Part shown: in pieces, positions 1-52,139 of the stretch
Numbering within the stretch: the first letter of the stretch is position 1
How the letters are laid out: each line of letters begins with the position of its first letter
Origin: a virus
Taxonomy: Duplodnaviria > Heunggongvirae > Uroviricota > Caudoviricetes
Length of the DNA: 52,139 nucleotides
IMG/VR virus record: IMGVR_UViG_3300023118_000008
Location: 92,188-144,326 of that record
Reading direction: 5' to 3' (one strand)
Notes under the pieces: generated by a model
The model's input: only the letters and a program-made list of their open reading frames with translations
What the model was told of the DNA's origin: nothing
Database searches by the model: none
Translations under genes and position numbers: made by a program

Positions 1-383
1 TAGTATTCTTTTTTATTAAGTGCTGTTTGTATGGATGGTTTAAAACCTCTTAGTAAATTCTTAGCAGTCGCCCTAATTTTACCATATTTACTCTCTATAA
101 TTACATTGAAACAAGATACATATTCAACAACATTAAAAAAATCAAAGAATTTGGAATTAAATTCAAATAATTGCTGAGCAAAGTATTCAGTCTTATTTTC
201 TGCGGATTTTATAGTAGGTGTTCTGCCTGATTTTAAGTTGTGTAAGTTTTGCAAAACCACACCATATTTCGTAGAGCATTTAAATAGTGCAGATGTATTG
301 AAGGGTATTTCTAAAGGTGTTAGCATTAAATCAATCATAGACGGGGTTAAAAACTCCTCAAATTCTTTTTTAAATTTTTCCAT
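1..383 (-). CDS. Partial ORF running off the window edge; putative free-standing homing endonuclease, N-terminal repeats only
   Basis: Manual translation from ATG at 383 stays open to position 1 (MEKFKKEFEEFLTP...). Two repeats: STKYGVVLQNLHNLKSGRTPTIKSAENKTEYF and ESKYGKIRATAKNLLRGFKPSIQTALNKKEY. They resemble repeats of phage homing endonucleases (recalled); catalytic domain not in window. Confidence 0.6.
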   Translation of the reverse strand, partial: MEKFKKEFEEFLTPSMIDLMLTPLEIPFNTSALFKCSTKYGVVLQNLHNLKSGRTPTIKSAENKTEYFAQQLFEFNSKFFDFFNVVEYVSCFNVIIESKYGKIRATAKNLLRGFKPSIQTALNKKEY

Positions 384-402
384 TTTTGGGCTTATAAAAA
401 AC

Positions 403-449
403 GAGAAAACCTGTAGTCGGCTATGGCGGTAGCTTCATACAGGTATCTC
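403..449 (-). promoter_or_regulatory. Structured leader hairpin or attenuator upstream of the partial ORF
   Basis: Minus strand GAGAT-ACCTGTA...GCTA-CCGCCA-TAGC...TACAGGT-TTTCTC followed by GTTTTTT; nested inverted repeats. Confidence 0.45.
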
Positions 450-511
450 TTATTTATGTCTTTTGTTGTAATATTTAACTTTCAAAAATCTCCGCCAAGA
501 AATCTAAAAAA

Positions 512-543
512 CAAATATAGAATTTTAATTTCAGGAAAGCAAA
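512..543 (-). promoter_or_regulatory. Bacteroidota sigma-A type promoter
   Basis: TTTG (543-540), 20-nt spacer, TATATTTG (519-512); matches the -33/-7 consensus. Confidence 0.75.
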
Positions 544-547
544 TATA

Positions 548-2635
548 TTAACTTGGATTTAACTTCTCCTCTTTGATTTGTTCTCTTGTTTTTATATCAC
601 CATACTTTTCTATAAGCCAATCCTTCTTATAAAGCTCCTTTTGTCTTGTTGTGGGGATTTTTTTTATGCAGTAAGCTACAAACTTCTCTTCTTCTTTTTC
701 TTTCTTTAAACGCTCTCTATCGAGTTTTCTTTCATTTTCAATTCTTTCGGTTGTACCATCTACGTTTTCTATGATTTTTCTAGCTTCGTTAATATAATAA
801 TCATAATTAATTTTATAGTCTTCTTTTTCATAGTAATCCATAAACATAGTTACTTTATTACCACCAACTGTTAATTCCTGTCTACCATCACTATAATTTT
901 TCTTTAGATTTAAACCATCGTTTGAAACATAAAATCGAATAACCTTATCCTCAATATTTTTTACAGTTTCTTTTTCATCATTTTCCAAAGTATAATTTTG
1001 ATTACTTTGAATTTTCTTACCTATGCAAAAATCATAAATTCCCTGGTTTTCAATTTCTCCATAATTGCCGACTTTTAAATGATTTTTTACAGTTGTTTCT
1101 ACAGGTACATCATTTACAAAATATCTTTTAACTGCTATTTGTACAATTCTTTGTGAGCGGTTTTTATGTAATTCTAAATCAATATCAAAAGCTCCTTTAG
1201 TTTTAACTTTTCCTTTAATATCGATTCCTAAATAATTGTTAATATCTCTAATGAATAATTTTTCATAAGTTCCATATTCCAATTGAAGTTTGGTTAAGTT
1301 TTCAATTCCTACACATACATCATAAACCTCTCTTTTTTTATTTTTTGGAACTACAAGTTCTGCTCCATCAGTATTCGCCATAACCATTCTCACACCTTCT
1401 ATTTGAGAAAGTTGTTCACATAACATAGAAAGTATTAATTGACCGTTTACCGTAATGGCCATTTGAAAGAATTTATCGTATAGGAAGCTATGTTCATCTC
1501 CTCCTTTTCCAAATGCAGAATTCAAAAGTAACTTAATTGCAGTATTCTGAGGATTTGATTTGGGAATTAATTTTCTCTTTTCAAATAATTCTTCATATAA
1601 ATCACAAAAAGAATCCGATAAATGTCTTGGATAAAATCTATTTTTAATTGAAATATTGGGATAAAAACTCGCAAAATCTATCGATAGAACAATGTTTTCT
1701 TGATCCGACTTAAAAATGGAATTTCCGCGAGCTGAATGAAGCCCGCCTAATCCATAGAAATATTCCATCTCATCAAAGACCATCAAGTGTTTGAAAGCAT
1801 CCTTTGTATTTTCTGTTATTTCTTGTTCTCTGAAAAACTCTAAAACACTATTAAACTCAGGTGTTGAGAATTTTATATAAGGTAGAATTAATTCATTTAA
1901 TTTAATTACAGATTGTCTTGTCTGCATTTTTTTAAGTTTTGGTTTTTCTATGCCTAATTTCTGCGACATCAAATCTAAAAACAATGCTTCTCCTATACTA
2001 CTATCCGATTTATTAAATAATTCTAAGTGTGGATTTTCCAATTGTTGAGCAAATCTTAATTCTACAAGTTTTTCTGATTTTATAAAAAACTGTTCTGTCG
2101 CATCAGTATCATTTTTACAATAGTCTATAATATCATCGAATTTATCAGCCGATAGTACTTCGTCAAACTTATAAGGTAAGTCTTGGATTTTTTTCCAATT
2201 CATTGAATACTCCAACCATTTTAAACTCGTAGATCTAGCACGGTTGTTGTAATGTGACTGAAGGTATAAATCTAATTGTTGAAAGCTCAATTTAGATTCT
2301 TGATAAGGTGGGAATTCTTTATTATTTATTTTTTGAATAACATTTTGAGCAAACTCCATAATGTGTTTTGCTTTTGTTTTTCCCGAAAGTTTTTTAAAGG
2401 AAGCGTTAGCATCAATAAGCCATTGTAAAACTTGAGCATCGAAACGAACATTATTAAACCCAATGAAAAACCACTTATTCTCAGTACCTTGTTTTAAAAA
2501 AGCCACTAATTCTTCATACTCGTCTTTTCTTTCACTAATTTCAAAAACTTTATATCTATCCTTGTATTTAAAGACAGCGCAAAAAATTGAAAGGTATGTT
2601 TCAATATCGTATGTTAGAAAAGTTGTATTATTCAT
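548..2635 (-). CDS. polB: Family B DNA polymerase with 3'-5' exonuclease domain (695 aa)
   Basis: ExoI YDIETY; polymerase motifs DFASFYP, KLLLNSAFGKGG, ANTDG. Confidence 0.95.
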   Translation of the reverse strand: MNNTTFLTYDIETYLSIFCAVFKYKDRYKVFEISERKDEYEELVAFLKQGTENKWFFIGFNNVRFDAQVLQWLIDANASFKKLSGKTKAKHIMEFAQNVIQKINNKEFPPYQESKLSFQQLDLYLQSHYNNRARSTSLKWLEYSMNWKKIQDLPYKFDEVLSADKFDDIIDYCKNDTDATEQFFIKSEKLVELRFAQQLENPHLELFNKSDSSIGEALFLDLMSQKLGIEKPKLKKMQTRQSVIKLNELILPYIKFSTPEFNSVLEFFREQEITENTKDAFKHLMVFDEMEYFYGLGGLHSARGNSIFKSDQENIVLSIDFASFYPNISIKNRFYPRHLSDSFCDLYEELFEKRKLIPKSNPQNTAIKLLLNSAFGKGGDEHSFLYDKFFQMAITVNGQLILSMLCEQLSQIEGVRMVMANTDGAELVVPKNKKREVYDVCVGIENLTKLQLEYGTYEKLFIRDINNYLGIDIKGKVKTKGAFDIDLELHKNRSQRIVQIAVKRYFVNDVPVETTVKNHLKVGNYGEIENQGIYDFCIGKKIQSNQNYTLENDEKETVKNIEDKVIRFYVSNDGLNLKKNYSDGRQELTVGGNKVTMFMDYYEKEDYKINYDYYINEARKIIENVDGTTERIENERKLDRERLKKEKEEEKFVAYCIKKIPTTRQKELYKKDWLIEKYGDIKTREQIKEEKLNPS

Positions 2636-2706
2636 ACTTTTTTAATTTTAAGCTCTAGTTCTTTGTCTAGGATTTCGTATTGTTTTTGTTTGTAAATGTA
2701 GTTCAA
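2632..2706 (-). CDS. Possible 24-aa micro-ORF (TTG start, MNYIYKQKQYEILDKELELKIKKV) or remnant 3' end of a disrupted gene
   Basis: Fills the tnpB-polB gap; its TGA overlaps the polB ATG (ATGA coupling). Confidence 0.35.
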   Translation of the reverse strand: MNYIYKQKQYEILDKELELKIKKV

Positions 2707-2830
2707 AATTATAGTTGTTTTATGCCTTTCGGCGTTATACGTTTATTTCCTGCTTCACTGACCTTGCTAATGCAAGAATTCTCCACAGGCACTTCGGGCA
2801 TTTTTGTCCCTGATATCCCTTCTTTTAAAA
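2685..2830 (-). ncRNA. Putative omegaRNA overlapping the tnpB 3' end (boundaries approximate)
   Basis: GTGCCTGTGGAG (2792-2781) and TGAAGCAGGAA (2757-2747), recalled as typical tnpB 3'-end motifs; hairpins CTTGC-ATTA-GCAAG (2776-2763) and GCC-GAAA-GGC (2733-2724). Confidence 0.5.
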
Positions 2831-3890
2831 TATTTTTCGCCGCGTTTACGTCACGGTCTATTTCTAAATTACAAGATTGGCATTTGTAAGTTCTTTCAGA
2901 TAAAAGTAGAATTTCTTTGATATTACCGCAACCTGAACAAGTTTTAGACGAGGGAAACCATCTGTTTATCTTAATTAAATTCCTACCATACCAATTGGCT
3001 TTATATTCCAACATCTGAATCAATAATCCCCAAGATACGTCTGAAATATGTCTTGAAAGCTTCTTTTCTTCCATCATACCTTTTACATTTAATGTTTCAA
3101 CTACTATGACTTGGTTATCGTTCAATAGTAAGTTTGTGATTTGATGATAGTAATGCTCTTTCTGTCTTGTAATTTTTCTGTTTATTTTTGCTATTTTTAT
3201 TTTTAACTTTTTTCTGTTTTTACCTCCTTTTTTAGTTTTTGAATGCTTTCTTTGTAACTTCCTTAATTTATAGTAACTTGATTGCAAATACTTTTTATTT
3301 TCAAAAGTTTCTCCTTCAGATGTGATAATTAAGTCTTTAATTCCTAAGTCTATTCCAATTTTACTTTCTATTTTAGTTAGAATTTTAGTATCCTCAGTTT
3401 CTATTAAAAACGTAGCGAAATAATCTCCACATAAATCTCTTTTGAAAGTACACTGCCTTATTTTATGTGTTTCTAAAAGTTCATTATACTTTTCAGAGGT
3501 CTTAAAATTTATTTTGTTTTTAAAGAATGTTAAGTTATTATTTTTACAGTATATTGCTTGGTAAGCTGTAAATGATTGCAAACCTTTCTTAGACTTAAAT
3601 TTTGGAAATCCTGAGCCTTTAAAGAACTTTTTATATGAAGCTTCAACATTTAAAGCGGCATCTCTTACACACTCTGCTTTACATTTTACAAGCCACTCAG
3701 ACTCTTTTCTTATTTGAAATAATTCTTTTTGCATTGTGAAACCTGAGACATTTACTTTGTAATTGTCCCAAAGATGCTTTTTGTACTCAAGGCACAGATT
3801 GTAGGAAAAACGATATCCCTGGAAATGCTGTTCTAACATTTCTTTTTGCTTTTCTGTTGGATATAGTTTTACTTTTAATCTTTTGTACAT
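2709..3890 (-). CDS. tnpB: IS200/IS605-type RNA-guided endonuclease TnpB (393 aa), catalytic triad intact
   Basis: N-terminal KLYPT...HTH, RuvC-I IGIDLGIKD, RuvC-II VVETLNV, zinc finger CSGCG/CQSC, RuvC-III DRDVNAAKNI. Confidence 0.95.
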   Translation of the reverse strand: MYKRLKVKLYPTEKQKEMLEQHFQGYRFSYNLCLEYKKHLWDNYKVNVSGFTMQKELFQIRKESEWLVKCKAECVRDAALNVEASYKKFFKGSGFPKFKSKKGLQSFTAYQAIYCKNNNLTFFKNKINFKTSEKYNELLETHKIRQCTFKRDLCGDYFATFLIETEDTKILTKIESKIGIDLGIKDLIITSEGETFENKKYLQSSYYKLRKLQRKHSKTKKGGKNRKKLKIKIAKINRKITRQKEHYYHQITNLLLNDNQVIVVETLNVKGMMEEKKLSRHISDVSWGLLIQMLEYKANWYGRNLIKINRWFPSSKTCSGCGNIKEILLLSERTYKCQSCNLEIDRDVNAAKNILKEGISGTKMPEVPVENSCISKVSEAGNKRITPKGIKQL

Positions 3891-3891
3891 T

Positions 3892-4008
3892 TTACTCGCT
3901 TAATTTCATTCTGACAAAAGCGGAAACTGAAATATTCAGTTCTTTTGCTTTTTGTTCTATTTTTTCTTTAAGTTCTTTTGAAACTCTTATTCTTAGTTCC
4001 TCTTCCAT
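3892..4008 (-). CDS. Ribbon-helix-helix (CopG/Arc-like) protein, 38 aa, MEEELRIRVSKELKEKIEQKAKELNISVSAFVRMKLSE
   Basis: Manual translation; alternating beta-strand LRIRV then two helices with ISVSAFVR; stop 1 nt before the tnpB ATG. Confidence 0.85.
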   Translation of the reverse strand: MEEELRIRVSKELKEKIEQKAKELNISVSAFVRMKLSE

Positions 4009-4018
4009 AATACTCCTA

Positions 4019-4050
4019 CAAATATACTACATTAATATTTAATATCCAAA
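4019..4050 (-). promoter_or_regulatory. Bacteroidota sigma-A type promoter for the RHH-tnpB operon
   Basis: TTTG (4050-4047), 20 nt, TATATTTG (4026-4019). Confidence 0.85.
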
Positions 4051-4075
4051 TGTTTGTTAATTTTTTAACGTTTTA

Positions 4076-4471
4076 CTACCAAGTTTCTGTAGAAGTTTTT
4101 CTGACCCACCAACTCAAACTGTTTCTTAGTTCCAAACGATAACTATCAAAAATATCTCCAACCTTGTAGAAATCTTCTCTTGGTATTTTCCTAATCAGGT
4201 AGTAATCATACTCTACTGACCACACTCCCCAAGTATTGTCTATGTATTTTCCTTTGTGCAGATTTATAAAGTGAATGACTCCATAGCCGTTTTTATAAGC
4301 CATTACCATAGCAATTTCTTTGTCTTTCTTTTTTATGGCGAAGTCTACACTATTCAAATGACATTTATATGTCCAATTTATCTTTCCTACCTTTACCTTA
4401 ATCTTTTTACAAGTTGACGTGATTTTGTCTCTTATTTGTTTTTCGGCGATATTATTGTTGAAGCTAAACAT
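4076..4471 (-). CDS. Hypothetical protein (131 aa)
   Basis: ORF track; tiles with neighbours; tandem TAG TAA stop. Confidence 0.8.
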   Translation of the reverse strand: MFSFNNNIAEKQIRDKITSTCKKIKVKVGKINWTYKCHLNSVDFAIKKKDKEIAMVMAYKNGYGVIHFINLHKGKYIDNTWGVWSVEYDYYLIRKIPREDFYKVGDIFDSYRLELRNSLSWWVRKTSTETW

Positions 4472-4697
4472 ACTCCCTAATACCCTCTCTTAGGAATTTA
4501 TCAGCATATTCTCCTAAAACTTTTACCGAACCTTCATAACTGTCTTTATTCCTTGATACGTATTGTACCTCTTCAATTAGGTCTGTTATTAAATTACACA
4601 TCACTTTCAAGTTTTCTAATCTTTGAGGATCTCTTGAGGCACAACCTAGAGGATTTATTTCTCCTACTAATTTATTTACTATTTCCTTAATTTCCAT
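4464..4697 (-). CDS. Hypothetical protein (77 aa)
   Basis: ORF track; tight packing. Confidence 0.8.
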   Translation of the reverse strand: MEIKEIVNKLVGEINPLGCASRDPQRLENLKVMCNLITDLIEEVQYVSRNKDSYEGSVKVLGEYADKFLREGIREYV

Positions 4698-4698
4698 A

Positions 4699-4962
4699 TT
4701 ACATTACTTTATCAAACCAATTTAAAAACTGTTCTATCTCTTTTCTGTCTATAAATAAAAATCCGTGAATTTCAATCTCTTGTGTTTCAATGCTTTTCCC
4801 GCCGATTTTAAAAGAGCCGTCAAACTTTAATACTCTCTCAACTTCTTGTAAAAAGTCTTCTTTGAGTTCATACATCTCTCCACATGGATAATTATTTACT
4901 TCTATTTTACCATTGTCGGCAGAGAAGCTCCCATAAGTTAATTCAATCTTGTTTGTTACCAT
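4699..4962 (-). CDS. Hypothetical protein (87 aa)
   Basis: ORF track; tight packing. Confidence 0.8.
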   Translation of the reverse strand: MVTNKIELTYGSFSADNGKIEVNNYPCGEMYELKEDFLQEVERVLKFDGSFKIGGKSIETQEIEIHGFLFIDRKEIEQFLNWFDKVM

Positions 4963-4964
4963 AA

Positions 4965-5195
4965 TTATTGTTTTAAAAGTTCTTTGAATTGTTCTAGTGT
5001 TATTTCTTGGTCTTCTTCTACCGTAATGCTTATATTGAAGTCTGTTTCATCAAAATATAGAAAATTATAATAATCTTCTTTGCATAGCCAATATTCGGGA
5101 CCAATTTTAAAACCAGCATCTAAAATAAGATTTTCAACCTCTCACAGCATTTCTTCATCCTTGATGAACAATACCTTGTTTTTAAATTGTTTCAT
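4965..5195 (-). pseudogene. Small gene with one in-frame TGA at codon 18
   Basis: MKQFKNKVLFIKDEEML*EVENLILDAGFKIGPEYWLCKEDYYNFLYFDETDFNISITVEEDQEITLEQFKELLKQ; exactly fills the gap between neighbours; TGA at 5144-5142. Confidence 0.7.
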
Positions 5196-5197
5196 AA

Positions 5198-5353
5198 TTA
5201 AGCGTCTTTTAATTCAGACCATTTGTTATAAAAGTTAACTTCTAAGTTTCTTAGTTCAATATCCTCCATTTCAGATAGGCCAATTAAACTTTTCTGAGTT
5301 TTTAATTCTTCTAATTTATCGTGGATTTTCCACACTTCTTCCTTTGTTGTCAT
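5198..5353 (-). CDS. Hypothetical protein (51 aa, MTTKEEVWKIHDKLEELK...)
   Basis: Manual translation; below ORF-track cutoff; tiles with the next gene. Confidence 0.65.
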   Translation of the reverse strand: MTTKEEVWKIHDKLEELKTQKSLIGLSEMEDIELRNLEVNFYNKWSELKDA

Positions 5354-5597
5354 CCTCTATATAATTAATTGGTTCTATGTCTTGTTCGTTTTTCTTTTCT
5401 ATAACTACTTCGGGTAAAAGGTTTCTAATTCCTAATTCGTTTGTTTTATAGCTTTCTGTTGTGTACTCTGTTTCTATGATTATTTGTTTAGGAACTAACT
5501 CTTGCAAACCTGCTTCGTTTACTTGGAATACTTCTGTTTCTTGTTCTTGCGCCGAAATTAAAATCGGAAAGAGTAAAAATAATATTAATGTTTTCAT
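5316..5597 (-). CDS. Exported protein with signal peptide and internal repeat (93 aa)
   Basis: MKTLILFLLFPILISAQ signal peptide; repeats NEAGLQELVPKQIIIE and NELGIRNLLPEVVIEK. Confidence 0.75.
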   Translation of the reverse strand: MKTLILFLLFPILISAQEQETEVFQVNEAGLQELVPKQIIIETEYTTESYKTNELGIRNLLPEVVIEKKNEQDIEPINYIEDDNKGRSVENPR

Positions 5598-5935
5598 GTC
5601 TTTTTATTATGTTCGATTAATTTATTGAAAGTGTCCTCTTCTAGAATTTCTTTTAAAATATTTTCCGCCTTATGAGTCCAACTAAGTCCATAATGAGCTG
5701 ACTTAACTTGTTCATAGCCTAATTTTTCTAGATTTTCTTCTATAAGATCTATTATTTCGTCAGTAGCTATTCTTGCAAAATAACCTTCTTCCTGCTCTTT
5801 GAATAATTGTTCTATGTGAGTTCTTATAATCCATTCGCAGTCTGCTTTAAACTGTTCTTGTTCTTTAGTTTTGTGCGACCAAATTGAATGGCTGTCTCCA
5901 TCGCAATCATATTGTGTCAGTTCAAATATTTTCAT
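5594..5935 (-). CDS. Hypothetical protein (113 aa)
   Basis: ORF track; ATGA overlaps at both ends. Confidence 0.8.
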   Translation of the reverse strand: MKIFELTQYDCDGDSHSIWSHKTKEQEQFKADCEWIIRTHIEQLFKEQEEGYFARIATDEIIDLIEENLEKLGYEQVKSAHYGLSWTHKAENILKEILEEDTFNKLIEHNKKT

Positions 5936-6546
5936 TTATTCATTTTATAAAATTCTTCTGCAAATCCTTGACTGCACAGGCTTCGAAAGTCCGAGTCATT
6001 TTTTATATTTTCTTTGAATGGGTAAAACTCTTCTAAGTGGTTTATTGCACTTTTATGTAGGAAGGCTAAAGACGGCTTATTTCTTCCTGGTCTTACGTAT
6101 AAGTTTTCATTCTTCAAAACGTCTTCCCACTTTTTAAACTTCTTTTCGGGCATTTTAAAATTTCCCCACAAAGCTGTCTTTTTAGTATAAGGACTTCCAA
6201 ATTCCCAAGGTTGGTAAACGTCTTTAGGTTTTCCTAAGATGTCTTTGAGCTTTCCATTATAAGGGTTCTCTAGGAGCCACCATTCAGGTTTAGTTTCTTC
6301 AATTATTCTTAAACAATGATTGACTAAAAACATACCTTTTTCTAAGTCATTTTCTTTGTGAAAGCCTTTGGCTGTTGAAAATTCTCTACAAACTGGATTG
6401 CATATTACTCCATGTATTTTTAAATCGGTTTTGAAGTTTTCTACGCCGATTTCCTCACCAATTAAAATAACATTATAATCAGAGTCCTTTTGATAGAAAT
6501 AGCTGTCAGAACCTATATCAGCACAGAGGTGTAAGATGTTTCTCAT
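5932..6546 (-). CDS. Divergent short DNA cytosine-C5 methyltransferase-like protein (204 aa)
   Basis: Motif I-like ILHLCADIGS, motif IV-like NPVCREFS (catalytic Cys), motif VI WLLENP. Confidence 0.7.
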   Translation of the reverse strand: MRNILHLCADIGSDSYFYQKDSDYNVILIGEEIGVENFKTDLKIHGVICNPVCREFSTAKGFHKENDLEKGMFLVNHCLRIIEETKPEWWLLENPYNGKLKDILGKPKDVYQPWEFGSPYTKKTALWGNFKMPEKKFKKWEDVLKNENLYVRPGRNKPSLAFLHKSAINHLEEFYPFKENIKNDSDFRSLCSQGFAEEFYKMNK

Positions 6547-6977
6547 TTGACTAATTTTAGTGCTTCATTAATTCCAAACTCTAGAGCTTCTTCGTAGGAT
6601 TTATTTGCTTTTTTATCAACCCATTCCTTGAAAATTTCTTTAGTTTTATCTAGTTTATTAGTGACTTCTTTTACACGTATATCATCAATTTCTTTTGTAA
6701 CTGAATAATAAAAAGCACGATTTAATTTATACCCTATTGATTTTTGTACGAATATATTAATATGCACATTATACTCTTCTCTCAACCATTTTTGTAAAAG
6801 TTCTAAACTTGGTGCGGGATATCTTGAATATTCGCTTGTACTCTCTTTGTAACCTTGGAACGTATAATCTAACTCCCCATAAAAATCATAAAATTTATCG
6901 TCCGATTGAATCCAATCAAAACCTTTCTTTACGGCTAACTTTACTGTTTCGTAACTTGCTATTTTAAGTTCTTTCAT
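6543..6977 (-). CDS. Hypothetical protein (about 144 aa)
   Basis: ORF track start 6983 trimmed to the ATG at 6977, which forms an ATGA overlap. Confidence 0.8.
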   Translation of the reverse strand: MKELKIASYETVKLAVKKGFDWIQSDDKFYDFYGELDYTFQGYKESTSEYSRYPAPSLELLQKWLREEYNVHINIFVQKSIGYKLNRAFYYSVTKEIDDIRVKEVTNKLDKTKEIFKEWVDKKANKSYEEALEFGINEALKLVK

Positions 6978-7213
6978 TCCCATTTTAAGATTTTAATGTT
7001 ATTTGCTTTTTCAAACTGTTTTATTACCTTTTCTTTTTCTTCGCGGATTTTTTGTGCTGAGGGTTTCTTAGTAAATTTAGAAATTGCCACGCCTTGGTCT
7101 GATGAACCTATGCATTCAGTTTCTATGTTATGGGTTGAATACAGCTCTTTGAAGACGTTATCATCATGTTCTAATCCTTTTTCTAAAAGATATTTTGTGT
7201 CTATTTCTTGCAT
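6974..7213 (-). CDS. Hypothetical protein (79 aa, MQEIDTKY...)
   Basis: ORF track start 7288 overlaps the upstream gene by 59 nt; ATG at 7213 follows an AT-rich leader. Confidence 0.7.
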   Translation of the reverse strand: MQEIDTKYLLEKGLEHDDNVFKELYSTHNIETECIGSSDQGVAISKFTKKPSAQKIREEKEKVIKQFEKANNIKILKWE

Positions 7214-7229
7214 AATTGTTCTCTTAGTT

Positions 7230-7427
7230 TCATAAAATAAAATCTGTTGTATGTTCGTAATTAGTTTTTCCACAATATTTGCATTCATATTTTTCTGTAA
7301 CTCCGCAATTATTGTAATTTCCTATTTTTGCTGAAAATTTTCTCATGGAATCATCGAAATACTTTATCTTTTTAGATTGGAATTTAAACCAATGGAGTCC
7401 TAAAGTGCAAAGAATATGTTTATTCAT
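7230..7427 (-). CDS. Small zinc-finger-like protein (65 aa; CTLGLH...CKYCG)
   Basis: Cys/His pattern; start at ATGA overlap 7427. Confidence 0.7.
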   Translation of the reverse strand: MNKHILCTLGLHWFKFQSKKIKYFDDSMRKFSAKIGNYNNCGVTEKYECKYCGKTNYEHTTDFIL

Positions 7428-7741
7428 ACTGTTTTCTGTATTAATTGTTCTGCATTTATTGGGCAAATTCCTAAATGTTTTCTGTTTAAATAAATTCCAT
7501 TGAAGTAATATGGAACTGTTTTACCTTCTTTTATTTTAGTTTTTATTTCCGCGATTTTAAAAGGTTCTGAAACTTGGCCTTTGGTTTGATATATTTCGCC
7601 GACTCTAAAAGGCTTTAATTGCTTTGGTGTTTCTTCCTTCCCTAAATGCTTTTCTATGATAGCTCTTAAATCCTGTTGTGTGATTTGTTTTTTAGCTATA
7701 AAGTTATTCCAAATGTCTTTGGTTAGGCTTGTTGTTAACAT
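7424..7741 (-). CDS. Hypothetical protein (105 aa, MLTTSLTK...)
   Basis: ORF track, start trimmed to ATG 7741. Confidence 0.75.
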   Translation of the reverse strand: MLTTSLTKDIWNNFIAKKQITQQDLRAIIEKHLGKEETPKQLKPFRVGEIYQTKGQVSEPFKIAEIKTKIKEGKTVPYYFNGIYLNRKHLGICPINAEQLIQKTV

Positions 7742-7833
7742 CTTCCCGCCCAAATTATCAGTGCAAATCCGCCGAAAAAAGCTAAAATCATCAAAGCGCA
7801 GCCATACGTATTTGGAGTTTCGTTATTTTTCAT
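7735..7833 (-). CDS. Single-pass membrane micro-protein (32 aa, MKNNETPNTYGCALMILAFFGGFALIIWAGRC)
   Basis: Manual translation; fills the gap; one hydrophobic segment. Confidence 0.6.
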   Translation of the reverse strand: MKNNETPNTYGCALMILAFFGGFALIIWAGRC

Positions 7834-8113
7834 TGTTTTCAAATTTTAAAAGACATTCATCTAAGAAATTTAGTCTTTGGCTTTTCGTATTAAACCAAGA
7901 AAATTTGCAATTATAAGATAAACCTTTATTTAAATATTTAGAATCCATGTTTGCTTCTACCTCTTTCAAATTTTTCCAACAGATAAAAATACTATGCCAA
8001 CTTCTTACTTTACAACAAAAATAGTCTTTCTCTATTACTATGTTATTTTCAATTTTCTTCAAAAAACTTTTTCTAAACGGTTTAAATAACCTTGAATTTA
8101 TTAATGCTTTCAT
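7823..8113 (-). CDS. Hypothetical protein (96 aa)
   Basis: ORF track; tiling. Confidence 0.75.
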   Translation of the reverse strand: MKALINSRLFKPFRKSFLKKIENNIVIEKDYFCCKVRSWHSIFICWKNLKEVEANMDSKYLNKGLSYNCKFSWFNTKSQRLNFLDECLLKFENNEK

Positions 8114-8256
8114 CTTATAATTAATTGTGTTTTACTCTTCCAATGACCTGCTCTTGCTTTAGGGTCTCGATTTATTTCAACTAAACCTTTTGACTCCTGT
8201 ATGATAAATACTTCAACTGGCTCTTTATCTCCGAAGTGGTGGTAATAGTATTTCAT
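8110..8256 (-). CDS. Hypothetical protein (48 aa, MKYYYHHFGDKEPVEVF...)
   Basis: Manual translation; ATGA overlaps at both ends. Confidence 0.7.
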   Translation of the reverse strand: MKYYYHHFGDKEPVEVFIIQESKGLVEINRDPKARAGHWKSKTQLIIR

Positions 8257-8483
8257 CTTTTATCCAATAAATCTTGAATTATTAGATGTGAAAATTGACT
8301 AGGAGGTACATTGATGGGTTTCTTGTCTTTTAAATAATTCTGAACCTCTACCTCTGTTTCAAAGTATTTATTTAAAATGAAGTCTACATGCCGTAATTTA
8401 TTATCTTTAGTTTTAACATAAAATCCACCGTCACATAAGTCTCCTTCAAAATATTCTAAGCTTAATTTGTTGATTATATACAT
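8253..8483 (-). CDS. Hypothetical protein (76 aa, MYIINKLSL...)
   Basis: ORF track start 8549 trimmed to ATG 8483, 5 nt after the upstream stop. Confidence 0.75.
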   Translation of the reverse strand: MYIINKLSLEYFEGDLCDGGFYVKTKDNKLRHVDFILNKYFETEVEVQNYLKDKKPINVPPSQFSHLIIQDLLDKR

Positions 8484-8764
8484 ATCTCTTATTTTTCTAG
8501 TTCTAATTTTACTTCCTGCCAATATTTCTGTCTTTCTAAAACACTCCAATTTCTATCTTTATCTTGGTAAACGCTTACTAAGTCTTGATAGGAACTATTT
8601 TCTTCCAAAATCTCATCAACTGCCAATATTGCACATGCTTTAATTTGGCTTTTATACATTGAAATAGGCAGTTTACCTTTTAACAATTTCATATTGTGCT
8701 TTATATCAAACTTTCCAATCAATTCTTCCGCTTTTTCCTTTGGTGTCATATCTCTTATTTTTCT
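8481..8764 (-). repeat. Perfect 18-bp direct repeat AGAAAAATAAGAGATATG at 8498-8481 and 8764-8747
   Basis: Both copies read directly; each ends in the ATG of a gene. Confidence 0.9.
8489..8749 (-). CDS. Hypothetical protein (86 aa, MTPKEKAEELI...WQEVKLELEK)
   Basis: ORF track; first gene after the promoter element at 8776. Confidence 0.85.
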   Translation of the reverse strand: MTPKEKAEELIGKFDIKHNMKLLKGKLPISMYKSQIKACAILAVDEILEENSSYQDLVSVYQDKDRNWSVLERQKYWQEVKLELEK

Positions 8765-8768
8765 TCTA

Positions 8769-8776
8769 CAAATATA
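8769..8776 (-). promoter_or_regulatory. -7 promoter element TATATTTG starting the early/accessory unit
   Basis: Consensus TAnnTTTG just downstream of a terminator; no clean -33 TTTG. Confidence 0.6.
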
Positions 8777-8820
8777 TGAAATGTTTTCTATTGGAAATTT
8801 ACTTTAACAAAACTTTATAA

Positions 8821-8848
8821 AATAAAAAATCCCCTAATTAAAGGGGAC
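8821..8848 (-). terminator. Intrinsic terminator ending the structural operon
   Basis: TCCCC-TTTAATTA-GGGGA followed by TTTTTTATT. Confidence 0.85.
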
Positions 8849-8854
8849 TTGTGT

Positions 8855-9013
8855 TTAGGCATTTAATTCATCTATTTGGGCTTGTAATTTTGCTAACATT
8901 GTGGCTACGTCCTCGCCGTCTTGAATCGGTTCACTTGGAACGTCTTTTGGGAGTGTCAGGGCGTTTAGCTGCGCTACTAGGTTGAACCAATAAAATTTAA
9001 AGAGCTGTTTCAT
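8855..9013 (-). CDS. Hypothetical protein (52 aa, MKQLFKFYWFNLVAQ...DVATMLAKLQAQIDELNA)
   Basis: Manual translation; lies between the HNH stop and the terminator; C-terminal coiled-coil-like segment. Confidence 0.7.
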   Translation of the reverse strand: MKQLFKFYWFNLVAQLNALTLPKDVPSEPIQDGEDVATMLAKLQAQIDELNA

Positions 9014-9041
9014 TTTTGTTTATTTATGTTTGGGTTAGTTA

Positions 9042-10202
9042 TTAATCTGTTATCTCTACTGTGTAGTTATAAAGGGCTTCATAGACTCTTGGATCGATCA
9101 AGTCTTTCCATTTGTCGGCTTTTTGTTTTATATAGTCTTCTTTAGCTGTCTTGTACGGTTGGAAGGCTTGCTCTACAGTATCAAAGGTTCCAAGGTAGGT
9201 TGTTTTTCCGAGTTTTGAAATTCTTGCTTGAAACTTATTTCCTTTAATTTTAACACCTGTTGGAAGATTACTATTATTTTTTGACTTCTTCTTTCCAAAT
9301 ATACTGTTAATCTCTCTAGGTACAAAAGAACAAGTTTCTGAGGAGTAGATTTTATTACCTTTTTGTAAAATATCCTTATCTAGTTCAAATCCCCTCATAG
9401 TTTCAGGATTATAGTTGTCTTCCATCCATTGAGCGAAATTCTGAAAATTAAACCATTTTTCAGCTACCATACAATCCTTATAGGTTGGATATTTTTCGTG
9501 CCTCTCCTTACTGTAACACCTACTAAAGATGTTGTACCAAACATTTGAATAAAATAGGGTGAGTGAGTCTTTACAATTAAATTTACCATATCCTAAAAAT
9601 CCTTGTGTTTCAGTTCGGAAATTATAGTTTTTAACCATCCCATCTTTCACATGACTATATTTCTGATTTTTGACTATTGTTCCATCTTCAAACTGTATAT
9701 CTAAGTCATCAGCATTTCTATAAGCTATTATTTCTAATTTACAACCTCTGCTGTTAGTAAATATCTCGCCTGTTCTGTCATTAAATCTTGGCTGGTTGTT
9801 ACTGCTATAACCGCATTTTTTACATCCAGAGCCTCTTAACAAAGTATAGGGGAAGGACTGCCTTTCTCCATGCAGGGGACAATCATACTTGACTTTTTGT
9901 TTTGGATTTTCATATACTGTTTTATCGAAAAACAAACTTGAATGCAGTTGTTGTACTTTTTCTCTGAATGTTTCGATTGTCCATTTTCTAACAGCCTCCC
10001 CAGATTTTAATTTACCACACTCTCTACAACCATTACCCGCAGTATGTGCACTCGCTGTCTGAGAAAAATCTCCATGTATTGGGCAGGTAATAATTACAGG
10101 TGTTTTTGAATTTATATATGTAGACTTAGAATAGTTATAAAAATTATTATGTTTTTTATTCGAATCTAAAATGAATTCTACAATGGTTTTATTTTTAGAC
10201 AT
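9042..10202 (-). CDS. Free-standing HNH-family homing endonuclease with two Zn-ribbon repeats and a C-terminal AP2-like domain (386 aa)
   Basis: CPIHG...CRECG and CPLHG...CKKCG; WYNIFSRCY...KWFNFQNF...LDKDIL...ETCSFVPREIN nuclease core; GVKIKGNKFQARI...YLGTFDT AP2-like end. Confidence 0.8.
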   Translation of the reverse strand: MSKNKTIVEFILDSNKKHNNFYNYSKSTYINSKTPVIITCPIHGDFSQTASAHTAGNGCRECGKLKSGEAVRKWTIETFREKVQQLHSSLFFDKTVYENPKQKVKYDCPLHGERQSFPYTLLRGSGCKKCGYSSNNQPRFNDRTGEIFTNSRGCKLEIIAYRNADDLDIQFEDGTIVKNQKYSHVKDGMVKNYNFRTETQGFLGYGKFNCKDSLTLFYSNVWYNIFSRCYSKERHEKYPTYKDCMVAEKWFNFQNFAQWMEDNYNPETMRGFELDKDILQKGNKIYSSETCSFVPREINSIFGKKKSKNNSNLPTGVKIKGNKFQARISKLGKTTYLGTFDTVEQAFQPYKTAKEDYIKQKADKWKDLIDPRVYEALYNYTVEITD

Positions 10203-10329
10203 CTCTTAAAGCATGTTTAATTAACATTCTGACTTGAGAGGAGACTGAAATAGCATTAGACTCTGATAGCACTTTTAGTTGATCCATTAGTTCCTTGCTA
10301 ATCCTAATTTGTAATAATTCTGTTTTCAT
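10195..10329 (-). CDS. Ribbon-helix-helix protein, 44 aa, MKTELLQIRISKELMDQLKVLSESNAISVSSQVRMLIKHALRDV
   Basis: Manual translation; RHH pattern; overlaps the HNH start by 8 nt; similar to 3892-4008. Confidence 0.85.
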   Translation of the reverse strand: MKTELLQIRISKELMDQLKVLSESNAISVSSQVRMLIKHALRDV

Positions 10330-10384
10330 TGTATCTTTACTTTATATGTTTGTAAGTACATATAATAGCAAACATCGTGCCAAA

Positions 10385-13300
10385 CTATTCTTCTGCTTCA
10401 TCTTCTGCCAAAACTGTAGCGAATGTCCAATTCTCAAGAGTACTCTTATTAAAAAAGTAATAGGTGTCCTTAGCAGAATTAAAATCCCTGAACCTGTTGT
10501 AATCCCTAATAAACGGTAGATTTTTTGACATCCACTTGTACCTAACCGTACTACCTGCATAAGTTCCTCTATCTATAATGTTTGAATCGGCTAAATCTAG
10601 TATATTTCCTAAATCTTTGAATTTCTCGGCACTAATAAGGGGGTTTGAAAGCATTGAGTCTAATTGCATAGGAAGAGAAACGGTAGAAGAAGTTTGTTCC
10701 ACTGCTACTCTTAGAAGCATATATTCGCTCCAAGCAAGTAGAAATCCAGGATCTTCGGGGTCATCATCTGACATATTGGCAAGTAATATTACAGCCACTG
10801 CTAATGCGTTCGCTACTGCAAGCTCTAAACCAGTTCTGCGTAAGTTCCTAACTGAGACTTCATCTGTCATATACTCTTGCCAAACTTTCTTTAACTCTTT
10901 TGGTTTTAGAACATTTTGAGCTAAGCTGTTTGTCATATTGAACACAGTATTCCATGAACCTTGAGTCCAAACCCCTTCGGAAATATTGTAGCTTCTACTT
11001 TTCAGTTTGTTCTGCGCCGCAACTTGCCACCACGAGCTATGTAAAAGGAAGAAATTTGCAATTGCGTTCCTGTTCGCCAAACTCTTCTGATAACTTGGAA
11101 TTTGTGAATCGACACGTTGAACCGCCGAAGCCGTCCTTGCATTAATTGCCTCTAAAATCAAGTCTACCTTCTCTACAGCTTCCTCTTCACTTATATTCAA
11201 CTGCTCAGAAATACCTTTGTAATTAGGCGCAATAACTCCATCTTTTACAGGAATCAGATCTTTGAACAAAGGTTGTTTTTCCCAAAGTAATCTGTCATCT
11301 TTTCCATTAATTTCTTTGAACTGTCTGTATGTTACTACTTCTCCGCCGAAAACTCTATAGTCATAAATAACAGAAAGCATGACAGTACTAGTTACAGGAT
11401 AGTTTCCAGCACTATGTAAGGCAGAAGATGATTTCAAAAGGCCTCTCCCTGCTCTACCGATGTAAGAGTTTTCAAATCTTTCTGTCAAGTTATACAAACC
11501 AAATCTTTCACCATAAACCGAGATCTCAGCTTTACCATTATATTTCATTATCTCTCCTATCTGCTGACTCCCTTTCCTTGCAAATTCTTTCTGAGCCTCC
11601 TTATAAGCCGTCTTATCTAAAACTTCTCCTACAGCCACTTCTAAAAATTCTTGGGTCTTTCCTTGTAGGGCTGAAGTCAAAGGTACCGTTACACCCGCTA
11701 AATTTGAGAACCTTACCCAGCTGTTGAAAGTCCTTGCCAGTTTTCCTAAATCTACTTTTTTCCCTAAAACTGTTACTTCTTGGCTGAATGTTTCTTTTAC
11801 GCCATAGAAATTTGATTTTAGAAAAGAGTTGAACATCTTGTAGGTGTTTGTTGCCTCAGCTTTCTTGCCTGGATAATCTCTTTCTTTGGATAATATGAAA
11901 TCCTCTAAAACTAGCATATCTGAGATGTTTTCTCTTCTTGCTTTGTATAAAGCCGACTGTTGGTTGAACATTGCATAAGACAATAGTAATTCGTCTGTTA
12001 CGTCCGTTTGGTCTTTTAGTTTTCTTACCCCGTAAGTTGGTACTGACAATAATGAGTCCCCTTTTTTCGCCAAATTTCCTGATATATCTTGCCCTAAATC
12101 TGCTTCATCCTCCCTGATGCCTGTCATATCGGAAGCGATTTCTTTTAGGGATTTTAACTTATTTGAACCGTCAGTCAGTCTTCTTGTCGCGCTCCTTAAA
12201 AACTGAGGCAGTTGATACCTGTCATGTGTTGCTTGAATACCATAATTTTCCAAGCTTTGATCATTATAATCCAAAAGTATTTTTCTCGCTTCAAACTCTT
12301 GAATGTTTTGAGTGGCGTTTCCTTGCTCGTCTATTCCATATCTTTTATAATACTCATCATTTCTTACAGAGTTTTTATAGGCTTCTGTGTATTGGTCTCT
12401 TTGCGCGTCACGATTTTCAATCCACTTAGGATTTACATTTGCCATCGCGTCATAATAGCTCCAACTTGGCTTTACTTCTACTATTCCGCTTTCAATGAAG
12501 TCTAAAACTGCTCCTGATTGGTTTTCAGAGACATTTCTTTTTAGTTCCTCGTAAGCTTCTGTAAATCCTTGAGGCTCTGTTCTCTTATAGTATGGTAAAA
12601 GTTTTCTTCTAGCGAACTCTGCTAAGACATTATCGTAATCTGATCTCCCTTCTATAAGATTAGTCAAAAAAGGTGTCATTATAACAGATTCTCCTTTTTG
12701 AAGTCTTTGCAAGTTTCTTCTTAGTGACTCTATACTGCTTCTTCCATTTGAAGTTACATGTTTTAGAATGAAATCAATCTCTTGTGGGCTGTTTGAAGCT
12801 ATTTCGTTAGATTCTAAGTCTTTTCTGTAACTTTCATTAACTGTTGAAACTGATTGGATTTCTGTTGCTTCTTGTTCTTCTAGAATGTTTCTTGCCTCGG
12901 CGGTCTGAACTTCTAAAATAGATTGGGCATCCCTTATTGCAGATGTTTCTGTTTCATACATTGCAAAAACATCTGTTTCGGAAGGATTATTTAAGTTTTT
13001 ATTTCCGCGAATAATTGTAGAGATTATTGATTGCTGTTCTCTGATGTTTTGTGCAAATTCTAAAGCTTCGGGTGAGCCCAATTCTAAAAGTCTTGCTACC
13101 AAAGAGTTATTAGGATCAAAATTATCCCAAAATTCTTGAGTAAAATCTGTTGTTGCATTGTTATTTAAAAAGTCAAACTTCTCTTGCTCTGTACTTAGGC
13201 TGTTTAATTCGTCTAGAAACTTTTGAGGAATTCCTTGAGAGTTAGAATTAGCCTTGTAGAATTCAGAGTTTAAAAGCATTAGGTTTTGCAATCCCACGAC

Positions 13301-15940
13301 TTTCTGAGCTTCTGAGTAGTCTAAATCTGATAGGTCTTCATTAGCCTTTAAAAAGTAAGTAAATTTCTTTAAACCTCTATCGTAAACTTCAATAACTCCT
13401 TTTTTCAATTTTCCATCCGAATACCTTGGATTTGCTTCTTGGAGTTTTTGTTTTGTCAAGTTTTTTATCTCCGCGATATCGCTTGAAGTAAGTTCACCTT
13501 GTTTTTTTATTTCCCCGATTTGTGAACGGTATAATTTATCCAATTGCAAGACATCATCTGGAATAGAAGTTCTATCAATCGTTACTCCGTTTGTTGTGAT
13601 AGAAAAGTTTTGGAGCTTCTCTAAATATTTAGGGTCAAAGTAAGATTCAAATCTTTGAGTAAAAGTCTTTCTGAATTCCTTATCTAGATTGGCAAGCTGT
13701 CCTGAAATCTCATCTCTGTTTTGAGTTTTCTTATTGATATCTTCTTGACTCAATTCTTTATTTGCGGTTAATTCTCTTTGTAGGGAATCATACTCGCTTT
13801 GCATTGAATCAATCTTCTCTTGAACCGTGTCCTTATTTAAGTTTTCTCCTAAAATCGTAGATAAAATTTTAGCTTTTTCTGTATTATCAACTTCCAAAAC
13901 TTTTTGAGGATCTTTCTCATTGATTATTCCTCCATTATAGATAAGCTTTTTTAATGTTGTGGGGATTTGACTCTCTGTTAATCCTAAAGCTTCCAAACGG
14001 TTTAAGAAAGGTTTGGTTTGGTTTTGGTGCGTTGTTCTTTCTTGGTATTGTGTTCTTTCAATTATTTCTCCCGCCAAATTTAAAAGACCATCTCTTGAAT
14101 TGATTAATCCTCCTAAATGGGCATGTAACCAACCTGTGTCAGCTTCTGCTGTTCTTGAAATATTGTCGATATATTCACGATATTTATTAGCCTGTTCAGG
14201 AGTCATATTATTCTTTCTGATGACTCTCTCAACAATCAAATCTCTTGCCTTTGTATTTGTTGCGGGAACTCTTCCTTCAATTGTAGAAATCTTTTGTAGG
14301 ACATCATCGATCTGTTTTGCAATAGCCTTGTCATTAATGCTTTCTCTGATTTGTCTTAGCATTGGAGCAAGTCTTGAAACTGTTGATTGAAATACTCCAT
14401 TTTCTTCTGACGTGAAATGTCTTGAATTTTTATCGGCGTTTTCTAAAGATTTTAAAAGAGAATTTGCTTGAGAATTAGCAACCGCTACCAATTGTAATGT
14501 TGAATTTTTCAAGGAAGCTTCGTCTGTCAGGGCAATTGTCTGCTTTAATTTGTTTAGGGTATTTTTATTCGCCGAGGAATTTCTTAAAGCGTATTGCTGA
14601 TTTAAAAGAGTTTCATAAGACTTCTGAATAGTTTGGGCTAAAGCTGTACGTCCTGTTGCATTATAGAGCGTATAAGACTTATTCTCTTTATTCCTGATAT
14701 CTACATCCAAAGAGTCATTCATAAGGTCTCTATAGACTTGTTCGGTGAATGTTTCTAATTGGGTTTGATAGTTCGGCTGAAAGAAATCATAAACACGGTT
14801 AAAGAAATCTTGAAAGAAGTTTCTTAAAGTTGCAACAATACCGCCTTCCAAAGTCGGTTCCGATTCCCTTGTAAAATTATCTTGCAGGGAATTAGCTAAA
14901 ACCTTCCCTAAAATTTCTTCTCTGACAGCATCTTCTAAGGCTTCACCTTCTAAAGTTTCCGAGTAGATTTCAAAATATTGTTCTGCAAATTCTGCCCACT
15001 CTTTAGTTCTATGGACATTGCGTTTTTGGTTTGCAATTTCTTCTTGATTTTTTGTGGCTATAATAAAATGGCTCACTTCTTCAATCAAGTCTGCTTGACT
15101 TATGACACCGTCTTTGAAAGCTACAATGTTATTTGTTAAATCCGTTAGAGCTTTTGCTGAGGGCTCATAACCGTTCTTTTTAGCGTATTTTTCCGCCCAC
15201 TTTTCAATAGAAGTAGTCTTTACACCTAATTTATTTAATAGCTGTAATAGTTTTTCTTGAAGCTCGTTTTCAGGTATGATTTGAATTTCTTCCAAAGCAG
15301 AATTATTGGCATTTGTTTCCAAGGAAATTTCTTCCAAAGTCTTTATGAAAACAGCTGTTGGTTCATCAAATCTTTGAGTAAGCTGATTGAAGCTTTCTGA
15401 TTTGGGAACTTCCTGTCTTTCTTTGAAAGTAATATTATAATCTTGCCCTACTAAAGCTGAAAATGCTCCTTTATATCGTTTTGAAACTGTTCTGGCTACA
15501 TCCGCGTAAACTGCTTTCTCTTGCTCGTTATTCCCTGTCACTTCCAAAAATTTAGACCCATCAACATCTAAAAAAGAATTTCCTGTTAGGATGTCTTCTT
15601 TGATTAGAGAATTTAAAAGGCCTGAACGCGTCTGAGGATTTATTGTAGCGTCGATTGTCATAAAAGATTTTCCATTTCCAACCACCTTTATTTCAGAATT
15701 AGGTTTGCTATTTTTGAGAGCCTCTTTTAATGTCTGGAACTCTTCTCCTTGGTTTTGAAAACTGATTGGAAATTCCTGATTGCTATTATCCGACAAAAGA
15801 TTTGTATACCCTATTAGAGCTTCTTGGAAATTTTGTATATGAGGAATATTTAATATTTGATTGAAAACTAAAGAAGGTCTGCCATCAGGAGCATTTACTC
15901 CAATTTGTCTGCCGTTCTTATAAATTATTTCACAAGCCAT
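10385..15940 (-). CDS. Giant putative internal virion (ejected cargo) protein, 1851 aa, with a zincin-like segment
   Basis: Size, helical composition and position after the tail block; DLIEEVSHF...REEILG motif; hydrophobic segment near the C-terminus. Confidence 0.75.
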   Translation of the reverse strand: MACEIIYKNGRQIGVNAPDGRPSLVFNQILNIPHIQNFQEALIGYTNLLSDNSNQEFPISFQNQGEEFQTLKEALKNSKPNSEIKVVGNGKSFMTIDATINPQTRSGLLNSLIKEDILTGNSFLDVDGSKFLEVTGNNEQEKAVYADVARTVSKRYKGAFSALVGQDYNITFKERQEVPKSESFNQLTQRFDEPTAVFIKTLEEISLETNANNSALEEIQIIPENELQEKLLQLLNKLGVKTTSIEKWAEKYAKKNGYEPSAKALTDLTNNIVAFKDGVISQADLIEEVSHFIIATKNQEEIANQKRNVHRTKEWAEFAEQYFEIYSETLEGEALEDAVREEILGKVLANSLQDNFTRESEPTLEGGIVATLRNFFQDFFNRVYDFFQPNYQTQLETFTEQVYRDLMNDSLDVDIRNKENKSYTLYNATGRTALAQTIQKSYETLLNQQYALRNSSANKNTLNKLKQTIALTDEASLKNSTLQLVAVANSQANSLLKSLENADKNSRHFTSEENGVFQSTVSRLAPMLRQIRESINDKAIAKQIDDVLQKISTIEGRVPATNTKARDLIVERVIRKNNMTPEQANKYREYIDNISRTAEADTGWLHAHLGGLINSRDGLLNLAGEIIERTQYQERTTHQNQTKPFLNRLEALGLTESQIPTTLKKLIYNGGIINEKDPQKVLEVDNTEKAKILSTILGENLNKDTVQEKIDSMQSEYDSLQRELTANKELSQEDINKKTQNRDEISGQLANLDKEFRKTFTQRFESYFDPKYLEKLQNFSITTNGVTIDRTSIPDDVLQLDKLYRSQIGEIKKQGELTSSDIAEIKNLTKQKLQEANPRYSDGKLKKGVIEVYDRGLKKFTYFLKANEDLSDLDYSEAQKVVGLQNLMLLNSEFYKANSNSQGIPQKFLDELNSLSTEQEKFDFLNNNATTDFTQEFWDNFDPNNSLVARLLELGSPEALEFAQNIREQQSIISTIIRGNKNLNNPSETDVFAMYETETSAIRDAQSILEVQTAEARNILEEQEATEIQSVSTVNESYRKDLESNEIASNSPQEIDFILKHVTSNGRSSIESLRRNLQRLQKGESVIMTPFLTNLIEGRSDYDNVLAEFARRKLLPYYKRTEPQGFTEAYEELKRNVSENQSGAVLDFIESGIVEVKPSWSYYDAMANVNPKWIENRDAQRDQYTEAYKNSVRNDEYYKRYGIDEQGNATQNIQEFEARKILLDYNDQSLENYGIQATHDRYQLPQFLRSATRRLTDGSNKLKSLKEIASDMTGIREDEADLGQDISGNLAKKGDSLLSVPTYGVRKLKDQTDVTDELLLSYAMFNQQSALYKARRENISDMLVLEDFILSKERDYPGKKAEATNTYKMFNSFLKSNFYGVKETFSQEVTVLGKKVDLGKLARTFNSWVRFSNLAGVTVPLTSALQGKTQEFLEVAVGEVLDKTAYKEAQKEFARKGSQQIGEIMKYNGKAEISVYGERFGLYNLTERFENSYIGRAGRGLLKSSSALHSAGNYPVTSTVMLSVIYDYRVFGGEVVTYRQFKEINGKDDRLLWEKQPLFKDLIPVKDGVIAPNYKGISEQLNISEEEAVEKVDLILEAINARTASAVQRVDSQIPSYQKSLANRNAIANFFLLHSSWWQVAAQNKLKSRSYNISEGVWTQGSWNTVFNMTNSLAQNVLKPKELKKVWQEYMTDEVSVRNLRRTGLELAVANALAVAVILLANMSDDDPEDPGFLLAWSEYMLLRVAVEQTSSTVSLPMQLDSMLSNPLISAEKFKDLGNILDLADSNIIDRGTYAGSTVRYKWMSKNLPFIRDYNRFRDFNSAKDTYYFFNKSTLENWTFATVLAEDEAEE

Positions 15941-15941
15941 T

Positions 15942-16898
15942 TTATTGTTTTAAGTTTTTTAATATGTGGACTATTGTATCTATATTCCAACCATTTCCGA
16001 GCATTTCACCCGCTTTGTTTTTTGAAACTTTTTTAGTGTAATTATCAGGGACGGTTTGTAACCTTTCTAGTTCTTTCCTTGTAAATTTTCTAACAGTATT
16101 TTTATCAATAAAAAGCTTATGTTTATTGGAGCAGCCTCTGTCTAAAGTACCACACTTACCTGTCTGATAATATCCTCTTTGATCTTGACTTCCATTATTC
16201 TTACCTGACAAATCATATTGATAATAGTTATTTGTAAATATTCCCTCTTTTCCTTCTATGTTAACATGTAAATCAAGGGATGCTTCTTTTTCTATAATAT
16301 CTTCAATCACTATTCTTGAATCTATATATTCATCTATTTTTAAATTTGTCCAGTAATATCTAGGTCTGTTTTGGGCTGAAAAGTTACTAGAATTTATTAA
16401 CTCTCCTTTTACCTTCATAACTTCATCAAAAACATCTTTCCAATATTTCACCATCTTAACATTTTCTAATAAAAAATTAAGAGGTTTAATTTCTCTCATT
16501 AATCTGACAAATTCCCAAAATAAATAAGATTGCCCTTCAAATTGAAAATCTTCACTTTTTAGTAATAGATAAGTTTCCAAATCTGTTATTTCAACCCCTT
16601 CTTTTGTAGTCAATCCTTTTCTCTTTCCTGCAAAACTCAAATTTTGGCAAGGACTTCCTCCAATTAACAAATCTATTTTTCCAACTTCAAAAACTCCGTT
16701 ATCTGTAAAAAGTTTTCCTTCACAGTACTTTAAATTTCTGACATCTCCTATTTGAATAGTATTTGGGTAGTTATCCATAGCAACTGCAATTGCATCGGTA
16801 TTTACTTCAGATGCATAATAATTTGTAATTTTGTGACCTCCTCTGTTTAAGGCAATTTGTCCTCCTGATTTTCCGTCAAACAATGATAGTACATTCAT
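15942..16898 (-). CDS. DNA cytosine-C5 methyltransferase (318 aa)
   Basis: Motif I LSLFDG, IV GGSPCQ, VI LENV, VIII QNRPRYYW, IX/X RKFTRKELERLQ...GNGW. Confidence 0.95.
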   Translation of the reverse strand: MNVLSLFDGKSGGQIALNRGGHKITNYYASEVNTDAIAVAMDNYPNTIQIGDVRNLKYCEGKLFTDNGVFEVGKIDLLIGGSPCQNLSFAGKRKGLTTKEGVEITDLETYLLLKSEDFQFEGQSYLFWEFVRLMREIKPLNFLLENVKMVKYWKDVFDEVMKVKGELINSSNFSAQNRPRYYWTNLKIDEYIDSRIVIEDIIEKEASLDLHVNIEGKEGIFTNNYYQYDLSGKNNGSQDQRGYYQTGKCGTLDRGCSNKHKLFIDKNTVRKFTRKELERLQTVPDNYTKKVSKNKAGEMLGNGWNIDTIVHILKNLKQ

Positions 16899-16914
16899 AT
16901 TTATATATTTTCAA

Positions 16915-16944
16915 CAAATATAGTAAACTTAATTAACAATCAAA
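16915..16944 (-). promoter_or_regulatory. Probable host-type promoter for the methyltransferase
   Basis: TTTG (16944-16941), 18 nt, TATATTTG (16922-16915); spacer slightly short. Confidence 0.65.
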
Positions 16945-19230
16945 ACTTTCTTTTAAAATATTTTTTGCTTTTGTGGAATCTTTAACATTTGAATTGTCTG
17001 ACATGCTTGCTTTCAAGTCTAAGTTGTATTCGTTGAATTGGGGTTTAGGATTTCCAAAGGTGTTATATTGTGACTTGTTTACCATTTGTCTTTTGAACAG
17101 GCTTTTACCGTTTTGATTAAATATGTTTTCCCATAAGCTTCCGTCTTGTCGTTTAGTAAACCTTTCTTGGCTATCCGATATTAAGGTTTCTGAATCTACT
17201 ATTGTAGGGCTTTGTATTAGGGGTGCCATTTGTGGGTTGTTTACATAGTAATCTCTTTCTTTTTGGGAGATATCTGGATTTTCATCTAAAGTAGTTTGAT
17301 TTAGATTTGGCATTTGTTTTGAAATCAGGGAATACTGCCTTAAATTTTCATCTGCTAATTCTTCTACTGTTGAAAGTGTTAAATCATCTGTATATTTTAG
17401 ATTTATTCCTTGCTCGTTAATTTCAAAGTTTGAATAGAAATTTAACCACATTGGAGAGTTCTTTTTCTTTTCTCTCAGGCTTTTTATATTAAATTCTGCC
17501 ACGAAATCATTTGTAAGGTACTCGTAGTTTCCTATGAAAGCTGTGTCATTTATACCATCATTTATCCCCTCATTTATACCATCAAATCCTAAAATAGTTT
17601 TGAAAAGATTTATTTTTTCTGCTGTTTCTCTCTGCGGAGATTCTATTCTTAGGGCTTGTCTTTGGTTTTCTTGTTTTGTAAGGCTTGGGTTGTAATAATA
17701 AGCGATTTCATAAAGCTCTTCTAGAGTCTTATCGTTTACTTGGACATACAAGTTTTCTGATTTTTTTATCGCCCCGATTTGATTGAAAACTTCACCCTCG
17801 CTCAAAGCTGTTCTTAGATAAATATAATCTCTATCATTAGGTTGTCTTATAGCTTTTGTTTCTTGGATTTGATTGGGAAAGAACTCTGTATAAAGTTTGG
17901 AAAATGTTGCTAAGTTTTCTTGCACAGGATTTTCCATAACACCCCCCAAAGCATTTAAAAAGGGTTTTAAAATTGGATTATCTGCCTGGTCTTTTATTCC
18001 TATAACATCAATACCCATTTTCAAAGCCTCATTCTCTATCTTATCCAAAGCTCTATAAGTCTCTCTTGGATTCTCTAAAAGAACTTCATCTGAAATATTT
18101 GTTATATTAACTATTGCGCTTATTGCTTTATATGGGCTCTTTAATATCGTAGCTGAAATTGCCAAACGATCACCTAGATTAGGCTCTACTATTAGTCCAT
18201 CAACATCTGCCAAAACTCTTGCTTTTACAAATGCTTGTGCTTCCTCTAAGGTTATGAAAGGATTTTCTTCAAACATATCTTCCTCCACGCCCGCAATTTC
18301 TTCCATTAAGTCTTGCTTTAGGTGGTTTGGGTTTTCATATAGAGCTTTTCCAAAACTTCCAATAGTATTTGATTTGAGTAATTGTTCTTGTGGTATTTGT
18401 TGTTCTGTAACTAAGTCAAACTCTGTATTCTGAAATGCTTCTAGGCTTTCTTTGATTTGATTTTGCAGGCTTGGTGATTTCAAAATTCTATCAATTTCGT
18501 ATTGTGAGTACAAGGACTGCATTTTTTGAGGAACTGTTGTAAAGAAACCTTGCTCATCATAAAACACTTTGTTCATTTCCGCTTTCAAATCTCCTTGAAA
18601 TCCTAAAGACAAGTTTTTTAGCTCAATTTTCTCTTCTGTATTTAATTCTCTTTGGTTTCTATTTTGATTTCTTAAGAATTCCAAAACGCTTTGCATTGAG
18701 GGCTCACCATTTGGATAACTGTTTTGAAGTATAAATTGGTATCTTCCGTCTGGTATCTGTTCAGCTAGATTGTCTCTCACAAGGGACTCCCATACATTCA
18801 AATCATCTTGACTTGAAGCGTTATCGCTTTTTAACTGTATTCCTCTTTGAAATAAGTCTTTAGCCACTTGTTTATAGAGACTCTTTCCATATCCTTTGCC
18901 TTTGAAAGCATCATATATAGTTATCATATCTACCCTGTCCCCTTTTATTCTCAGAGTACCTATTCTTTTTCCTTTAATTGTAGGAATATAAGAAATAGAA
19001 TTTCCTTTGATTTGTCTGGAAAGTTTTACATCATTTTGATTCACTGAATATAATAAAGCATTTTTAGCTCTATTTACTGTTTCAAACGCCTCAGACTTGG
19101 AAGCCTTATAAATTTCTAAAGCTTCTTCTTGGGTAAATCTCTCCCTTAGGTCTTGGAAAAGCAATGACGGAGTATCTTGATCCGTCACTACTGTTACTTG
19201 CCCATTCTCTCTTATTATATTACAGCTCAT
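16933..19230 (-). CDS. Putative internal virion protein with a GNAT acetyltransferase-like domain (765 aa)
   Basis: RVDMITIYDAFKGKGYGKSLY (GNAT motif A-like) at about aa 98-120; N-terminus similar to the 1851-aa protein. Confidence 0.7.
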   Translation of the reverse strand: MSCNIIRENGQVTVVTDQDTPSLLFQDLRERFTQEEALEIYKASKSEAFETVNRAKNALLYSVNQNDVKLSRQIKGNSISYIPTIKGKRIGTLRIKGDRVDMITIYDAFKGKGYGKSLYKQVAKDLFQRGIQLKSDNASSQDDLNVWESLVRDNLAEQIPDGRYQFILQNSYPNGEPSMQSVLEFLRNQNRNQRELNTEEKIELKNLSLGFQGDLKAEMNKVFYDEQGFFTTVPQKMQSLYSQYEIDRILKSPSLQNQIKESLEAFQNTEFDLVTEQQIPQEQLLKSNTIGSFGKALYENPNHLKQDLMEEIAGVEEDMFEENPFITLEEAQAFVKARVLADVDGLIVEPNLGDRLAISATILKSPYKAISAIVNITNISDEVLLENPRETYRALDKIENEALKMGIDVIGIKDQADNPILKPFLNALGGVMENPVQENLATFSKLYTEFFPNQIQETKAIRQPNDRDYIYLRTALSEGEVFNQIGAIKKSENLYVQVNDKTLEELYEIAYYYNPSLTKQENQRQALRIESPQRETAEKINLFKTILGFDGINEGINDGINDTAFIGNYEYLTNDFVAEFNIKSLREKKKNSPMWLNFYSNFEINEQGINLKYTDDLTLSTVEELADENLRQYSLISKQMPNLNQTTLDENPDISQKERDYYVNNPQMAPLIQSPTIVDSETLISDSQERFTKRQDGSLWENIFNQNGKSLFKRQMVNKSQYNTFGNPKPQFNEYNLDLKASMSDNSNVKDSTKAKNILKESFDC

Positions 19231-19436
19231 ACTAATATTTTAAACACTATAAAACCTATTATTCCTAAAATACTTATTACTTGAGTTATGGCACTTCCAG
19301 TAAATACAAACCTGTCTTCTAAAACATATTTTTCAGACTTACCTATTTTAGTCCAACTATATATTGGGTCAGCTAAAAGTAATCCAAAAAGGGGTATAAA
19401 AGGTACTGCATATTTTAACTTATCTTTAAATTTCAT
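19227..19436 (-). CDS. Small membrane protein (69 aa, 2 hydrophobic segments)
   Basis: ORF track; hydrophobic stretches. Confidence 0.75.
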   Translation of the reverse strand: MKFKDKLKYAVPFIPLFGLLLADPIYSWTKIGKSEKYVLEDRFVFTGSAITQVISILGIIGFIVFKILV

Positions 19437-19437
19437 A

Positions 19438-19632
19438 TTATTCGCCTAATGGCATTCCTGTTAATAAATATCCTCCTTTTAGTATAGACTCTTTTTGTTC
19501 TTTGTCGTAGATATCGAAAATAATTACATCTCCGTTTTCTTCTACTCTTGACACTATGTAAACAACACCGTTTTGTTCAAGTGTGCAGTTTGTTTTTAAC
19601 TTTCCATCAAAATATTTGCTTGATTTCTCCAT
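19438..19632 (-). CDS. Hypothetical protein (64 aa)
   Basis: ORF track; tiling. Confidence 0.75.
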   Translation of the reverse strand: MEKSSKYFDGKLKTNCTLEQNGVVYIVSRVEENGDVIIFDIYDKEQKESILKGGYLLTGMPLGE

Positions 19633-19634
19633 AC

Positions 19635-20108
19635 TTATAATTTTTGCCCTGGTTGTAGCGTAAATTTATATACCAATTCTCCATTTTCTTGTGCTTCTTT
19701 CATACCTTTATACAATTCTGTTGACTTGTTCATAGTTTCTAAATCCTGAATTTCTACCCCTGCTGTGACTAAGACTTTTAAGTTGTAGAAATTATTCAAA
19801 CCTGCCTCTTTCAGTATTTTTCTTACTTCTTTTTCTGTATGAAGTCTAGTTGGTAAAAGAAGAGGTACTTCGTGATTAACATAATTTTCTGTTTTTCCTT
19901 TTTCAAGATGTTGTTTTACATATTTCTCAACAATACGTGAATTAATTTCTTCTGAGAAATCCTTATGTTCTTCTAGCTTTTGGTATAACTCGCTGTCTTT
20001 TTCTATCTTAGGTAATATTTCTTGAATAGTACTTATAGCTCCAAAATTAAACCATGTGGTCTCATTGTCCTTTTCCGAGTATTGTAATTTTGTTGATTTT
20101 AATTCCAT
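19635..20108 (-). CDS. Hypothetical protein (157 aa, MELKSTKL...)
   Basis: ORF track GTG start 20153 lies inside the promoter/inverted repeat; ATG at 20108 preferred. Confidence 0.75.
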   Translation of the reverse strand: MELKSTKLQYSEKDNETTWFNFGAISTIQEILPKIEKDSELYQKLEEHKDFSEEINSRIVEKYVKQHLEKGKTENYVNHEVPLLLPTRLHTEKEVRKILKEAGLNNFYNLKVLVTAGVEIQDLETMNKSTELYKGMKEAQENGELVYKFTLQPGQKL

Positions 20109-20121
20109 TTTTATCTTAATT

Positions 20122-20169
20122 AATATTAGGAAGCAAATATAATCTAAGTACACTTAACTTCCTAATATT
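20122..20169. promoter_or_regulatory. Perfect 12-bp inverted repeat enclosing a TATATTTG -7 element
   Basis: AATATTAGGAAG (20122-20133) and CTTCCTAATATT (20158-20169); minus-strand TATATTTG at 20141-20134; inner TAAGT-AC-ACTTA. Confidence 0.8.
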
Positions 20170-23100
20170 TTAACATTTAGTATTATTATTACCTGATTTC
20201 AGAATATCTTCCTTAGGCTTTACTTGTTTGTTGATGTTGTCTAAAATACCAAAAAGTATTCTGACTCTTTCAATTTTTTCATTTCCTATTGCGTCTCTCA
20301 GAATCTTGTTTTTAGAAAAGTCTACTTTAAAAGCTTCTCTTAGAATTCTTATGTTATGAAGTTTATCGAGGTGTGAGTCCCCTTCCAACATTGATTCCTC
20401 ATCAAAAGCGTCTGTATAAGTATTTTCAATAATATCTCCTCTTGAATTTATATAGGTTGTAGAAGCATTTCTTATGAAATCATTATAAAGCTGTTTTGCC
20501 AAGGTATCTAATTCATTTTCAACCGAAGTTTTTACATCCGAGGTATCAAAAGTAGCCTCTTGGTTAAAAAGCATATTCTGGATATCTATTCTTACTTTTG
20601 GCGCATTGATTACTTGGTCTAAGTTATCTGCATCAATATACATCTGAGCATCCACTAAAAGATTTGCCTTATTATAATCTTGTGAAGCTATTTCATCTGC
20701 TGTCGAAAAAATCAAATGTTCTTGGAAAGCTGTTCTGATTCTTTCAAGGTTTTCATCCGTAACTTCTTGCGGTAGAATTTTTTCAGTCCTAATGCCTTCT
20801 TGATTAATCAGAGCGTTTAAGTTCTTTGCAACTTCTATTGGGCTTGTTGCTGTCTCTAAAGCATTTTCCACCATGTCTAATCCTCTTTGCCCCAAAGGAT
20901 TTTTATTTAGAAATATTGGCAAAGCTACATAATTTCCCCCTCTTTTAACAACTATGATAGGCATTTTTCTTTGAGGGTATTGTTTAGAGATTTTAGAAAC
21001 ATAAGAGGTATTTACTTGCGGTAGGTCTTCTGATGTTACGATTTCGCCGTTTAAAACAAATCCTTTTGTCAAAACTTTATCTAAAGATGTTTCTGTGAAT
21101 GGTCTTGATTCTAACTGTCCATCTTCTGAAATAAAGAATTGAGGGCTTCCTAAAAACACTGCTGAAACTGTTGAGGTCGCTTGCAAATCTACTTCATAGC
21201 TGTCTTGTATTGCTAATTCAAAAGCCTTTTCTCTTAGAAGTTTAAAATTATCAGGGGATACTCCTCTTTCTCCTTTTAGGGTTGAAATTCTTTTGCCTTT
21301 AGATACTAAATAAATCTTAATACCATCTGTTAAAGCTTTTCGGTTTTCTTCATTAGGGAATTTTTTATACTTGTCTAAAAGTTGTTTTGAATAGGCATCT
21401 TGTCTTCCTATTTCAAATCTTATAGGTGCGCCCTGTTCTAAATTGTAGATTTCATCTGCTTGAATATCTTCAAAAAAGTCTGATGGCTTCTTTACATATT
21501 CTGAACCATTAAAATAATATAAATCTGCATAAGTCCAACTTGTAGAAGCACTTCTTACTACTAACAATGGGATGTTGTCAAAAACCTCGCTTCTCATTTT
21601 CAAGATATTCCCATTCTCTACTGAAAACATTAATCCGCTTTCTGTTGTAACTATATCTCCAATTGCGATTTGCGATATGTCAATAGGCTTGTCTTTTCTC
21701 GTAACTTGGAAAGGTTCTCCTATGATATTTACTAGAGATTGTGCTGATATGTGATGCAAAGTTACAGAACCGTCTTTATTTCTTTTTATTGTGGCGTTTC
21801 CTGTGACATTTTGCGCCAAAGTATAATCATCTAATTTTTCTCCTGCTTGTGATTCTTGAGTCATAGCATAGGAATCATCTTCTGTGATTTCAGTTATGGT
21901 TTCCTGCTCTGAAATATTCTGTTGTTGCTGTTGAATCAATTCTGCAAGGTCAGCCATTGTCAAACCTTCCTCATTTATAAAACTGTCTAGAACTTTCCAA
22001 TTTGATAGTTTTTCTCTCAACTGTTCAAGTCTGTCTAGATTTACTATTGAAGGCTGGGTGAATATCTCTACAAGTCTTGGATTAGCTGTAAGTGTACCTT
22101 TACCATCAAGCTGGATAGTAACCAAATCTCCTTCTATCTCGGTAACCGTTCCTTGGTCAGATAAGGTAGAAACTCTTTGCCCCACTGAAAGTTCAGAGAT
22201 GTTTTCTACTTCTCTTCTTTGGGGACTTCTTTGTCTCAATAGGTTTCTTTCTTCTTCAGTAAGTGATTCTAAAGCTAATCTTTCAGCTTCTGATTCATTA
22301 TTTCCATTGGATAGAAGTGTTTCATATAAGTTGTCAAGCTTTTGATAAAGTTGTGCTTTTTCACCTGTTTCTCCTCTTAATAATGCTTGGTATTCGTCTA
22401 CTTCTGCTTGCGTAGGCTTCTCCAAAAGAAATTCATCTGTGGAAGTTCCTATAAAAGTCAGGGAATTATTAGATCTTGAAACTAAATTAGCAAGCCTTTC
22501 TCTTAAATATTGAAGTTTGGTTTTAGCTGTTGGTAACGGTACAACTGGAAGCATCGGCTCCCTTTTCATAAAAGTATCTATCTCTAGCTTGTTTTCATTA
22601 TAGAAAGCCTGCTCTTCTTCTGATAAGATATCGCCTCTTCTCCTTTTATCTATAATAGACTCATTTGAAATAACTGCATCTCTGTTACTCATTTCAGAAA
22701 TCTCACTTAAGCCTCTTACTGCTTCTTGAGTATAATTGCCTAGAATTTCTGATAGCCATTCTTTTGTAGCAGAGTCTAAATTTTTGTTCTTTTTTAAAAC
22801 TTTTCGCCCGACTAAAGTATTAATATTATCTATATTCACTTTACCGTCCCTGAAAGCTAATACAGTTGACTGATAGGCTCCAAATGTTTTTCTAGAGTTG
22901 TTATACTCTTCTAAAATTGCTTCGAGTCTGGCGGAATTTTCAGGATTTGAAGCTTTTATTGCATTCAAAACTTGGTCTAAGTTTTTAGTGTTGGAGTCAA
23001 GATTTTTTAAGTCCTCTACACTGATATTTTGAATATCTATACCTTGATTTAAAGAAGTTCCCGTTGTTTGTTCTAAAGTTTTATTGTTTAAGTTTATTTC

Positions 23101-25389
23101 ATCTGCAAATTGTTGCAAGCTTATCTCATTAGCTGAAATTAAATTAGTAAGTTTTAAAAGCCTGTCAGATAATCTTAAGACTTTATTTCCCGTATCAATG
23201 TCACCTTGAGTAGTTTCTTGAATATTCCTCAACTGTTCCACTAGCCTTTGTCTTTGCTCTTCTAAAGATTTGCTTCTATTTATGGCAATATTTACCTGAT
23301 TTCTTTTTTCTTGTGTTACTGTTTCTAAACTTGATATTGTATCTAAAGCCTTAACTTTTTCATAATCTAAAATCTGAGCCATTTCTTGAACAGCTTCTTT
23401 CATTATTGTATGGGAACGTTGCCCACCCATCATTGTGAAAGCCAAACTTTGAATTAAGGCTTCTTGAGTATTATTTGCACCCAAAGATGAAAGTTGGTTT
23501 TCAGAATCTAGTTCTTGTATTCCTGCTATGGGGTTTCTTCCTATGATGTATTCAGCAAACTGTCTATTCTTTTTGAATGATTTTGCAACCTCTGAAAAAG
23601 CTGTTACTTGTTGTTCCTTCCAAGTAGTCAAATCAGTTTCAACTCCCATTTCTGTAAGCTGTTCTTGTGTAACTGTACCTAAAGCTTTTTGTATATCTTG
23701 AGTCACATCATCTACTGAATCTCCTAGTTGGTGCCTGTTGTTTAATAGAGAGAATATAACTCCATCTTGCGCAATTCTAGCTTCTGTCAAGTTTCCTTTA
23801 GCTTGTGCCTCTTCTGACTGCTTATTGAATCCATTTACACGGTTCATCATCAGGAAATGTTCTGACAAGGCTTTTGAAGTATAGGTTTCGTTTAATTTAG
23901 AACGATTTTCAAATTCTTGTACTTGCCTGTTTACACCACCTCTTGTATTACCTGTACCAGCTTCTCCTAAGATACCAATAATTATTCCCACTCCATTTTC
24001 AACCCAGCCTTCTTTTGAGCCATATTGATGAGAAATGTTTTCATATAGTGCTCCCGCCAAATCAAAAGAATCTTTTGTGTTATTGGTATCATATGCGTGT
24101 TCGAGCCATTTACCTGCCGTAGCTGACGTAATAGACTGTCCTCCCTCTTCGTATAAACCTTCTGTTATGGCATTTTGCACAAAAGGCATTACTTTTCTAT
24201 TTATAGATTGCAGTCTAGACGGCGTAGCTTTGCCTATTCCGTATAGAGCTCGATTATACATATCTCCAAATCCTGTTTTTACAGGAGATTTTAAATTGAA
24301 AACTCTTCCTAGGGTTACTAGATTTGCACTTCCCACTAAAGCCATATTGACTCCAAAAACTGCATTTGCAGAGGAGGTAAGATTATCTTGGAAAGCTGTT
24401 ATCTCTTCTTGTTCAGGCTGTCTCCCATTTTGCTCTTGAAAGTTTCTATAGAAGTTTTCTTCCTGTTCCTTTTTATACTGTAGGGCTTCCACAGACGCTT
24501 CATATCCTGCCGAAGTCATTGTAAATCTCAAGGTGTTTAAAGCATCCGCTGCTTGACCAAATCTTACAGCTCTGTCTACATTCAATGCTCCTGGAATTGC
24601 TAAGCTGTTATCAGCTACTCTTGCGACATCTTCTCCGACAGATAATGAATTTTTTAGAAGTCGTGAGAACTTAGAAGTACCGTTCGCTACTCTTGCTAAT
24701 CCTGCCGATTTTGTTGACCATCTCGCAGCTGTTGTTGCTAAAGAAGTTCCTCCCGTAGCCCAAGCCCAAATACCTTCTGATACGATTGCTCCTGCTGTAA
24801 AAGACAACCCTCCTAAAACTTTATCCGCCCAAAAGTTAGAAGTGAATAATTGTCCGCCCAAACCTTTATCTGTTTCTTGTTGAGTATAATAATTTGGAAG
24901 ATTATAGTTCATCTTGGTATCTAAATCCCCAAGCCAGTTTGAAAAGTTGTTATCATAAACTGAGTCAAATTTCCAATCTGCTATTCCTGCTCCCACACCA
25001 TACACAACTCCTGCTGTACCTCCTACAACCGCATTTAAAGTTTTTCCTCCAAACTTAGCTAGTCCATTAAGCCACTTTTCTCCTGTGCCTTGGCTTTGAG
25101 CATAAAGTTCGTTATTATTTGCTCCTGCTTTATAGGTATCATATTTAGCTATGTAAGTACCATCATTAAGTCTTGCATAGGCATCGTCTACATTATAGTT
25201 TGTACTCTCAAAAGTCATCTTCTGAGGTGTTGCCACAGGTGCTTTGTAAAAGAAATTATTATCTGTTTTTACATCACTTATTATTCTATTTGGCGAATTG
25301 ATAATGGCAGGGGGCATTTCAGCTTTTATTCTGATGTCCTCTTCCATAGATTTTAAAGCGGGTGTCAATATAGGATTTTTATCTTCCAT
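20170..25389 (-). CDS. Giant putative internal virion (ejected cargo) protein, 1739 aa, with hydrophobic Gly/Ala-rich N-terminal segments
   Basis: TLNAVVGGTAGVVYGVGAGI, LSFTAGAIVSEGIWAW and GVGIIIGILG segments; long coiled-coil region; locus position. Confidence 0.75.
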   Translation of the reverse strand: MEDKNPILTPALKSMEEDIRIKAEMPPAIINSPNRIISDVKTDNNFFYKAPVATPQKMTFESTNYNVDDAYARLNDGTYIAKYDTYKAGANNNELYAQSQGTGEKWLNGLAKFGGKTLNAVVGGTAGVVYGVGAGIADWKFDSVYDNNFSNWLGDLDTKMNYNLPNYYTQQETDKGLGGQLFTSNFWADKVLGGLSFTAGAIVSEGIWAWATGGTSLATTAARWSTKSAGLARVANGTSKFSRLLKNSLSVGEDVARVADNSLAIPGALNVDRAVRFGQAADALNTLRFTMTSAGYEASVEALQYKKEQEENFYRNFQEQNGRQPEQEEITAFQDNLTSSANAVFGVNMALVGSANLVTLGRVFNLKSPVKTGFGDMYNRALYGIGKATPSRLQSINRKVMPFVQNAITEGLYEEGGQSITSATAGKWLEHAYDTNNTKDSFDLAGALYENISHQYGSKEGWVENGVGIIIGILGEAGTGNTRGGVNRQVQEFENRSKLNETYTSKALSEHFLMMNRVNGFNKQSEEAQAKGNLTEARIAQDGVIFSLLNNRHQLGDSVDDVTQDIQKALGTVTQEQLTEMGVETDLTTWKEQQVTAFSEVAKSFKKNRQFAEYIIGRNPIAGIQELDSENQLSSLGANNTQEALIQSLAFTMMGGQRSHTIMKEAVQEMAQILDYEKVKALDTISSLETVTQEKRNQVNIAINRSKSLEEQRQRLVEQLRNIQETTQGDIDTGNKVLRLSDRLLKLTNLISANEISLQQFADEINLNNKTLEQTTGTSLNQGIDIQNISVEDLKNLDSNTKNLDQVLNAIKASNPENSARLEAILEEYNNSRKTFGAYQSTVLAFRDGKVNIDNINTLVGRKVLKKNKNLDSATKEWLSEILGNYTQEAVRGLSEISEMSNRDAVISNESIIDKRRRGDILSEEEQAFYNENKLEIDTFMKREPMLPVVPLPTAKTKLQYLRERLANLVSRSNNSLTFIGTSTDEFLLEKPTQAEVDEYQALLRGETGEKAQLYQKLDNLYETLLSNGNNESEAERLALESLTEEERNLLRQRSPQRREVENISELSVGQRVSTLSDQGTVTEIEGDLVTIQLDGKGTLTANPRLVEIFTQPSIVNLDRLEQLREKLSNWKVLDSFINEEGLTMADLAELIQQQQQNISEQETITEITEDDSYAMTQESQAGEKLDDYTLAQNVTGNATIKRNKDGSVTLHHISAQSLVNIIGEPFQVTRKDKPIDISQIAIGDIVTTESGLMFSVENGNILKMRSEVFDNIPLLVVRSASTSWTYADLYYFNGSEYVKKPSDFFEDIQADEIYNLEQGAPIRFEIGRQDAYSKQLLDKYKKFPNEENRKALTDGIKIYLVSKGKRISTLKGERGVSPDNFKLLREKAFELAIQDSYEVDLQATSTVSAVFLGSPQFFISEDGQLESRPFTETSLDKVLTKGFVLNGEIVTSEDLPQVNTSYVSKISKQYPQRKMPIIVVKRGGNYVALPIFLNKNPLGQRGLDMVENALETATSPIEVAKNLNALINQEGIRTEKILPQEVTDENLERIRTAFQEHLIFSTADEIASQDYNKANLLVDAQMYIDADNLDQVINAPKVRIDIQNMLFNQEATFDTSDVKTSVENELDTLAKQLYNDFIRNASTTYINSRGDIIENTYTDAFDEESMLEGDSHLDKLHNIRILREAFKVDFSKNKILRDAIGNEKIERVRILFGILDNINKQVKPKEDILKSGNNNTKC

Positions 25390-28090
25390 TATTTAGAATC
25401 TTATTATAGGCATTAGGGTCTGTCAAAAGCTCTTTTAGGAAAAAATCCATAATTAAAGTTTGAGGATAATTTTGTACTAGGTCTAGGTAAGGAGCTTCTA
25501 AGTATTTTTGACCCGTTGATCCTTCCCTATAATTATATTTTGTATTTTTATCATCCAAAGATAAGTTCCAAAACCCGTCTATAGGTTTTAAGCTTAATTT
25601 ATAATTGGATATGTTGTTGGAAATATGGTCAGAAACTGTTTTTATCTGCTCTGGCGTAAATCTTCCTTTTAAGGCGTTTTGGTAAGCTTGTGAAGATGTT
25701 TCTGCTGTTGTGTAGTTTGCTGGGCTGTATAGCAAAGCCCCTGTCTGATAATAGGATTGAGGTATGCTCTTTTGTAGATGGTTATTTACTTTTGCCGTGT
25801 GGGCTTTCGAAGACTCTAGAAATTCAGGTGTAGTTTGAATAACCAAACCTTTTTTAGCTATTTCTGCATTAAGTCCTCTTTTTGTTTCATCTAAATCTGC
25901 TATTCTGCTCAAGTATTCAAATCCTGCACTTTGTGGAGAAAGTGTTGTGGTTGCTTTTTTTGCTCTTCCATTTTTTTCATCAAACCCTACATTTTGCTCA
26001 ACTACTAAAGTTGGCTGACCTCCTACGTTTCTTTTATAAACTGTAATCGGCGCACTGTTCTTTTTTGTATCGAAAAGTCTGTTAGTTTCTGTTGACGGCA
26101 GTACTCCTACTATGTAACTTTTCTCGGCTTCATTAGAAATATTAATTTGATTTCCACTTGCAAAAGAGGCTCTTGTAGCTTGTCCTTGGTTGATTATGGT
26201 TTTACTTCTCTCTTTTACAGCTGTTCCAAACCCCCTATCACTTAATTTAATAGTAGCCGAGGTTACAGGATTTAGGGTAAAAAATTCTACATTGGAGTCC
26301 ATCTCTTCCATAATTTGTCTGAATTCTTCTACTCTTTCGGTATTTGCTCCAATGTTTTTTAAGTTTCTCTCTCCTCCAATCTTTTTAATAAACTCTTTGG
26401 CTTTATTTACAACAGCTTCTTGTCTGTTTTGTCTTTCATTATTCTGATTTCTTGAGCCAAAGAAGGTATCTAAAGCTAAAGGCTCTGATATTTGGTACTC
26501 TAAATCTGTTATGGTATTTAAGAAGCTTCTAGAATATCTTTCAGGATTTGAGTTAAATTCTTCTTTAGTTGCCCTACCCACTGAACTATTGTAATCAGAA
26601 GCTATATTCTCAACTAAAGCTTTTTTCTGTATGATATCCATTGCCGATTCGGGGTCTGATAAATTCATTTTGGATTTTTCATAGGCTTTTGCCAGCGCAT
26701 CTGCTCTAGAGACTGTTGGTTGTTTTTGCGGGTCAAGTAGTTCTCCTGTGGGAGTGTATCCCATAGAATTCATTGTTGCATCAAATTGATTTCTTGTTTC
26801 TTCTGATACCCTATTTGAATTATAAACTTGCTGTATCGAGCCTATCAAATCGTTATTTCTATTTGTAAATTCTTCTGCCACTTGTGCGACTGAGTCAATC
26901 TCTTGAGATATGTCTGCTGAAATTGGGGATACACTTCTACCACTATCAGAAAAAACTCCATTTGCTTGTGCAAGTTCATTAGCTTGTTTTTCTCTTGCTA
27001 GTTGCAGAGTATCTTTTTTAATCTGCAAACCTTCATATTCTAAAGCAAGTTTTTGTTTGGCGTAGTAGTTTTCATCAACAGTGTAGGTTGTATTCCATTC
27101 TGTTCCTGCCATGCCTGCAATAGACTTTACATACTCGTTCTTGTTTAGGAAGTAACCTTTCTGTTCTAAATTCGCTCCTCCTATATTCTTTGTAAACTGT
27201 TCTTTTTGCGATTCTAAGGCTGATATTTTTTGTCTTGCTTCGTTTCTTGTTGCTTCATTTTGTGCACTATTATCTCTTAAGGCTTTAAGTTCTGTTATCT
27301 GAGAGTCATAGTCTTGGGTTTGGTTTTGTATATAACTGTTGAATTGGGTTTCTACTGCTTGAGGGTTTTGTTTACCTGTCCACCACCCATTAATTCTCAA
27401 TTGCATCTCATCCTCCGTGCTCATCATTCCTGGAACATAGTCTACAATTTCTTGTGGTGTAAGACCGCTTAATTTTTTTACAACTTTTTGCCCTTCTGCT
27501 ATTCCATTAGAACCTGTACCTAATATTTCAATAGTTCTATCCCCTTTTAAATCTTTTAAAGTTTTTAGCCTGTCTACAAGATTTTTATTTACATCTGAAT
27601 AGTTGTGATAAGAAAAACTTCCCAAAGAATTTGTAGTTCCTGCCATATATTCATTCAATCCTGCCTTATCTAAAGCAAATTGGTAGTTTATTTGATGAAA
27701 TTTATCAGGATTCTTTTTTTGGACATCCTGCATCAATCCTTGAAACTGTTGGTACTTAACTGTGTTAGATGCCGCCTCGACTACAAAAGGATCTCTTGCA
27801 ACCGATTTGATAGTGGAGTAGAAATTTGAAGCCACATTGGGGTTAGACAAGTCCTTATCCTGCATATTATCTAAAGAAGCTGTCATACCTCTAATCTTTG
27901 AATTAAGATATTCTGTATCTTGGGGTCTTAAAAGTTTTAAGTTTTCCAGTGAGCTTAATCCTGCTTGGACTTGTGCATCCGCCTGGTTGTATGTGCCCTG
28001 CTTTACCTGCAACACTTGCTGTATCAAAGGTAGATTGATACTCGTTGAAACGGGAGCTAGGGTTATGTCTTTTGATGTATAATTTGCCAA
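25379..28090 (-). CDS. Putative internal virion protein (903 aa, TTG start)
   Basis: ORF track; position in the cargo block; helical and Cys-free. Confidence 0.7.
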   Translation of the reverse strand: MANYTSKDITLAPVSTSINLPLIQQVLQVKQGTYNQADAQVQAGLSSLENLKLLRPQDTEYLNSKIRGMTASLDNMQDKDLSNPNVASNFYSTIKSVARDPFVVEAASNTVKYQQFQGLMQDVQKKNPDKFHQINYQFALDKAGLNEYMAGTTNSLGSFSYHNYSDVNKNLVDRLKTLKDLKGDRTIEILGTGSNGIAEGQKVVKKLSGLTPQEIVDYVPGMMSTEDEMQLRINGWWTGKQNPQAVETQFNSYIQNQTQDYDSQITELKALRDNSAQNEATRNEARQKISALESQKEQFTKNIGGANLEQKGYFLNKNEYVKSIAGMAGTEWNTTYTVDENYYAKQKLALEYEGLQIKKDTLQLAREKQANELAQANGVFSDSGRSVSPISADISQEIDSVAQVAEEFTNRNNDLIGSIQQVYNSNRVSEETRNQFDATMNSMGYTPTGELLDPQKQPTVSRADALAKAYEKSKMNLSDPESAMDIIQKKALVENIASDYNSSVGRATKEEFNSNPERYSRSFLNTITDLEYQISEPLALDTFFGSRNQNNERQNRQEAVVNKAKEFIKKIGGERNLKNIGANTERVEEFRQIMEEMDSNVEFFTLNPVTSATIKLSDRGFGTAVKERSKTIINQGQATRASFASGNQINISNEAEKSYIVGVLPSTETNRLFDTKKNSAPITVYKRNVGGQPTLVVEQNVGFDEKNGRAKKATTTLSPQSAGFEYLSRIADLDETKRGLNAEIAKKGLVIQTTPEFLESSKAHTAKVNNHLQKSIPQSYYQTGALLYSPANYTTAETSSQAYQNALKGRFTPEQIKTVSDHISNNISNYKLSLKPIDGFWNLSLDDKNTKYNYREGSTGQKYLEAPYLDLVQNYPQTLIMDFFLKELLTDPNAYNKILNNGR

Positions 28091-28103
28091 TTTTTAGTTT
28101 TTT

Positions 28104-28138
28104 AAATAAAAATGCCCACTTATTAATGTTAAGCAGGC
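28104..28138 (-). terminator. Intrinsic terminator after the 1054-aa gene
   Basis: GCCTGCTTA-ACATTAA-TAAGTGGGC (two G-U pairs) then ATTTTTATTT. Confidence 0.7.
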
Positions 28139-28169
28139 AAATTTAAGGATTTAATTTGATTTGAACAAA
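28138..28169 (-). promoter_or_regulatory. Bacteroidota sigma-A type promoter for the 903-aa gene and downstream cargo
   Basis: TTTG (28169-28166), 20 nt, TAAATTTG (28145-28138). Confidence 0.8.
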
Positions 28170-28185
28170 TATGTTAATTGAATAT

Positions 28186-31100
28186 TTATCGAGAAGCTAC
28201 TTTTGGAGTATTATATCCCGTCTTATATGATTTATAGTTTTGACTTTGCTGAAATTTAGTAAAATCTTGAGGAGAAAGGTAGGTGAAATCTCTTCCCTCT
28301 TGTGGCTGATTTCTTCCTGTGAAATACTCAGGTCTGTTATTCATCCATACTTTCTTATAGTCTCCAACTATTACTCCTCCGTCAGGCGTATATCTATTTG
28401 TGCCCGAAGTAATATCAGCAATCATATCGCCCTCAAGGTTCAAAGGTCTTCTTTGTGGTATTGACTGATTGAGGTTTGGATTTTGATTACCTTGTTGTCT
28501 GAAATACTCTCTTGCAAACTCCTCACTGAATCCTGTTGCCTGAGCTACTTCCCTTGCTTGTTGGTCTGTCATAGGAATTGCACCCTCTTCAAATTCATAG
28601 ATGTATCCGCCGTCTTGTTTATAATTAGAGACATATTGCGCCCTTTGTTCAGGTGTCATATTCTGCCACATTTGTTGCTGGGCTTGTAGTTCAGGGTTTA
28701 CTTGATTATATTGCCTAGGGTTTGAGAAGTAAACATTTGAACCATCTGTCTGATAATTAGGAGTCATTGCATTAGTCAGGTTCAGGTTATTTACATCCAT
28801 CCAATTTTGTTTGTTTTGAAGCTGTTCATTTATTAAGTATCTGCTCCAAGCCTGTTCTTGATTGTCAAGGGTTTTGAATAATCTCTGCTCATAGTTTTGT
28901 CCAAGATTTATATTCATCAACTGCTCTTTATCTCCTATATTGGCATTATATTGGTTTGCCCTATTTACAGCCTCCGCATTATAAATATCTGTTTCTGCTA
29001 TAGCTTTATTAACAGACTGTTGTGTTGTTCCTAAGTTATTTGCTGTTAGAAACGGTGCGAGGTTAGGGTTTGATAAAAAACTCTGCTCGTTAATATAATT
29101 AGTCTGATTGTTTATCGCTGCTATTGAAGCTTCGGGCGTTCTAAGAGTAGGTTCAATTCTGTTAAAATTAACTTGGTCATTTCTAGGTATCAGAGCCGCG
29201 CTTGGAGTAAGCCCTTCTACAACAGGTAACATCGGTATAATATTTCTTCCTCTCTGTTGTTGCTGATTTTGAACTTGCGAATTATTAGTCGTTGCTACTA
29301 AGTCTTCCGCAGGTATGTTCTGATTTTGTGCAGTACTTGTAAATGGCAACTGGGGTGCTGTGATTGCTTGATTTTGAGGCTGTGCTTGTGCTAAAGTGCT
29401 GATAGTTGCTTGAGGAAATCTATAATCTACTTTACCATCTGCAAATTGGTTCAATATAAAATTACTATCTAAAGGAATTGCCTCTTGAATTGCCTTTTTT
29501 TCTTCAGCAGTGAAACTATTAGGTTTTCTATTAGTGTCTATCCCAAGTCCCTTTAAATCTGCTTTTCTGTCTTTTAGTAGTATTTCCATACCCTTGTTTG
29601 TTATAGGCTGTTCATTAAAGTAGCTTACAACTTCTTCAGGTGCATTTTCAACAAACCAATTTTGAAGTTCTGTCCAATTTTTAGTCAGGTTTCCTTTTGT
29701 AAGATTAATGTTTGGAGGTTGGACTCCTTTTGACTCCGCTAAAAGATTGGCAGATTTTAAGAAATCCCCTATTCTTGCACCCGCTGTTCCTCCTGCCTGC
29801 ATCTGGGGTTGTTGTTGTGACTGGGAAGCTTGGATAATTTGGGAAGCTTGGTCTTCGGAGTATCCCATTGACAATAAGTTGTTAAGTATCTCTTCGATAG
29901 GGGCTCCCTGAGCTACTGCTTGCTGTACTTGAACTATTATGTCATTAGGGTTAATTGCTTCTTCCTCTGTAGCTGGTGCCAATGTTTCTCCACCTTCTTG
30001 CAAATAGCTTGTTTTTTGAGATTCTTGCTTATCAAAAATTGTTTTGAAAGCCTCTTGCTGTTGAGTATTTAATTCTTCTTTTTCAGCTTCTATTCTAGCC
30101 GTTTCTTCTTGTACGAAGTCTAAATTTATTTGCTTGGTATCTGTTTCATCCATTCTTAGAGTTTCCTCTGTTTGATTCACAAGTTTTTCACCCTCTTCAA
30201 TGTTTTTTTCTACGCCGATTTTCTTTGAGTATTTGTCTAAGACATCCGCAAAAGTATTTTTAGCTTTTAGTTTAATATCTAATTCTTTTGATAGCTCTTT
30301 TGCGTTTTTTGCCCCTATTTTAGTGTGGTCAGATAAAACTTGTGAGCCTTCAGATAGATTAGTTTTAATCCCTCCTTTTTCGTGGGTTTCTCCAATTGCT
30401 TTTTGAACTTGACCGTCTTTTGCATTCAATACAAACTCGTTTTTCTCAATTTCTGTTGTCGGATTGGAGGAATCTGTGATATATTTCCCACTTAGGAATT
30501 TACCTACGCTAACAGAGCCTCCGTCTTCCATATAATTAATTACTCCGCCTTCTTGTAGGGGTGTTGAATTATAGATGGATTGATTATTTTGTTGATTTAA
30601 TAAATCTCTTTGATTTCTCCCTAATCCGTAAGCTGAAAATCCTTGCCTGGCTGTGCCTAGCAATCCTTTACTCAATCCTAAGATACCTAAGCCTGTATTG
30701 CCTTGTCCTAGATTGTAAGCCCCATAACTAAAGGCCGTAGACGTATCAATTCCTCCAAATGGGTTAAACAACCTAAAAGGCTGATTTGTTTGTTGATTAT
30801 TGTAATTTGTTTCAGCATTTAAAGCTTGATTTCTTGTTACTCCACTCCCTGCCGTATTGAACTGATAACCTCCTTGCGTATTTAGACCAGATACAGTTGT
30901 TTCTGGAATTTTGTAGTTTGTACTTATTGCTCCTAACTGAGGTGTAGAATCGTCGTCGTAAGCTGTTAGTGGTGGTGCCTGAAGAGTTTGAGGCTGATTT
31001 TGATTCATCCATTGCTGTCCCATGCCTTGTGCCACATAGTCAGGAATACTAGATTCTTGGGGGTAAACTGCCATTTGATTTGTCTGCGGGTTCTGGTTTC

Positions 31101-31350
31101 CTAAATTTACAGGCTGGTAGACTCCTATCTGACTAGAGGGCATTGTATTTAACCTCGCATTCAAAGCTTCATAACTGTTATTCTGATTTTGCTGTAAATT
31201 AACTGGTTGGTAAATTCCTTGTTGCGTGGAAGGCATATTGTTTAAGTAGTCGTTCAGCTGTGTGTAGTTGCTATAAGGATTTTGTCCTACTGTCATTCCT
31301 ACTTGTGCCTTTGGCAGGGTAAGGAATTTTTTTAGTTTTTCGTAACTCAT
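28186..31350 (-). CDS. Gln/Asn-rich putative internal virion protein (1054 aa)
   Basis: Low complexity; Gly-rich hydrophobic segment GLGILGLSKGLLG; EIEKNE...GETHEKGG segment; several xQxGG motifs. Confidence 0.7.
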   Translation of the reverse strand: MSYEKLKKFLTLPKAQVGMTVGQNPYSNYTQLNDYLNNMPSTQQGIYQPVNLQQNQNNSYEALNARLNTMPSSQIGVYQPVNLGNQNPQTNQMAVYPQESSIPDYVAQGMGQQWMNQNQPQTLQAPPLTAYDDDSTPQLGAISTNYKIPETTVSGLNTQGGYQFNTAGSGVTRNQALNAETNYNNQQTNQPFRLFNPFGGIDTSTAFSYGAYNLGQGNTGLGILGLSKGLLGTARQGFSAYGLGRNQRDLLNQQNNQSIYNSTPLQEGGVINYMEDGGSVSVGKFLSGKYITDSSNPTTEIEKNEFVLNAKDGQVQKAIGETHEKGGIKTNLSEGSQVLSDHTKIGAKNAKELSKELDIKLKAKNTFADVLDKYSKKIGVEKNIEEGEKLVNQTEETLRMDETDTKQINLDFVQEETARIEAEKEELNTQQQEAFKTIFDKQESQKTSYLQEGGETLAPATEEEAINPNDIIVQVQQAVAQGAPIEEILNNLLSMGYSEDQASQIIQASQSQQQPQMQAGGTAGARIGDFLKSANLLAESKGVQPPNINLTKGNLTKNWTELQNWFVENAPEEVVSYFNEQPITNKGMEILLKDRKADLKGLGIDTNRKPNSFTAEEKKAIQEAIPLDSNFILNQFADGKVDYRFPQATISTLAQAQPQNQAITAPQLPFTSTAQNQNIPAEDLVATTNNSQVQNQQQQRGRNIIPMLPVVEGLTPSAALIPRNDQVNFNRIEPTLRTPEASIAAINNQTNYINEQSFLSNPNLAPFLTANNLGTTQQSVNKAIAETDIYNAEAVNRANQYNANIGDKEQLMNINLGQNYEQRLFKTLDNQEQAWSRYLINEQLQNKQNWMDVNNLNLTNAMTPNYQTDGSNVYFSNPRQYNQVNPELQAQQQMWQNMTPEQRAQYVSNYKQDGGYIYEFEEGAIPMTDQQAREVAQATGFSEEFAREYFRQQGNQNPNLNQSIPQRRPLNLEGDMIADITSGTNRYTPDGGVIVGDYKKVWMNNRPEYFTGRNQPQEGRDFTYLSPQDFTKFQQSQNYKSYKTGYNTPKVASR

Positions 31351-34094
31351 CTTTTTCTTAATTTTTTGATATTTTCGTCAGTAATATACTCCTTTGTTTT
31401 TGGGTCAAAATAAAACCTATCGTATATTTTAAAAGGATTTCCACTTTTGTGCATCAAATAAGATTGTATGTAGGCTTTTTGTTCATCTACTTTTGTGCTT
31501 TTTGAATTTCTTGTCCATTTTTTAGCATAATGGGTTGGTTCAAAATCCCATGAATCTGAAATCGACATGTAAGGTCTACCTACTTCTTCATCCCACGCTA
31601 CTCCTAGTTTATGTCCCCCTAAATCTACTCCCAATGTCTCAGACAAAACGCTTCTTTCCGTCTGAGGAGAATACACTGGTTTTTTATCATTTAAAAAATT
31701 ATTATAATCAACATCCCTAAAGACATCTCTTTCTATTGCTTCTTTAAATATTTCATTATAATCTTCTGTGTTAATTCTATTTTCAAAATCTCCTTTAATA
31801 CTGTAAGATGGTAAAAATGTCAAATAGTCTGATTTAGGACTATATTGAGAATTGGGTAAAATGGCATTTTTAGAAAAATATTGATTAATTAGATTTGGAC
31901 GATTATTATCTAAATTACCTTCATAATTTGATTCTTTTCTACCTAGTACATTATCTGCAAGATTTACCGTTGGGGCTCCTATAGTGGCAGACCCATAATT
32001 ACTTTTTGATACTTTTTCTGCTGCTTTTTTTATAATGTTACCTACTAATGGTGTATTTAAAAGCCAATCGTTCCTGTATAAAAAGTTAACCGCCATATCA
32101 TCCGTTTTTATACCTCTTACTCTTTTTGGATTAAAATAAGCATCTCGTTCCTTCCAGTACTTATAATCTTTTGAATTTTCGTTCAGATAGAAGTTAGAAT
32201 TGTTATTATTACCATTCATACTTTCCAAATTCTGTAAAAAACTACTTACATTAGATACGGGAATTTCAGGTAACCATATTCCAGGTGGAAATTCTGAATG
32301 ATTTATAGAACCCCCTTGTTGCTTTAAAGGTATTTCAACTACTGTTTTTGTGTTATCAAATAAATAGTTTTCATTTGGATACATTATTTTCCTCTCTCCT
32401 GTTTGTTCAGATACTCCTAGAATTTTATGGTCAATTCCCTTCATTGTTATGTTCCCGCTTGGCACTCTTACCATTTGATTTGGATATTGCCACATACCTA
32501 AAGGTGAAGTCGGTATTTCTCCTCCAATTTGATAGTTTGGCTGTATATCTAGGTAATTTCTCAAAGTATTATATCTTTCTTGCGCTTTTGGGTTATTTTG
32601 AGCTTCGGGATTATTATAACGTCTTTCTATATCTTGGTTATATCTATCTTGGTACTCCAAGGCTCTCAAGGCTTTTTCTAAATCTGCTTCGCTGTCCTGT
32701 CTTCCTGAACCGTATCCTTGGGAACCATTCATTCTCTGATTGTATTCTGAAAGTGAAAAACTATTAGGTGTCTGAGCATATTGTATGATTTCTGGGCTTG
32801 CTTTTGGGGTTGCGTTGTTATATACTTGTGTTACACCTTGCTCCTCTACTTTAGAAACTGTTTTTTGTACATCTCTCTGTTGTCTAGTTAAATTTAATTG
32901 AGCATCGTAACCTGCCTTATTTTTTACAAGAACTGGCTGTTCTGGCTTTTTGTAGTTTCCTATAGAAATTTGCGTCTTTATATCGGGACGGCCTTCTATA
33001 GGATTTGCAACAGTACTTGCAAAAGTGGTGCGGGAAATAGGTTTGATTCCTCCAATCTGTCTTCCGTTTTCGTCTTCTTTGATGCTGAGGTCAAAAACTT
33101 TATTGTTATTACTGTTGTTGACATTTCTTATACCGCTCATATAAATAAGAGGATTATTTTGTATCTCTTTCTTTAATGCGTTGTTTTCTTCATATAGATA
33201 TAGACTGTCTCTGTAGGGTTGGTATCTTGGGTCGCTCGGATTATCAACATATAAAGTACCTCCTTGTTGCATTTGCAAGAAACTGTCTATTTCTTCATAA
33301 GTTTGGTTTGGATCAGTATAGTATTGTGCTATGTCTTCTTGTAAGGGTTCTTGGTTTTGCTGTTGAGATGCTTGCTGTTGTGCTATGATTTCTTTTTCCC
33401 TTATTACTTCTTTTTCTACCTGTTTCTCTTCAAGTTTTTTAATGTCTTCATCTTCTTGAGGGGTATAGGATATTCCTCCAAAGTTAGGGAGTTCTTTTGT
33501 AAATACCAAATCTGTTAATCTGTTATTAACCTCTCTGAGATTTTCTACTGTTTCTTGCGGAGTTATCTCTTTTTCGCTATTTGAATACTTAGTTGGTGGG
33601 ATGTTCATCTTCTGTTTGAAATGATTTCCTACATCCGCTAGAGTTTTTGGGGAACCATCTTTATTATAAAGCAAGGCTCTGTTCTGCTTTAAGATAATTG
33701 GAGAAAAGAACTGTTCAGTTGTTGTATTTGGATTTTTGTTTAAACCTTCTATTAATCTTCCTGCCCCCGCCGCACCAAACCCATGAGCTAAATAAAGTTC
33801 ATAATCATCAGGCTGTCTGCCTAGTCTTTTTGAAAGTTGCTTTTTATTATCTTCCGTAAAAAGCTTCATTACTTTTTTAGATTTTTCAGGGTCTAACCTG
33901 TCATCTTGCGAGTATCCCAGATTATATTTCTCATTCAATGCCCTCCAAGTAGAAGGTACAAATTGGAAAAGTCCCGCCGCACCAAAGGGATTTTTGGCGG
34001 TTGTATTTCCTCCACTCTCAGCCGATGCCACTTTACGAGTGTACTGCTCATAAGGGTCATTTTGGTATTGTTTAATTGTTGTAATAGGTGGCAT
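31347..34094 (-). CDS. Multi-module putative internal virion protein with an N-terminal lytic transglycosylase (SLT-like) domain
   Basis: VASAESGG...AAGLFQFVPSTW...LYLAHGFG; likely start MPPITT at 34094 (ORF track 34148). Confidence 0.8.
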   Translation of the reverse strand: MPPITTIKQYQNDPYEQYTRKVASAESGGNTTAKNPFGAAGLFQFVPSTWRALNEKYNLGYSQDDRLDPEKSKKVMKLFTEDNKKQLSKRLGRQPDDYELYLAHGFGAAGAGRLIEGLNKNPNTTTEQFFSPIILKQNRALLYNKDGSPKTLADVGNHFKQKMNIPPTKYSNSEKEITPQETVENLREVNNRLTDLVFTKELPNFGGISYTPQEDEDIKKLEEKQVEKEVIREKEIIAQQQASQQQNQEPLQEDIAQYYTDPNQTYEEIDSFLQMQQGGTLYVDNPSDPRYQPYRDSLYLYEENNALKKEIQNNPLIYMSGIRNVNNSNNNKVFDLSIKEDENGRQIGGIKPISRTTFASTVANPIEGRPDIKTQISIGNYKKPEQPVLVKNKAGYDAQLNLTRQQRDVQKTVSKVEEQGVTQVYNNATPKASPEIIQYAQTPNSFSLSEYNQRMNGSQGYGSGRQDSEADLEKALRALEYQDRYNQDIERRYNNPEAQNNPKAQERYNTLRNYLDIQPNYQIGGEIPTSPLGMWQYPNQMVRVPSGNITMKGIDHKILGVSEQTGERKIMYPNENYLFDNTKTVVEIPLKQQGGSINHSEFPPGIWLPEIPVSNVSSFLQNLESMNGNNNNSNFYLNENSKDYKYWKERDAYFNPKRVRGIKTDDMAVNFLYRNDWLLNTPLVGNIIKKAAEKVSKSNYGSATIGAPTVNLADNVLGRKESNYEGNLDNNRPNLINQYFSKNAILPNSQYSPKSDYLTFLPSYSIKGDFENRINTEDYNEIFKEAIERDVFRDVDYNNFLNDKKPVYSPQTERSVLSETLGVDLGGHKLGVAWDEEVGRPYMSISDSWDFEPTHYAKKWTRNSKSTKVDEQKAYIQSYLMHKSGNPFKIYDRFYFDPKTKEYITDENIKKLRKR

Positions 34095-37000
34095 CGTTTT
34101 GAGTATTTTTGTAATTAATTTTAAATCTTGATTCCAAATCGTTTTCAAGTCTTATTATGAATGAGTCTCCTCTCATTCTTTCCAAAAGCCTTTGGTTTGA
34201 GAAATTGACTGCTCTTCTGTCTATCTCCTTGTAGATATTATTGTCATCCCAAGTCCATTGAGGTATATTTCTATTCTCTTTTTTTACGCGATTATAGAAA
34301 TAGTTTATATACTGCTTCTCGTCTTGGGGAACAAATAAAATATCTTGGGTATTATCTAAATTAGTCTTTGGGTATTTTGCTACATCACCAACTGTTTTTT
34401 GCTCTTTTAGGTTAAGGTTTCCTGTGTTATTAGTATTATTGTAAAGAACGGTTTTATTAAACCCTTTGTTAGCCCATTGTGCATAAGACCAGTTATCTTG
34501 GTATCTCAAAGCTTCTGAGTTTATACTGAAATTGTCAAAAATTTTGCTTGTGTTTTTATTGGCATAAACTGTCTCAACCACAAAAGGTTTTAACTCTCCT
34601 TGAAAAACTTGAAAAGAACTGTTCTCTAAAGTATGTGACCATAACGTTGGCTGAGGTGTATTAAATCCTGTCTGAAAGAAATCTTGGTGAGAATTGTAAT
34701 AGTTTGGGACTGATGTAAAATAACTGTTCCACCCCTTTCTCTCAAATTTAAAACTCACTGTCCAAGACCTGTCTTCAAAATAAGTTACGTCTGTTACATC
34801 TATAGGTTGTAAAACATCTTCAAATGTAGGCTCTTCTGTAAATACGCAAACGCAAACTCCCAATTCCAAATCTTCTTCACAACTTGAATCGCAAGACTCT
34901 GGATCGATACTTTCTACACAATTAAGTTCGGCAGTAATACTATCGACTATATCTTGGGCATCCTGAAATTCAGCTTCATAAGTTGCATAACCATAAAGCC
35001 CAGTTCCTTCGGATGATAGGGGATAATTTGTTTCAGGTATTACACTTCTGCCTCCATAGGCGTTTAAAACACTGATTCTTTCCGCTTCTGTGCCTAAAGC
35101 TACTACAGTTATCTTGATTCCGTTGTCTTTCATGATAGCTCCAAGTTCAAGAACTCCTTCATCACTTGCCTGCGTGTCGCATAAATTTTCCAATCCTCCT
35201 GTCTGAGTTCCGTCTGTTATTAGGACAACTTTTTTAAGAGCCAAAGGTCTGCTGTTTAAGCCTGTTACTACGGTATTTCCTTGACATAATCCTGCTGCTA
35301 TATTCGTACTTCCCGTTTCTCTTGGAAAATCAATAGCCTGCTTTATGAAATCCACATTGTTTGATAGATTTCTTCTTATATTTGCATCATTTCCAAACTT
35401 TACAACACCCATTCTTATAGTGTCATCGGCTATCTTATCAGCAAAACTGTCTACTATTGATTTGGCAAAAGCATTCAGCTGAGCCATTTCTACAGTACTG
35501 ACTGAACCAGAGTTGTCTAAAATCAATACAATATCAGAAATACAATTTTCCGATACTTGTTCGCACATCTGATTTTCAGAGTTATAAGTGTACCCCACAG
35601 GACATATTGATACTGTACTTATTCTTTCACATAATCCTGTCTCTTCATTATAGATAAAGTCTTGACCACACGTAGGATTAGGTTCCAGTCCTTCACATTC
35701 TGACAAATTTAAAGCAAATCCTGTCTGAGGGTCGTATCTCATACATTCTTCATACTCTTTTCTAGGAACGGCATCAAGTTTCGTTAAAAACAGCCTTTTG
35801 TTTACCGAATCATATCCTCCCGAAATACCTAATCCTGTAAACGGGTTATCTGTATCTGCGTCTTTAAAGAATCTTTTGATTTTAAAAGGAAGCTGTTTTT
35901 TAAACCATCTTTGCATATTTGACAATTCTCCTGAAAAAGAGTATGCCATATCTTCAATCTTATCGGCATTATTACTTAAAAATATTACCTGCCCTCTTTC
36001 AGAATCTATGTGGACATCTCCAAATTCTGTTTCTATTATATTATAGTGCTGTGTTCCTGTAAAACCAAGGGAACTTTTTACAAATTCTACTGGTTTAGTG
36101 CCAAAAATACCTCCTGTGCCCAATTCTTTGGTTTGAGGCGTAATTCTCTCAGCCAAGTTGTCAATAGTATTGAATACTTGCATTCCTCCTGTAAATCTTG
36201 CAACTCCTTGATTTCTTGTTGACTCTTTCAAACTTTTTAATACCCCTGAATCTGTGTTGAAAGGGTAAGTATTTAAAGGCTTGTAAACTAAATAAGGATC
36301 GTAATAGGTATCATACTCGCTATTGTCCATTTCCGACCAGATGACTTCATTGGTATTTTGGGAAATCTGTTTCCACTTTTCCCTGTCATAACTTGAAGGA
36401 AGATTTACTGTATTTGTATAAATCGTAGGCAGTGAGTATACTCCACTATATAAAATATTCTCAGGCTGAGTTATTGAGACATTTTTTTCTTGCGTGATAT
36501 ATTCCAAATCAGAAGCTACAGGATAAAAATGCGTATTTAATTCTTTTGTGGCATACCTTGTATTAAGATTCATCTCTGATTCCACTAGAAAATCAACTAC
36601 GCTATAGTAAGCCGTGTAAAATTTAGAAGGTCTTATGTAAAACTTATTACCTCCTGGCTTGCAATCAAATTCATAATCTGAGTCAATATCAGGGAATGGT
36701 ATTAAAAGTCCGTCATATTCAGTGTCTGTTTCATAGTCACAATAAAATCTAGTGAATCCTATGTTACTTGCCGTTGAGTACTGATAGGTTGTCTTGTCTG
36801 GCGTGCCAAAAGCCGTTCTTCTGAAAAAAGGTATTTTACGTTTATAGGTAAATCGTGTTATGCTTACATTTCCTCCGAATACGGGCTGACAGCTGTTATC
36901 AAGGCCTAATTTGAATATTTTTCCCGTTGTTAGCCATCTGACAGTATCAATATCCCCATATTGGTCTGGGACATAATTTTTCATTGTGATGTAAGGTGAT

Positions 37001-40000
37001 GCAATCTCTGGGGAATACTCTCTTTTATCACACCCTATAGTACTTGATATTGCACGGCTGGACGTATTTTTTATGCTAGAATTATCAATACTTATGTATG
37101 CCTGTGGGTAATTTAAAAAATTTTCCCCAAGTCCTAAAAAGACTGACTTTTCTCTTTGAAAGTTATTGATGTTGTAAGTTTCTCCTGCTTTTGTATCCAC
37201 AAGTGAAAAATCTCCGTCTTGGAGGTATCTTGAAACAGTCAAAGGCTTGAAATAATTCTGGTCATCGTTATTTATAAGAATACTGTTGTAATTCCCATGA
37301 GAGTATCCATAGTATGCAAAATTATATGAAGCTCCAATGTCCCTGAAAGATTTTATCCAATCATATCTATATTGTCCTATCTTTGTAAAACCACTAACTG
37401 CGTAGGCAACTCCTGAAAGTATCGCTCCTACAAGACCGAAACTTGTACCTACTACAAATCCCGCAACAAAGAACTGTTGTGCCGTTAATTCCGCTATGCT
37501 TATGGCAGTTTCTAACGCTACTTCAGTTATTGCAAGAGTTGTTGCTGTACTTCTTGCCTTACTCCCTAAAATAGTCCATCTAGGGTGGTCTTCAAGTTCT
37601 GTAAAACTGCTTTTTGCCGTCCCCTTTACAAACCCTTGTATTGAAATCTCCGTCCCTAGCTGTGTTTTTGTATGTAGAAGATCAGGTGATATGTAAGTGT
37701 ACTTGTTATTTCTTTCTGAATCATAAGGATGCTGTATACCGCCTGTGGAATTTCTATCGGGCTTATGATATAAATCTCCGCCTAAATCATTATAGGGAAA
37801 ATTAGAATACAAGTACTCCTTTTCATCTTTGTTGTATTTGTACATATCAAAGGCAATGCCATTGGAAATAACGCTCTTGCTGTAAGTATTGTCTCCTCGC
37901 AGAATTTCAAAACCGTAGATATTGTCAGACTCTTTTTGAGTCATAAGGTTGTTTCTAACAGCCACTTTTAGCATGCCTTCAACAACTCTAGTGTCCATAT
38001 ATACGCCTAGTGGATATATATAACTCTCTGTAAAAGCTGGCATATCCTGATTGGCTATGAAAGGCGCGACTCTATTGTCAGGCATTTTTGGATGTCTGAT
38101 TTTTGCACACCTGAAATCTGTAGTACCTTTTAAAGTGTAGTAGTTTTCATCGTCCAAGCCAGAAGCATAGTAGGCCTCAAATTTAGGTCTTAAGTCTGAG
38201 GGTATGTCATTAGGCTCTATCTTCAGCCAAGAGCTGTCATACAAGTCTTTGTTGTCAGGATAAGTTCTTAAGCTCTCCCAATATGAAAACTCTCCTTGCT
38301 GATATGGTATAGGCTCACATTCTAAGTTATCAGGAAGAAAGTAAGTGCATAAAGTAGAATACTTCTCTGATTTATTTAATTGTATAGAAGTCCAAGACAC
38401 TGTTGCTCTTTCATAGGCTATGTCTCTTGTTACTACAGCAAAGCATCCGTCTGGTGGAGCCGTTCTGTACTTTAATACGGGCGTGGCCTCAGGGTCATAC
38501 CCATTCTCTTGAGTATCGTCTTCTGGGACTCCATAGGTAGTATTTACCCAAGGATCTATGGCAACAAACATTTCCCCCGAAGCAAAAGGATTGCTCAGAG
38601 ATATAATGTTATCATTTACTAGGATAATATTATTTTGGGAAGTTCCTGTCAAATCTCCTGTCAAATTATCAACTGTTACAGTCATAGTAACATTTGATTT
38701 TAGGCTTATGATATTATCCGCCGTTTCTATGCTTATGCCTAAAGTAACCAAATCATTACCATTAAGAAGCATAAAATTTTTAACAGTAGTCTCTAAGTCC
38801 GTGTCAAAAACAATAGGGTAGGATTGCGCATTTACAATTACGCTTGCACTTCCCGAAGTTCCTGTTATCTCTAACCTGCTGTCTGTATTTTTATAAGCTT
38901 CTATCTTATATTTTAGACTCTGGCTTCTTATAGGTATTATCTCCCCCCAAAAAGCCTGTACATCTGAACACTTATGAAAAAGGGAAACCCTTACTTTTTG
39001 AGTTGGGTTTGTAGCACTTTCAATAATATCGTCATTGGCTGGCGGATCTTGAGTTCTTGAAACTTCCAAAATGAACTTGCTTCGATTTAGGGTAGTAGCT
39101 TTGAACCACAAGGCTCCTGCTTGAATCTTCTCTGAAAATCCATTTGTTGAAGACAATTCTGTGACTGTAGACTCTTTACTGCCCTCTAGTTCCGCTCTAG
39201 TTTCTGCTCCCCTGTAATTGAAAAAGTATCTTTGCGCGTTATTATTTGTAGGAGAGATGTTTATTATATCTGCTGAAGACGAGCATCCCTCATTTGTAAA
39301 ACTGTACGTTCTTTTTAAAGTGGTCTTTCTGCCTGGGGTCGGATCTAATGGCGGACGCATCATATAAAGATACTCGAAAGTGGTGTCTCTGACATACTCT
39401 CCCGTTGAAGAATTTTCATAGAAGTTGCAAGATGCACTTGGAAAATTTTCATAGCTTTCAGGAAAAGGTGATTCTTCCCTATTCACGAATTCTCCGTTTA
39501 CCCTGTCTATAAATACTTCAAATTCATCCAAAGTCGGAGTCTCACAAACAGTTTCTTCTACCTCTGTTTGATTGCTCCAATTAAGCGGAACATCTTCTAA
39601 AGCTGTAAATACTACACCCTCTGTCGTAAAGCCCACGTTAGAGAAGTCATCCCCTGCTATTAAGTTATAAATTATGTAGTTTTTACCCGCGATTAGGGTG
39701 CCCGAAGTGTAGACTGTTCCGAAAACAGGTACACAATGGGCTTCTGGGTACGGATTTAAAAGGTAGGGTGTTATCTCAGGAATCACTACTCCTGGATTAT
39801 CTTCAATGTAATCTTTTAAATTATCGAAAGAAGTGTTAAGTTCTATTTCTATAGTATTTGCAGGAATCTCATCAACTCCCTCAATCACGCATATTCTAGA
39901 ATTAGGCTGTATTACTTCTGTTCCGCTTGTTGCTATGTTACAGGTCTTTTCTAATTTTGCCGTGTTGATATACTGCCATTTGAAATCTCTTTCGTTGGTA

Positions 40001-41409
40001 TCACAATTTGTAATATCGCCCATAAGAGACGAATATCCCGTTTCAAGATCTTCATTATTAGCAGGTCTGCCCACTATAGGAAAATTGTAACTTTTTCCGC
40101 CATCCTTGTATAGGAATCTTAAAGAAAAAGGCTGTACTTCATCCCTTTGGTACCCTAAATAATCGGCTGATATGACGCCGTCTTTATATAAGTTTTCATT
40201 TGTAATGGAAGTCTGCCATTTCAATAGGGAAGACATCAGATTTACAACAGGCTGTATATTCAGCTCCTCTTTTCTTTTTATTCCGTGTATGTATTTTCTA
40301 GAGCCGATAATAGCCTCTCCTTCTCCCTTTTCAACTTTTGGCTTTCTTATGAATATATCGTTTAATTCTACTTCTTTCTTGGGGCTGATTAATGTATCCC
40401 TGTCAGTATTTGTATAAATCCTGCCCGATGTAGTTGCCAATACAGTGTCATTTGAAGTTGGGAAAATACCTTCCTCATAAGCAAATATATTAGAGTTTAA
40501 AACTCCTCTTTCAACACAGACTACCTTATAGTATCTGTACTGTTTGTCTAAATTTAAAATATTTAATTTTATAGAATAGGAAGTCAGCCCGTCTAGTTCC
40601 GTGGGATCTAAAATTCTATCATTTTCATTGAATATTTTTATCACTCCCGAACTTGAAGAATATTCAGACATTTCTGCCCCATTTGCGTCACAGTAACAGG
40701 CAAAGTACTCATAAGTACCGTTTCTAAGATTTCCTCCTGTATTTCTAGATACCGCATCAATAGATAATGGAGTATGCTCAGGAAATTGAAGCAGTTTTTT
40801 TACATCTATGCAATCCGTAATTATATTATCTCCACATACGACCTCTAATTCATATAAATAAGAAGTGTCCGTAACATTTAAAAATCTCGGAGGGTTTAAG
40901 TTGTCTTCCCAATATAAAGTAGTGCCTGACTGTTCATTTTTTATGACTGGGTTTTTTATTGGATAATTTTGATTGAAATTTAAGCCTGAACCTACTTCCA
41001 GGCAGTTATCGTTTATAAGCTCTCTATAAATGTTTTCGGGTTGCTGTGTTATACTCTCTAGAGGTTCTGAAAGTGTATTTACATTACCACAGCCTACGCA
41101 GTTTTCTATCGGGTCTTGGTTTTCGTGAAAAGTCAAAAAGTCCTCGACATATCCTATCGAAGACTTGAGTGTTTCCTTATTGGTTAAAAAGTAGTATGTT
41201 ACGTTTTTTAGCGCATTCTTTTTAAAACCTATAACCTTGTATCCTTGAGGAAAATTTACATTTAGATAATTTGAGGGCTCGTTATGAGTGACCTGACCAT
41301 TAGTATCGGAGTTTAGTGCAAAAATAAATTCCCCTTCCTGTAGTCTGTCTATGTTATTTTCTCTATTCATACCCTTTAAAGGGATGCTTCCTTCTTCTCT
41401 TTGTTGCAT
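34072..41409 (-). CDS. Large tail nozzle/muzzle-like (stabilization) protein, 2445 aa, with an inserted vWA domain
   Basis: N-terminal KGMNRENN...ALN recalled as typical of nozzle proteins; follows ring genes; vWA DIVLILDNSGSVS...TNI...VLITDG. Confidence 0.75.
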   Translation of the reverse strand: MQQREEGSIPLKGMNRENNIDRLQEGEFIFALNSDTNGQVTHNEPSNYLNVNFPQGYKVIGFKKNALKNVTYYFLTNKETLKSSIGYVEDFLTFHENQDPIENCVGCGNVNTLSEPLESITQQPENIYRELINDNCLEVGSGLNFNQNYPIKNPVIKNEQSGTTLYWEDNLNPPRFLNVTDTSYLYELEVVCGDNIITDCIDVKKLLQFPEHTPLSIDAVSRNTGGNLRNGTYEYFACYCDANGAEMSEYSSSSGVIKIFNENDRILDPTELDGLTSYSIKLNILNLDKQYRYYKVVCVERGVLNSNIFAYEEGIFPTSNDTVLATTSGRIYTNTDRDTLISPKKEVELNDIFIRKPKVEKGEGEAIIGSRKYIHGIKRKEELNIQPVVNLMSSLLKWQTSITNENLYKDGVISADYLGYQRDEVQPFSLRFLYKDGGKSYNFPIVGRPANNEDLETGYSSLMGDITNCDTNERDFKWQYINTAKLEKTCNIATSGTEVIQPNSRICVIEGVDEIPANTIEIELNTSFDNLKDYIEDNPGVVIPEITPYLLNPYPEAHCVPVFGTVYTSGTLIAGKNYIIYNLIAGDDFSNVGFTTEGVVFTALEDVPLNWSNQTEVEETVCETPTLDEFEVFIDRVNGEFVNREESPFPESYENFPSASCNFYENSSTGEYVRDTTFEYLYMMRPPLDPTPGRKTTLKRTYSFTNEGCSSSADIINISPTNNNAQRYFFNYRGAETRAELEGSKESTVTELSSTNGFSEKIQAGALWFKATTLNRSKFILEVSRTQDPPANDDIIESATNPTQKVRVSLFHKCSDVQAFWGEIIPIRSQSLKYKIEAYKNTDSRLEITGTSGSASVIVNAQSYPIVFDTDLETTVKNFMLLNGNDLVTLGISIETADNIISLKSNVTMTVTVDNLTGDLTGTSQNNIILVNDNIISLSNPFASGEMFVAIDPWVNTTYGVPEDDTQENGYDPEATPVLKYRTAPPDGCFAVVTRDIAYERATVSWTSIQLNKSEKYSTLCTYFLPDNLECEPIPYQQGEFSYWESLRTYPDNKDLYDSSWLKIEPNDIPSDLRPKFEAYYASGLDDENYYTLKGTTDFRCAKIRHPKMPDNRVAPFIANQDMPAFTESYIYPLGVYMDTRVVEGMLKVAVRNNLMTQKESDNIYGFEILRGDNTYSKSVISNGIAFDMYKYNKDEKEYLYSNFPYNDLGGDLYHKPDRNSTGGIQHPYDSERNNKYTYISPDLLHTKTQLGTEISIQGFVKGTAKSSFTELEDHPRWTILGSKARSTATTLAITEVALETAISIAELTAQQFFVAGFVVGTSFGLVGAILSGVAYAVSGFTKIGQYRYDWIKSFRDIGASYNFAYYGYSHGNYNSILINNDDQNYFKPLTVSRYLQDGDFSLVDTKAGETYNINNFQREKSVFLGLGENFLNYPQAYISIDNSSIKNTSSRAISSTIGCDKREYSPEIASPYITMKNYVPDQYGDIDTVRWLTTGKIFKLGLDNSCQPVFGGNVSITRFTYKRKIPFFRRTAFGTPDKTTYQYSTASNIGFTRFYCDYETDTEYDGLLIPFPDIDSDYEFDCKPGGNKFYIRPSKFYTAYYSVVDFLVESEMNLNTRYATKELNTHFYPVASDLEYITQEKNVSITQPENILYSGVYSLPTIYTNTVNLPSSYDREKWKQISQNTNEVIWSEMDNSEYDTYYDPYLVYKPLNTYPFNTDSGVLKSLKESTRNQGVARFTGGMQVFNTIDNLAERITPQTKELGTGGIFGTKPVEFVKSSLGFTGTQHYNIIETEFGDVHIDSERGQVIFLSNNADKIEDMAYSFSGELSNMQRWFKKQLPFKIKRFFKDADTDNPFTGLGISGGYDSVNKRLFLTKLDAVPRKEYEECMRYDPQTGFALNLSECEGLEPNPTCGQDFIYNEETGLCERISTVSICPVGYTYNSENQMCEQVSENCISDIVLILDNSGSVSTVEMAQLNAFAKSIVDSFADKIADDTIRMGVVKFGNDANIRRNLSNNVDFIKQAIDFPRETGSTNIAAGLCQGNTVVTGLNSRPLALKKVVLITDGTQTGGLENLCDTQASDEGVLELGAIMKDNGIKITVVALGTEAERISVLNAYGGRSVIPETNYPLSSEGTGLYGYATYEAEFQDAQDIVDSITAELNCVESIDPESCDSSCEEDLELGVCVCVFTEEPTFEDVLQPIDVTDVTYFEDRSWTVSFKFERKGWNSYFTSVPNYYNSHQDFFQTGFNTPQPTLWSHTLENSSFQVFQGELKPFVVETVYANKNTSKIFDNFSINSEALRYQDNWSYAQWANKGFNKTVLYNNTNNTGNLNLKEQKTVGDVAKYPKTNLDNTQDILFVPQDEKQYINYFYNRVKKENRNIPQWTWDDNNIYKEIDRRAVNFSNQRLLERMRGDSFIIRLENDLESRFKINYKNTQNDATYYNN

Positions 41410-41411
41410 AG

Positions 41412-42278
41412 TTACCTTGGAAATCTAAAATATTTTGCGAAATGCTTTTTGTTATTATCCGAGAATTTTTTATCCCAATTTTTACCCAGACCTTTAAACT
41501 TTGATTCTTTCATTGCCAAGGATTTTAGTCCTGTTGACTCCTGTTTATAAACCGTATACAGCTGTCCTATTCCTTGCGGGTTTAAGTTATTGTTTATAAG
41601 ATACTCTGATAATTCTATTTTTATAAGGTTTTCTATGTAGTCATATATAGCCCCTGTTGAAAAGATAGGGATTACCATGTCTCCGTTCTCATCTGTCTGT
41701 AGGGAGTAGTATTGTATGTAGACCTTGCCTTTGTCAAAATTAGTATTTAATACTGAATTCGATATGCTTGCCTTATAGGGACTATTTACTCTGAGTTTTT
41801 TATTTACACAGTCTGCTGCTAAAGAGTTTGCTTCCACTGTTCCTTCAAGTTCTAAAAAACGGTGTTTGTAATGGGTATGTAAATGGCTGTTTTTGATAGT
41901 TATCTTTTCAGTCACTATCTTGGTATTGCAACTTTTTATGTACTCATTGGTAAGCTCATTCCATCGGGCAGGATTTTCTATTCTCTCTCTGTAAACGTAG
42001 TTGTCTGTAAGGTTTTCTCTATCCCCTGAAACTGTGAATCCTAAAGGCTCTAGAATATATGCCAATTTTAAAGATTTGAAATCTTGAGGCAGTATTGCTC
42101 TTGAATTATCAATATCTAAAAATTCACTTTTTAAATTTTGTACATTGACTCCAAATTTTCTAAGAGCATTGATTACTGTAAACACAATAGAAGATTTATC
42201 TATATCGCCACTCTCTGCCAATATGGGGTATTTTGCCTCTATCTCGGCTATAAGTTCGTTTATTGATATATTGTCCAA
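41412..42278 (-). CDS. Putative tail ring/adaptor protein (288 aa, TTG start)
   Basis: Position directly before the muzzle-like gene and size fit crAss-like ring proteins (synteny-based). Confidence 0.55.
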   Translation of the reverse strand: MDNISINELIAEIEAKYPILAESGDIDKSSIVFTVINALRKFGVNVQNLKSEFLDIDNSRAILPQDFKSLKLAYILEPLGFTVSGDRENLTDNYVYRERIENPARWNELTNEYIKSCNTKIVTEKITIKNSHLHTHYKHRFLELEGTVEANSLAADCVNKKLRVNSPYKASISNSVLNTNFDKGKVYIQYYSLQTDENGDMVIPIFSTGAIYDYIENLIKIELSEYLINNNLNPQGIGQLYTVYKQESTGLKSLAMKESKFKGLGKNWDKKFSDNNKKHFAKYFRFPR

Positions 42279-42286
42279 TGTCTTGT

Positions 42287-42763
42287 TTAAATTTTAAAAT
42301 ATTTGCTAGGAGATAAAAAGTTCATCTTTCCTTTCAAATACTTGAGTTGTTTGTAAAATTCATCTGCCTTGTCTAATCTTTTCAAATCGGGAATCAAAAC
42401 TTTGTCTGTTAAGTAATGTCCTTCTGTCCTGAACGATATAAGCTCATCACAAAGAGGTATGAAACTCTGCTCGTAATAAAACCTATCTGGCTTTCTTCTT
42501 AATAGGGATATTCTGCGTCCCTTTACTTTATATTTTGGCAAGAACAATAAATATCCCAATTCTTGGAAGTACACTCCTGCATCATATTCTTGTGATAGAA
42601 GGTTCATTGCGTGCATTAATCCTTTAGCTATTTTGACCCATTTTTTATATTCGTCAAAGGGCTTGTGAGTGAATCTCTTGTTCTTCTTAAAATACTCATA
42701 AGACTCTCTTTCTGTAATATCTGTCTCTTTAAAGAATAGAAATTTATGATCCGTTGACTCCAT
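42287..42763 (-). CDS. Basic protein, possibly HU/IHF-like (158 aa)
   Basis: GVYFQELGYL followed by a basic arm; sits between ring-like genes as in crAss-like phages; function weakly supported. Confidence 0.4.
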   Translation of the reverse strand: MESTDHKFLFFKETDITERESYEYFKKNKRFTHKPFDEYKKWVKIAKGLMHAMNLLSQEYDAGVYFQELGYLLFLPKYKVKGRRISLLRRKPDRFYYEQSFIPLCDELISFRTEGHYLTDKVLIPDLKRLDKADEFYKQLKYLKGKMNFLSPSKYFKI

Positions 42764-43400
42764 TTGGGTTTTGATCTTCTGGTGTTTGTTTTCTTAAAAG
42801 TATTTTTTGAACTGTTTCGTCCACGACTATTTTTAAAAATCTGTCAGGCACTATAAACTCATAGTCCCACGCGCTTTTGCATTCATCATCGCACCCGCAC
42901 TTTTCTGTCTCCAAAGTTATCAAGTCTAAAGAAAGATTGTATATTTCTTCATCAGGGATATATATATGCATATCGCTTCCTAAATAAATAAAAACTTCTC
43001 CTTTATGCTGGTATTTTCTTTTTTTATCCCGCCTGATTTGATTCTCATATCCGATTGAAAATTCAAAACCTCCATCAATACTTCTTACATTCTTAATGGA
43101 GCTCCCTAATCGGCTAAAAATAGGTTTAGGTAGAGGTTTCTTTGACCTCATTAATGTACCACAGCGTCTTAAATCGACCAAGGGGCATTTTATTCTATCA
43201 CTGGCTTCCAATTCTATACATTCTATTGTAGTGAAAAGAGAAGCTTCCCTATATAAAGTCCGTTCTAAGAGCTTTTGGGCGATTAGGTTCATAGAAGATG
43301 CCCTGCCCATTCTCAGAATGTATCTTCTTGGCGGAACAGCGTCTACATTATTATCTTTTGCCTGATTTATTACCAAGTCTACAAATTCAGCATTCTTCAT
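42744..43400 (-). CDS. Putative tail ring/tubular protein (218 aa)
   Basis: C-terminal WDYEFIVPD...PEDQNPN recalled as ring-protein-like; synteny. Confidence 0.55.
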   Translation of the reverse strand: MKNAEFVDLVINQAKDNNVDAVPPRRYILRMGRASSMNLIAQKLLERTLYREASLFTTIECIELEASDRIKCPLVDLRRCGTLMRSKKPLPKPIFSRLGSSIKNVRSIDGGFEFSIGYENQIRRDKKRKYQHKGEVFIYLGSDMHIYIPDEEIYNLSLDLITLETEKCGCDDECKSAWDYEFIVPDRFLKIVVDETVQKILLRKQTPEDQNPNGVNGS

Positions 43401-43404
43401 GTTG

Positions 43405-43412
43405 CAAATTTA
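43405..43412 (-). promoter_or_regulatory. -7 element TAAATTTG 4 nt upstream of the ring gene ATG
   Basis: Consensus -7 box after a terminator-like hairpin; -33 position is TTTT rather than TTTG. Confidence 0.45.
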
Positions 43413-43455
43413 CCGAATAAAATCGGATTAAAAAAATTCATTAATTTATTATTTA

Positions 43456-43498
43456 CCAAAAATAAAGGAGGATAAAGGTTTTATCCCTCACCCTCCTT
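43456..43498 (-). terminator. Probable intrinsic terminator after the 622-aa gene
   Basis: GGATAAA-ACC-TTTATCC stem, extendable with GGAG/CTCC, followed by TTTATTTTT. Confidence 0.5.
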
Positions 43499-43521
43499 CC
43501 AAGAAAAAAGAAAACAAATTT

Positions 43522-45390
43522 TTATACTATAACTATGTCTATAAACCATGTAGCCTTGTCCACATTTGCAGAGTTAGTATTTATAAACTTACTATTTTTA
43601 GCGAAGCTTGGATCTGCTGCTGCTGCTGTTCTTGATGGAGAAGTCTGTAAAGTCTCTATGACACTATTTCCAATCGTATTTATTGCCGAAATTGTGTTAC
43701 CTTTTGTAAAATCTACTTTTGTAAAATCTATGGCTACAGATTCAAATAAATTATTTCTGAAAGTTATAGGCCACAAATTTGTTGAATTAAAAAGCTGGGT
43801 ACCTGTGAAAAATAAAGTGTTGCAATTAGCCATATCAAAGTCTGCCTGATTATTATTTGCCTTGTTAAACCAAACTGTTCCCGATCCTGTAAATCTAGTA
43901 TCTCTTGCTATGAATTGTGGTGTAAATCCATTCAAGGGTTCTATATAAAATACATTATCCCTTAAAAATTGAGAGCTTATGACAGCATTAAACATACGTA
44001 TAGATCCCCCTGTGACATAAAATGCCTTCAATGACGTGTTTCCTGATATTCCTGATAGGCCTGAACTTACTGTTTTACTTATCTCAATCCTTGACTTGCC
44101 TCCCACTTTGCAAATACCATTATTTGAAGATTGAGCTCTTGCACTTATTGATATCGCGATATTACCATCATTATTACATCCTGTGGTACCATTAACTTGA
44201 CCTATGGGATCTGAAGTAAACATATACTTATCGGCAGTGTACGTAGAAGTGTCGTAGTACATTCCAGTTCCATCTATGGTTATATTTTTTACTTTTTGGT
44301 ATGTGTTTGTCGCTATCTTATTTCCAGAATTAAGCAATCCTAATCCATTAACCACTGCTTGGGTGCTCTCTCCATCTAGTGTTATAGTGACTCTTGAATC
44401 TTGACTGTCATTACCAAAATTGGCAACATCATCCATATTTACTAGATATCCGCTATATGTGAAACTCACCGCACCTTGAATCTTTAATCTAATAAAGTTA
44501 TAGTTTAAATCGCTGTTAAAGATATATTCTCCTGTATTATTTTGTATAACTATTTCTTGTCCCTGTTTTTCAGGGGATATTCGTGTACCTGAACCTAAAT
44601 ATGCAAGTAAAGCGTTCCCAATAGAGCTGTTAAGAGTTTTCTGAGGAACTCCTGCAACATATCCTGTTATAGTGTCTGTAAAAGGTGTGGCAAGTGATCC
44701 CGTGCCTCTATAGGGAAGGCCACCCAAGGAAATCCACTCCTCTTCTGAGATGGTATGCAAATTATTTACATAAAGAGCTGGAATTGAATTTGTTGTAGGA
44801 GTGTTTATCGATATTACCCCTTCATCTTCTGTTATGGTAAGTGAGTCTGAGCTTATTTTTTTTGCAGATATGGTAATATTGTCATTTGTTTGAGATATTG
44901 CATTCAGTATCTCTACTCCTATTGACCCAGTATTAGTGGAGTTGACATTCTTAAAGTTGAATTGAGTATTTGTTGAACCTACTGTTGAGTCCTTATAGAC
45001 ACCAATTCCTAAATTACCTGCGTTAGATGCCGTATAAGTTCTTTGGTCTGGGGCTTCAATAGTTATATTGTTATCTGTTTGTGTTACTATTACATTCTCG
45101 GAGCCTTGTATAGATCTGAATTCATAATTCCCTAAGTTGCTGAGTCCTTTGAAGCTCTGTGCTCCTGTTCCCACATTCGTTATTGAAATTGTAGGTACTG
45201 GTGGAGTAATACTCAAACGCTCATCTATAAGTTCTAAAACTGTTGATAACACTTCTCCTGCATCTGTCCCTATGTTCGGTAATTCTGGGTTTACAGTTAT
45301 ACAGTCCGTTGTTGTTCTCACTTCGCAATCCCTGCACATGTTATCAGGAAAGCAATTATTACTATTACATCCGCAATCTTTTTTGCACAT
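43522..45390 (-). CDS. Putative tail spike/fibre protein (622 aa) with Cys-rich N-terminus
   Basis: N-terminal CxxxC cluster; NVGTG...EFRSI-type repeats; G/N/T-rich beta-solenoid-like body. Confidence 0.65.
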   Translation of the reverse strand: MCKKDCGCNSNNCFPDNMCRDCEVRTTTDCITVNPELPNIGTDAGEVLSTVLELIDERLSITPPVPTISITNVGTGAQSFKGLSNLGNYEFRSIQGSENVIVTQTDNNITIEAPDQRTYTASNAGNLGIGVYKDSTVGSTNTQFNFKNVNSTNTGSIGVEILNAISQTNDNITISAKKISSDSLTITEDEGVISINTPTTNSIPALYVNNLHTISEEEWISLGGLPYRGTGSLATPFTDTITGYVAGVPQKTLNSSIGNALLAYLGSGTRISPEKQGQEIVIQNNTGEYIFNSDLNYNFIRLKIQGAVSFTYSGYLVNMDDVANFGNDSQDSRVTITLDGESTQAVVNGLGLLNSGNKIATNTYQKVKNITIDGTGMYYDTSTYTADKYMFTSDPIGQVNGTTGCNNDGNIAISISARAQSSNNGICKVGGKSRIEISKTVSSGLSGISGNTSLKAFYVTGGSIRMFNAVISSQFLRDNVFYIEPLNGFTPQFIARDTRFTGSGTVWFNKANNNQADFDMANCNTLFFTGTQLFNSTNLWPITFRNNLFESVAIDFTKVDFTKGNTISAINTIGNSVIETLQTSPSRTAAAADPSFAKNSKFINTNSANVDKATWFIDIVIV

Positions 45391-45392
45391 TT

Positions 45393-45596
45393 TTATAAAT
45401 TTTCTTCAAGAGCTTGTATCCTTGCGGTAAGTCCTTGTATTATTGTTGCTAATTTTACGATAGACACATCTAACTGCTCATTGGCAGAAATTCCTAAAAT
45501 CGGTACTGCTGTTTTTGAGATGATGCACTCTGTGTATTTTTTTTCGCCTTGGCAAGAATCTACTTCCTGTTCAATGCAGTCATTACAATCTGCCAT
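45393..45596 (-). CDS. Small Cys-rich structural protein (67 aa)
   Basis: Shares a Cys pattern with the 622-aa N-terminus; C-terminal coiled coil. Confidence 0.7.
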   Translation of the reverse strand: MADCNDCIEQEVDSCQGEKKYTECIISKTAVPILGISANEQLDVSIVKLATIIQGLTARIQALEENL

Positions 45597-45614
45597 AGTT
45601 TATATCTAATGTTT

Positions 45615-46256
45615 TCATAATTCTATCAATATTTTTGCACCTACTGTTTTTTCTGTTGTTGCCGTACCTAGAACAGTCAGTTTCTTAATCCTTATTCCTA
45701 AATTTGCTTCAAAGCTTGAGTTGTTATTTAAATCTAAAGAGTGATTGTAACCGCCTCCCAAAATAAGCCCAAACTTAGGAGCTTCTTTTACAATTGTATT
45801 GGTGATTGTTTTTTCTTGTACTGTTACTTCCCTTTCTTTTATCTTGTAATCTGCTTTTATATCTTTTAATTCACCTTGTACTTTTGTTCGGACTTTAAGT
45901 TCTATGTTATTATCTGAAAAATCTGAAATATTTTCTTTCTCTTGTATTGATTGGATGTATATTATACTTTTTAAACTGTCATTTGCTTTTAAATATTTTT
46001 CGGCGAGTTTTTTATCAAAAGGATGAGTGGAGTATATGAGCCTGTCTTTGTAAATAATTGAATCAGTTCCTTGACTCGGCAACTCTGTGATTGTCTTAGG
46101 AATTAAAGTCCCTATTACTTCTGGAACTCTTATCTTCACATCCTTATAAGTTGTAACAGTAGACGGTTCAGGATTGCAATCTTTAAGTAGGAGGATAATA
46201 AATATTGCCATAATTCCCATAACAATTTCTCTCCAATATGTTTTTAATGCTATCAT
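45615..46256 (-). CDS. Membrane-anchored protein, spanin candidate (213 aa)
   Basis: N-terminal hydrophobic segment ending LLLKDC; amphipathic beta-rich C-terminus; directly after the endolysin. Confidence 0.5.
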
Positions 46257-46879
46257 ATTTTTAATTTTTGTCCTATTTGTATTAAGTCGGAATTTAGAGA
46301 ATTGTCTTTTTTAATTTTCGTGACGGTAGTTCTATTTTTTATGGCAATTTTAGATAATGTATCCCCCGATACTACCGTATATAGATTTTCCTTTGAAGGT
46401 GTTGTATTCTTTACAGGTAAATTTCCTATTTGAAAGTGCATCCCGTCCTTTCTAGCCCACGTTCCTCCCCACTCTAAGCCACAGTCTGTAAAACATCTTA
46501 CAAATTCTTTGGATAGTTTAGGCTCTTTGTTTAGCTGATTTTCAAAAGCATTTATATCAACAGCTACTGCCCAAGAGTGTAAAGATAGTGATGTCAGACC
46601 TCTTTTCTGACGAATTATAAAAACACCATCCCATGTTTTCAACTCTCTTTCTAAACCTCTATCTATGACATTTTGCAGAGATTTTTCTAATAAGGGTCTA
46701 AAATCTTTATTGATGAATATTTTTTTTGGGAACCCTATTGTACCAACTGCTGAAAATCTTACGTGTGAAAAAGCTTTTAGAAAATTTTCTGAAACTACCC
46801 AAATTTCAAAGTATTTATTTTGGGTTTCTATTAAATTAGGGTCTCCGTACTTGCTTAAGCAGTCTTTACTTGTTACCAT
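46253..46879 (-). CDS. Endolysin: M15-family peptidase plus C-terminal LysM (208 aa)
   Basis: [12 protein letters not shown] and WGGTW...DGMHFQ; Lys[14 protein letters not shown]...IQIGQKLKI. Confidence 0.92.
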
Positions 46880-46891
46880 TTTTAAACTTTT

Positions 46892-47149
46892 TTAAATTTC
46901 TGTCTCTTCTGTTATATTAGGTACTGACTTATTTTCCACCTTCTTGTCAAAAACTGATATTCCCAGCAGAGCTCCTAAAAATAATAATAGAGAGTTGAAT
47001 ACGCCTGATGCATAGGTGTTTAAAACTTCAGCTATTACAATATAAGCCCCTAAAGAAAGTGTGACTAAAAAAGTAATTATAATAATTACAGATTTTCTAG
47101 AATATTTCCCACTCGGTGATTTTAATAAGTCGTTAATTAATTTTTTCAT
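46892..47149 (-). CDS. Holin candidate (85 aa, 2 hydrophobic segments, charged tail)
   Basis: Directly upstream of the endolysin; hydrophobicity pattern. Confidence 0.65.
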   Translation of the reverse strand: MKKLINDLLKSPSGKYSRKSVIIIITFLVTLSLGAYIVIAEVLNTYASGVFNSLLLFLGALLGISVFDKKVENKSVPNITEETEI

Positions 47150-47357
47150 TTTTGAAATCTTGTATCAGTTTGTGCGTCTCCATTATAGTATCTTCTACAG
47201 GAACTGTTTTTTTATAAAGTTCTGTTTCTTGCATCTGTTCTTCAAAGGTCTTTTCCTCTAAGATAATTTTTTCTACTATTGGGTGATTATCATTGGCTTT
47301 GGATAGAGATACCAGTAGTAAAAACCCAGCTATTATACTAAATAATCCTGTTTTCAT
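47133..47357 (-). CDS. Small exported or membrane-anchored protein (74 aa)
   Basis: N-terminal signal-like segment; within the lysis cassette. Confidence 0.65.
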   Translation of the reverse strand: MKTGLFSIIAGFLLLVSLSKANDNHPIVEKIILEEKTFEEQMQETELYKKTVPVEDTIMETHKLIQDFKNEKIN

Positions 47358-47692
47358 AAGTTTTTAATTTGTTTCACTTCTCTAAAGTTTCTGCGTGATT
47401 CATCTTCAAGTTTTTCAAATCTTGCTCTGAAATATTCTTGAGCTTCTTGGATGATTTTAAATTTTTCCTTTTCTTGTACATCGATCTTATTTTGAAGAGC
47501 ATTAAGGTTATCAATATATCTGATATTATTGGAATTAATAGTATCATCTTTGCTCTTGATTATTTCGTCTTGTTTATATATGGCTATAGACATTATTGCA
47601 ATTATCACAGCCATGAGTACTATTATTATCTGCCTATTGGTCAAAGTAACAAGCGTTTTCAGTATATCTAGGATTTTATCCATTCTTATCAT
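47354..47692 (-). CDS. Single-pass membrane protein with coiled coil (112 aa), lysis-related candidate
   Basis: IIIVLMAVIIAIMSIAIY followed by a charged helix. Confidence 0.65.
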   Translation of the reverse strand: MIRMDKILDILKTLVTLTNRQIIIVLMAVIIAIMSIAIYKQDEIIKSKDDTINSNNIRYIDNLNALQNKIDVQEKEKFKIIQEAQEYFRARFEKLEDESRRNFREVKQIKNL

Positions 47693-48029
47693 TGTTGTAT
47701 ATGCTTGTTAAGATAAAAGATGCTATAAAAATATAGAGAATTAGCAAATAGCACCTGTAATAATCTCTCTCTCCTAACATGTGGGAAAACTCACTCAGTA
47801 TGTTTAGGACAATTACTGCTGAAAAACATCTCAGAGATTCCAAATTCCAGCGTTCATAGCCTTTATATAGGAAAGCTAGCAAGGAAATTAAGACTAGAGT
47901 GTTATCTATATTTTTTAATGTTTCATAGTAGTCTGCATAAAAGTCTGTCTCAATAAAATTATAGACGCTTATATACATGAAAACTAACAATATTGGAATA
48001 GTCTGTAATTTCCTTGCAAGAATTTCCAT
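47676..48029 (-). CDS. Multi-pass membrane protein (117 aa)
   Basis: About four hydrophobic segments. Confidence 0.7.
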   Translation of the reverse strand: MEILARKLQTIPILLVFMYISVYNFIETDFYADYYETLKNIDNTLVLISLLAFLYKGYERWNLESLRCFSAVIVLNILSEFSHMLGERDYYRCYLLILYIFIASFILTSIYNNDKNG

Positions 48030-48085
48030 TACTTCTTGGTCTTTGGCTTGGGTTTTGGAGCCCCGCTTTTCTTAGTCTTATTCAT
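48029..48085 (-). CDS. 18-aa Lys/Pro-rich micro-ORF MNKTKKSGAPKPKPKTKK
   Basis: Start overlaps the upstream gene end; stop overlaps the downstream ATG (TAATG). Confidence 0.5.
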   Translation of the reverse strand: MNKTKKSGAPKPKPKTKK

Positions 48086-48449
48086 TAGGTAATCTGTTTA
48101 TTATGTAGTTTAAAACTTGACCTAGATTTGTTATTTGGGAACCGCAAGGATCATCTCCCAGTATGTTAACACATTCTGTAATATCTTTCAAACAAATATT
48201 TTCCTGTTGTAGGGCGAGTACCTGTGATTCTAGTAAAATTATCCTTGTTTCAAAATCTTCAATAGTTTCAATCAAGTTTTCAGGTATCTCTTCTTTTATC
48301 TCTCCTGCTATTAGATACAAATCTTTTGTTGTATCCTCTAGATTTACACAAGACTTTGTAATTTTAGTAAAGTCGGGAAGTTCTTCCTCATAATTCACAC
48401 ACTGTGAGAATATTACTTCTCCACACGAATTTATATTTTCTTGACACAT
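48078..48449 (-). CDS. Cys-rich structural protein (123 aa, MCQENINSC...)
   Basis: ORF track start 48539 overlaps the 58-aa ORF; ATG 48449 preferred. Confidence 0.75.
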   Translation of the reverse strand: MCQENINSCGEVIFSQCVNYEEELPDFTKITKSCVNLEDTTKDLYLIAGEIKEEIPENLIETIEDFETRIILLESQVLALQQENICLKDITECVNILGDDPCGSQITNLGQVLNYIINRLPNE

Positions 48450-48459
48450 TTTTATGTTT

Positions 48460-48636
48460 TTAAGATTTCTTTGGACGTTTTGGGCGAGGAAGCCCACTCT
48501 CGGGAATTTCAAAATATTCTTCCAAGTCATGATATTCATTTACTTCAATACCTTGCTGTCTTAAATCTTCAAAAGCCTTGATTATAATTCTTTGTAATTC
48601 CGTGTCTTGTAAATCTGTATAAAATGCTCTAATCAT
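48460..48636 (-). CDS. Hypothetical protein (58 aa, MIRAFYTDLQ...PRPKRPKKS)
   Basis: Manual translation; fills the gap after the 344-aa gene. Confidence 0.65.
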   Translation of the reverse strand: MIRAFYTDLQDTELQRIIIKAFEDLRQQGIEVNEYHDLEEYFEIPESGLPRPKRPKKS

Positions 48637-48650
48637 TATTTTTCTTTTTA

Positions 48651-49685
48651 TTAATTACCTTTTACTAAAATTTGAATATTTGTTCCATTCGCTACTGGGG
48701 AAGGTAAACCTAAAAGTGTAAGACCTACTAAGGCTACGTTTATTCCTGCGGAGGATTTAGCGTTTACAGTTAAAGCTTTTGTTGTGGAATTATAAGTCCA
48801 TCCATAAGTATAGTTTACTGTAGAATCATTTATGATTGGTAGTACACAAGTTATATTAGTATACAGAGCTGTTCCTGTTGAAGTCTTATCCGATGTTAAA
48901 TAGAATACTGAATTTCCTACTCCTCCTGCCACAGCTACTGTATTTGTATAATCTGGAATTGGTATTGAAGGCGTTGGAATATTAAGTACTCCTGTCGAAT
49001 TATTGTAAGTGGCTTGTCCTGAACCCGTAGTCGTTAAAGTTATAGAGGCTCTTGCTTGTGCCTGACTAATTGGAGTAACTCCTAAAGCAGTTGTGATTTC
49101 TAAACTTGTAGGTGAGTACCCTATTGCTTTGTACAGTGGGTCGGTAGAGGCCTTTATTATCGAAAACGCTGTCAAGGACTTGCTGTAAGTAGGGACATTT
49201 GGATCAGTTTCTGTATAGCCTGTTATAAATCCTGCTCCATTAGTCAATTGATTTGTATTTGTTGGAATTATTGGCTTATTTAAAACCACTCCCAATCCCG
49301 ATAAAGAGTTCCAATCAGATTGAACTTGTGCAGAAGGTATTGTGGGGAAATTGGCAGTAGTACCATCCCCTCTTAAATACTGTGTTGCTAATCCAGAAGG
49401 TATTGGGAAAAAGTTATTTTGTACCCAGATTTCATCTGCTAAGTATTTCCAAGAACTATTATTATTATATTCTAACTTATTTGTAGAAGAATTATATTGA
49501 AATCTTCCTTTATATCGCATTGTAGGGAATATGCTATCATGTGTTCCTAGAGGTAAAAGAAAGCTTCTTTCGGCACCTATTCCTCCTTTATTTTGTGTAT
49601 GGAATCTAATTGAACCGCTTTCTTGATAGACATCTTGGGCAGATAGTGTAAAAGATACTAATAATAGTGATAGAATTTTTTTCAT
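48651..49685 (-). CDS. Fibre-like protein with an N-terminal signal-peptide-like sequence (344 aa)
   Basis: MKKILSLLLVSFTLSAQ; fibre-type segments YLRGDGT, QVQSDWN, NQLTNGAGFIT, ETDP. Confidence 0.65.
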   Translation of the reverse strand: MKKILSLLLVSFTLSAQDVYQESGSIRFHTQNKGGIGAERSFLLPLGTHDSIFPTMRYKGRFQYNSSTNKLEYNNNSSWKYLADEIWVQNNFFPIPSGLATQYLRGDGTTANFPTIPSAQVQSDWNSLSGLGVVLNKPIIPTNTNQLTNGAGFITGYTETDPNVPTYSKSLTAFSIIKASTDPLYKAIGYSPTSLEITTALGVTPISQAQARASITLTTTGSGQATYNNSTGVLNIPTPSIPIPDYTNTVAVAGGVGNSVFYLTSDKTSTGTALYTNITCVLPIINDSTVNYTYGWTYNSTTKALTVNAKSSAGINVALVGLTLLGLPSPVANGTNIQILVKGN

Positions 49686-49711
49686 TTATTAAAGGTGTGT
49701 ATTAAAATTAA

Positions 49712-50140
49712 TTATTTAGGTTTATATGTTAAGCGAAATTTTTCGCCAATTGCCATAGGATAGTACAATTCTCCTGTTATTTTATCATAGGCTGTGTCAG
49801 GCAGGTTTTCTATTAGAGTTCCCTCAATTCTTAAAGAGTATATTTCATGGTTTCCTTTTAGTTCTTCTAGTACCTGATTACCATTTACTGTAGCTGTACC
49901 ATCATAGCCCATTAAAAATCTACCATTCATTTGAATATCTTCCAATTCAAAATTAGGTATGTATACTCTCATATCATTTATAAACTGTTCATGTGCGGCC
50001 TTTATGTTTGCTGCAACATTTTCAGGTATTTTAATTCCATAAAAGTATTTACCCATAGTATAATAGCTGAAGGTCTGCATCTCTTGTAAAAAAAAGTCTA
50101 TCCTTAGTTCGATCTGAAATTGAATTTCTTCTTCTGTCAT
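49712..50140 (-). CDS. Hypothetical protein (142 aa) between fibre genes
   Basis: ORF track; possible fibre chaperone by position only. Confidence 0.75.
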   Translation of the reverse strand: MTEEEIQFQIELRIDFFLQEMQTFSYYTMGKYFYGIKIPENVAANIKAAHEQFINDMRVYIPNFELEDIQMNGRFLMGYDGTATVNGNQVLEELKGNHEIYSLRIEGTLIENLPDTAYDKITGELYYPMAIGEKFRLTYKPK

Positions 50141-50156
50141 TTTTTATTATTTTTAA

Positions 50157-52037
50157 TTAATATTGTTCATCTAAATGTAGTGTTGCCTTTATAAAATCAA
50201 TACCAGCTACTATATTACTCGCCCCATTGTTTCTATTATTATGAATAGTTAATACTGAATTATGAGTAACGCTACCTTGCTGCATAGCTCCATTTGTAAG
50301 GTTGGTTATTTTATAAAATGTAATTGAACTTCCTTTTATTCTCCATAGTTCCATAAAATAGTCATCACTGTTGGTTTTTAAAAAAGAAGCCCCTAGATTT
50401 ATTTTAAAAAAGGGAATGCCTGCTTGCTTATACATTAATTGCATGTTAGTATCAGCACTATCTGCGGCAAAGCCTACTAAACTTTCTACATAGGCAGAAG
50501 GATCCGCATTAGCCATAACACCAGTAGTAGCTAATCCGTAAAAGCACCTAACATCTGATATTATAGAAGCATCTGCATTTTTTATTCTTTGTGAAAAATA
50601 ATAGCCTTGGTTTGTGTTAATCCTGTTAAAGGCACTATCTCTCAATCCACAACTCGATCCTGCTGTTGCTGCGGTTACATACTTTCTAGTATTTACTACT
50701 ACAAAAGGAGGTACGACTCCATAAGCTATACTCCCATTACTTGCTGTTCCTACTGTAGTAGGCGGGATAGCCCCTGTTGCATCTAATCCACTTCCTGTTG
50801 CTTGATATTTGAAAAATTGGTCATACATCAAACGAGGATAGATGTCGTCATAAGGTGCGAATGAGCTATTTATAATATCTATTGTTGGGTATTTAGAACC
50901 TGTTCCGTCTATTGCCCTGTTATTTTGTTTGTTAGCTAGATTTTCTTTTAAAACTAATGCATCAAATACTGCATTTTGAGAAGGTGCTACTGTAGTTGTC
51001 CCATCGTTTATGGCATCTGCTACTTTTGCATTTATAGCTGTATTTTGAGCAGTACTGACGGGCTTATCAATATCCGATGTATTATCTACATTGTTTAATG
51101 CTAAAGCAGTTTTAAGGTTTGCAGATGTGATAATTCCTGTAAGTCCTGCAACAGAATTTACATCTGAAGGAGATATTTCAATATATGCACTTCCTGACCA
51201 TCTATAAGTTTTATTAGTATCTCTAGCTACGTATATTTTCCCTGTTTCTCCTGTTATAGGAAAAGCTCCTAAATTATTAAATTCCAATACGTCATCTACG
51301 TAGCTAGGTAAATATATAGCGTCTATTGTAGAACTTGAATTTAAAGGTACTACTCCATTTATGGCCCCTTTTTGAGTCAATGGTATAAACCCGCTTCCGC
51401 TTACTTGGCTATCTACATATTGTTTATCTACTAAACTTCTGTTTGTAAAATTAACCGAATAGTCAGCAAAATACTTAGCTGGTAAAGAGCTATCGCTTCT
51501 GATGGTGAACCCCGTACTATCGATATTTAAGTTATTAGTGGGCGTAGCAAAATTTATTGACTGACTTCCTGTTAAAGATGAAGCACCATTTTCAATATAT
51601 ACTGAAGCAAAATTACTTCCTATATTCTGACGAAGTAATATAGGTGTGTCTACTATTCCAATACTTCCTTCTTCTAGGCTTCTCTGTAGTCCTAAATCAG
51701 CTTCTGTAATATAACCTGCATTGTTTATAAGTGTTGATATATTATCCCCTGGCTGTAAAGCTGATTCTATTAGTATTTGAAGAATATCTGAAACTTTAAT
51801 TTGAAAATCTTGCTCGTTTTGAATAACAGTTATACTAGAATCAGGTGACGTTATTGTTATATCACCTCCTTGACTAGAACCTCCTATTTGAATCAGTACT
51901 CCTGTTAGAGAAGACACATACATCAAAACTCCATCAGAGGTCTTTAAAAAATATATTGAATTGGGACAAGGTTTTGAAGGAAGTGTCTTTACCCAATTTA
52001 TACTATTGTCTTTACATTCCTTTTCTTTGCAGTCCAT
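50157..52037 (-). CDS. Tail fibre protein (626 aa)
   Basis: KGAINGVVPLNSS...LPSYVDDV...GETGKIY...LNNVDNTSDIDKPVSTAQ, recalled as widespread tail-fibre segments. Confidence 0.75.
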   Translation of the reverse strand: MDCKEKECKDNSINWVKTLPSKPCPNSIYFLKTSDGVLMYVSSLTGVLIQIGGSSQGGDITITSPDSSITVIQNEQDFQIKVSDILQILIESALQPGDNISTLINNAGYITEADLGLQRSLEEGSIGIVDTPILLRQNIGSNFASVYIENGASSLTGSQSINFATPTNNLNIDSTGFTIRSDSSLPAKYFADYSVNFTNRSLVDKQYVDSQVSGSGFIPLTQKGAINGVVPLNSSSTIDAIYLPSYVDDVLEFNNLGAFPITGETGKIYVARDTNKTYRWSGSAYIEISPSDVNSVAGLTGIITSANLKTALALNNVDNTSDIDKPVSTAQNTAINAKVADAINDGTTTVAPSQNAVFDALVLKENLANKQNNRAIDGTGSKYPTIDIINSSFAPYDDIYPRLMYDQFFKYQATGSGLDATGAIPPTTVGTASNGSIAYGVVPPFVVVNTRKYVTAATAGSSCGLRDSAFNRINTNQGYYFSQRIKNADASIISDVRCFYGLATTGVMANADPSAYVESLVGFAADSADTNMQLMYKQAGIPFFKINLGASFLKTNSDDYFMELWRIKGSSITFYKITNLTNGAMQQGSVTHNSVLTIHNNRNNGASNIVAGIDFIKATLHLDEQY

Positions 52038-52077
52038 ACTTTACCATTCTATTTTTGGTGCACATTCTCTTAGGATC

Positions 52078-52139
52078 TTAAATTCATCACACCAGTCGCA
52101 TTTATTTTCCTTGTAGTGCTTTTTGCAGGCTTTTTTTCC
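52078..52139 (-). CDS. 3' end of a Cys-rich ORF cut by the window edge (...GKKACKKHYKENKCDWCDEF)
   Basis: Open frame from the window end to TAA at 52080-52078. Confidence 0.45.

Follow-up and report, generated by a model that had tools for sequence, protein, structure and literature searches.

Genes for Arc-like ribbon-helix-helix (RHH) proteins are known to adjoin genes for TnpB and homing endonucleases (Zedaveinyte et al. 2023, bioRxiv 10.1101/2023.11.20.567912). The Arc homologues of IS605 elements bind their element's promoter, as determined by ChIP-seq, and repress the IS605 promoter, as seen with a tnpB-promoter reporter (Moon et al. 2026, bioRxiv 10.64898/2026.09.24.754181), and archaeal RHH/MazE-TnpB modules have been read as toxin-antitoxin pairs (Altae-Tran et al. 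2023, PMC10691335). An earlier note on the DNA analyzed here, a 52,139-nucleotide stretch (“the window”) of the 144-kb genome of a Flavobacterium-type phage, knew of no description of such a pairing; these papers, dating from 2023 to 2026, make clear that it was already known. Within the window, two micro-genes head different nuclease-type genes, and we propose that both probably encode Arc/CopG-like RHH dimers that autorepress small operons composed of a leader, the RHH gene and a nuclease gene.

Two RHH micro-genes and the genes they precede

The 38-aa and 44-aa ORFs picked out in the earlier note are indeed present on the minus strand (RHH1 and RHH2, Table 1). BLASTP aligned their products with 15 of 32 positions identical (47%) and 24 of 32 positive (E 6e-7), including the blocks ELRIRVSKEL/LLQIRISKEL and ISVSAFVRM/ISVSSQVRM on which the note had based its claim of paralogy, and RHH1 and RHH2 are paralogous RHH proteins. 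RHH1 exceeds the Pfam cut-offs for NikA-like, its top match (30.5 bits versus 27), and RHH_1 (24.0 versus 20.5), and the top PDB match of its profile is CopG, with a weak E of 0.028. RHH2 matches RHH_5 under the cut-off (21.5 versus 26, E 1.9e-4), its close homologues carry PF07878, and a related phage has a 98% identical orthologue. A PF01402 search of the 144-kb genome returned two RHH matches only, RHH1 and RHH2, both immediately upstream of nuclease-type genes. Compared with relatives, pN/pS (computed at pS 0.5-0.8) was 0.05-0.25 for RHH1 and 0.09-0.30 for RHH2, and both genes are thus under strong purifying selection (0.05-0.30). These low ratios, the status of the two as the sole RHH matches in the genome, and the existence of ~80 homologues indicate that the micro-ORFs did not arise by chance.

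Table 1. Features of the two cassettes (window positions).
Feature	Position	Strand	Description	Basis
RHH1 (arc-like) gene	3892..4008	(-)	38 aa, RHH1-type subfamily	ORF listing
RHH2 (arc-like) gene	10195..10329	(-)	44 aa, RHH2-type subfamily	ORF listing
tnpB	2709..3890	(-)	393 aa, IS200/IS605-type RNA-guided nuclease	Pfam, PHROG, structure matches
Homing-endonuclease-like gene	9042..10202	(-)	386 aa, AP2-domain	Pfam, PHROG, AF2 model, fold search
RHH1 cassette promoter	4016..4050	(-)	-33 TTTG (4050-4047), -7 TATATTTG (4026-4019)	sequence
RHH1 candidate operator	4045-4032	(-)	tandem ATATTAA heptads; predicted binding	
RHH1 candidate operator	4031-4016	(-)	TGTAG-N6-TGTAG, over -7 box; predicted binding	
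Left boundary of RHH1-tnpB element	4061..4075	(-)		homology to L019 element begins at 4075
Presumed omega-RNA scaffold region	2703..2860	(-)	overlaps tnpB 3' end; presumed RNA	alignment with L013/L015/L018/L019
Candidate guide-encoding flank	2683..2702	(-)	ACTACATTTACAAACAAAAA, directly past right end	established TnpB architecture
RHH2 cassette leader	10330..10384	(-)		
Sigma-54 -24/-12 consensus-like motif	10382-10368	(-)	TGGCACG-N4-TTGC, in RHH2 leader	
RHH2 candidate operator	10360-10351	(-)	near-palindrome TGTACTTACA, in RHH2 leader	
7-bp inverted repeat	10375-10369 / 10352-10346	(-)	ATGTTTG / CAAACAT, RHH2 leader	

The spacings were also as claimed, with a 1-nt gap between the RHH1 stop codon and the tnpB start codon (TAA-A-ATG) and an 8-nt overlap of RHH2 with the next gene (ATGTCTAA). 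The identification of tnpB holds: the gene matches Pfam OrfB_IS605, TNB and HTH and phrog_506 (E 7.5e-110), and its product matches the ISDra2 TnpB structures 8EXA/8H1J (E 6e-51), has a CxxC..CxxC zinc finger and retains an intact, canonical D-E-D RuvC triad (D181/E265/D347, invariant alignment columns). No tnpA was found in this 144-kb genome. The first cassette is a 1.37-kb non-autonomous IS605-type element (window ~4075-2703) whose cargo would be an omega-RNA-guided TnpB. On its left side, L034, a related phage without the element, diverges as soon as the 131-aa gene at 4076 has reached its stop codon. On its right side, the window element is predicted to end in ...TAATTTTGA (2711-2703), the sequence common to L013/L015/L018/L019 stops at ...AAAATTTTGA before continuing into three different flanks, and the right-end hairpins of relatives carry compensatory changes. 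The candidate guide flank sits in the leader of a DNA polymerase gene.

The second nuclease-type gene had been called HNH, and this identity is unconfirmed: only the names of PHROG ‘HNH endonuclease’ families, which were matched just in their C-terminal parts, give this label, and neither Pfam nor fold search found an HNH domain in the 386-aa protein. Its N-terminal DUF723 zinc ribbons (Pfam DUF723) are followed by an SH3/KOW-like barrel, a central conserved domain with invariant D-K-D..N..N, and a C-terminal AP2 domain (fold match Z 6.5). The AF2 model has a pLDDT of 93, and the protein belongs to a 436-member phage family. We regard it as an AP2-domain homing-endonuclease-like protein and a putative nuclease.

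Downstream partners and portability of the leader-RHH unit

The ~80 homologues, all metagenomic, comprise the same two subtypes (38 aa and 43-45 aa), and in nearly every context examined a nuclease gene lies directly downstream of the RHH gene. The 38-aa type is always followed by TnpB (window, L014/16/17/21/22, L019, L050, L051, L052 and L066; truncated in L013/15/18). The 43-45-aa type precedes AP2-type genes (window, L033-35), GIY-YIG/NUMOD3 genes (L013/15/18, L036-44, L055-61, L062-65), DUF723 genes (L045/46), T5orf172 genes (L048, L068) or TnpB genes (L023-32). No solo RHH of either subtype was seen among the contexts examined; one distant family member, P0078, precedes DUF7833 and DnaB genes. 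This census agrees with the earlier note's proposal of an RHH gene combined with interchangeable selfish nucleases, since the same RHH subfamilies and leaders occur before all these nuclease types in many unrelated contexts.

Type II antitoxins are commonly RHH proteins, and weak Pfam matches to CopG_antitoxin, HicB, TacA1 and ParD-like families, together with an antitoxin-first order of overlapping genes, would fit toxin-antitoxin-like pairs in which the RHH neutralizes the nuclease by protein-protein binding, besides or instead of repression; such a hypothesis, with a co-fold, has been published for archaeal RHH-TnpB (PMC10691335). We consider this explanation unlikely because the RHHs are bare 38-45-aa domains that have no C-terminal toxin-binding extension, and because RHH1-type proteins are 79-95% identical, whereas their paired TnpBs are ~30% identical (28-32%). 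Moreover, RHH2-type proteins that hardly differ from one another are followed by partners of unrelated structure (RuvC-type TnpB, GIY-YIG, T5orf172 and AP2-type), and a single binding surface could hardly suit all of them.

At P0023-type loci, a common block with differing flanks begins 61 nt before the start codon (ATG) of the RHH gene and runs on for 46-52 nt after tnpB has ended, and the window element aligns with that of L019 from its left boundary; the RHH gene and its leader therefore lie inside the mobile TnpB unit. A 185-bp leader-RHH block is 97-98% identical before TnpB genes that share no DNA similarity. Between the window and L033, the leader and RHH2 are 96% identical and the flanks 74-87%; homology is lost at 10192, which is 3 nt beyond the stop codon of RHH2, and the nucleases have 45% amino acid identity, with the N-terminal domain lacking. 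Such breaks in DNA homology at the RHH-nuclease junction between relatives point to module shuffling. RHH genes and leaders were found following an integrase gene, within a tnpB, next to a remnant of tnpA, within or adjacent to DNA polymerase genes, and following a gene encoding 1851 aa. These comparisons support the leader and RHH as a portable unit, which would act as a control module for selfish nucleases.

The RHH genes might instead be resident phage regulators downstream of which nucleases have inserted, such that the linkage reflects insertion-site preference and no functional cassette exists. In the comparison with L033, RHH2 does behave as a conserved flank, the nuclease body alone differing, and the genes downstream of the distant family member are replication genes. 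However, the RHH and leader accompany the nuclease to unrelated surroundings, TnpB elements with several different flanks contain the RHH, and no solo RHH of these subtypes was seen among the contexts examined, making this reading very improbable. The cassette model is supported by the linkage to nucleases, the location of the RHH inside a mobile unit, the breaks at the junction, and the cassettes' own leaders.

Leaders, promoters and candidate operators

The RHH1 promoter, described in the earlier note as perfect, is so with respect to the Bacteroidota sigma-A consensus (TTTG-N20-TATATTTG) but not to that of E. coli sigma-70 (9/12). Relatives again show its -7 box, flanked by TGTAG motifs, in their RHH1-type leaders. 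The RHH2 leader is conserved before HNH-like, GIY-YIG and DUF723 genes and occurs in degenerate form before TnpB. Its sigma-54-like motif occurs nowhere else in the 144-kb genome and is degenerate (GC to GA or GG) in TnpB-linked and some other leaders, so its role as a promoter is uncertain. TGTAATTACA is kept in RHH2-type leaders whichever promoter type they have, located just after the -12 element (sigma-54-like) or between -33 and -7 (sigma-A-like). Within-genome counts of the short AT-rich operator motifs are not significant alone, and the leaders are about as well conserved as the coding sequences, so that their conservation may partly reflect recent common descent. Each subtype keeps a leader of its own, in which repeat or palindrome motifs overlie the promoter. 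Of the four beta-strand residues predicted to face the DNA, two also differ between the subtypes, and cross-regulation between the two cassettes seems unlikely.

Sites so close to an element end could also serve mobility, with the RHH acting like an excisionase or architectural protein that binds the left end or homing site and aids excision or integration by TnpA, recombination, or the targeting of the nuclease. The RHH and candidate sites are no farther than ~70 nt from the left end of TnpB elements, the recombination breakpoint between modules is at the leader-RHH unit, and the NikA-like family, top match of RHH1, consists of relaxosome accessory RHHs. Nevertheless, the genome lacks tnpA, the module also serves protein-guided endonucleases with DNA-binding domains of their own (AP2, NUMOD3, zinc ribbons), the candidate sites fall on promoter elements, and published Arc data show repression; we think it doubtful that the RHH is an accessory factor and not a repressor.

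For the autorepression model, we infer that the RHHs bind DNA and act as repressors, as well as the kinetics of the burst and the use of the promoters; the repressor function of RHH1 and RHH2 is suggested by published work with other Arc homologues. Each cassette would supply its own promoter (Bacteroidota sigma-A type for RHH1, the sigma-54-like -24/-12 motif for RHH2), and the RHH would be translated first, with the nuclease translationally coupled through the 1-nt gap or overlaps of 4-11 nt. RHH1 would bind TGTAG-N6-TGTAG and the heptads, and RHH2 the TGTA(A/C)TTACA palindrome, in each case overlapping the promoter, such that a cassette entering a repressor-free cell would produce a short nuclease burst and then be held at a low level that would limit harm to phage and host. 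The nucleases would be selfish cargo, TnpB in the first cassette and the AP2-domain protein in the second. Recombination between the 3' end of the leader-RHH unit and various nuclease genes would explain how TnpB and classical homing endonucleases share one slot.

Comparison with known systems

Omega (ω), CopG and Arc are likewise RHH dimers, of 45-70 aa, that bind short repeats, tandem or inverted, where these overlap promoters, but RHH1 is shorter (38 aa), and what they govern is the copy number or partition of plasmids or the immunity genes of phage P22 rather than nuclease cassettes. Restriction-modification controller (C) proteins and the autorepressing phage T4 homing endonuclease I-TevI repress at their own nuclease promoter, which delays or limits expression of a potentially self-damaging nuclease in a mobile unit. 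What both have in common with our proposal is a small DNA-binding function that represses the nuclease's promoter, but C proteins are HTH and not RHH proteins, and I-TevI uses its own DNA-binding domain for repression, whereas here a separate micro-gene is present. The archaeal RHH/MazE-TnpB modules also have a small RHH gene immediately before tnpB, in what is predicted to be an operon (PMC10691335), yet those TnpBs are immobile with a rearranged RuvC-III (D to H), in contrast to the canonical triad and mobile element in the window. The IS605/IStron Arc repressors are RHH microproteins of at most 50 aa inside a TnpB-carrying IS, often missed by annotation, that adjoin tnpB, have relatives adjoining homing endonucleases, and have a predicted binding site overlapping the element's promoter, as here; the likeness of RHH1 and RHH2 to the tested Clostridial clade is drawn from these shared features. 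The arc gene of the published IS605 elements usually has tnpA as its partner and runs divergently from tnpB, whereas in the window arc is co-directional with and presumably translationally coupled to tnpB, with neither tnpA nor a divergent promoter. Finally, the published Arc homologues are carried by Clostridial chromosomes, whereas here Flavobacteriales-type phages are the carriers, promoters are of the Bacteroidota sigma-A or a sigma-54-like type, and two paralogues in one genome head two nuclease types.

Two RHH microgenes and the genes behind them

The 144-kb virus record, which is rated 98% complete and has the window at its end, encodes two ribbon-helix-helix (RHH) genes that a PF01402 search could find, RHH1 and RHH2. 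Both open reading frames (ORFs) are present where an earlier note on this DNA had read them, they are paralogous as it proposed (15/32 identities by BLASTP, E 6e-7), and each abuts the start of a nuclease-type gene, RHH1 with a 1-nt gap to tnpB and RHH2 with an 8-nt overlap with a 386-aa gene. RHH1 scored above the Pfam cut-offs for NikA-like (30.5 bits, cut-off 27) and RHH_1 (24.0, cut-off 20.5), and RHH2 fell just under that for RHH_5 (21.5, cut-off 26), such that membership of the RHH superfamily follows for RHH1 from Pfam and for RHH2 from its BLASTP link to RHH1 and from its homologues, which carry PF07878. PHROGs named Arc-like repressor families for both proteins, and the solved structure nearest to the RHH1-type profile was CopG, a weak match (E 0.028). 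Values of pN/pS between 0.05 and 0.30 in both frames, with synonymous sites near saturation, indicate that both ORFs are real genes under strong purifying selection and, together with the count of homologues, rule out chance ORFs. A programmed frameshift joining RHH to nuclease was likewise rejected, since the Pfam alignment of TnpB begins at its own Met1 and the relative frames vary among elements (1-nt gap; overlaps of 1, 4, 8 and 11 nt).

Positions in the window of the RHH genes, the genes that follow them, the RHH1-tnpB element and candidate control sites
Feature	Position	Strand	Description
RHH1	3892-4008	-	38 aa, ORF listing
RHH2	10195-10329	-	44 aa, ORF listing
tnpB	2709-3890	-	393 aa
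AP2-type gene	9042-10202	-	386 aa
RHH1-tnpB element, as aligned	4075-2703		~1.37 kb
Right end of element, by alignment	2703		...TAATTTTGA
Likely guide template	2702-2683		ACTACATTTACAAACAAAAA
RHH1 promoter	4050-4019		TTTG-N20-TATATTTG
Repeats flanking the RHH1 -7 box	4031-4016		TGTAG, 11 bp apart
Sigma-54-like motif, RHH2 leader	10382-10368		TGGCACG-N4-TTGC
Palindrome, RHH2 leader	10360-10351		TGTACTTACA

A profile of both RHHs retrieved 80 small metagenomic proteins, which form two clear subtypes, RHH1-type (38 aa, MEEELRIRVSKELK...VRMKLSE) and RHH2-type (43-45 aa, MKTELLQIRI...SSQVRMLIKHA...). When the genes downstream of these relatives were tabulated, the RHHs were found nearly always to head nuclease-type genes. 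RHH1-type heads TnpB in all readable contexts (the window and the relatives' loci L014/16/17/21/22, L019, L050-52 and L066), and in L013/15/18 it heads a TnpB in which the RuvC half is replaced. RHH2-type heads the AP2-type gene in the window and in related phage (L033-35), endonucleases of GIY-YIG/NUMOD3 type in four mutually unrelated settings, a zinc-ribbon (DUF723) protein of an endonuclease family, T5orf172 proteins, an unassigned 182-aa protein (L047) and a 395-aa TnpB with several differing flanks. Only P0078, the family's most distant protein, clearly departs from this, lying 101 nt upstream of DUF7833 and DnaB. The cassette of an RHH gene and an interchangeable nuclease, as the earlier note conceived it, is therefore supported among these relatives, the same RHH subtypes standing before TnpB, GIY-YIG, T5orf172, DUF723 and AP2-type genes.

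Further RHH forms were seen among these loci. One protein, P0002 (L068:1049-1180), is a hybrid whose N-terminus, MEEELRIRISKELK, is RHH1-type and whose C-terminus, SNALSVSSQVRMLIKHALKDA, is RHH2-type, and it heads a T5orf172 gene; its composition suggests recombination inside the RHH gene itself. In L014:214-1535 and L017:2583-3622, a third RHH-like type of 44 aa (MIKEKDIVFRVDSELK...) overlaps a 396/397-aa TnpB at its start and has in its leader TTTTGGCATGATTATTGTAG, a sequence related to that of the RHH2-type leader. Yet another RHH occurs in L054, where direct repeats of TTTGTGGTA, spaced 11 bp apart, lie over the -7 box.

Searches beyond these contigs returned little. Among prokaryote genome representatives, RHH1-type had no match and RHH2-type had one, on a 2.2-kb Flavobacteriales MAG contig that is probably phage DNA, where it overlaps a 237-aa gene downstream. 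Megablast of window positions 1-12000 found no match among GenBank phages, in which tblastn of RHH1 gave weak RHH matches only; TnpB as a lone IMG/VR query found no relatives; and a DNA polymerase query of IMG/VR found one distant phage, L004, which is without the cassette and whose neighbouring genes are not comparable. The first 126 nt of the record (G000:1-126) recur at G000 144184-144309 (window 51997-52122); because of this recurrence the contig ends overlap, by terminal redundancy or circular permutation, in a record classed as being without end repeats.

The tnpB product, the only TnpB in the genome, contains the HTH_OrfB_IS605, OrfB_IS605 and TNB domains (Pfam) and matches ISDra2 TnpB structures over residues 3-363 (E 6e-51). 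D181, E265, D347 and four zinc-finger cysteines are invariant in the alignment, such that the RuvC D-E-D, the zinc finger and the full-length similarity of an IS200/IS605 TnpB are all found. Its usual TnpA partner is missing, with no Y1 transposase (PF01797) in the 144-kb genome; Y1_Tnp is present elsewhere on related phage contigs. By its gene content, we regard the RHH1-tnpB element as non-autonomous. A complex prediction of TnpB with two copies of RHH1 gave no call either way (score 0.01).

The gene behind RHH2 had been called an HNH nuclease. In Pfam, its product matches DUF723 zinc ribbons at the N-terminus only, and no HNH family with E as high as 1; its match to PHROG "HNH endonuclease" families runs through the C-terminal parts of their profiles only. 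Residues 136-386 fall into a phage protein family with at least 436 members, each ~250 aa long. An AF2-type model (pLDDT 93), used in place of an earlier, poor one built from a 2-row alignment (pLDDT 55), has an SH3/KOW-like barrel, a central domain and an AP2 domain, the last with Z 6.5 to the GCC-box binding domain. Foldseek against the PDB and a VIA-wide search matched the AP2 and SH3-like domains and nothing else; HNH structures were absent from these matches, which barely probe the central domain. A beta-beta-alpha-like stretch has an invariant D-K-D..N..N and no His. Because of the DUF723 and C-terminal PHROG matches, the AP2 fold, the lack of an HNH match and the lack of His, we name the gene AP2-type homing-endonuclease-like, its HNH label being unconfirmed. 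Its DNA-binding modules (AP2, DUF723 zinc ribbons) and its variation between related phages fit the pattern of a free-standing homing endonuclease. A broken copy of its C-terminal half lies outside the window at G000:56864-57335 (+), with 53-59% aa identity, one TGA, a frame change and no RHH upstream.

Element boundaries and exchange at the RHH-nuclease junction

Among loci with an identical RHH, P0023, a common block runs from 61 nt 5' of the RHH ATG to 46-52 nt past the tnpB stop, with different flanks on either side. A hairpin showing compensatory changes (CCCGT..ACGGG vs CTCAC..GTGAG) forms its right end; AGTATGTCAA comes next, and beyond it lie four different flanks. Elements with a second RHH, P0034, end 33 nt past the stop, before three different flanks. 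The element in the window matches that in L019 (77% DNA identity) beginning exactly at 4075, and its right end was set by alignment with L013/15/18/19. Right ends are thus defined by flank divergence in three groups of relatives, with a compensatory hairpin in one, and by alignment only in the window. Given these two ends, we place the promoter and the putative repressor gene inside an element of ~1.37 kb; as in the Arc class of Moon et al. (2026), whose arc genes lie within the IS element, the common block with differing flanks includes leader and RHH.

One related phage, L034, keeps the neighbouring 131-aa gene (85% DNA identity), diverges right after its stop codon and is without RHH1-tnpB. 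The genes downstream of the 131-aa gene also differ there, and no clean empty site was found for the window element; because of this mosaic no TAM or target is readable. The left flanks of the three element groups had no TAM in common. Rfam searches of window positions 1-12000 gave no significant match, with neither a group I intron nor any other family found. In the presumed omega-RNA region of tnpB, a non-significant match to RAGATH-18 was seen at 2747-2789 (-) (24.6 bits, E 0.6).

Comparison of relatives located breakpoints at the start of the nuclease gene. A 185-bp block of leader and RHH is 97-98% identical between L014 and L019/L013 and stops 7 nt into tnpB, and the tnpB genes behind it have no detectable DNA similarity; RHH1-type proteins are 79-95% identical vs 28-32% for their TnpBs. 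Between the window and L033, the upstream gene encoding 1851 aa is 74-87% identical and the leader with RHH2 is 96% identical; identity is lost from 10191 and returns only for the final 139 nt of the nuclease gene. The two nucleases at this site are 45% identical as proteins, that of L033 being without the N-terminal 135 aa. In a third arrangement (L013/15/18), an RHH2-type and GIY-YIG cassette is nested in an RHH1-tnpB element. As judged by alignment, these breakpoints clearly mark leader plus RHH as a portable module.

Several additional observations concern these junctions. In L013:3001-4749, L015 and L018, tnpB is cut down to its N-terminal 188 aa; an RHH2-type gene, a gene for a 228-aa GIY-YIG/NUMOD3 endonuclease and a 56-aa ORF stand in place of the RuvC part, and the tnpB tail and the right end remain. 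In L055:2024-3350 and L056, an RHH2-type gene with GIY-YIG is divergent from a 95-aa Y1_Tnp remnant, in the place tnpB has in IS605; the neighbouring Cpn60 gene, with a faint LAGLIDADG_3 match, possibly holds an intein. Within tnpB of the window (3707-3737 (-), codons ~52-62), 31 nt encoding MQKELFQIRKE are 87% identical to the 5' ends of RHH2-type genes (MKTELLQIRI) at many loci, which may be chance or a recombination scar. The DNA polymerase locus attracts RHH-nuclease cassettes (window 1-4075, L062:1347-4059 and L068:1049-3180): in the window, the polymerase gene has RHH1-tnpB immediately upstream and, immediately downstream, a gene of 508 aa that weakly resembles the AP2-type gene at the N-terminus; an RHH and NUMOD3 pair lies between a DNA_pol_B_exo2 gene and the next gene in L062; and an RHH and T5orf172 pair lies upstream of the polymerase in L068.

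Leaders, promoters and candidate operators

The promoter before RHH1, which the earlier note called perfect, is so for the Bacteroidota sigma-A consensus but not for that of E. coli (9/12). RHH1-type leaders keep its -7 box with flanking TGTAG repeats; in the window, a consensus promoter with overlapping repeats lies upstream of RHH1. RHH2-type leaders keep TTGGCACG-N4-TTGCTAT, then a palindrome, TTGTAATTACAA, before AP2-type, GIY-YIG and DUF723 genes, and have a degenerate form before TnpB. In the window, this leader contains a perfect match, unique in the 144-kb genome, to the sigma-54 -24/-12 consensus (TGGCAC-N5-TTGC, with invariant GG at -24 and GC at -12). The motif is kept before HNH-like and GIY-YIG cassettes; elsewhere its GC is changed to GA or GG, or deleted. 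The RHH2-type leaders of L055 and L062 have a sigma-A type promoter with TGTAATTACA between -33 and -7, and that of L048 has TGTATTACA over the -7 box. Because the palindrome is the constant partner of RHH2-type whichever promoter type is present, we infer that it is the best operator candidate for this subtype.

From the alternating pattern of the strand, the residues predicted to face DNA are E4, R6, R8 and S10 in RHH1 and L5, Q7, R9 and S11 in RHH2, of which two of the four positions differ between subtypes (E/L, R/Q). These differences and the different leaders would argue against strong cross-regulation between RHH1 and RHH2; the TGTA core common to the leaders of both subtypes leaves room for some.

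Proposed regulation of the nucleases and relation to published Arc systems

Linkage, inclusion of the RHH gene within the element and the junction breakpoints together support the cassette model well. RHH1 and RHH2 are inferred by analogy to repress their own leaders, and they most likely work as in the Arc repressor model already in print, in which autorepression of a small operon limits a selfish nuclease. Alternatively, the pairs could be toxin-antitoxin modules with an RHH antitoxin and a nuclease toxin, as has been proposed for archaeal RHH/MazE-TnpB pairs (Altae-Tran et al., PMC10691335). In type II modules the antitoxin has an extension that binds the toxin, and the toxin is cognate and co-evolves with it, whereas RHH1-type and RHH2-type proteins are bare 38-45-aa RHH domains, near-identical versions of which pair with unrelated nuclease folds, making the toxin-antitoxin reading unlikely. 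Under the Arc-like autorepression model, one tightly conserved micro-repressor module serving at least five nuclease classes would put TnpB in the same ecological slot as classical homing endonucleases.

It is also conceivable, though on balance doubtful, that leader plus RHH (~190 bp) serves selfish nucleases of Flavobacteriales phages as a portable handle for expression control and recombination, its conserved 3' junction letting RuvC-type TnpB, GIY-YIG, T5orf172 and AP2-type endonucleases swap behind one repressor-operator pair, with the RHH2 lineage gated by a host sigma-54-type promoter. If that gating were true, nuclease bursts would depend on a host signal.

By these data, the recently described Arc-TnpB regulatory pairing would reach beyond bacterial chromosomes into phage genomes, and the breakpoints offer a concrete picture of selfish nuclease cassettes being rebuilt via recombination. 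RHH genes of 38-45 aa upstream of phage nucleases deserve calling as genes, and, for TnpB genome editing, their leaders could offer compact self-limiting expression switches.

The RHH-nuclease pairing, for which the earlier note cited no precedent, has already been described (bioRxiv 10.1101/2023.11.20.567912; bioRxiv 10.64898/2026.09.24.754181; PMC10691335). Zedaveinyte et al. (bioRxiv 10.1101/2023.11.20.567912) described Arc-like RHH ORFs in IStrons and hundreds of homologues linked to TnpB or homing endonucleases, as well as to further mobile elements and to toxin-antitoxin systems; WP_003367503.1, named there, is the seed sequence of the published transposon-associated Arc clade. Moon et al. 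(bioRxiv 10.64898/2026.09.24.754181) used ChIP-seq and reporter assays to show binding of Arc homologues at the IS605 promoter and their repression of the tnpB promoter, and noted homing-endonuclease neighbours and the escape of microproteins of ≤50 aa from annotation. That Arc represses IS605 promoters and adjoins homing endonucleases is therefore known already; the published Arc work covers neighbourhoods and repression, and neither a swap handle nor sigma-54 gating. Relative to those systems, the novelty is modest: the family is phage-borne, a single genome has two paralogues that head different types of nuclease, and sequence comparison adds the breakpoints of a portable leader plus RHH, subtype-specific operator candidates and a sigma-54-like promoter motif.

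Follow-up and report, generated by a model that had tools for sequence, protein, structure and literature searches.

In the human gut no group of phages is as abundant as the crassviruses, whose relatives are also common in the sea. The structure papers on crAss001 and on N4 explicitly raise the question of how these phages package and inject protein by the megadalton. Virion mass spectrometry of crAss001 detected gp47, gp49 and gp50, which are virion cargo; this cargo is not resolved in the map, and equal copy numbers of the three proteins (e.g., six each) served to illustrate the capacity of the cargo space (PMC10172136). In some phages the three cargo proteins form one polyprotein (bioRxiv 10.1101/2020.03.07.982082). 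The three-protein locus studied here resembles gp47-gp50-gp49 of crAss001 and g067-g066-g065 of phi14:2 in having a homologous first protein, or head, and a last protein that is homologous in its C-terminal part. Both of those trios are packed in the virion as cargo (PMC10172136), and both have the pattern of end cysteines that we describe below. They differ in the middle protein, which in crAss001 and phi14:2 is a catalytic RNA polymerase with a DFDxD motif (phi14:2 g066, PDB 6VR4), whereas here it is a 765-aa link that is not a polymerase. The end-cysteine rule receives no mention in the papers that we consulted, and we found no paper describing the chaining of phage cargo by terminal cysteines.

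A second described system is the virion RNA polymerase of N4, gp50, which has been likened to beads on a string (PMC13434306). It is one 3500-aa chain composed of an N-terminal domain, the polymerase and a C-terminal domain, and it comes with gp51 and gp52. Like the trio, gp50 is giant cargo that leaves through a narrow tail, but it is unrelated to the trio proteins in sequence and, being a single polypeptide, needs no links; neither gp50 nor the two co-ejected proteins has a cysteine, terminal or otherwise. Polyvalent proteins, known from phages and from conjugative elements, provide a third comparison. Family members string ART-PolyVal (PF18760), Kinase-PolyVal (PF18762) and LPD23 (PF18838) domains on one giant protein and also carry a nucleotidyltransferase and an HD domain (PF01743, PF01966); we found PF18760, PF18762 and PF18838 in longer homologues of the trio. 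At the present locus, by contrast, the polyvalent string would be cut into separate genes, and the ends bear matched adaptors with cysteines. The best explanation is that the trio corresponds to a giant multidomain "polyvalent" protein that is made as one, two, three or four polypeptides, depending on the phage.

Two further systems are similar in principle only. In polyketide and non-ribosomal peptide synthases, short C- and N-terminal docking elements order consecutive proteins, and matched types coexist. These contacts are non-covalent and take place within enzyme assembly lines, and the docking domains have no sequence or fold relation to the N-terminal module described below (no PDB fold match). 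The interchain disulfides of AB-type toxins, which form a covalent tether outside and are reduced on reaching the cytosol, are an analogy only; they connect two chains cut from a single precursor, lying side by side, rather than separate gene products end to end, and they are not found in a virion.

The window, by which we mean the whole stretch of 52,139 nucleotides that was analyzed, comes from a marine crAss-related phage that is Lightbulbvirus-like, and all of the features given here lie on its minus strand. A muzzle-like tail-tip protein with a VWA insert (2445 aa, 34072..41409), corresponding in position to phi17:2 gp043 and crAss001 gp44, is followed by three upstream cargo proteins (25379..34148), namely one of 933 aa with an SLT lytic transglycosylase domain and two of 1054 and 903 aa. 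After these come the head, or first chain member (1739 aa, 20170..25389), which is a homologue of phi17:2 gp039, crAss001 gp47 and phi14:2 g067, the middle link (765 aa, 16933..19230) and the last chain member (1851 aa, 10385..15940), a homologue of phi17:2 gp036 with an acidic C-end. The same cargo gene order was found in phi17:2, phi14:2 and the relatives L017-L022. The trio genes, placed in one linear chain by a preliminary description of this DNA, are not adjacent. The head and link genes are separated by 939 nt with three inserted small ORFs that lie outside the chain (172/157, 64 and 69 aa; 19227..20153), and between the link and the last gene stands a C5 DNA methyltransferase (15942..16898; PF00145, E 2e-30), an accessory protein with 4 cysteines that is not a chain member. 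Since a relative with 79% identity, L036, has the three chain genes back to back, with a head-middle spacing of 2 nt and with neither the small ORFs nor the methyltransferase at the corresponding sites, we regard the small ORFs and the methyltransferase as insertions.

The 1739-aa protein matched phi17:2 gp039 (E 3e-85) and crAss001 gp47 (E 3e-23), and the 1851-aa protein matched phi17:2 gp036 (E 3e-153) and crAss001 gp49 (E 6e-9), its C-terminal part being related to crAss001 gp49 and phi14:2 g065. The PHROG matches of these two proteins were phrog_32390 and phrog_37651. The C-terminal part of the 765-aa protein matched phrog_29175, a "virion structural protein," and its body had weak GNAT-like matches only (E 0.007-0.009, below cut-off). 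No Pfam domain scored above threshold in any of the three proteins, and PDB sequence searches with them returned no matches. Homologues in phi17:2 and phi4:1 are annotated as structural proteins. In the best explanation, the trio is a virion-packed cargo chain; presence in the virion is known from relatives only. The 903-, 1054- and 933-aa proteins are probably ejected too, though not linked by cysteines; their counterparts in L017-L022 have no cysteine except for a lone one at position 5 in L022. DFDxD and DxDGD motifs were absent from all six cargo proteins, and phi14:2 gp66, whole or as its catalytic part, had no match in the 144-kb, 98%-complete genome. The chain thus appears to be without a detectable RNA polymerase, and a very divergent one may exist.

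To locate cysteines, we translated the six minus-strand cargo genes and read off the positions. The single cysteine of the 1739-aa protein is its final residue (TGT at 20173-20175, with TAA next), the two cysteines of the 765-aa protein are residue 3 (19222-19224) and the final residue, 765 (16936-16938), and the single cysteine of the 1851-aa protein is residue 3 (15932-15934). The trio has in total 4 cysteines in 4,355 aa, each at an end that faces a neighbor and none at the outer ends, in agreement with an earlier count by eye. The background rate was taken from the remaining 15 ORFs of the window that reach 150 aa or more, which have 112 cysteines in 7,271 aa (1.54%). At this rate 67 cysteines would be expected in the trio (Poisson P about 7e-24), and the probability that all four would land by chance in the 12 end positions facing a junction is about 6e-11. 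The end-cysteine pattern of the trio is real and far beyond chance. The 903-, 1054- and 933-aa proteins have no cysteines at all, as had also been noticed by eye. The muzzle-like protein, previously thought to be cysteine-rich, turned out to be average (38 cysteines in 2445 aa, 1.55%) and provides a cysteine-normal contrast.

Whether homologues keep the terminal cysteines had been proposed as a check, and we found that they do. Among the matches listed for the first-protein family, 120 of 120 homologues have a cysteine 0-5 residues from the C-end and 119 of 120 have no further one; this family has 121 cysteines in 209,244 aa, just 1 of them internal. In the last-protein family, a cysteine is found at position 3-6 in 37 of 38 homologues (39 cysteines in 81,650 aa, 2 internal), and all full-length members of the family of the 765-aa protein keep theirs as well. 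The terminal cysteines persist at about 25-30% identity and across at least four crassvirus families. The rule is kept in about 25 genomes, including phi17:2, phi14:2, crAss001, DAC15, crAss002, Suoliviridae, an epsilon phage and a Leptolyngbya phage. A head has a C-end cysteine, a link has one at both ends and a last protein has an N-end cysteine, and the outer ends never have one. The linear order 1739-765-1851 that the preliminary description had read from the gene order recurs as first-middle-last in phi17:2, phi14:2, crAss001 and about 20 further genomes; cysteines in the order head-link(s)-last were seen in those three phages, in DAC15, IAS, crAss002, Lbo-JY46, csAssE-Sib, cr118_1, cr1_1, cr109_1, cr11_1 and cr3_1, and in the metagenomic loci L011, L016-L022, L030, L036 and L038. 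Counting against a chain of this kind, gut crassviruses tolerate several internal cysteines (9 in IAS gp056, 6 in crAss002 gp33).

The way in which the genes are divided varies among these phages, and the cysteines vary with it. For these comparisons we used junction pairs mostly from individual contigs of relatives. At each break in the chain there is a C-end cysteine on one piece and an N-end cysteine on the next, whereas fused junctions have none. The head and the RNA polymerase are fused in Suoliviridae, the polymerase and the last protein are fused in Intestiviridae, and all three are split in Steigviridae, with a cysteine pair at every break. Fused junctions are seen most clearly in the cr1_1 fusion protein (4551 aa), which has cysteines at 4026 and 4548 only, and in the Lbo_f fusion protein (2748 aa), which has one at 4 only. 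When LPD23 (PF18838) occurs as a free link, P0172, both cysteines are present, and when it is fused behind the N-module of last proteins, those proteins have a single cysteine. By this comparison of sequences, the cysteines track breaks and not domains. It had also been proposed to see whether phages lacking the middle gene keep a C-end/N-end pair; one such pair is indeed kept in two-protein phages, among them Lbo-JY46, crAss002, cr3_1, cr11_1, cr118_1, cr1_1 and cr109_1. Because the rule is kept at every gene break and lost at fusions, the proteins are probably tied by their ends into one thread that would be packaged and injected.

We hold with moderate confidence that consecutive cargo proteins are connected, by a disulfide or another cysteine-based link, to form a thread that would pass the tail and come apart in the reducing cytoplasm. 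The sequences show the cysteine rule, its conservation, its association with breaks in the chain, and the families of the N-module and of the links; what we infer is docking of the pieces, a disulfide between them, their ejection in order and their release by reduction. Within the assembled virion, one piece would dock by its tail on the N-module of the next and the two thiols would form a disulfide, so that the pieces would become a single linear thread running from the head through the link(s) to the last protein. With the links at the extreme ends, the thread would stay linear, with stubs of 0-5 residues. The remainder of the cargo would be kept free of cysteines so that no other cross-link could form, and because the cargo would have to cross the narrow tail channel unfolded. 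A single packaging or ejection signal could serve all of the pieces, giving equal loading and exit in gene order, and on arrival in the reducing cytoplasm the links would be severed and the pieces released. The 765-aa protein would be one of many swappable links with the same adaptor ends and with effector domains aboard. Intersubunit disulfides are used in crAss001 virions (PMC10172136). One difficulty is that virions assemble in a cytoplasm that is reducing and that gut phages live in the absence of oxygen, so that a disulfide would have to arise after release or inside the packed capsid. A cysteine-linked cargo chain was the interpretation of the preliminary description; it is supported, by comparative rather than chemical evidence, and all of its predictions that could be checked by computation held. 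The strictness of the rule (cysteines at facing ends and none elsewhere, over up to 3,000 residues) leads to a testable one-thread hypothesis. If true, it would explain the equal loading of the pieces, given equal packed numbers, the ordered exit of the cargo, and how the splitting of a giant protein at sites that differ between families can leave its function intact.

The junction-specific pattern would also fit if the terminal cysteines linked consecutive proteins through a shared zinc or iron "clasp," possibly with several copies at one site. A clasp would be workable under the reducing conditions of the cytoplasm as well as in the anoxic gut, the residues next to the C-end cysteine are often acidic (..E.EC, ..F[DE]C), and a virion is believed to contain several copies of each protein (PMC10172136). 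We nevertheless consider it unlikely, as each end has just one thiol and no conserved histidine or second cysteine lies near the ends, where M1, C3 and V15 of the N-module and the tail cysteine alone are invariant; the strict loss of other cysteines in marine members is better explained by avoidance of wrong disulfides. Equally unlikely, in our judgment, is that the end cysteines anchor each protein to the portal, inner capsid or tail lumen, or form same-end homodimers. The crAss001 cargo protein gp45 does bind the portal as well as the tail barrel, and many of the tail proteins of crAss001 have disulfide bonds (PMC10172136). Cysteine parity is also imperfect, as one more cargo protein has a lone N-end cysteine, at position 5, in L022 and Lbo-JY46, and for the "NCLW"-type tails of L022, L029 and L031 no partner is visible. 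However, anchoring leaves unexplained why the head never has an N-end cysteine and the last protein never has a C-end cysteine, why the numbers of C-end and N-end cysteines match in nearly all genomes, and why both cysteines are lost jointly at fused junctions.

Alternatively, poverty in cysteine may be a general property of ejected proteins, and the terminal cysteines may have a local role, in end stability, start/stop context or processing, that involves no linking. N4 gp50, gp51 and gp52 have 0 cysteines in 4,294 aa, T7 gp15 and gp16 have 0 in 2,065 aa, and the only one of T7 gp14 is at position 2. These cases account for depletion but not for the cysteines that are retained. A local role is also difficult to reconcile with a cysteine position that floats, 3-6 from the N-end and 0-5 from the C-end, and with cysteines that occur at junction ends only and are kept at about 25% identity in at least four crassvirus families, and we think this account quite improbable. 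A signal at the nucleotide level was rejected, as spacing and cysteine positions vary; the intergenic context itself ranges from overlap to 8 kb with inserted genes, which argues against such a signal.

It is very unlikely that the two cysteines serve to ligate the pieces by a peptide bond, with an N-to-S acyl shift at the C-end cysteine followed by attack of the N-end cysteine and the polyprotein rebuilt without an intein; the pieces do equal a polyprotein that other phages have as one chain, with cysteines on both sides of every break, but the ends have no intein/HINT domain and no Pfam match, the 2-5 residues, variable in length, before the N-end cysteine would need removal, the C-end cysteine is often the very last residue, and no catalyst is evident. 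Split inteins and trans-splicing were rejected, as no intein family was matched and there is no room for intein halves: the head's only cysteine is its last residue, leaving no space for an N-intein, and the N-end cysteine is at position 3-6, with no C-intein ahead of it. Introns or read-through were rejected because the genes overlap (phi17:2) or abut (L036) and each has its own stop and start, and lipoprotein or prenylation signals because both a signal peptide and a CaaX context are absent.

Returning to the proposed docked, cysteine-linked thread, we analyzed the ends that would form its junctions. The N-ends of the 765- and 1851-aa proteins, which had been aligned by eye, share a module of about 55 aa (residues 1-55; 19066..19230 in the link and 15776..15940 in the last protein) in which M1, C3 and V15 are invariant in 32 sequences. 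A profile of the module had 635 matches among cluster representatives, nearly all from residue 1, and the module keeps its N-terminal place in proteins where it is followed by an insertion of 300-1250 aa of effector domains. In the last protein it was predicted by AF2 to fold as a beta-hairpin (4-8, 11-16) and two helices (24-30, 38-54), with a mean pLDDT of 79. The N-module is a real, conserved small domain. Foldseek found no match in the PDB for the model, the profile had spurious repeat-protein matches only in the PDB, and crassvirus N-ends were barely detected by the profile of this lineage. For the head's last 100 aa, AF2 predicted a helical domain with lower confidence in the final ~15 residues. 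The best explanation is that in this lineage the N-end cysteine sits on a fold of about 55 aa and the C-end cysteine on a flexible tail after a helical domain. A predicted complex of the head's last 100 aa with the link's first 70 aa scored 0.01, the folds of the two partners being themselves uncertain, and says nothing either way about binding. With one thiol per end, chemistry would also allow N-N or C-C pairing, which could be prevented by docking alone.

The C-terminal tails are less uniform. A shared K-x-K..ILK motif had been noted at the two C-ends; it stands among close relatives but not in general, where tails are of different types. The head tail (20173..20232, ending in ..SGNNNTKC) is of type A and that of the link (16936..16995, ending in ..KESFDC) of type B. 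Across diverged loci, type-B tails precede N-ends of the form C.II[YF] (Fisher P 2e-4, itself crude), and all five type-C N-ends are preceded by tails of the form I/L-x-x-x-C; these classes come from crude, hand-made regular expressions that misfiled some obvious cases. Since the phages sampled are related and supply about 27 junctions, part of the association could be due to inheritance of gene order, and that the tail type may go with the N-end type of the next protein is a lead, not a result.

The 765-aa protein, with its N-module, variable body and C-terminal cysteine tail, had been proposed to be an insertable linker carrying an effector domain, and we found it to be one of a broad range of such proteins. 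The N-module, variable cargo and a C-terminal cysteine are combined in many proteins of 81-930 aa, which therefore look like insertable links with effector domains. We advance only tentatively the idea that the ends are a matched docking code, with at least 3-4 types of tail and N-end and a reducible cysteine lock, that would order from two to four or more cargo proteins, allow plug-in loading and injection of effectors, and rebuild the equivalent of a polyprotein after translation. If such a code exists, any domain with an N-module of about 55 aa and a cysteine tail could enter the virion and the host. That small links form a family sharing both ends suggests a route by which new effector domains may be recruited as cargo, and the link ends may be a handle for loading foreign proteins into phage particles. 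Proteins of the link family, from the minimal 81-aa link P0168 up to 813 aa, have cysteines at position 3-6 and in the last 0-3 residues only, and chains with two links were found in L016 and L022.

Translation of the 1739-, 765- and 1851-aa cargo proteins (the head, the link and the last protein of the chain, respectively), with the codons checked, gave four cysteines in 4,355 residues. The head (20170-25389) ends in one; the link (16933-19230) has one at position 3 and ends in another, residue 765; and the last protein (10385-15940) has its one at position 3. At the cysteine content of the window's remaining ORFs (1.54%), 67 would be expected in the trio (P ~7e-24), and the chance that all four would fall within the twelve neighbor-facing end positions is ~6e-11. 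Every gene of the cargo region is on the minus strand; in downstream order, a muzzle-like protein with a VWA insert (2445 aa) is followed by a protein with an SLT transglycosylase domain (933 aa), by the 1054- and 903-aa proteins, and then by the trio. The 933-, 1054- and 903-aa proteins have no cysteine. The preliminary description, made by manual scan, was therefore right about the four terminal cysteines and the three cysteine-free upstream proteins. It is to be amended on three points: the muzzle-like protein, called cysteine-rich, has an ordinary content; the 'ILK' likeness of the head and link C-ends is confined to close relatives; and the trio genes are not adjacent, as three small ORFs (19227-20153) separate head from link and a C5 DNA methyltransferase gene (15942-16898) separates link from last protein.

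The terminal cysteines are kept in homologs, a point on which the earlier proposal had depended. Among the best 120 of 361 head homologs, down to ~26% identity, all have a cysteine 0-5 residues from the C-end, and it is the sole cysteine in 119. A cysteine at position 3-6 was found in 37 of 38 homologs of the last protein (1843-3119 aa, 25-87% identity), as the sole one in 36; the lone exception, probably a truncated sequence, begins partway through the N-terminal module. In the 765-aa family, every full-length member (seven) has cysteine solely at position 3 and at the last residue. There are 121 cysteines in the 209,244 residues of the head family (best 120 of 361) and 39 in the 81,650 residues of the 38 last-protein homologs, with three internal cysteines in the two families together. 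The nearest cultured relatives, at ~25-28% identity, are the Cellulophaga phages phi17:2 and phi4:1 (Lightbulbvirus, 145 kb), and crAss001 and other crassviruses are among the remoter matches.

Residues ~1-55 of the link and the last protein are one common module, in which M1, C3 and V15 never vary and S23, F26 and Y45 rarely do. AlphaFold2 models it as a beta-hairpin and two helices (pLDDT ~80) with the cysteine immediately preceding the first strand, and no solved fold resembling the model was matched. A profile of the module matched 635 cluster representatives among 1.8 billion (153 at E <=1e-10), the matches beginning almost always at residue 1. A cysteine lies within the first eight residues in 134 of 139 new matches, and 49 of the 57 long ones have exactly one. 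Many matches are short or medium-length proteins (81-813 aa) whose cysteines are confined to position 3-6 and the last 0-3 residues; these look like links, and members lacking the C-end cysteine may be cut at contig ends. This family of swappable links, reaching down to 81 aa, gives concrete form to the idea that the 765-aa protein is an insertable linker. The C-terminal 100 aa of the head are confidently predicted to form a helical domain, the final ~15 residues, the tail, being less certain.

Cysteine pairs track the breaks in the chain. In phi17:2, the cysteines are the last residue of gp039, residues 4 and 516 of 517 in gp038, and residue 3 of gp036, with none in gp040-042. In phi14:2, whose middle member is a structurally solved virion RNA polymerase (10.1101/2020.03.07.982082), they are the last residue of g067, residues 3 and 2179 of 2180 in g066, and residue 3 of g065. 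The cysteines of crAss001 are at 2339 of 2341 in gp47, at 5 and 2404 of 2412 in gp50, with one more internal, and at 5 in gp49; DAC15 and IAS virus obey the same rule. In phages with two of the pieces fused, the pair stands at the remaining break alone: between head and RNAP+last in the Intestiviridae (crAss002, cr11_1, cr3_1), and between head+RNAP and last in the Suoliviridae (cr118_1, cr1_1, cr109_1). Leptolyngbya phage Lbo-JY46 encodes a 1552-aa protein ending in cysteine and then a 2748-aa protein with its sole cysteine at position 4, the fusion including a segment resembling the 765-aa link. Phages without a separate middle gene thus retain a C-end/N-end pair, as had been anticipated. 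No pair was found at fused junctions mapped by alignment, the clearest case being the 4551-aa protein of cr1_1, with cysteines at 4026 and 4548 only. Long members of the 1851-aa family consist of the N-terminal module, 300-1250 aa of inserted effector domains and the core, and retain the single cysteine.

In each of the comparison loci L017-L021, L030 and L038, the chain comprises a head, a single link and a last protein. L011 agrees with this order, but its upstream part is missing, the preceding protein being visible only as a cysteine-ending C-terminus; L016 and L022 have two links per chain. Links bear Kinase-PolyVal or LPD23 domains and last proteins bear ART-PolyVal, LPD23, or nucleotidyltransferase and HD domains, which would place the whole cargo set among the 'polyvalent' proteins. 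The type of a tail also appears to correlate with that of the N-end that follows it. Head tails of the form '[SN]G..N[TSI].C' stand before 'MxC[NTR]..' modules, '..F[DE]C' tails before 'MxC.II[YF]K' modules, and tails resembling 'G[IV]I[EQ]..EC' before another kind of N-end ('MxC.Y...YT.EE'), the last at 5/5 such junctions, with links of unrelated sizes. As this association comes from ~27 junctions and hand-drawn classes, it is a lead only.

The simplest account is that facing ends meet and join, because a lone thiol is present at facing ends, absent from outer ones and lost with the break. We consider it probable, with some reserve, that consecutive proteins are linked end to end through these cysteines, most likely by a disulfide. 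That would be the obvious chemistry: crAss001 virions already contain intersubunit disulfides (PMC10172136), the strict loss of every other cysteine in the marine members fits a need to prevent mispairing, and a link at the extreme ends keeps a linear thread fit for a few-nanometer tail channel, which the cargo, as argued for crAss001 (PMC10172136) and N4 (PMC13434306), must traverse unfolded. Against a disulfide is that it would have to form in reducing or anoxic settings. A metal clasp joining the same ends is improbable by comparison, and we give equally little weight to end cysteines that anchor the proteins to other virion parts or form same-end dimers. Two distant phages have an additional cargo protein with a lone, unpaired cysteine at position 5 (MKKRC.., MKKKC..; L022 3812-7084, L009 2626-4650) that a simple chain leaves unexplained, 'NCLW' tails have no known partner, and gut crassviruses carry several internal cysteines; these observations speak against linking. 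That the end cysteines have no linking role is slightly less probable than the clasp or the anchoring, and true peptide ligation of the ends is very improbable. Under the disulfide linkage, one packaging/ejection signal would serve all pieces, with equal stoichiometry and fixed order, and the links would be reduced in the cytoplasm.

N4 vRNAP is a single-chain analog, and gp50, gp51 and gp52 of N4 have no cysteine in 4,294 aa; the 2,065 aa of T7 gp15 and gp16 are likewise cysteine-free, and gp14 has one, at position 2. N4 and T7 are unrelated podophages. Cysteine scarcity is thus common to ejected proteins in general, and end cysteines are specific to split chains. The reviews and papers of our literature search do not mention the cysteine-free state of the N4 and T7 proteins. 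Cysteines or disulfides of the present cargo proteins are likewise unmentioned in the crAss001 atlas (PMC10172136), the phi14:2 polymerase preprint (10.1101/2020.03.07.982082), the 2021 crAss-like genome survey (PMC7886860), the Crassvirales review (PMC10136315), the N4 ejection paper (PMC13434306) and the ejection-protein review (PMC8954989). Full-text search returned no such mention either; subscription literature was mostly outside its scope, and an earlier description is possible. Three features are new in this lineage: a middle member that is apparently not an RNA polymerase, an N-end that is a recognizable module with hundreds of relatives, and a family of swappable links that goes down to 81 aa in length. 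The DFDxD motif is absent from the trio, and no homolog of gp66, the crAss-type virion RNA polymerase of phi14:2, was detected in the whole genome, a 144-kb record judged 98% complete, of which the window is the end.

The chain genes abut in a 79%-identical relative (L036), which lacks both insertions. Cysteine-rich homing endonucleases, TnpB, an AAA protein and methyltransferases are scattered between chain members in the surveyed loci, the first three at the same junctions as in the window. Chain junctions thus seem to be favored landing sites for mobile genes. A TnpB-like 393-aa ORF (2709-3890, minus) adjoins the DNA polymerase gene of the window, and L016 has a further TnpB-like gene within its cargo chain (12126-13241). 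Four distant loci (L019 15685-15861, L020 15466-15660, L021 14811-15050, L022 15442-15618) share a conserved small ORF of 58-79 aa, ending ..R[IL]KK[PH]TN, that separates head from link, and a different one of 52-56 aa lies in L010 and L011 between the link and a last protein with the N-end class that follows I/L-x-x-x-C tails. Links ending ..N[SC]CLW. (L022 18145-18531, L029 526-1560, L031 294-686) are followed by a cysteine-free ORF of 119-122 aa and then fibre-like genes; no partner of this tail type was found in these loci.

Three entries look like annotation issues. The true start of crAss002 gp33 (L008 9270-22007) is probably 32 codons downstream, as 'MSC' stands at residues 33-35; IAS gp055 and gp056 (L006 11019-20001) overlap, as if ambiguous bases had divided a single protein in two; and the last protein of csAssE-Sib (L023 19175-25577) is split into 281 and 1885 aa. 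An acidic tail (..EDEAEE, ..EEEE, ..EEK; 10385-10450 in the window) ends the last protein in nearly all 38 homologs and could represent the thread's trailing end. Two fibre-like proteins of the window (43522-45390 and 50157-52037, minus) have cysteine-dense N-ends (MCKKDCGCNSNNC.. and MDCKEKECKD..), as do phi17:2 gp047 and gp048; these may be disulfide- or metal-locked tail-hub anchors, by analogy with the disulfide-bonded hub of crAss001.
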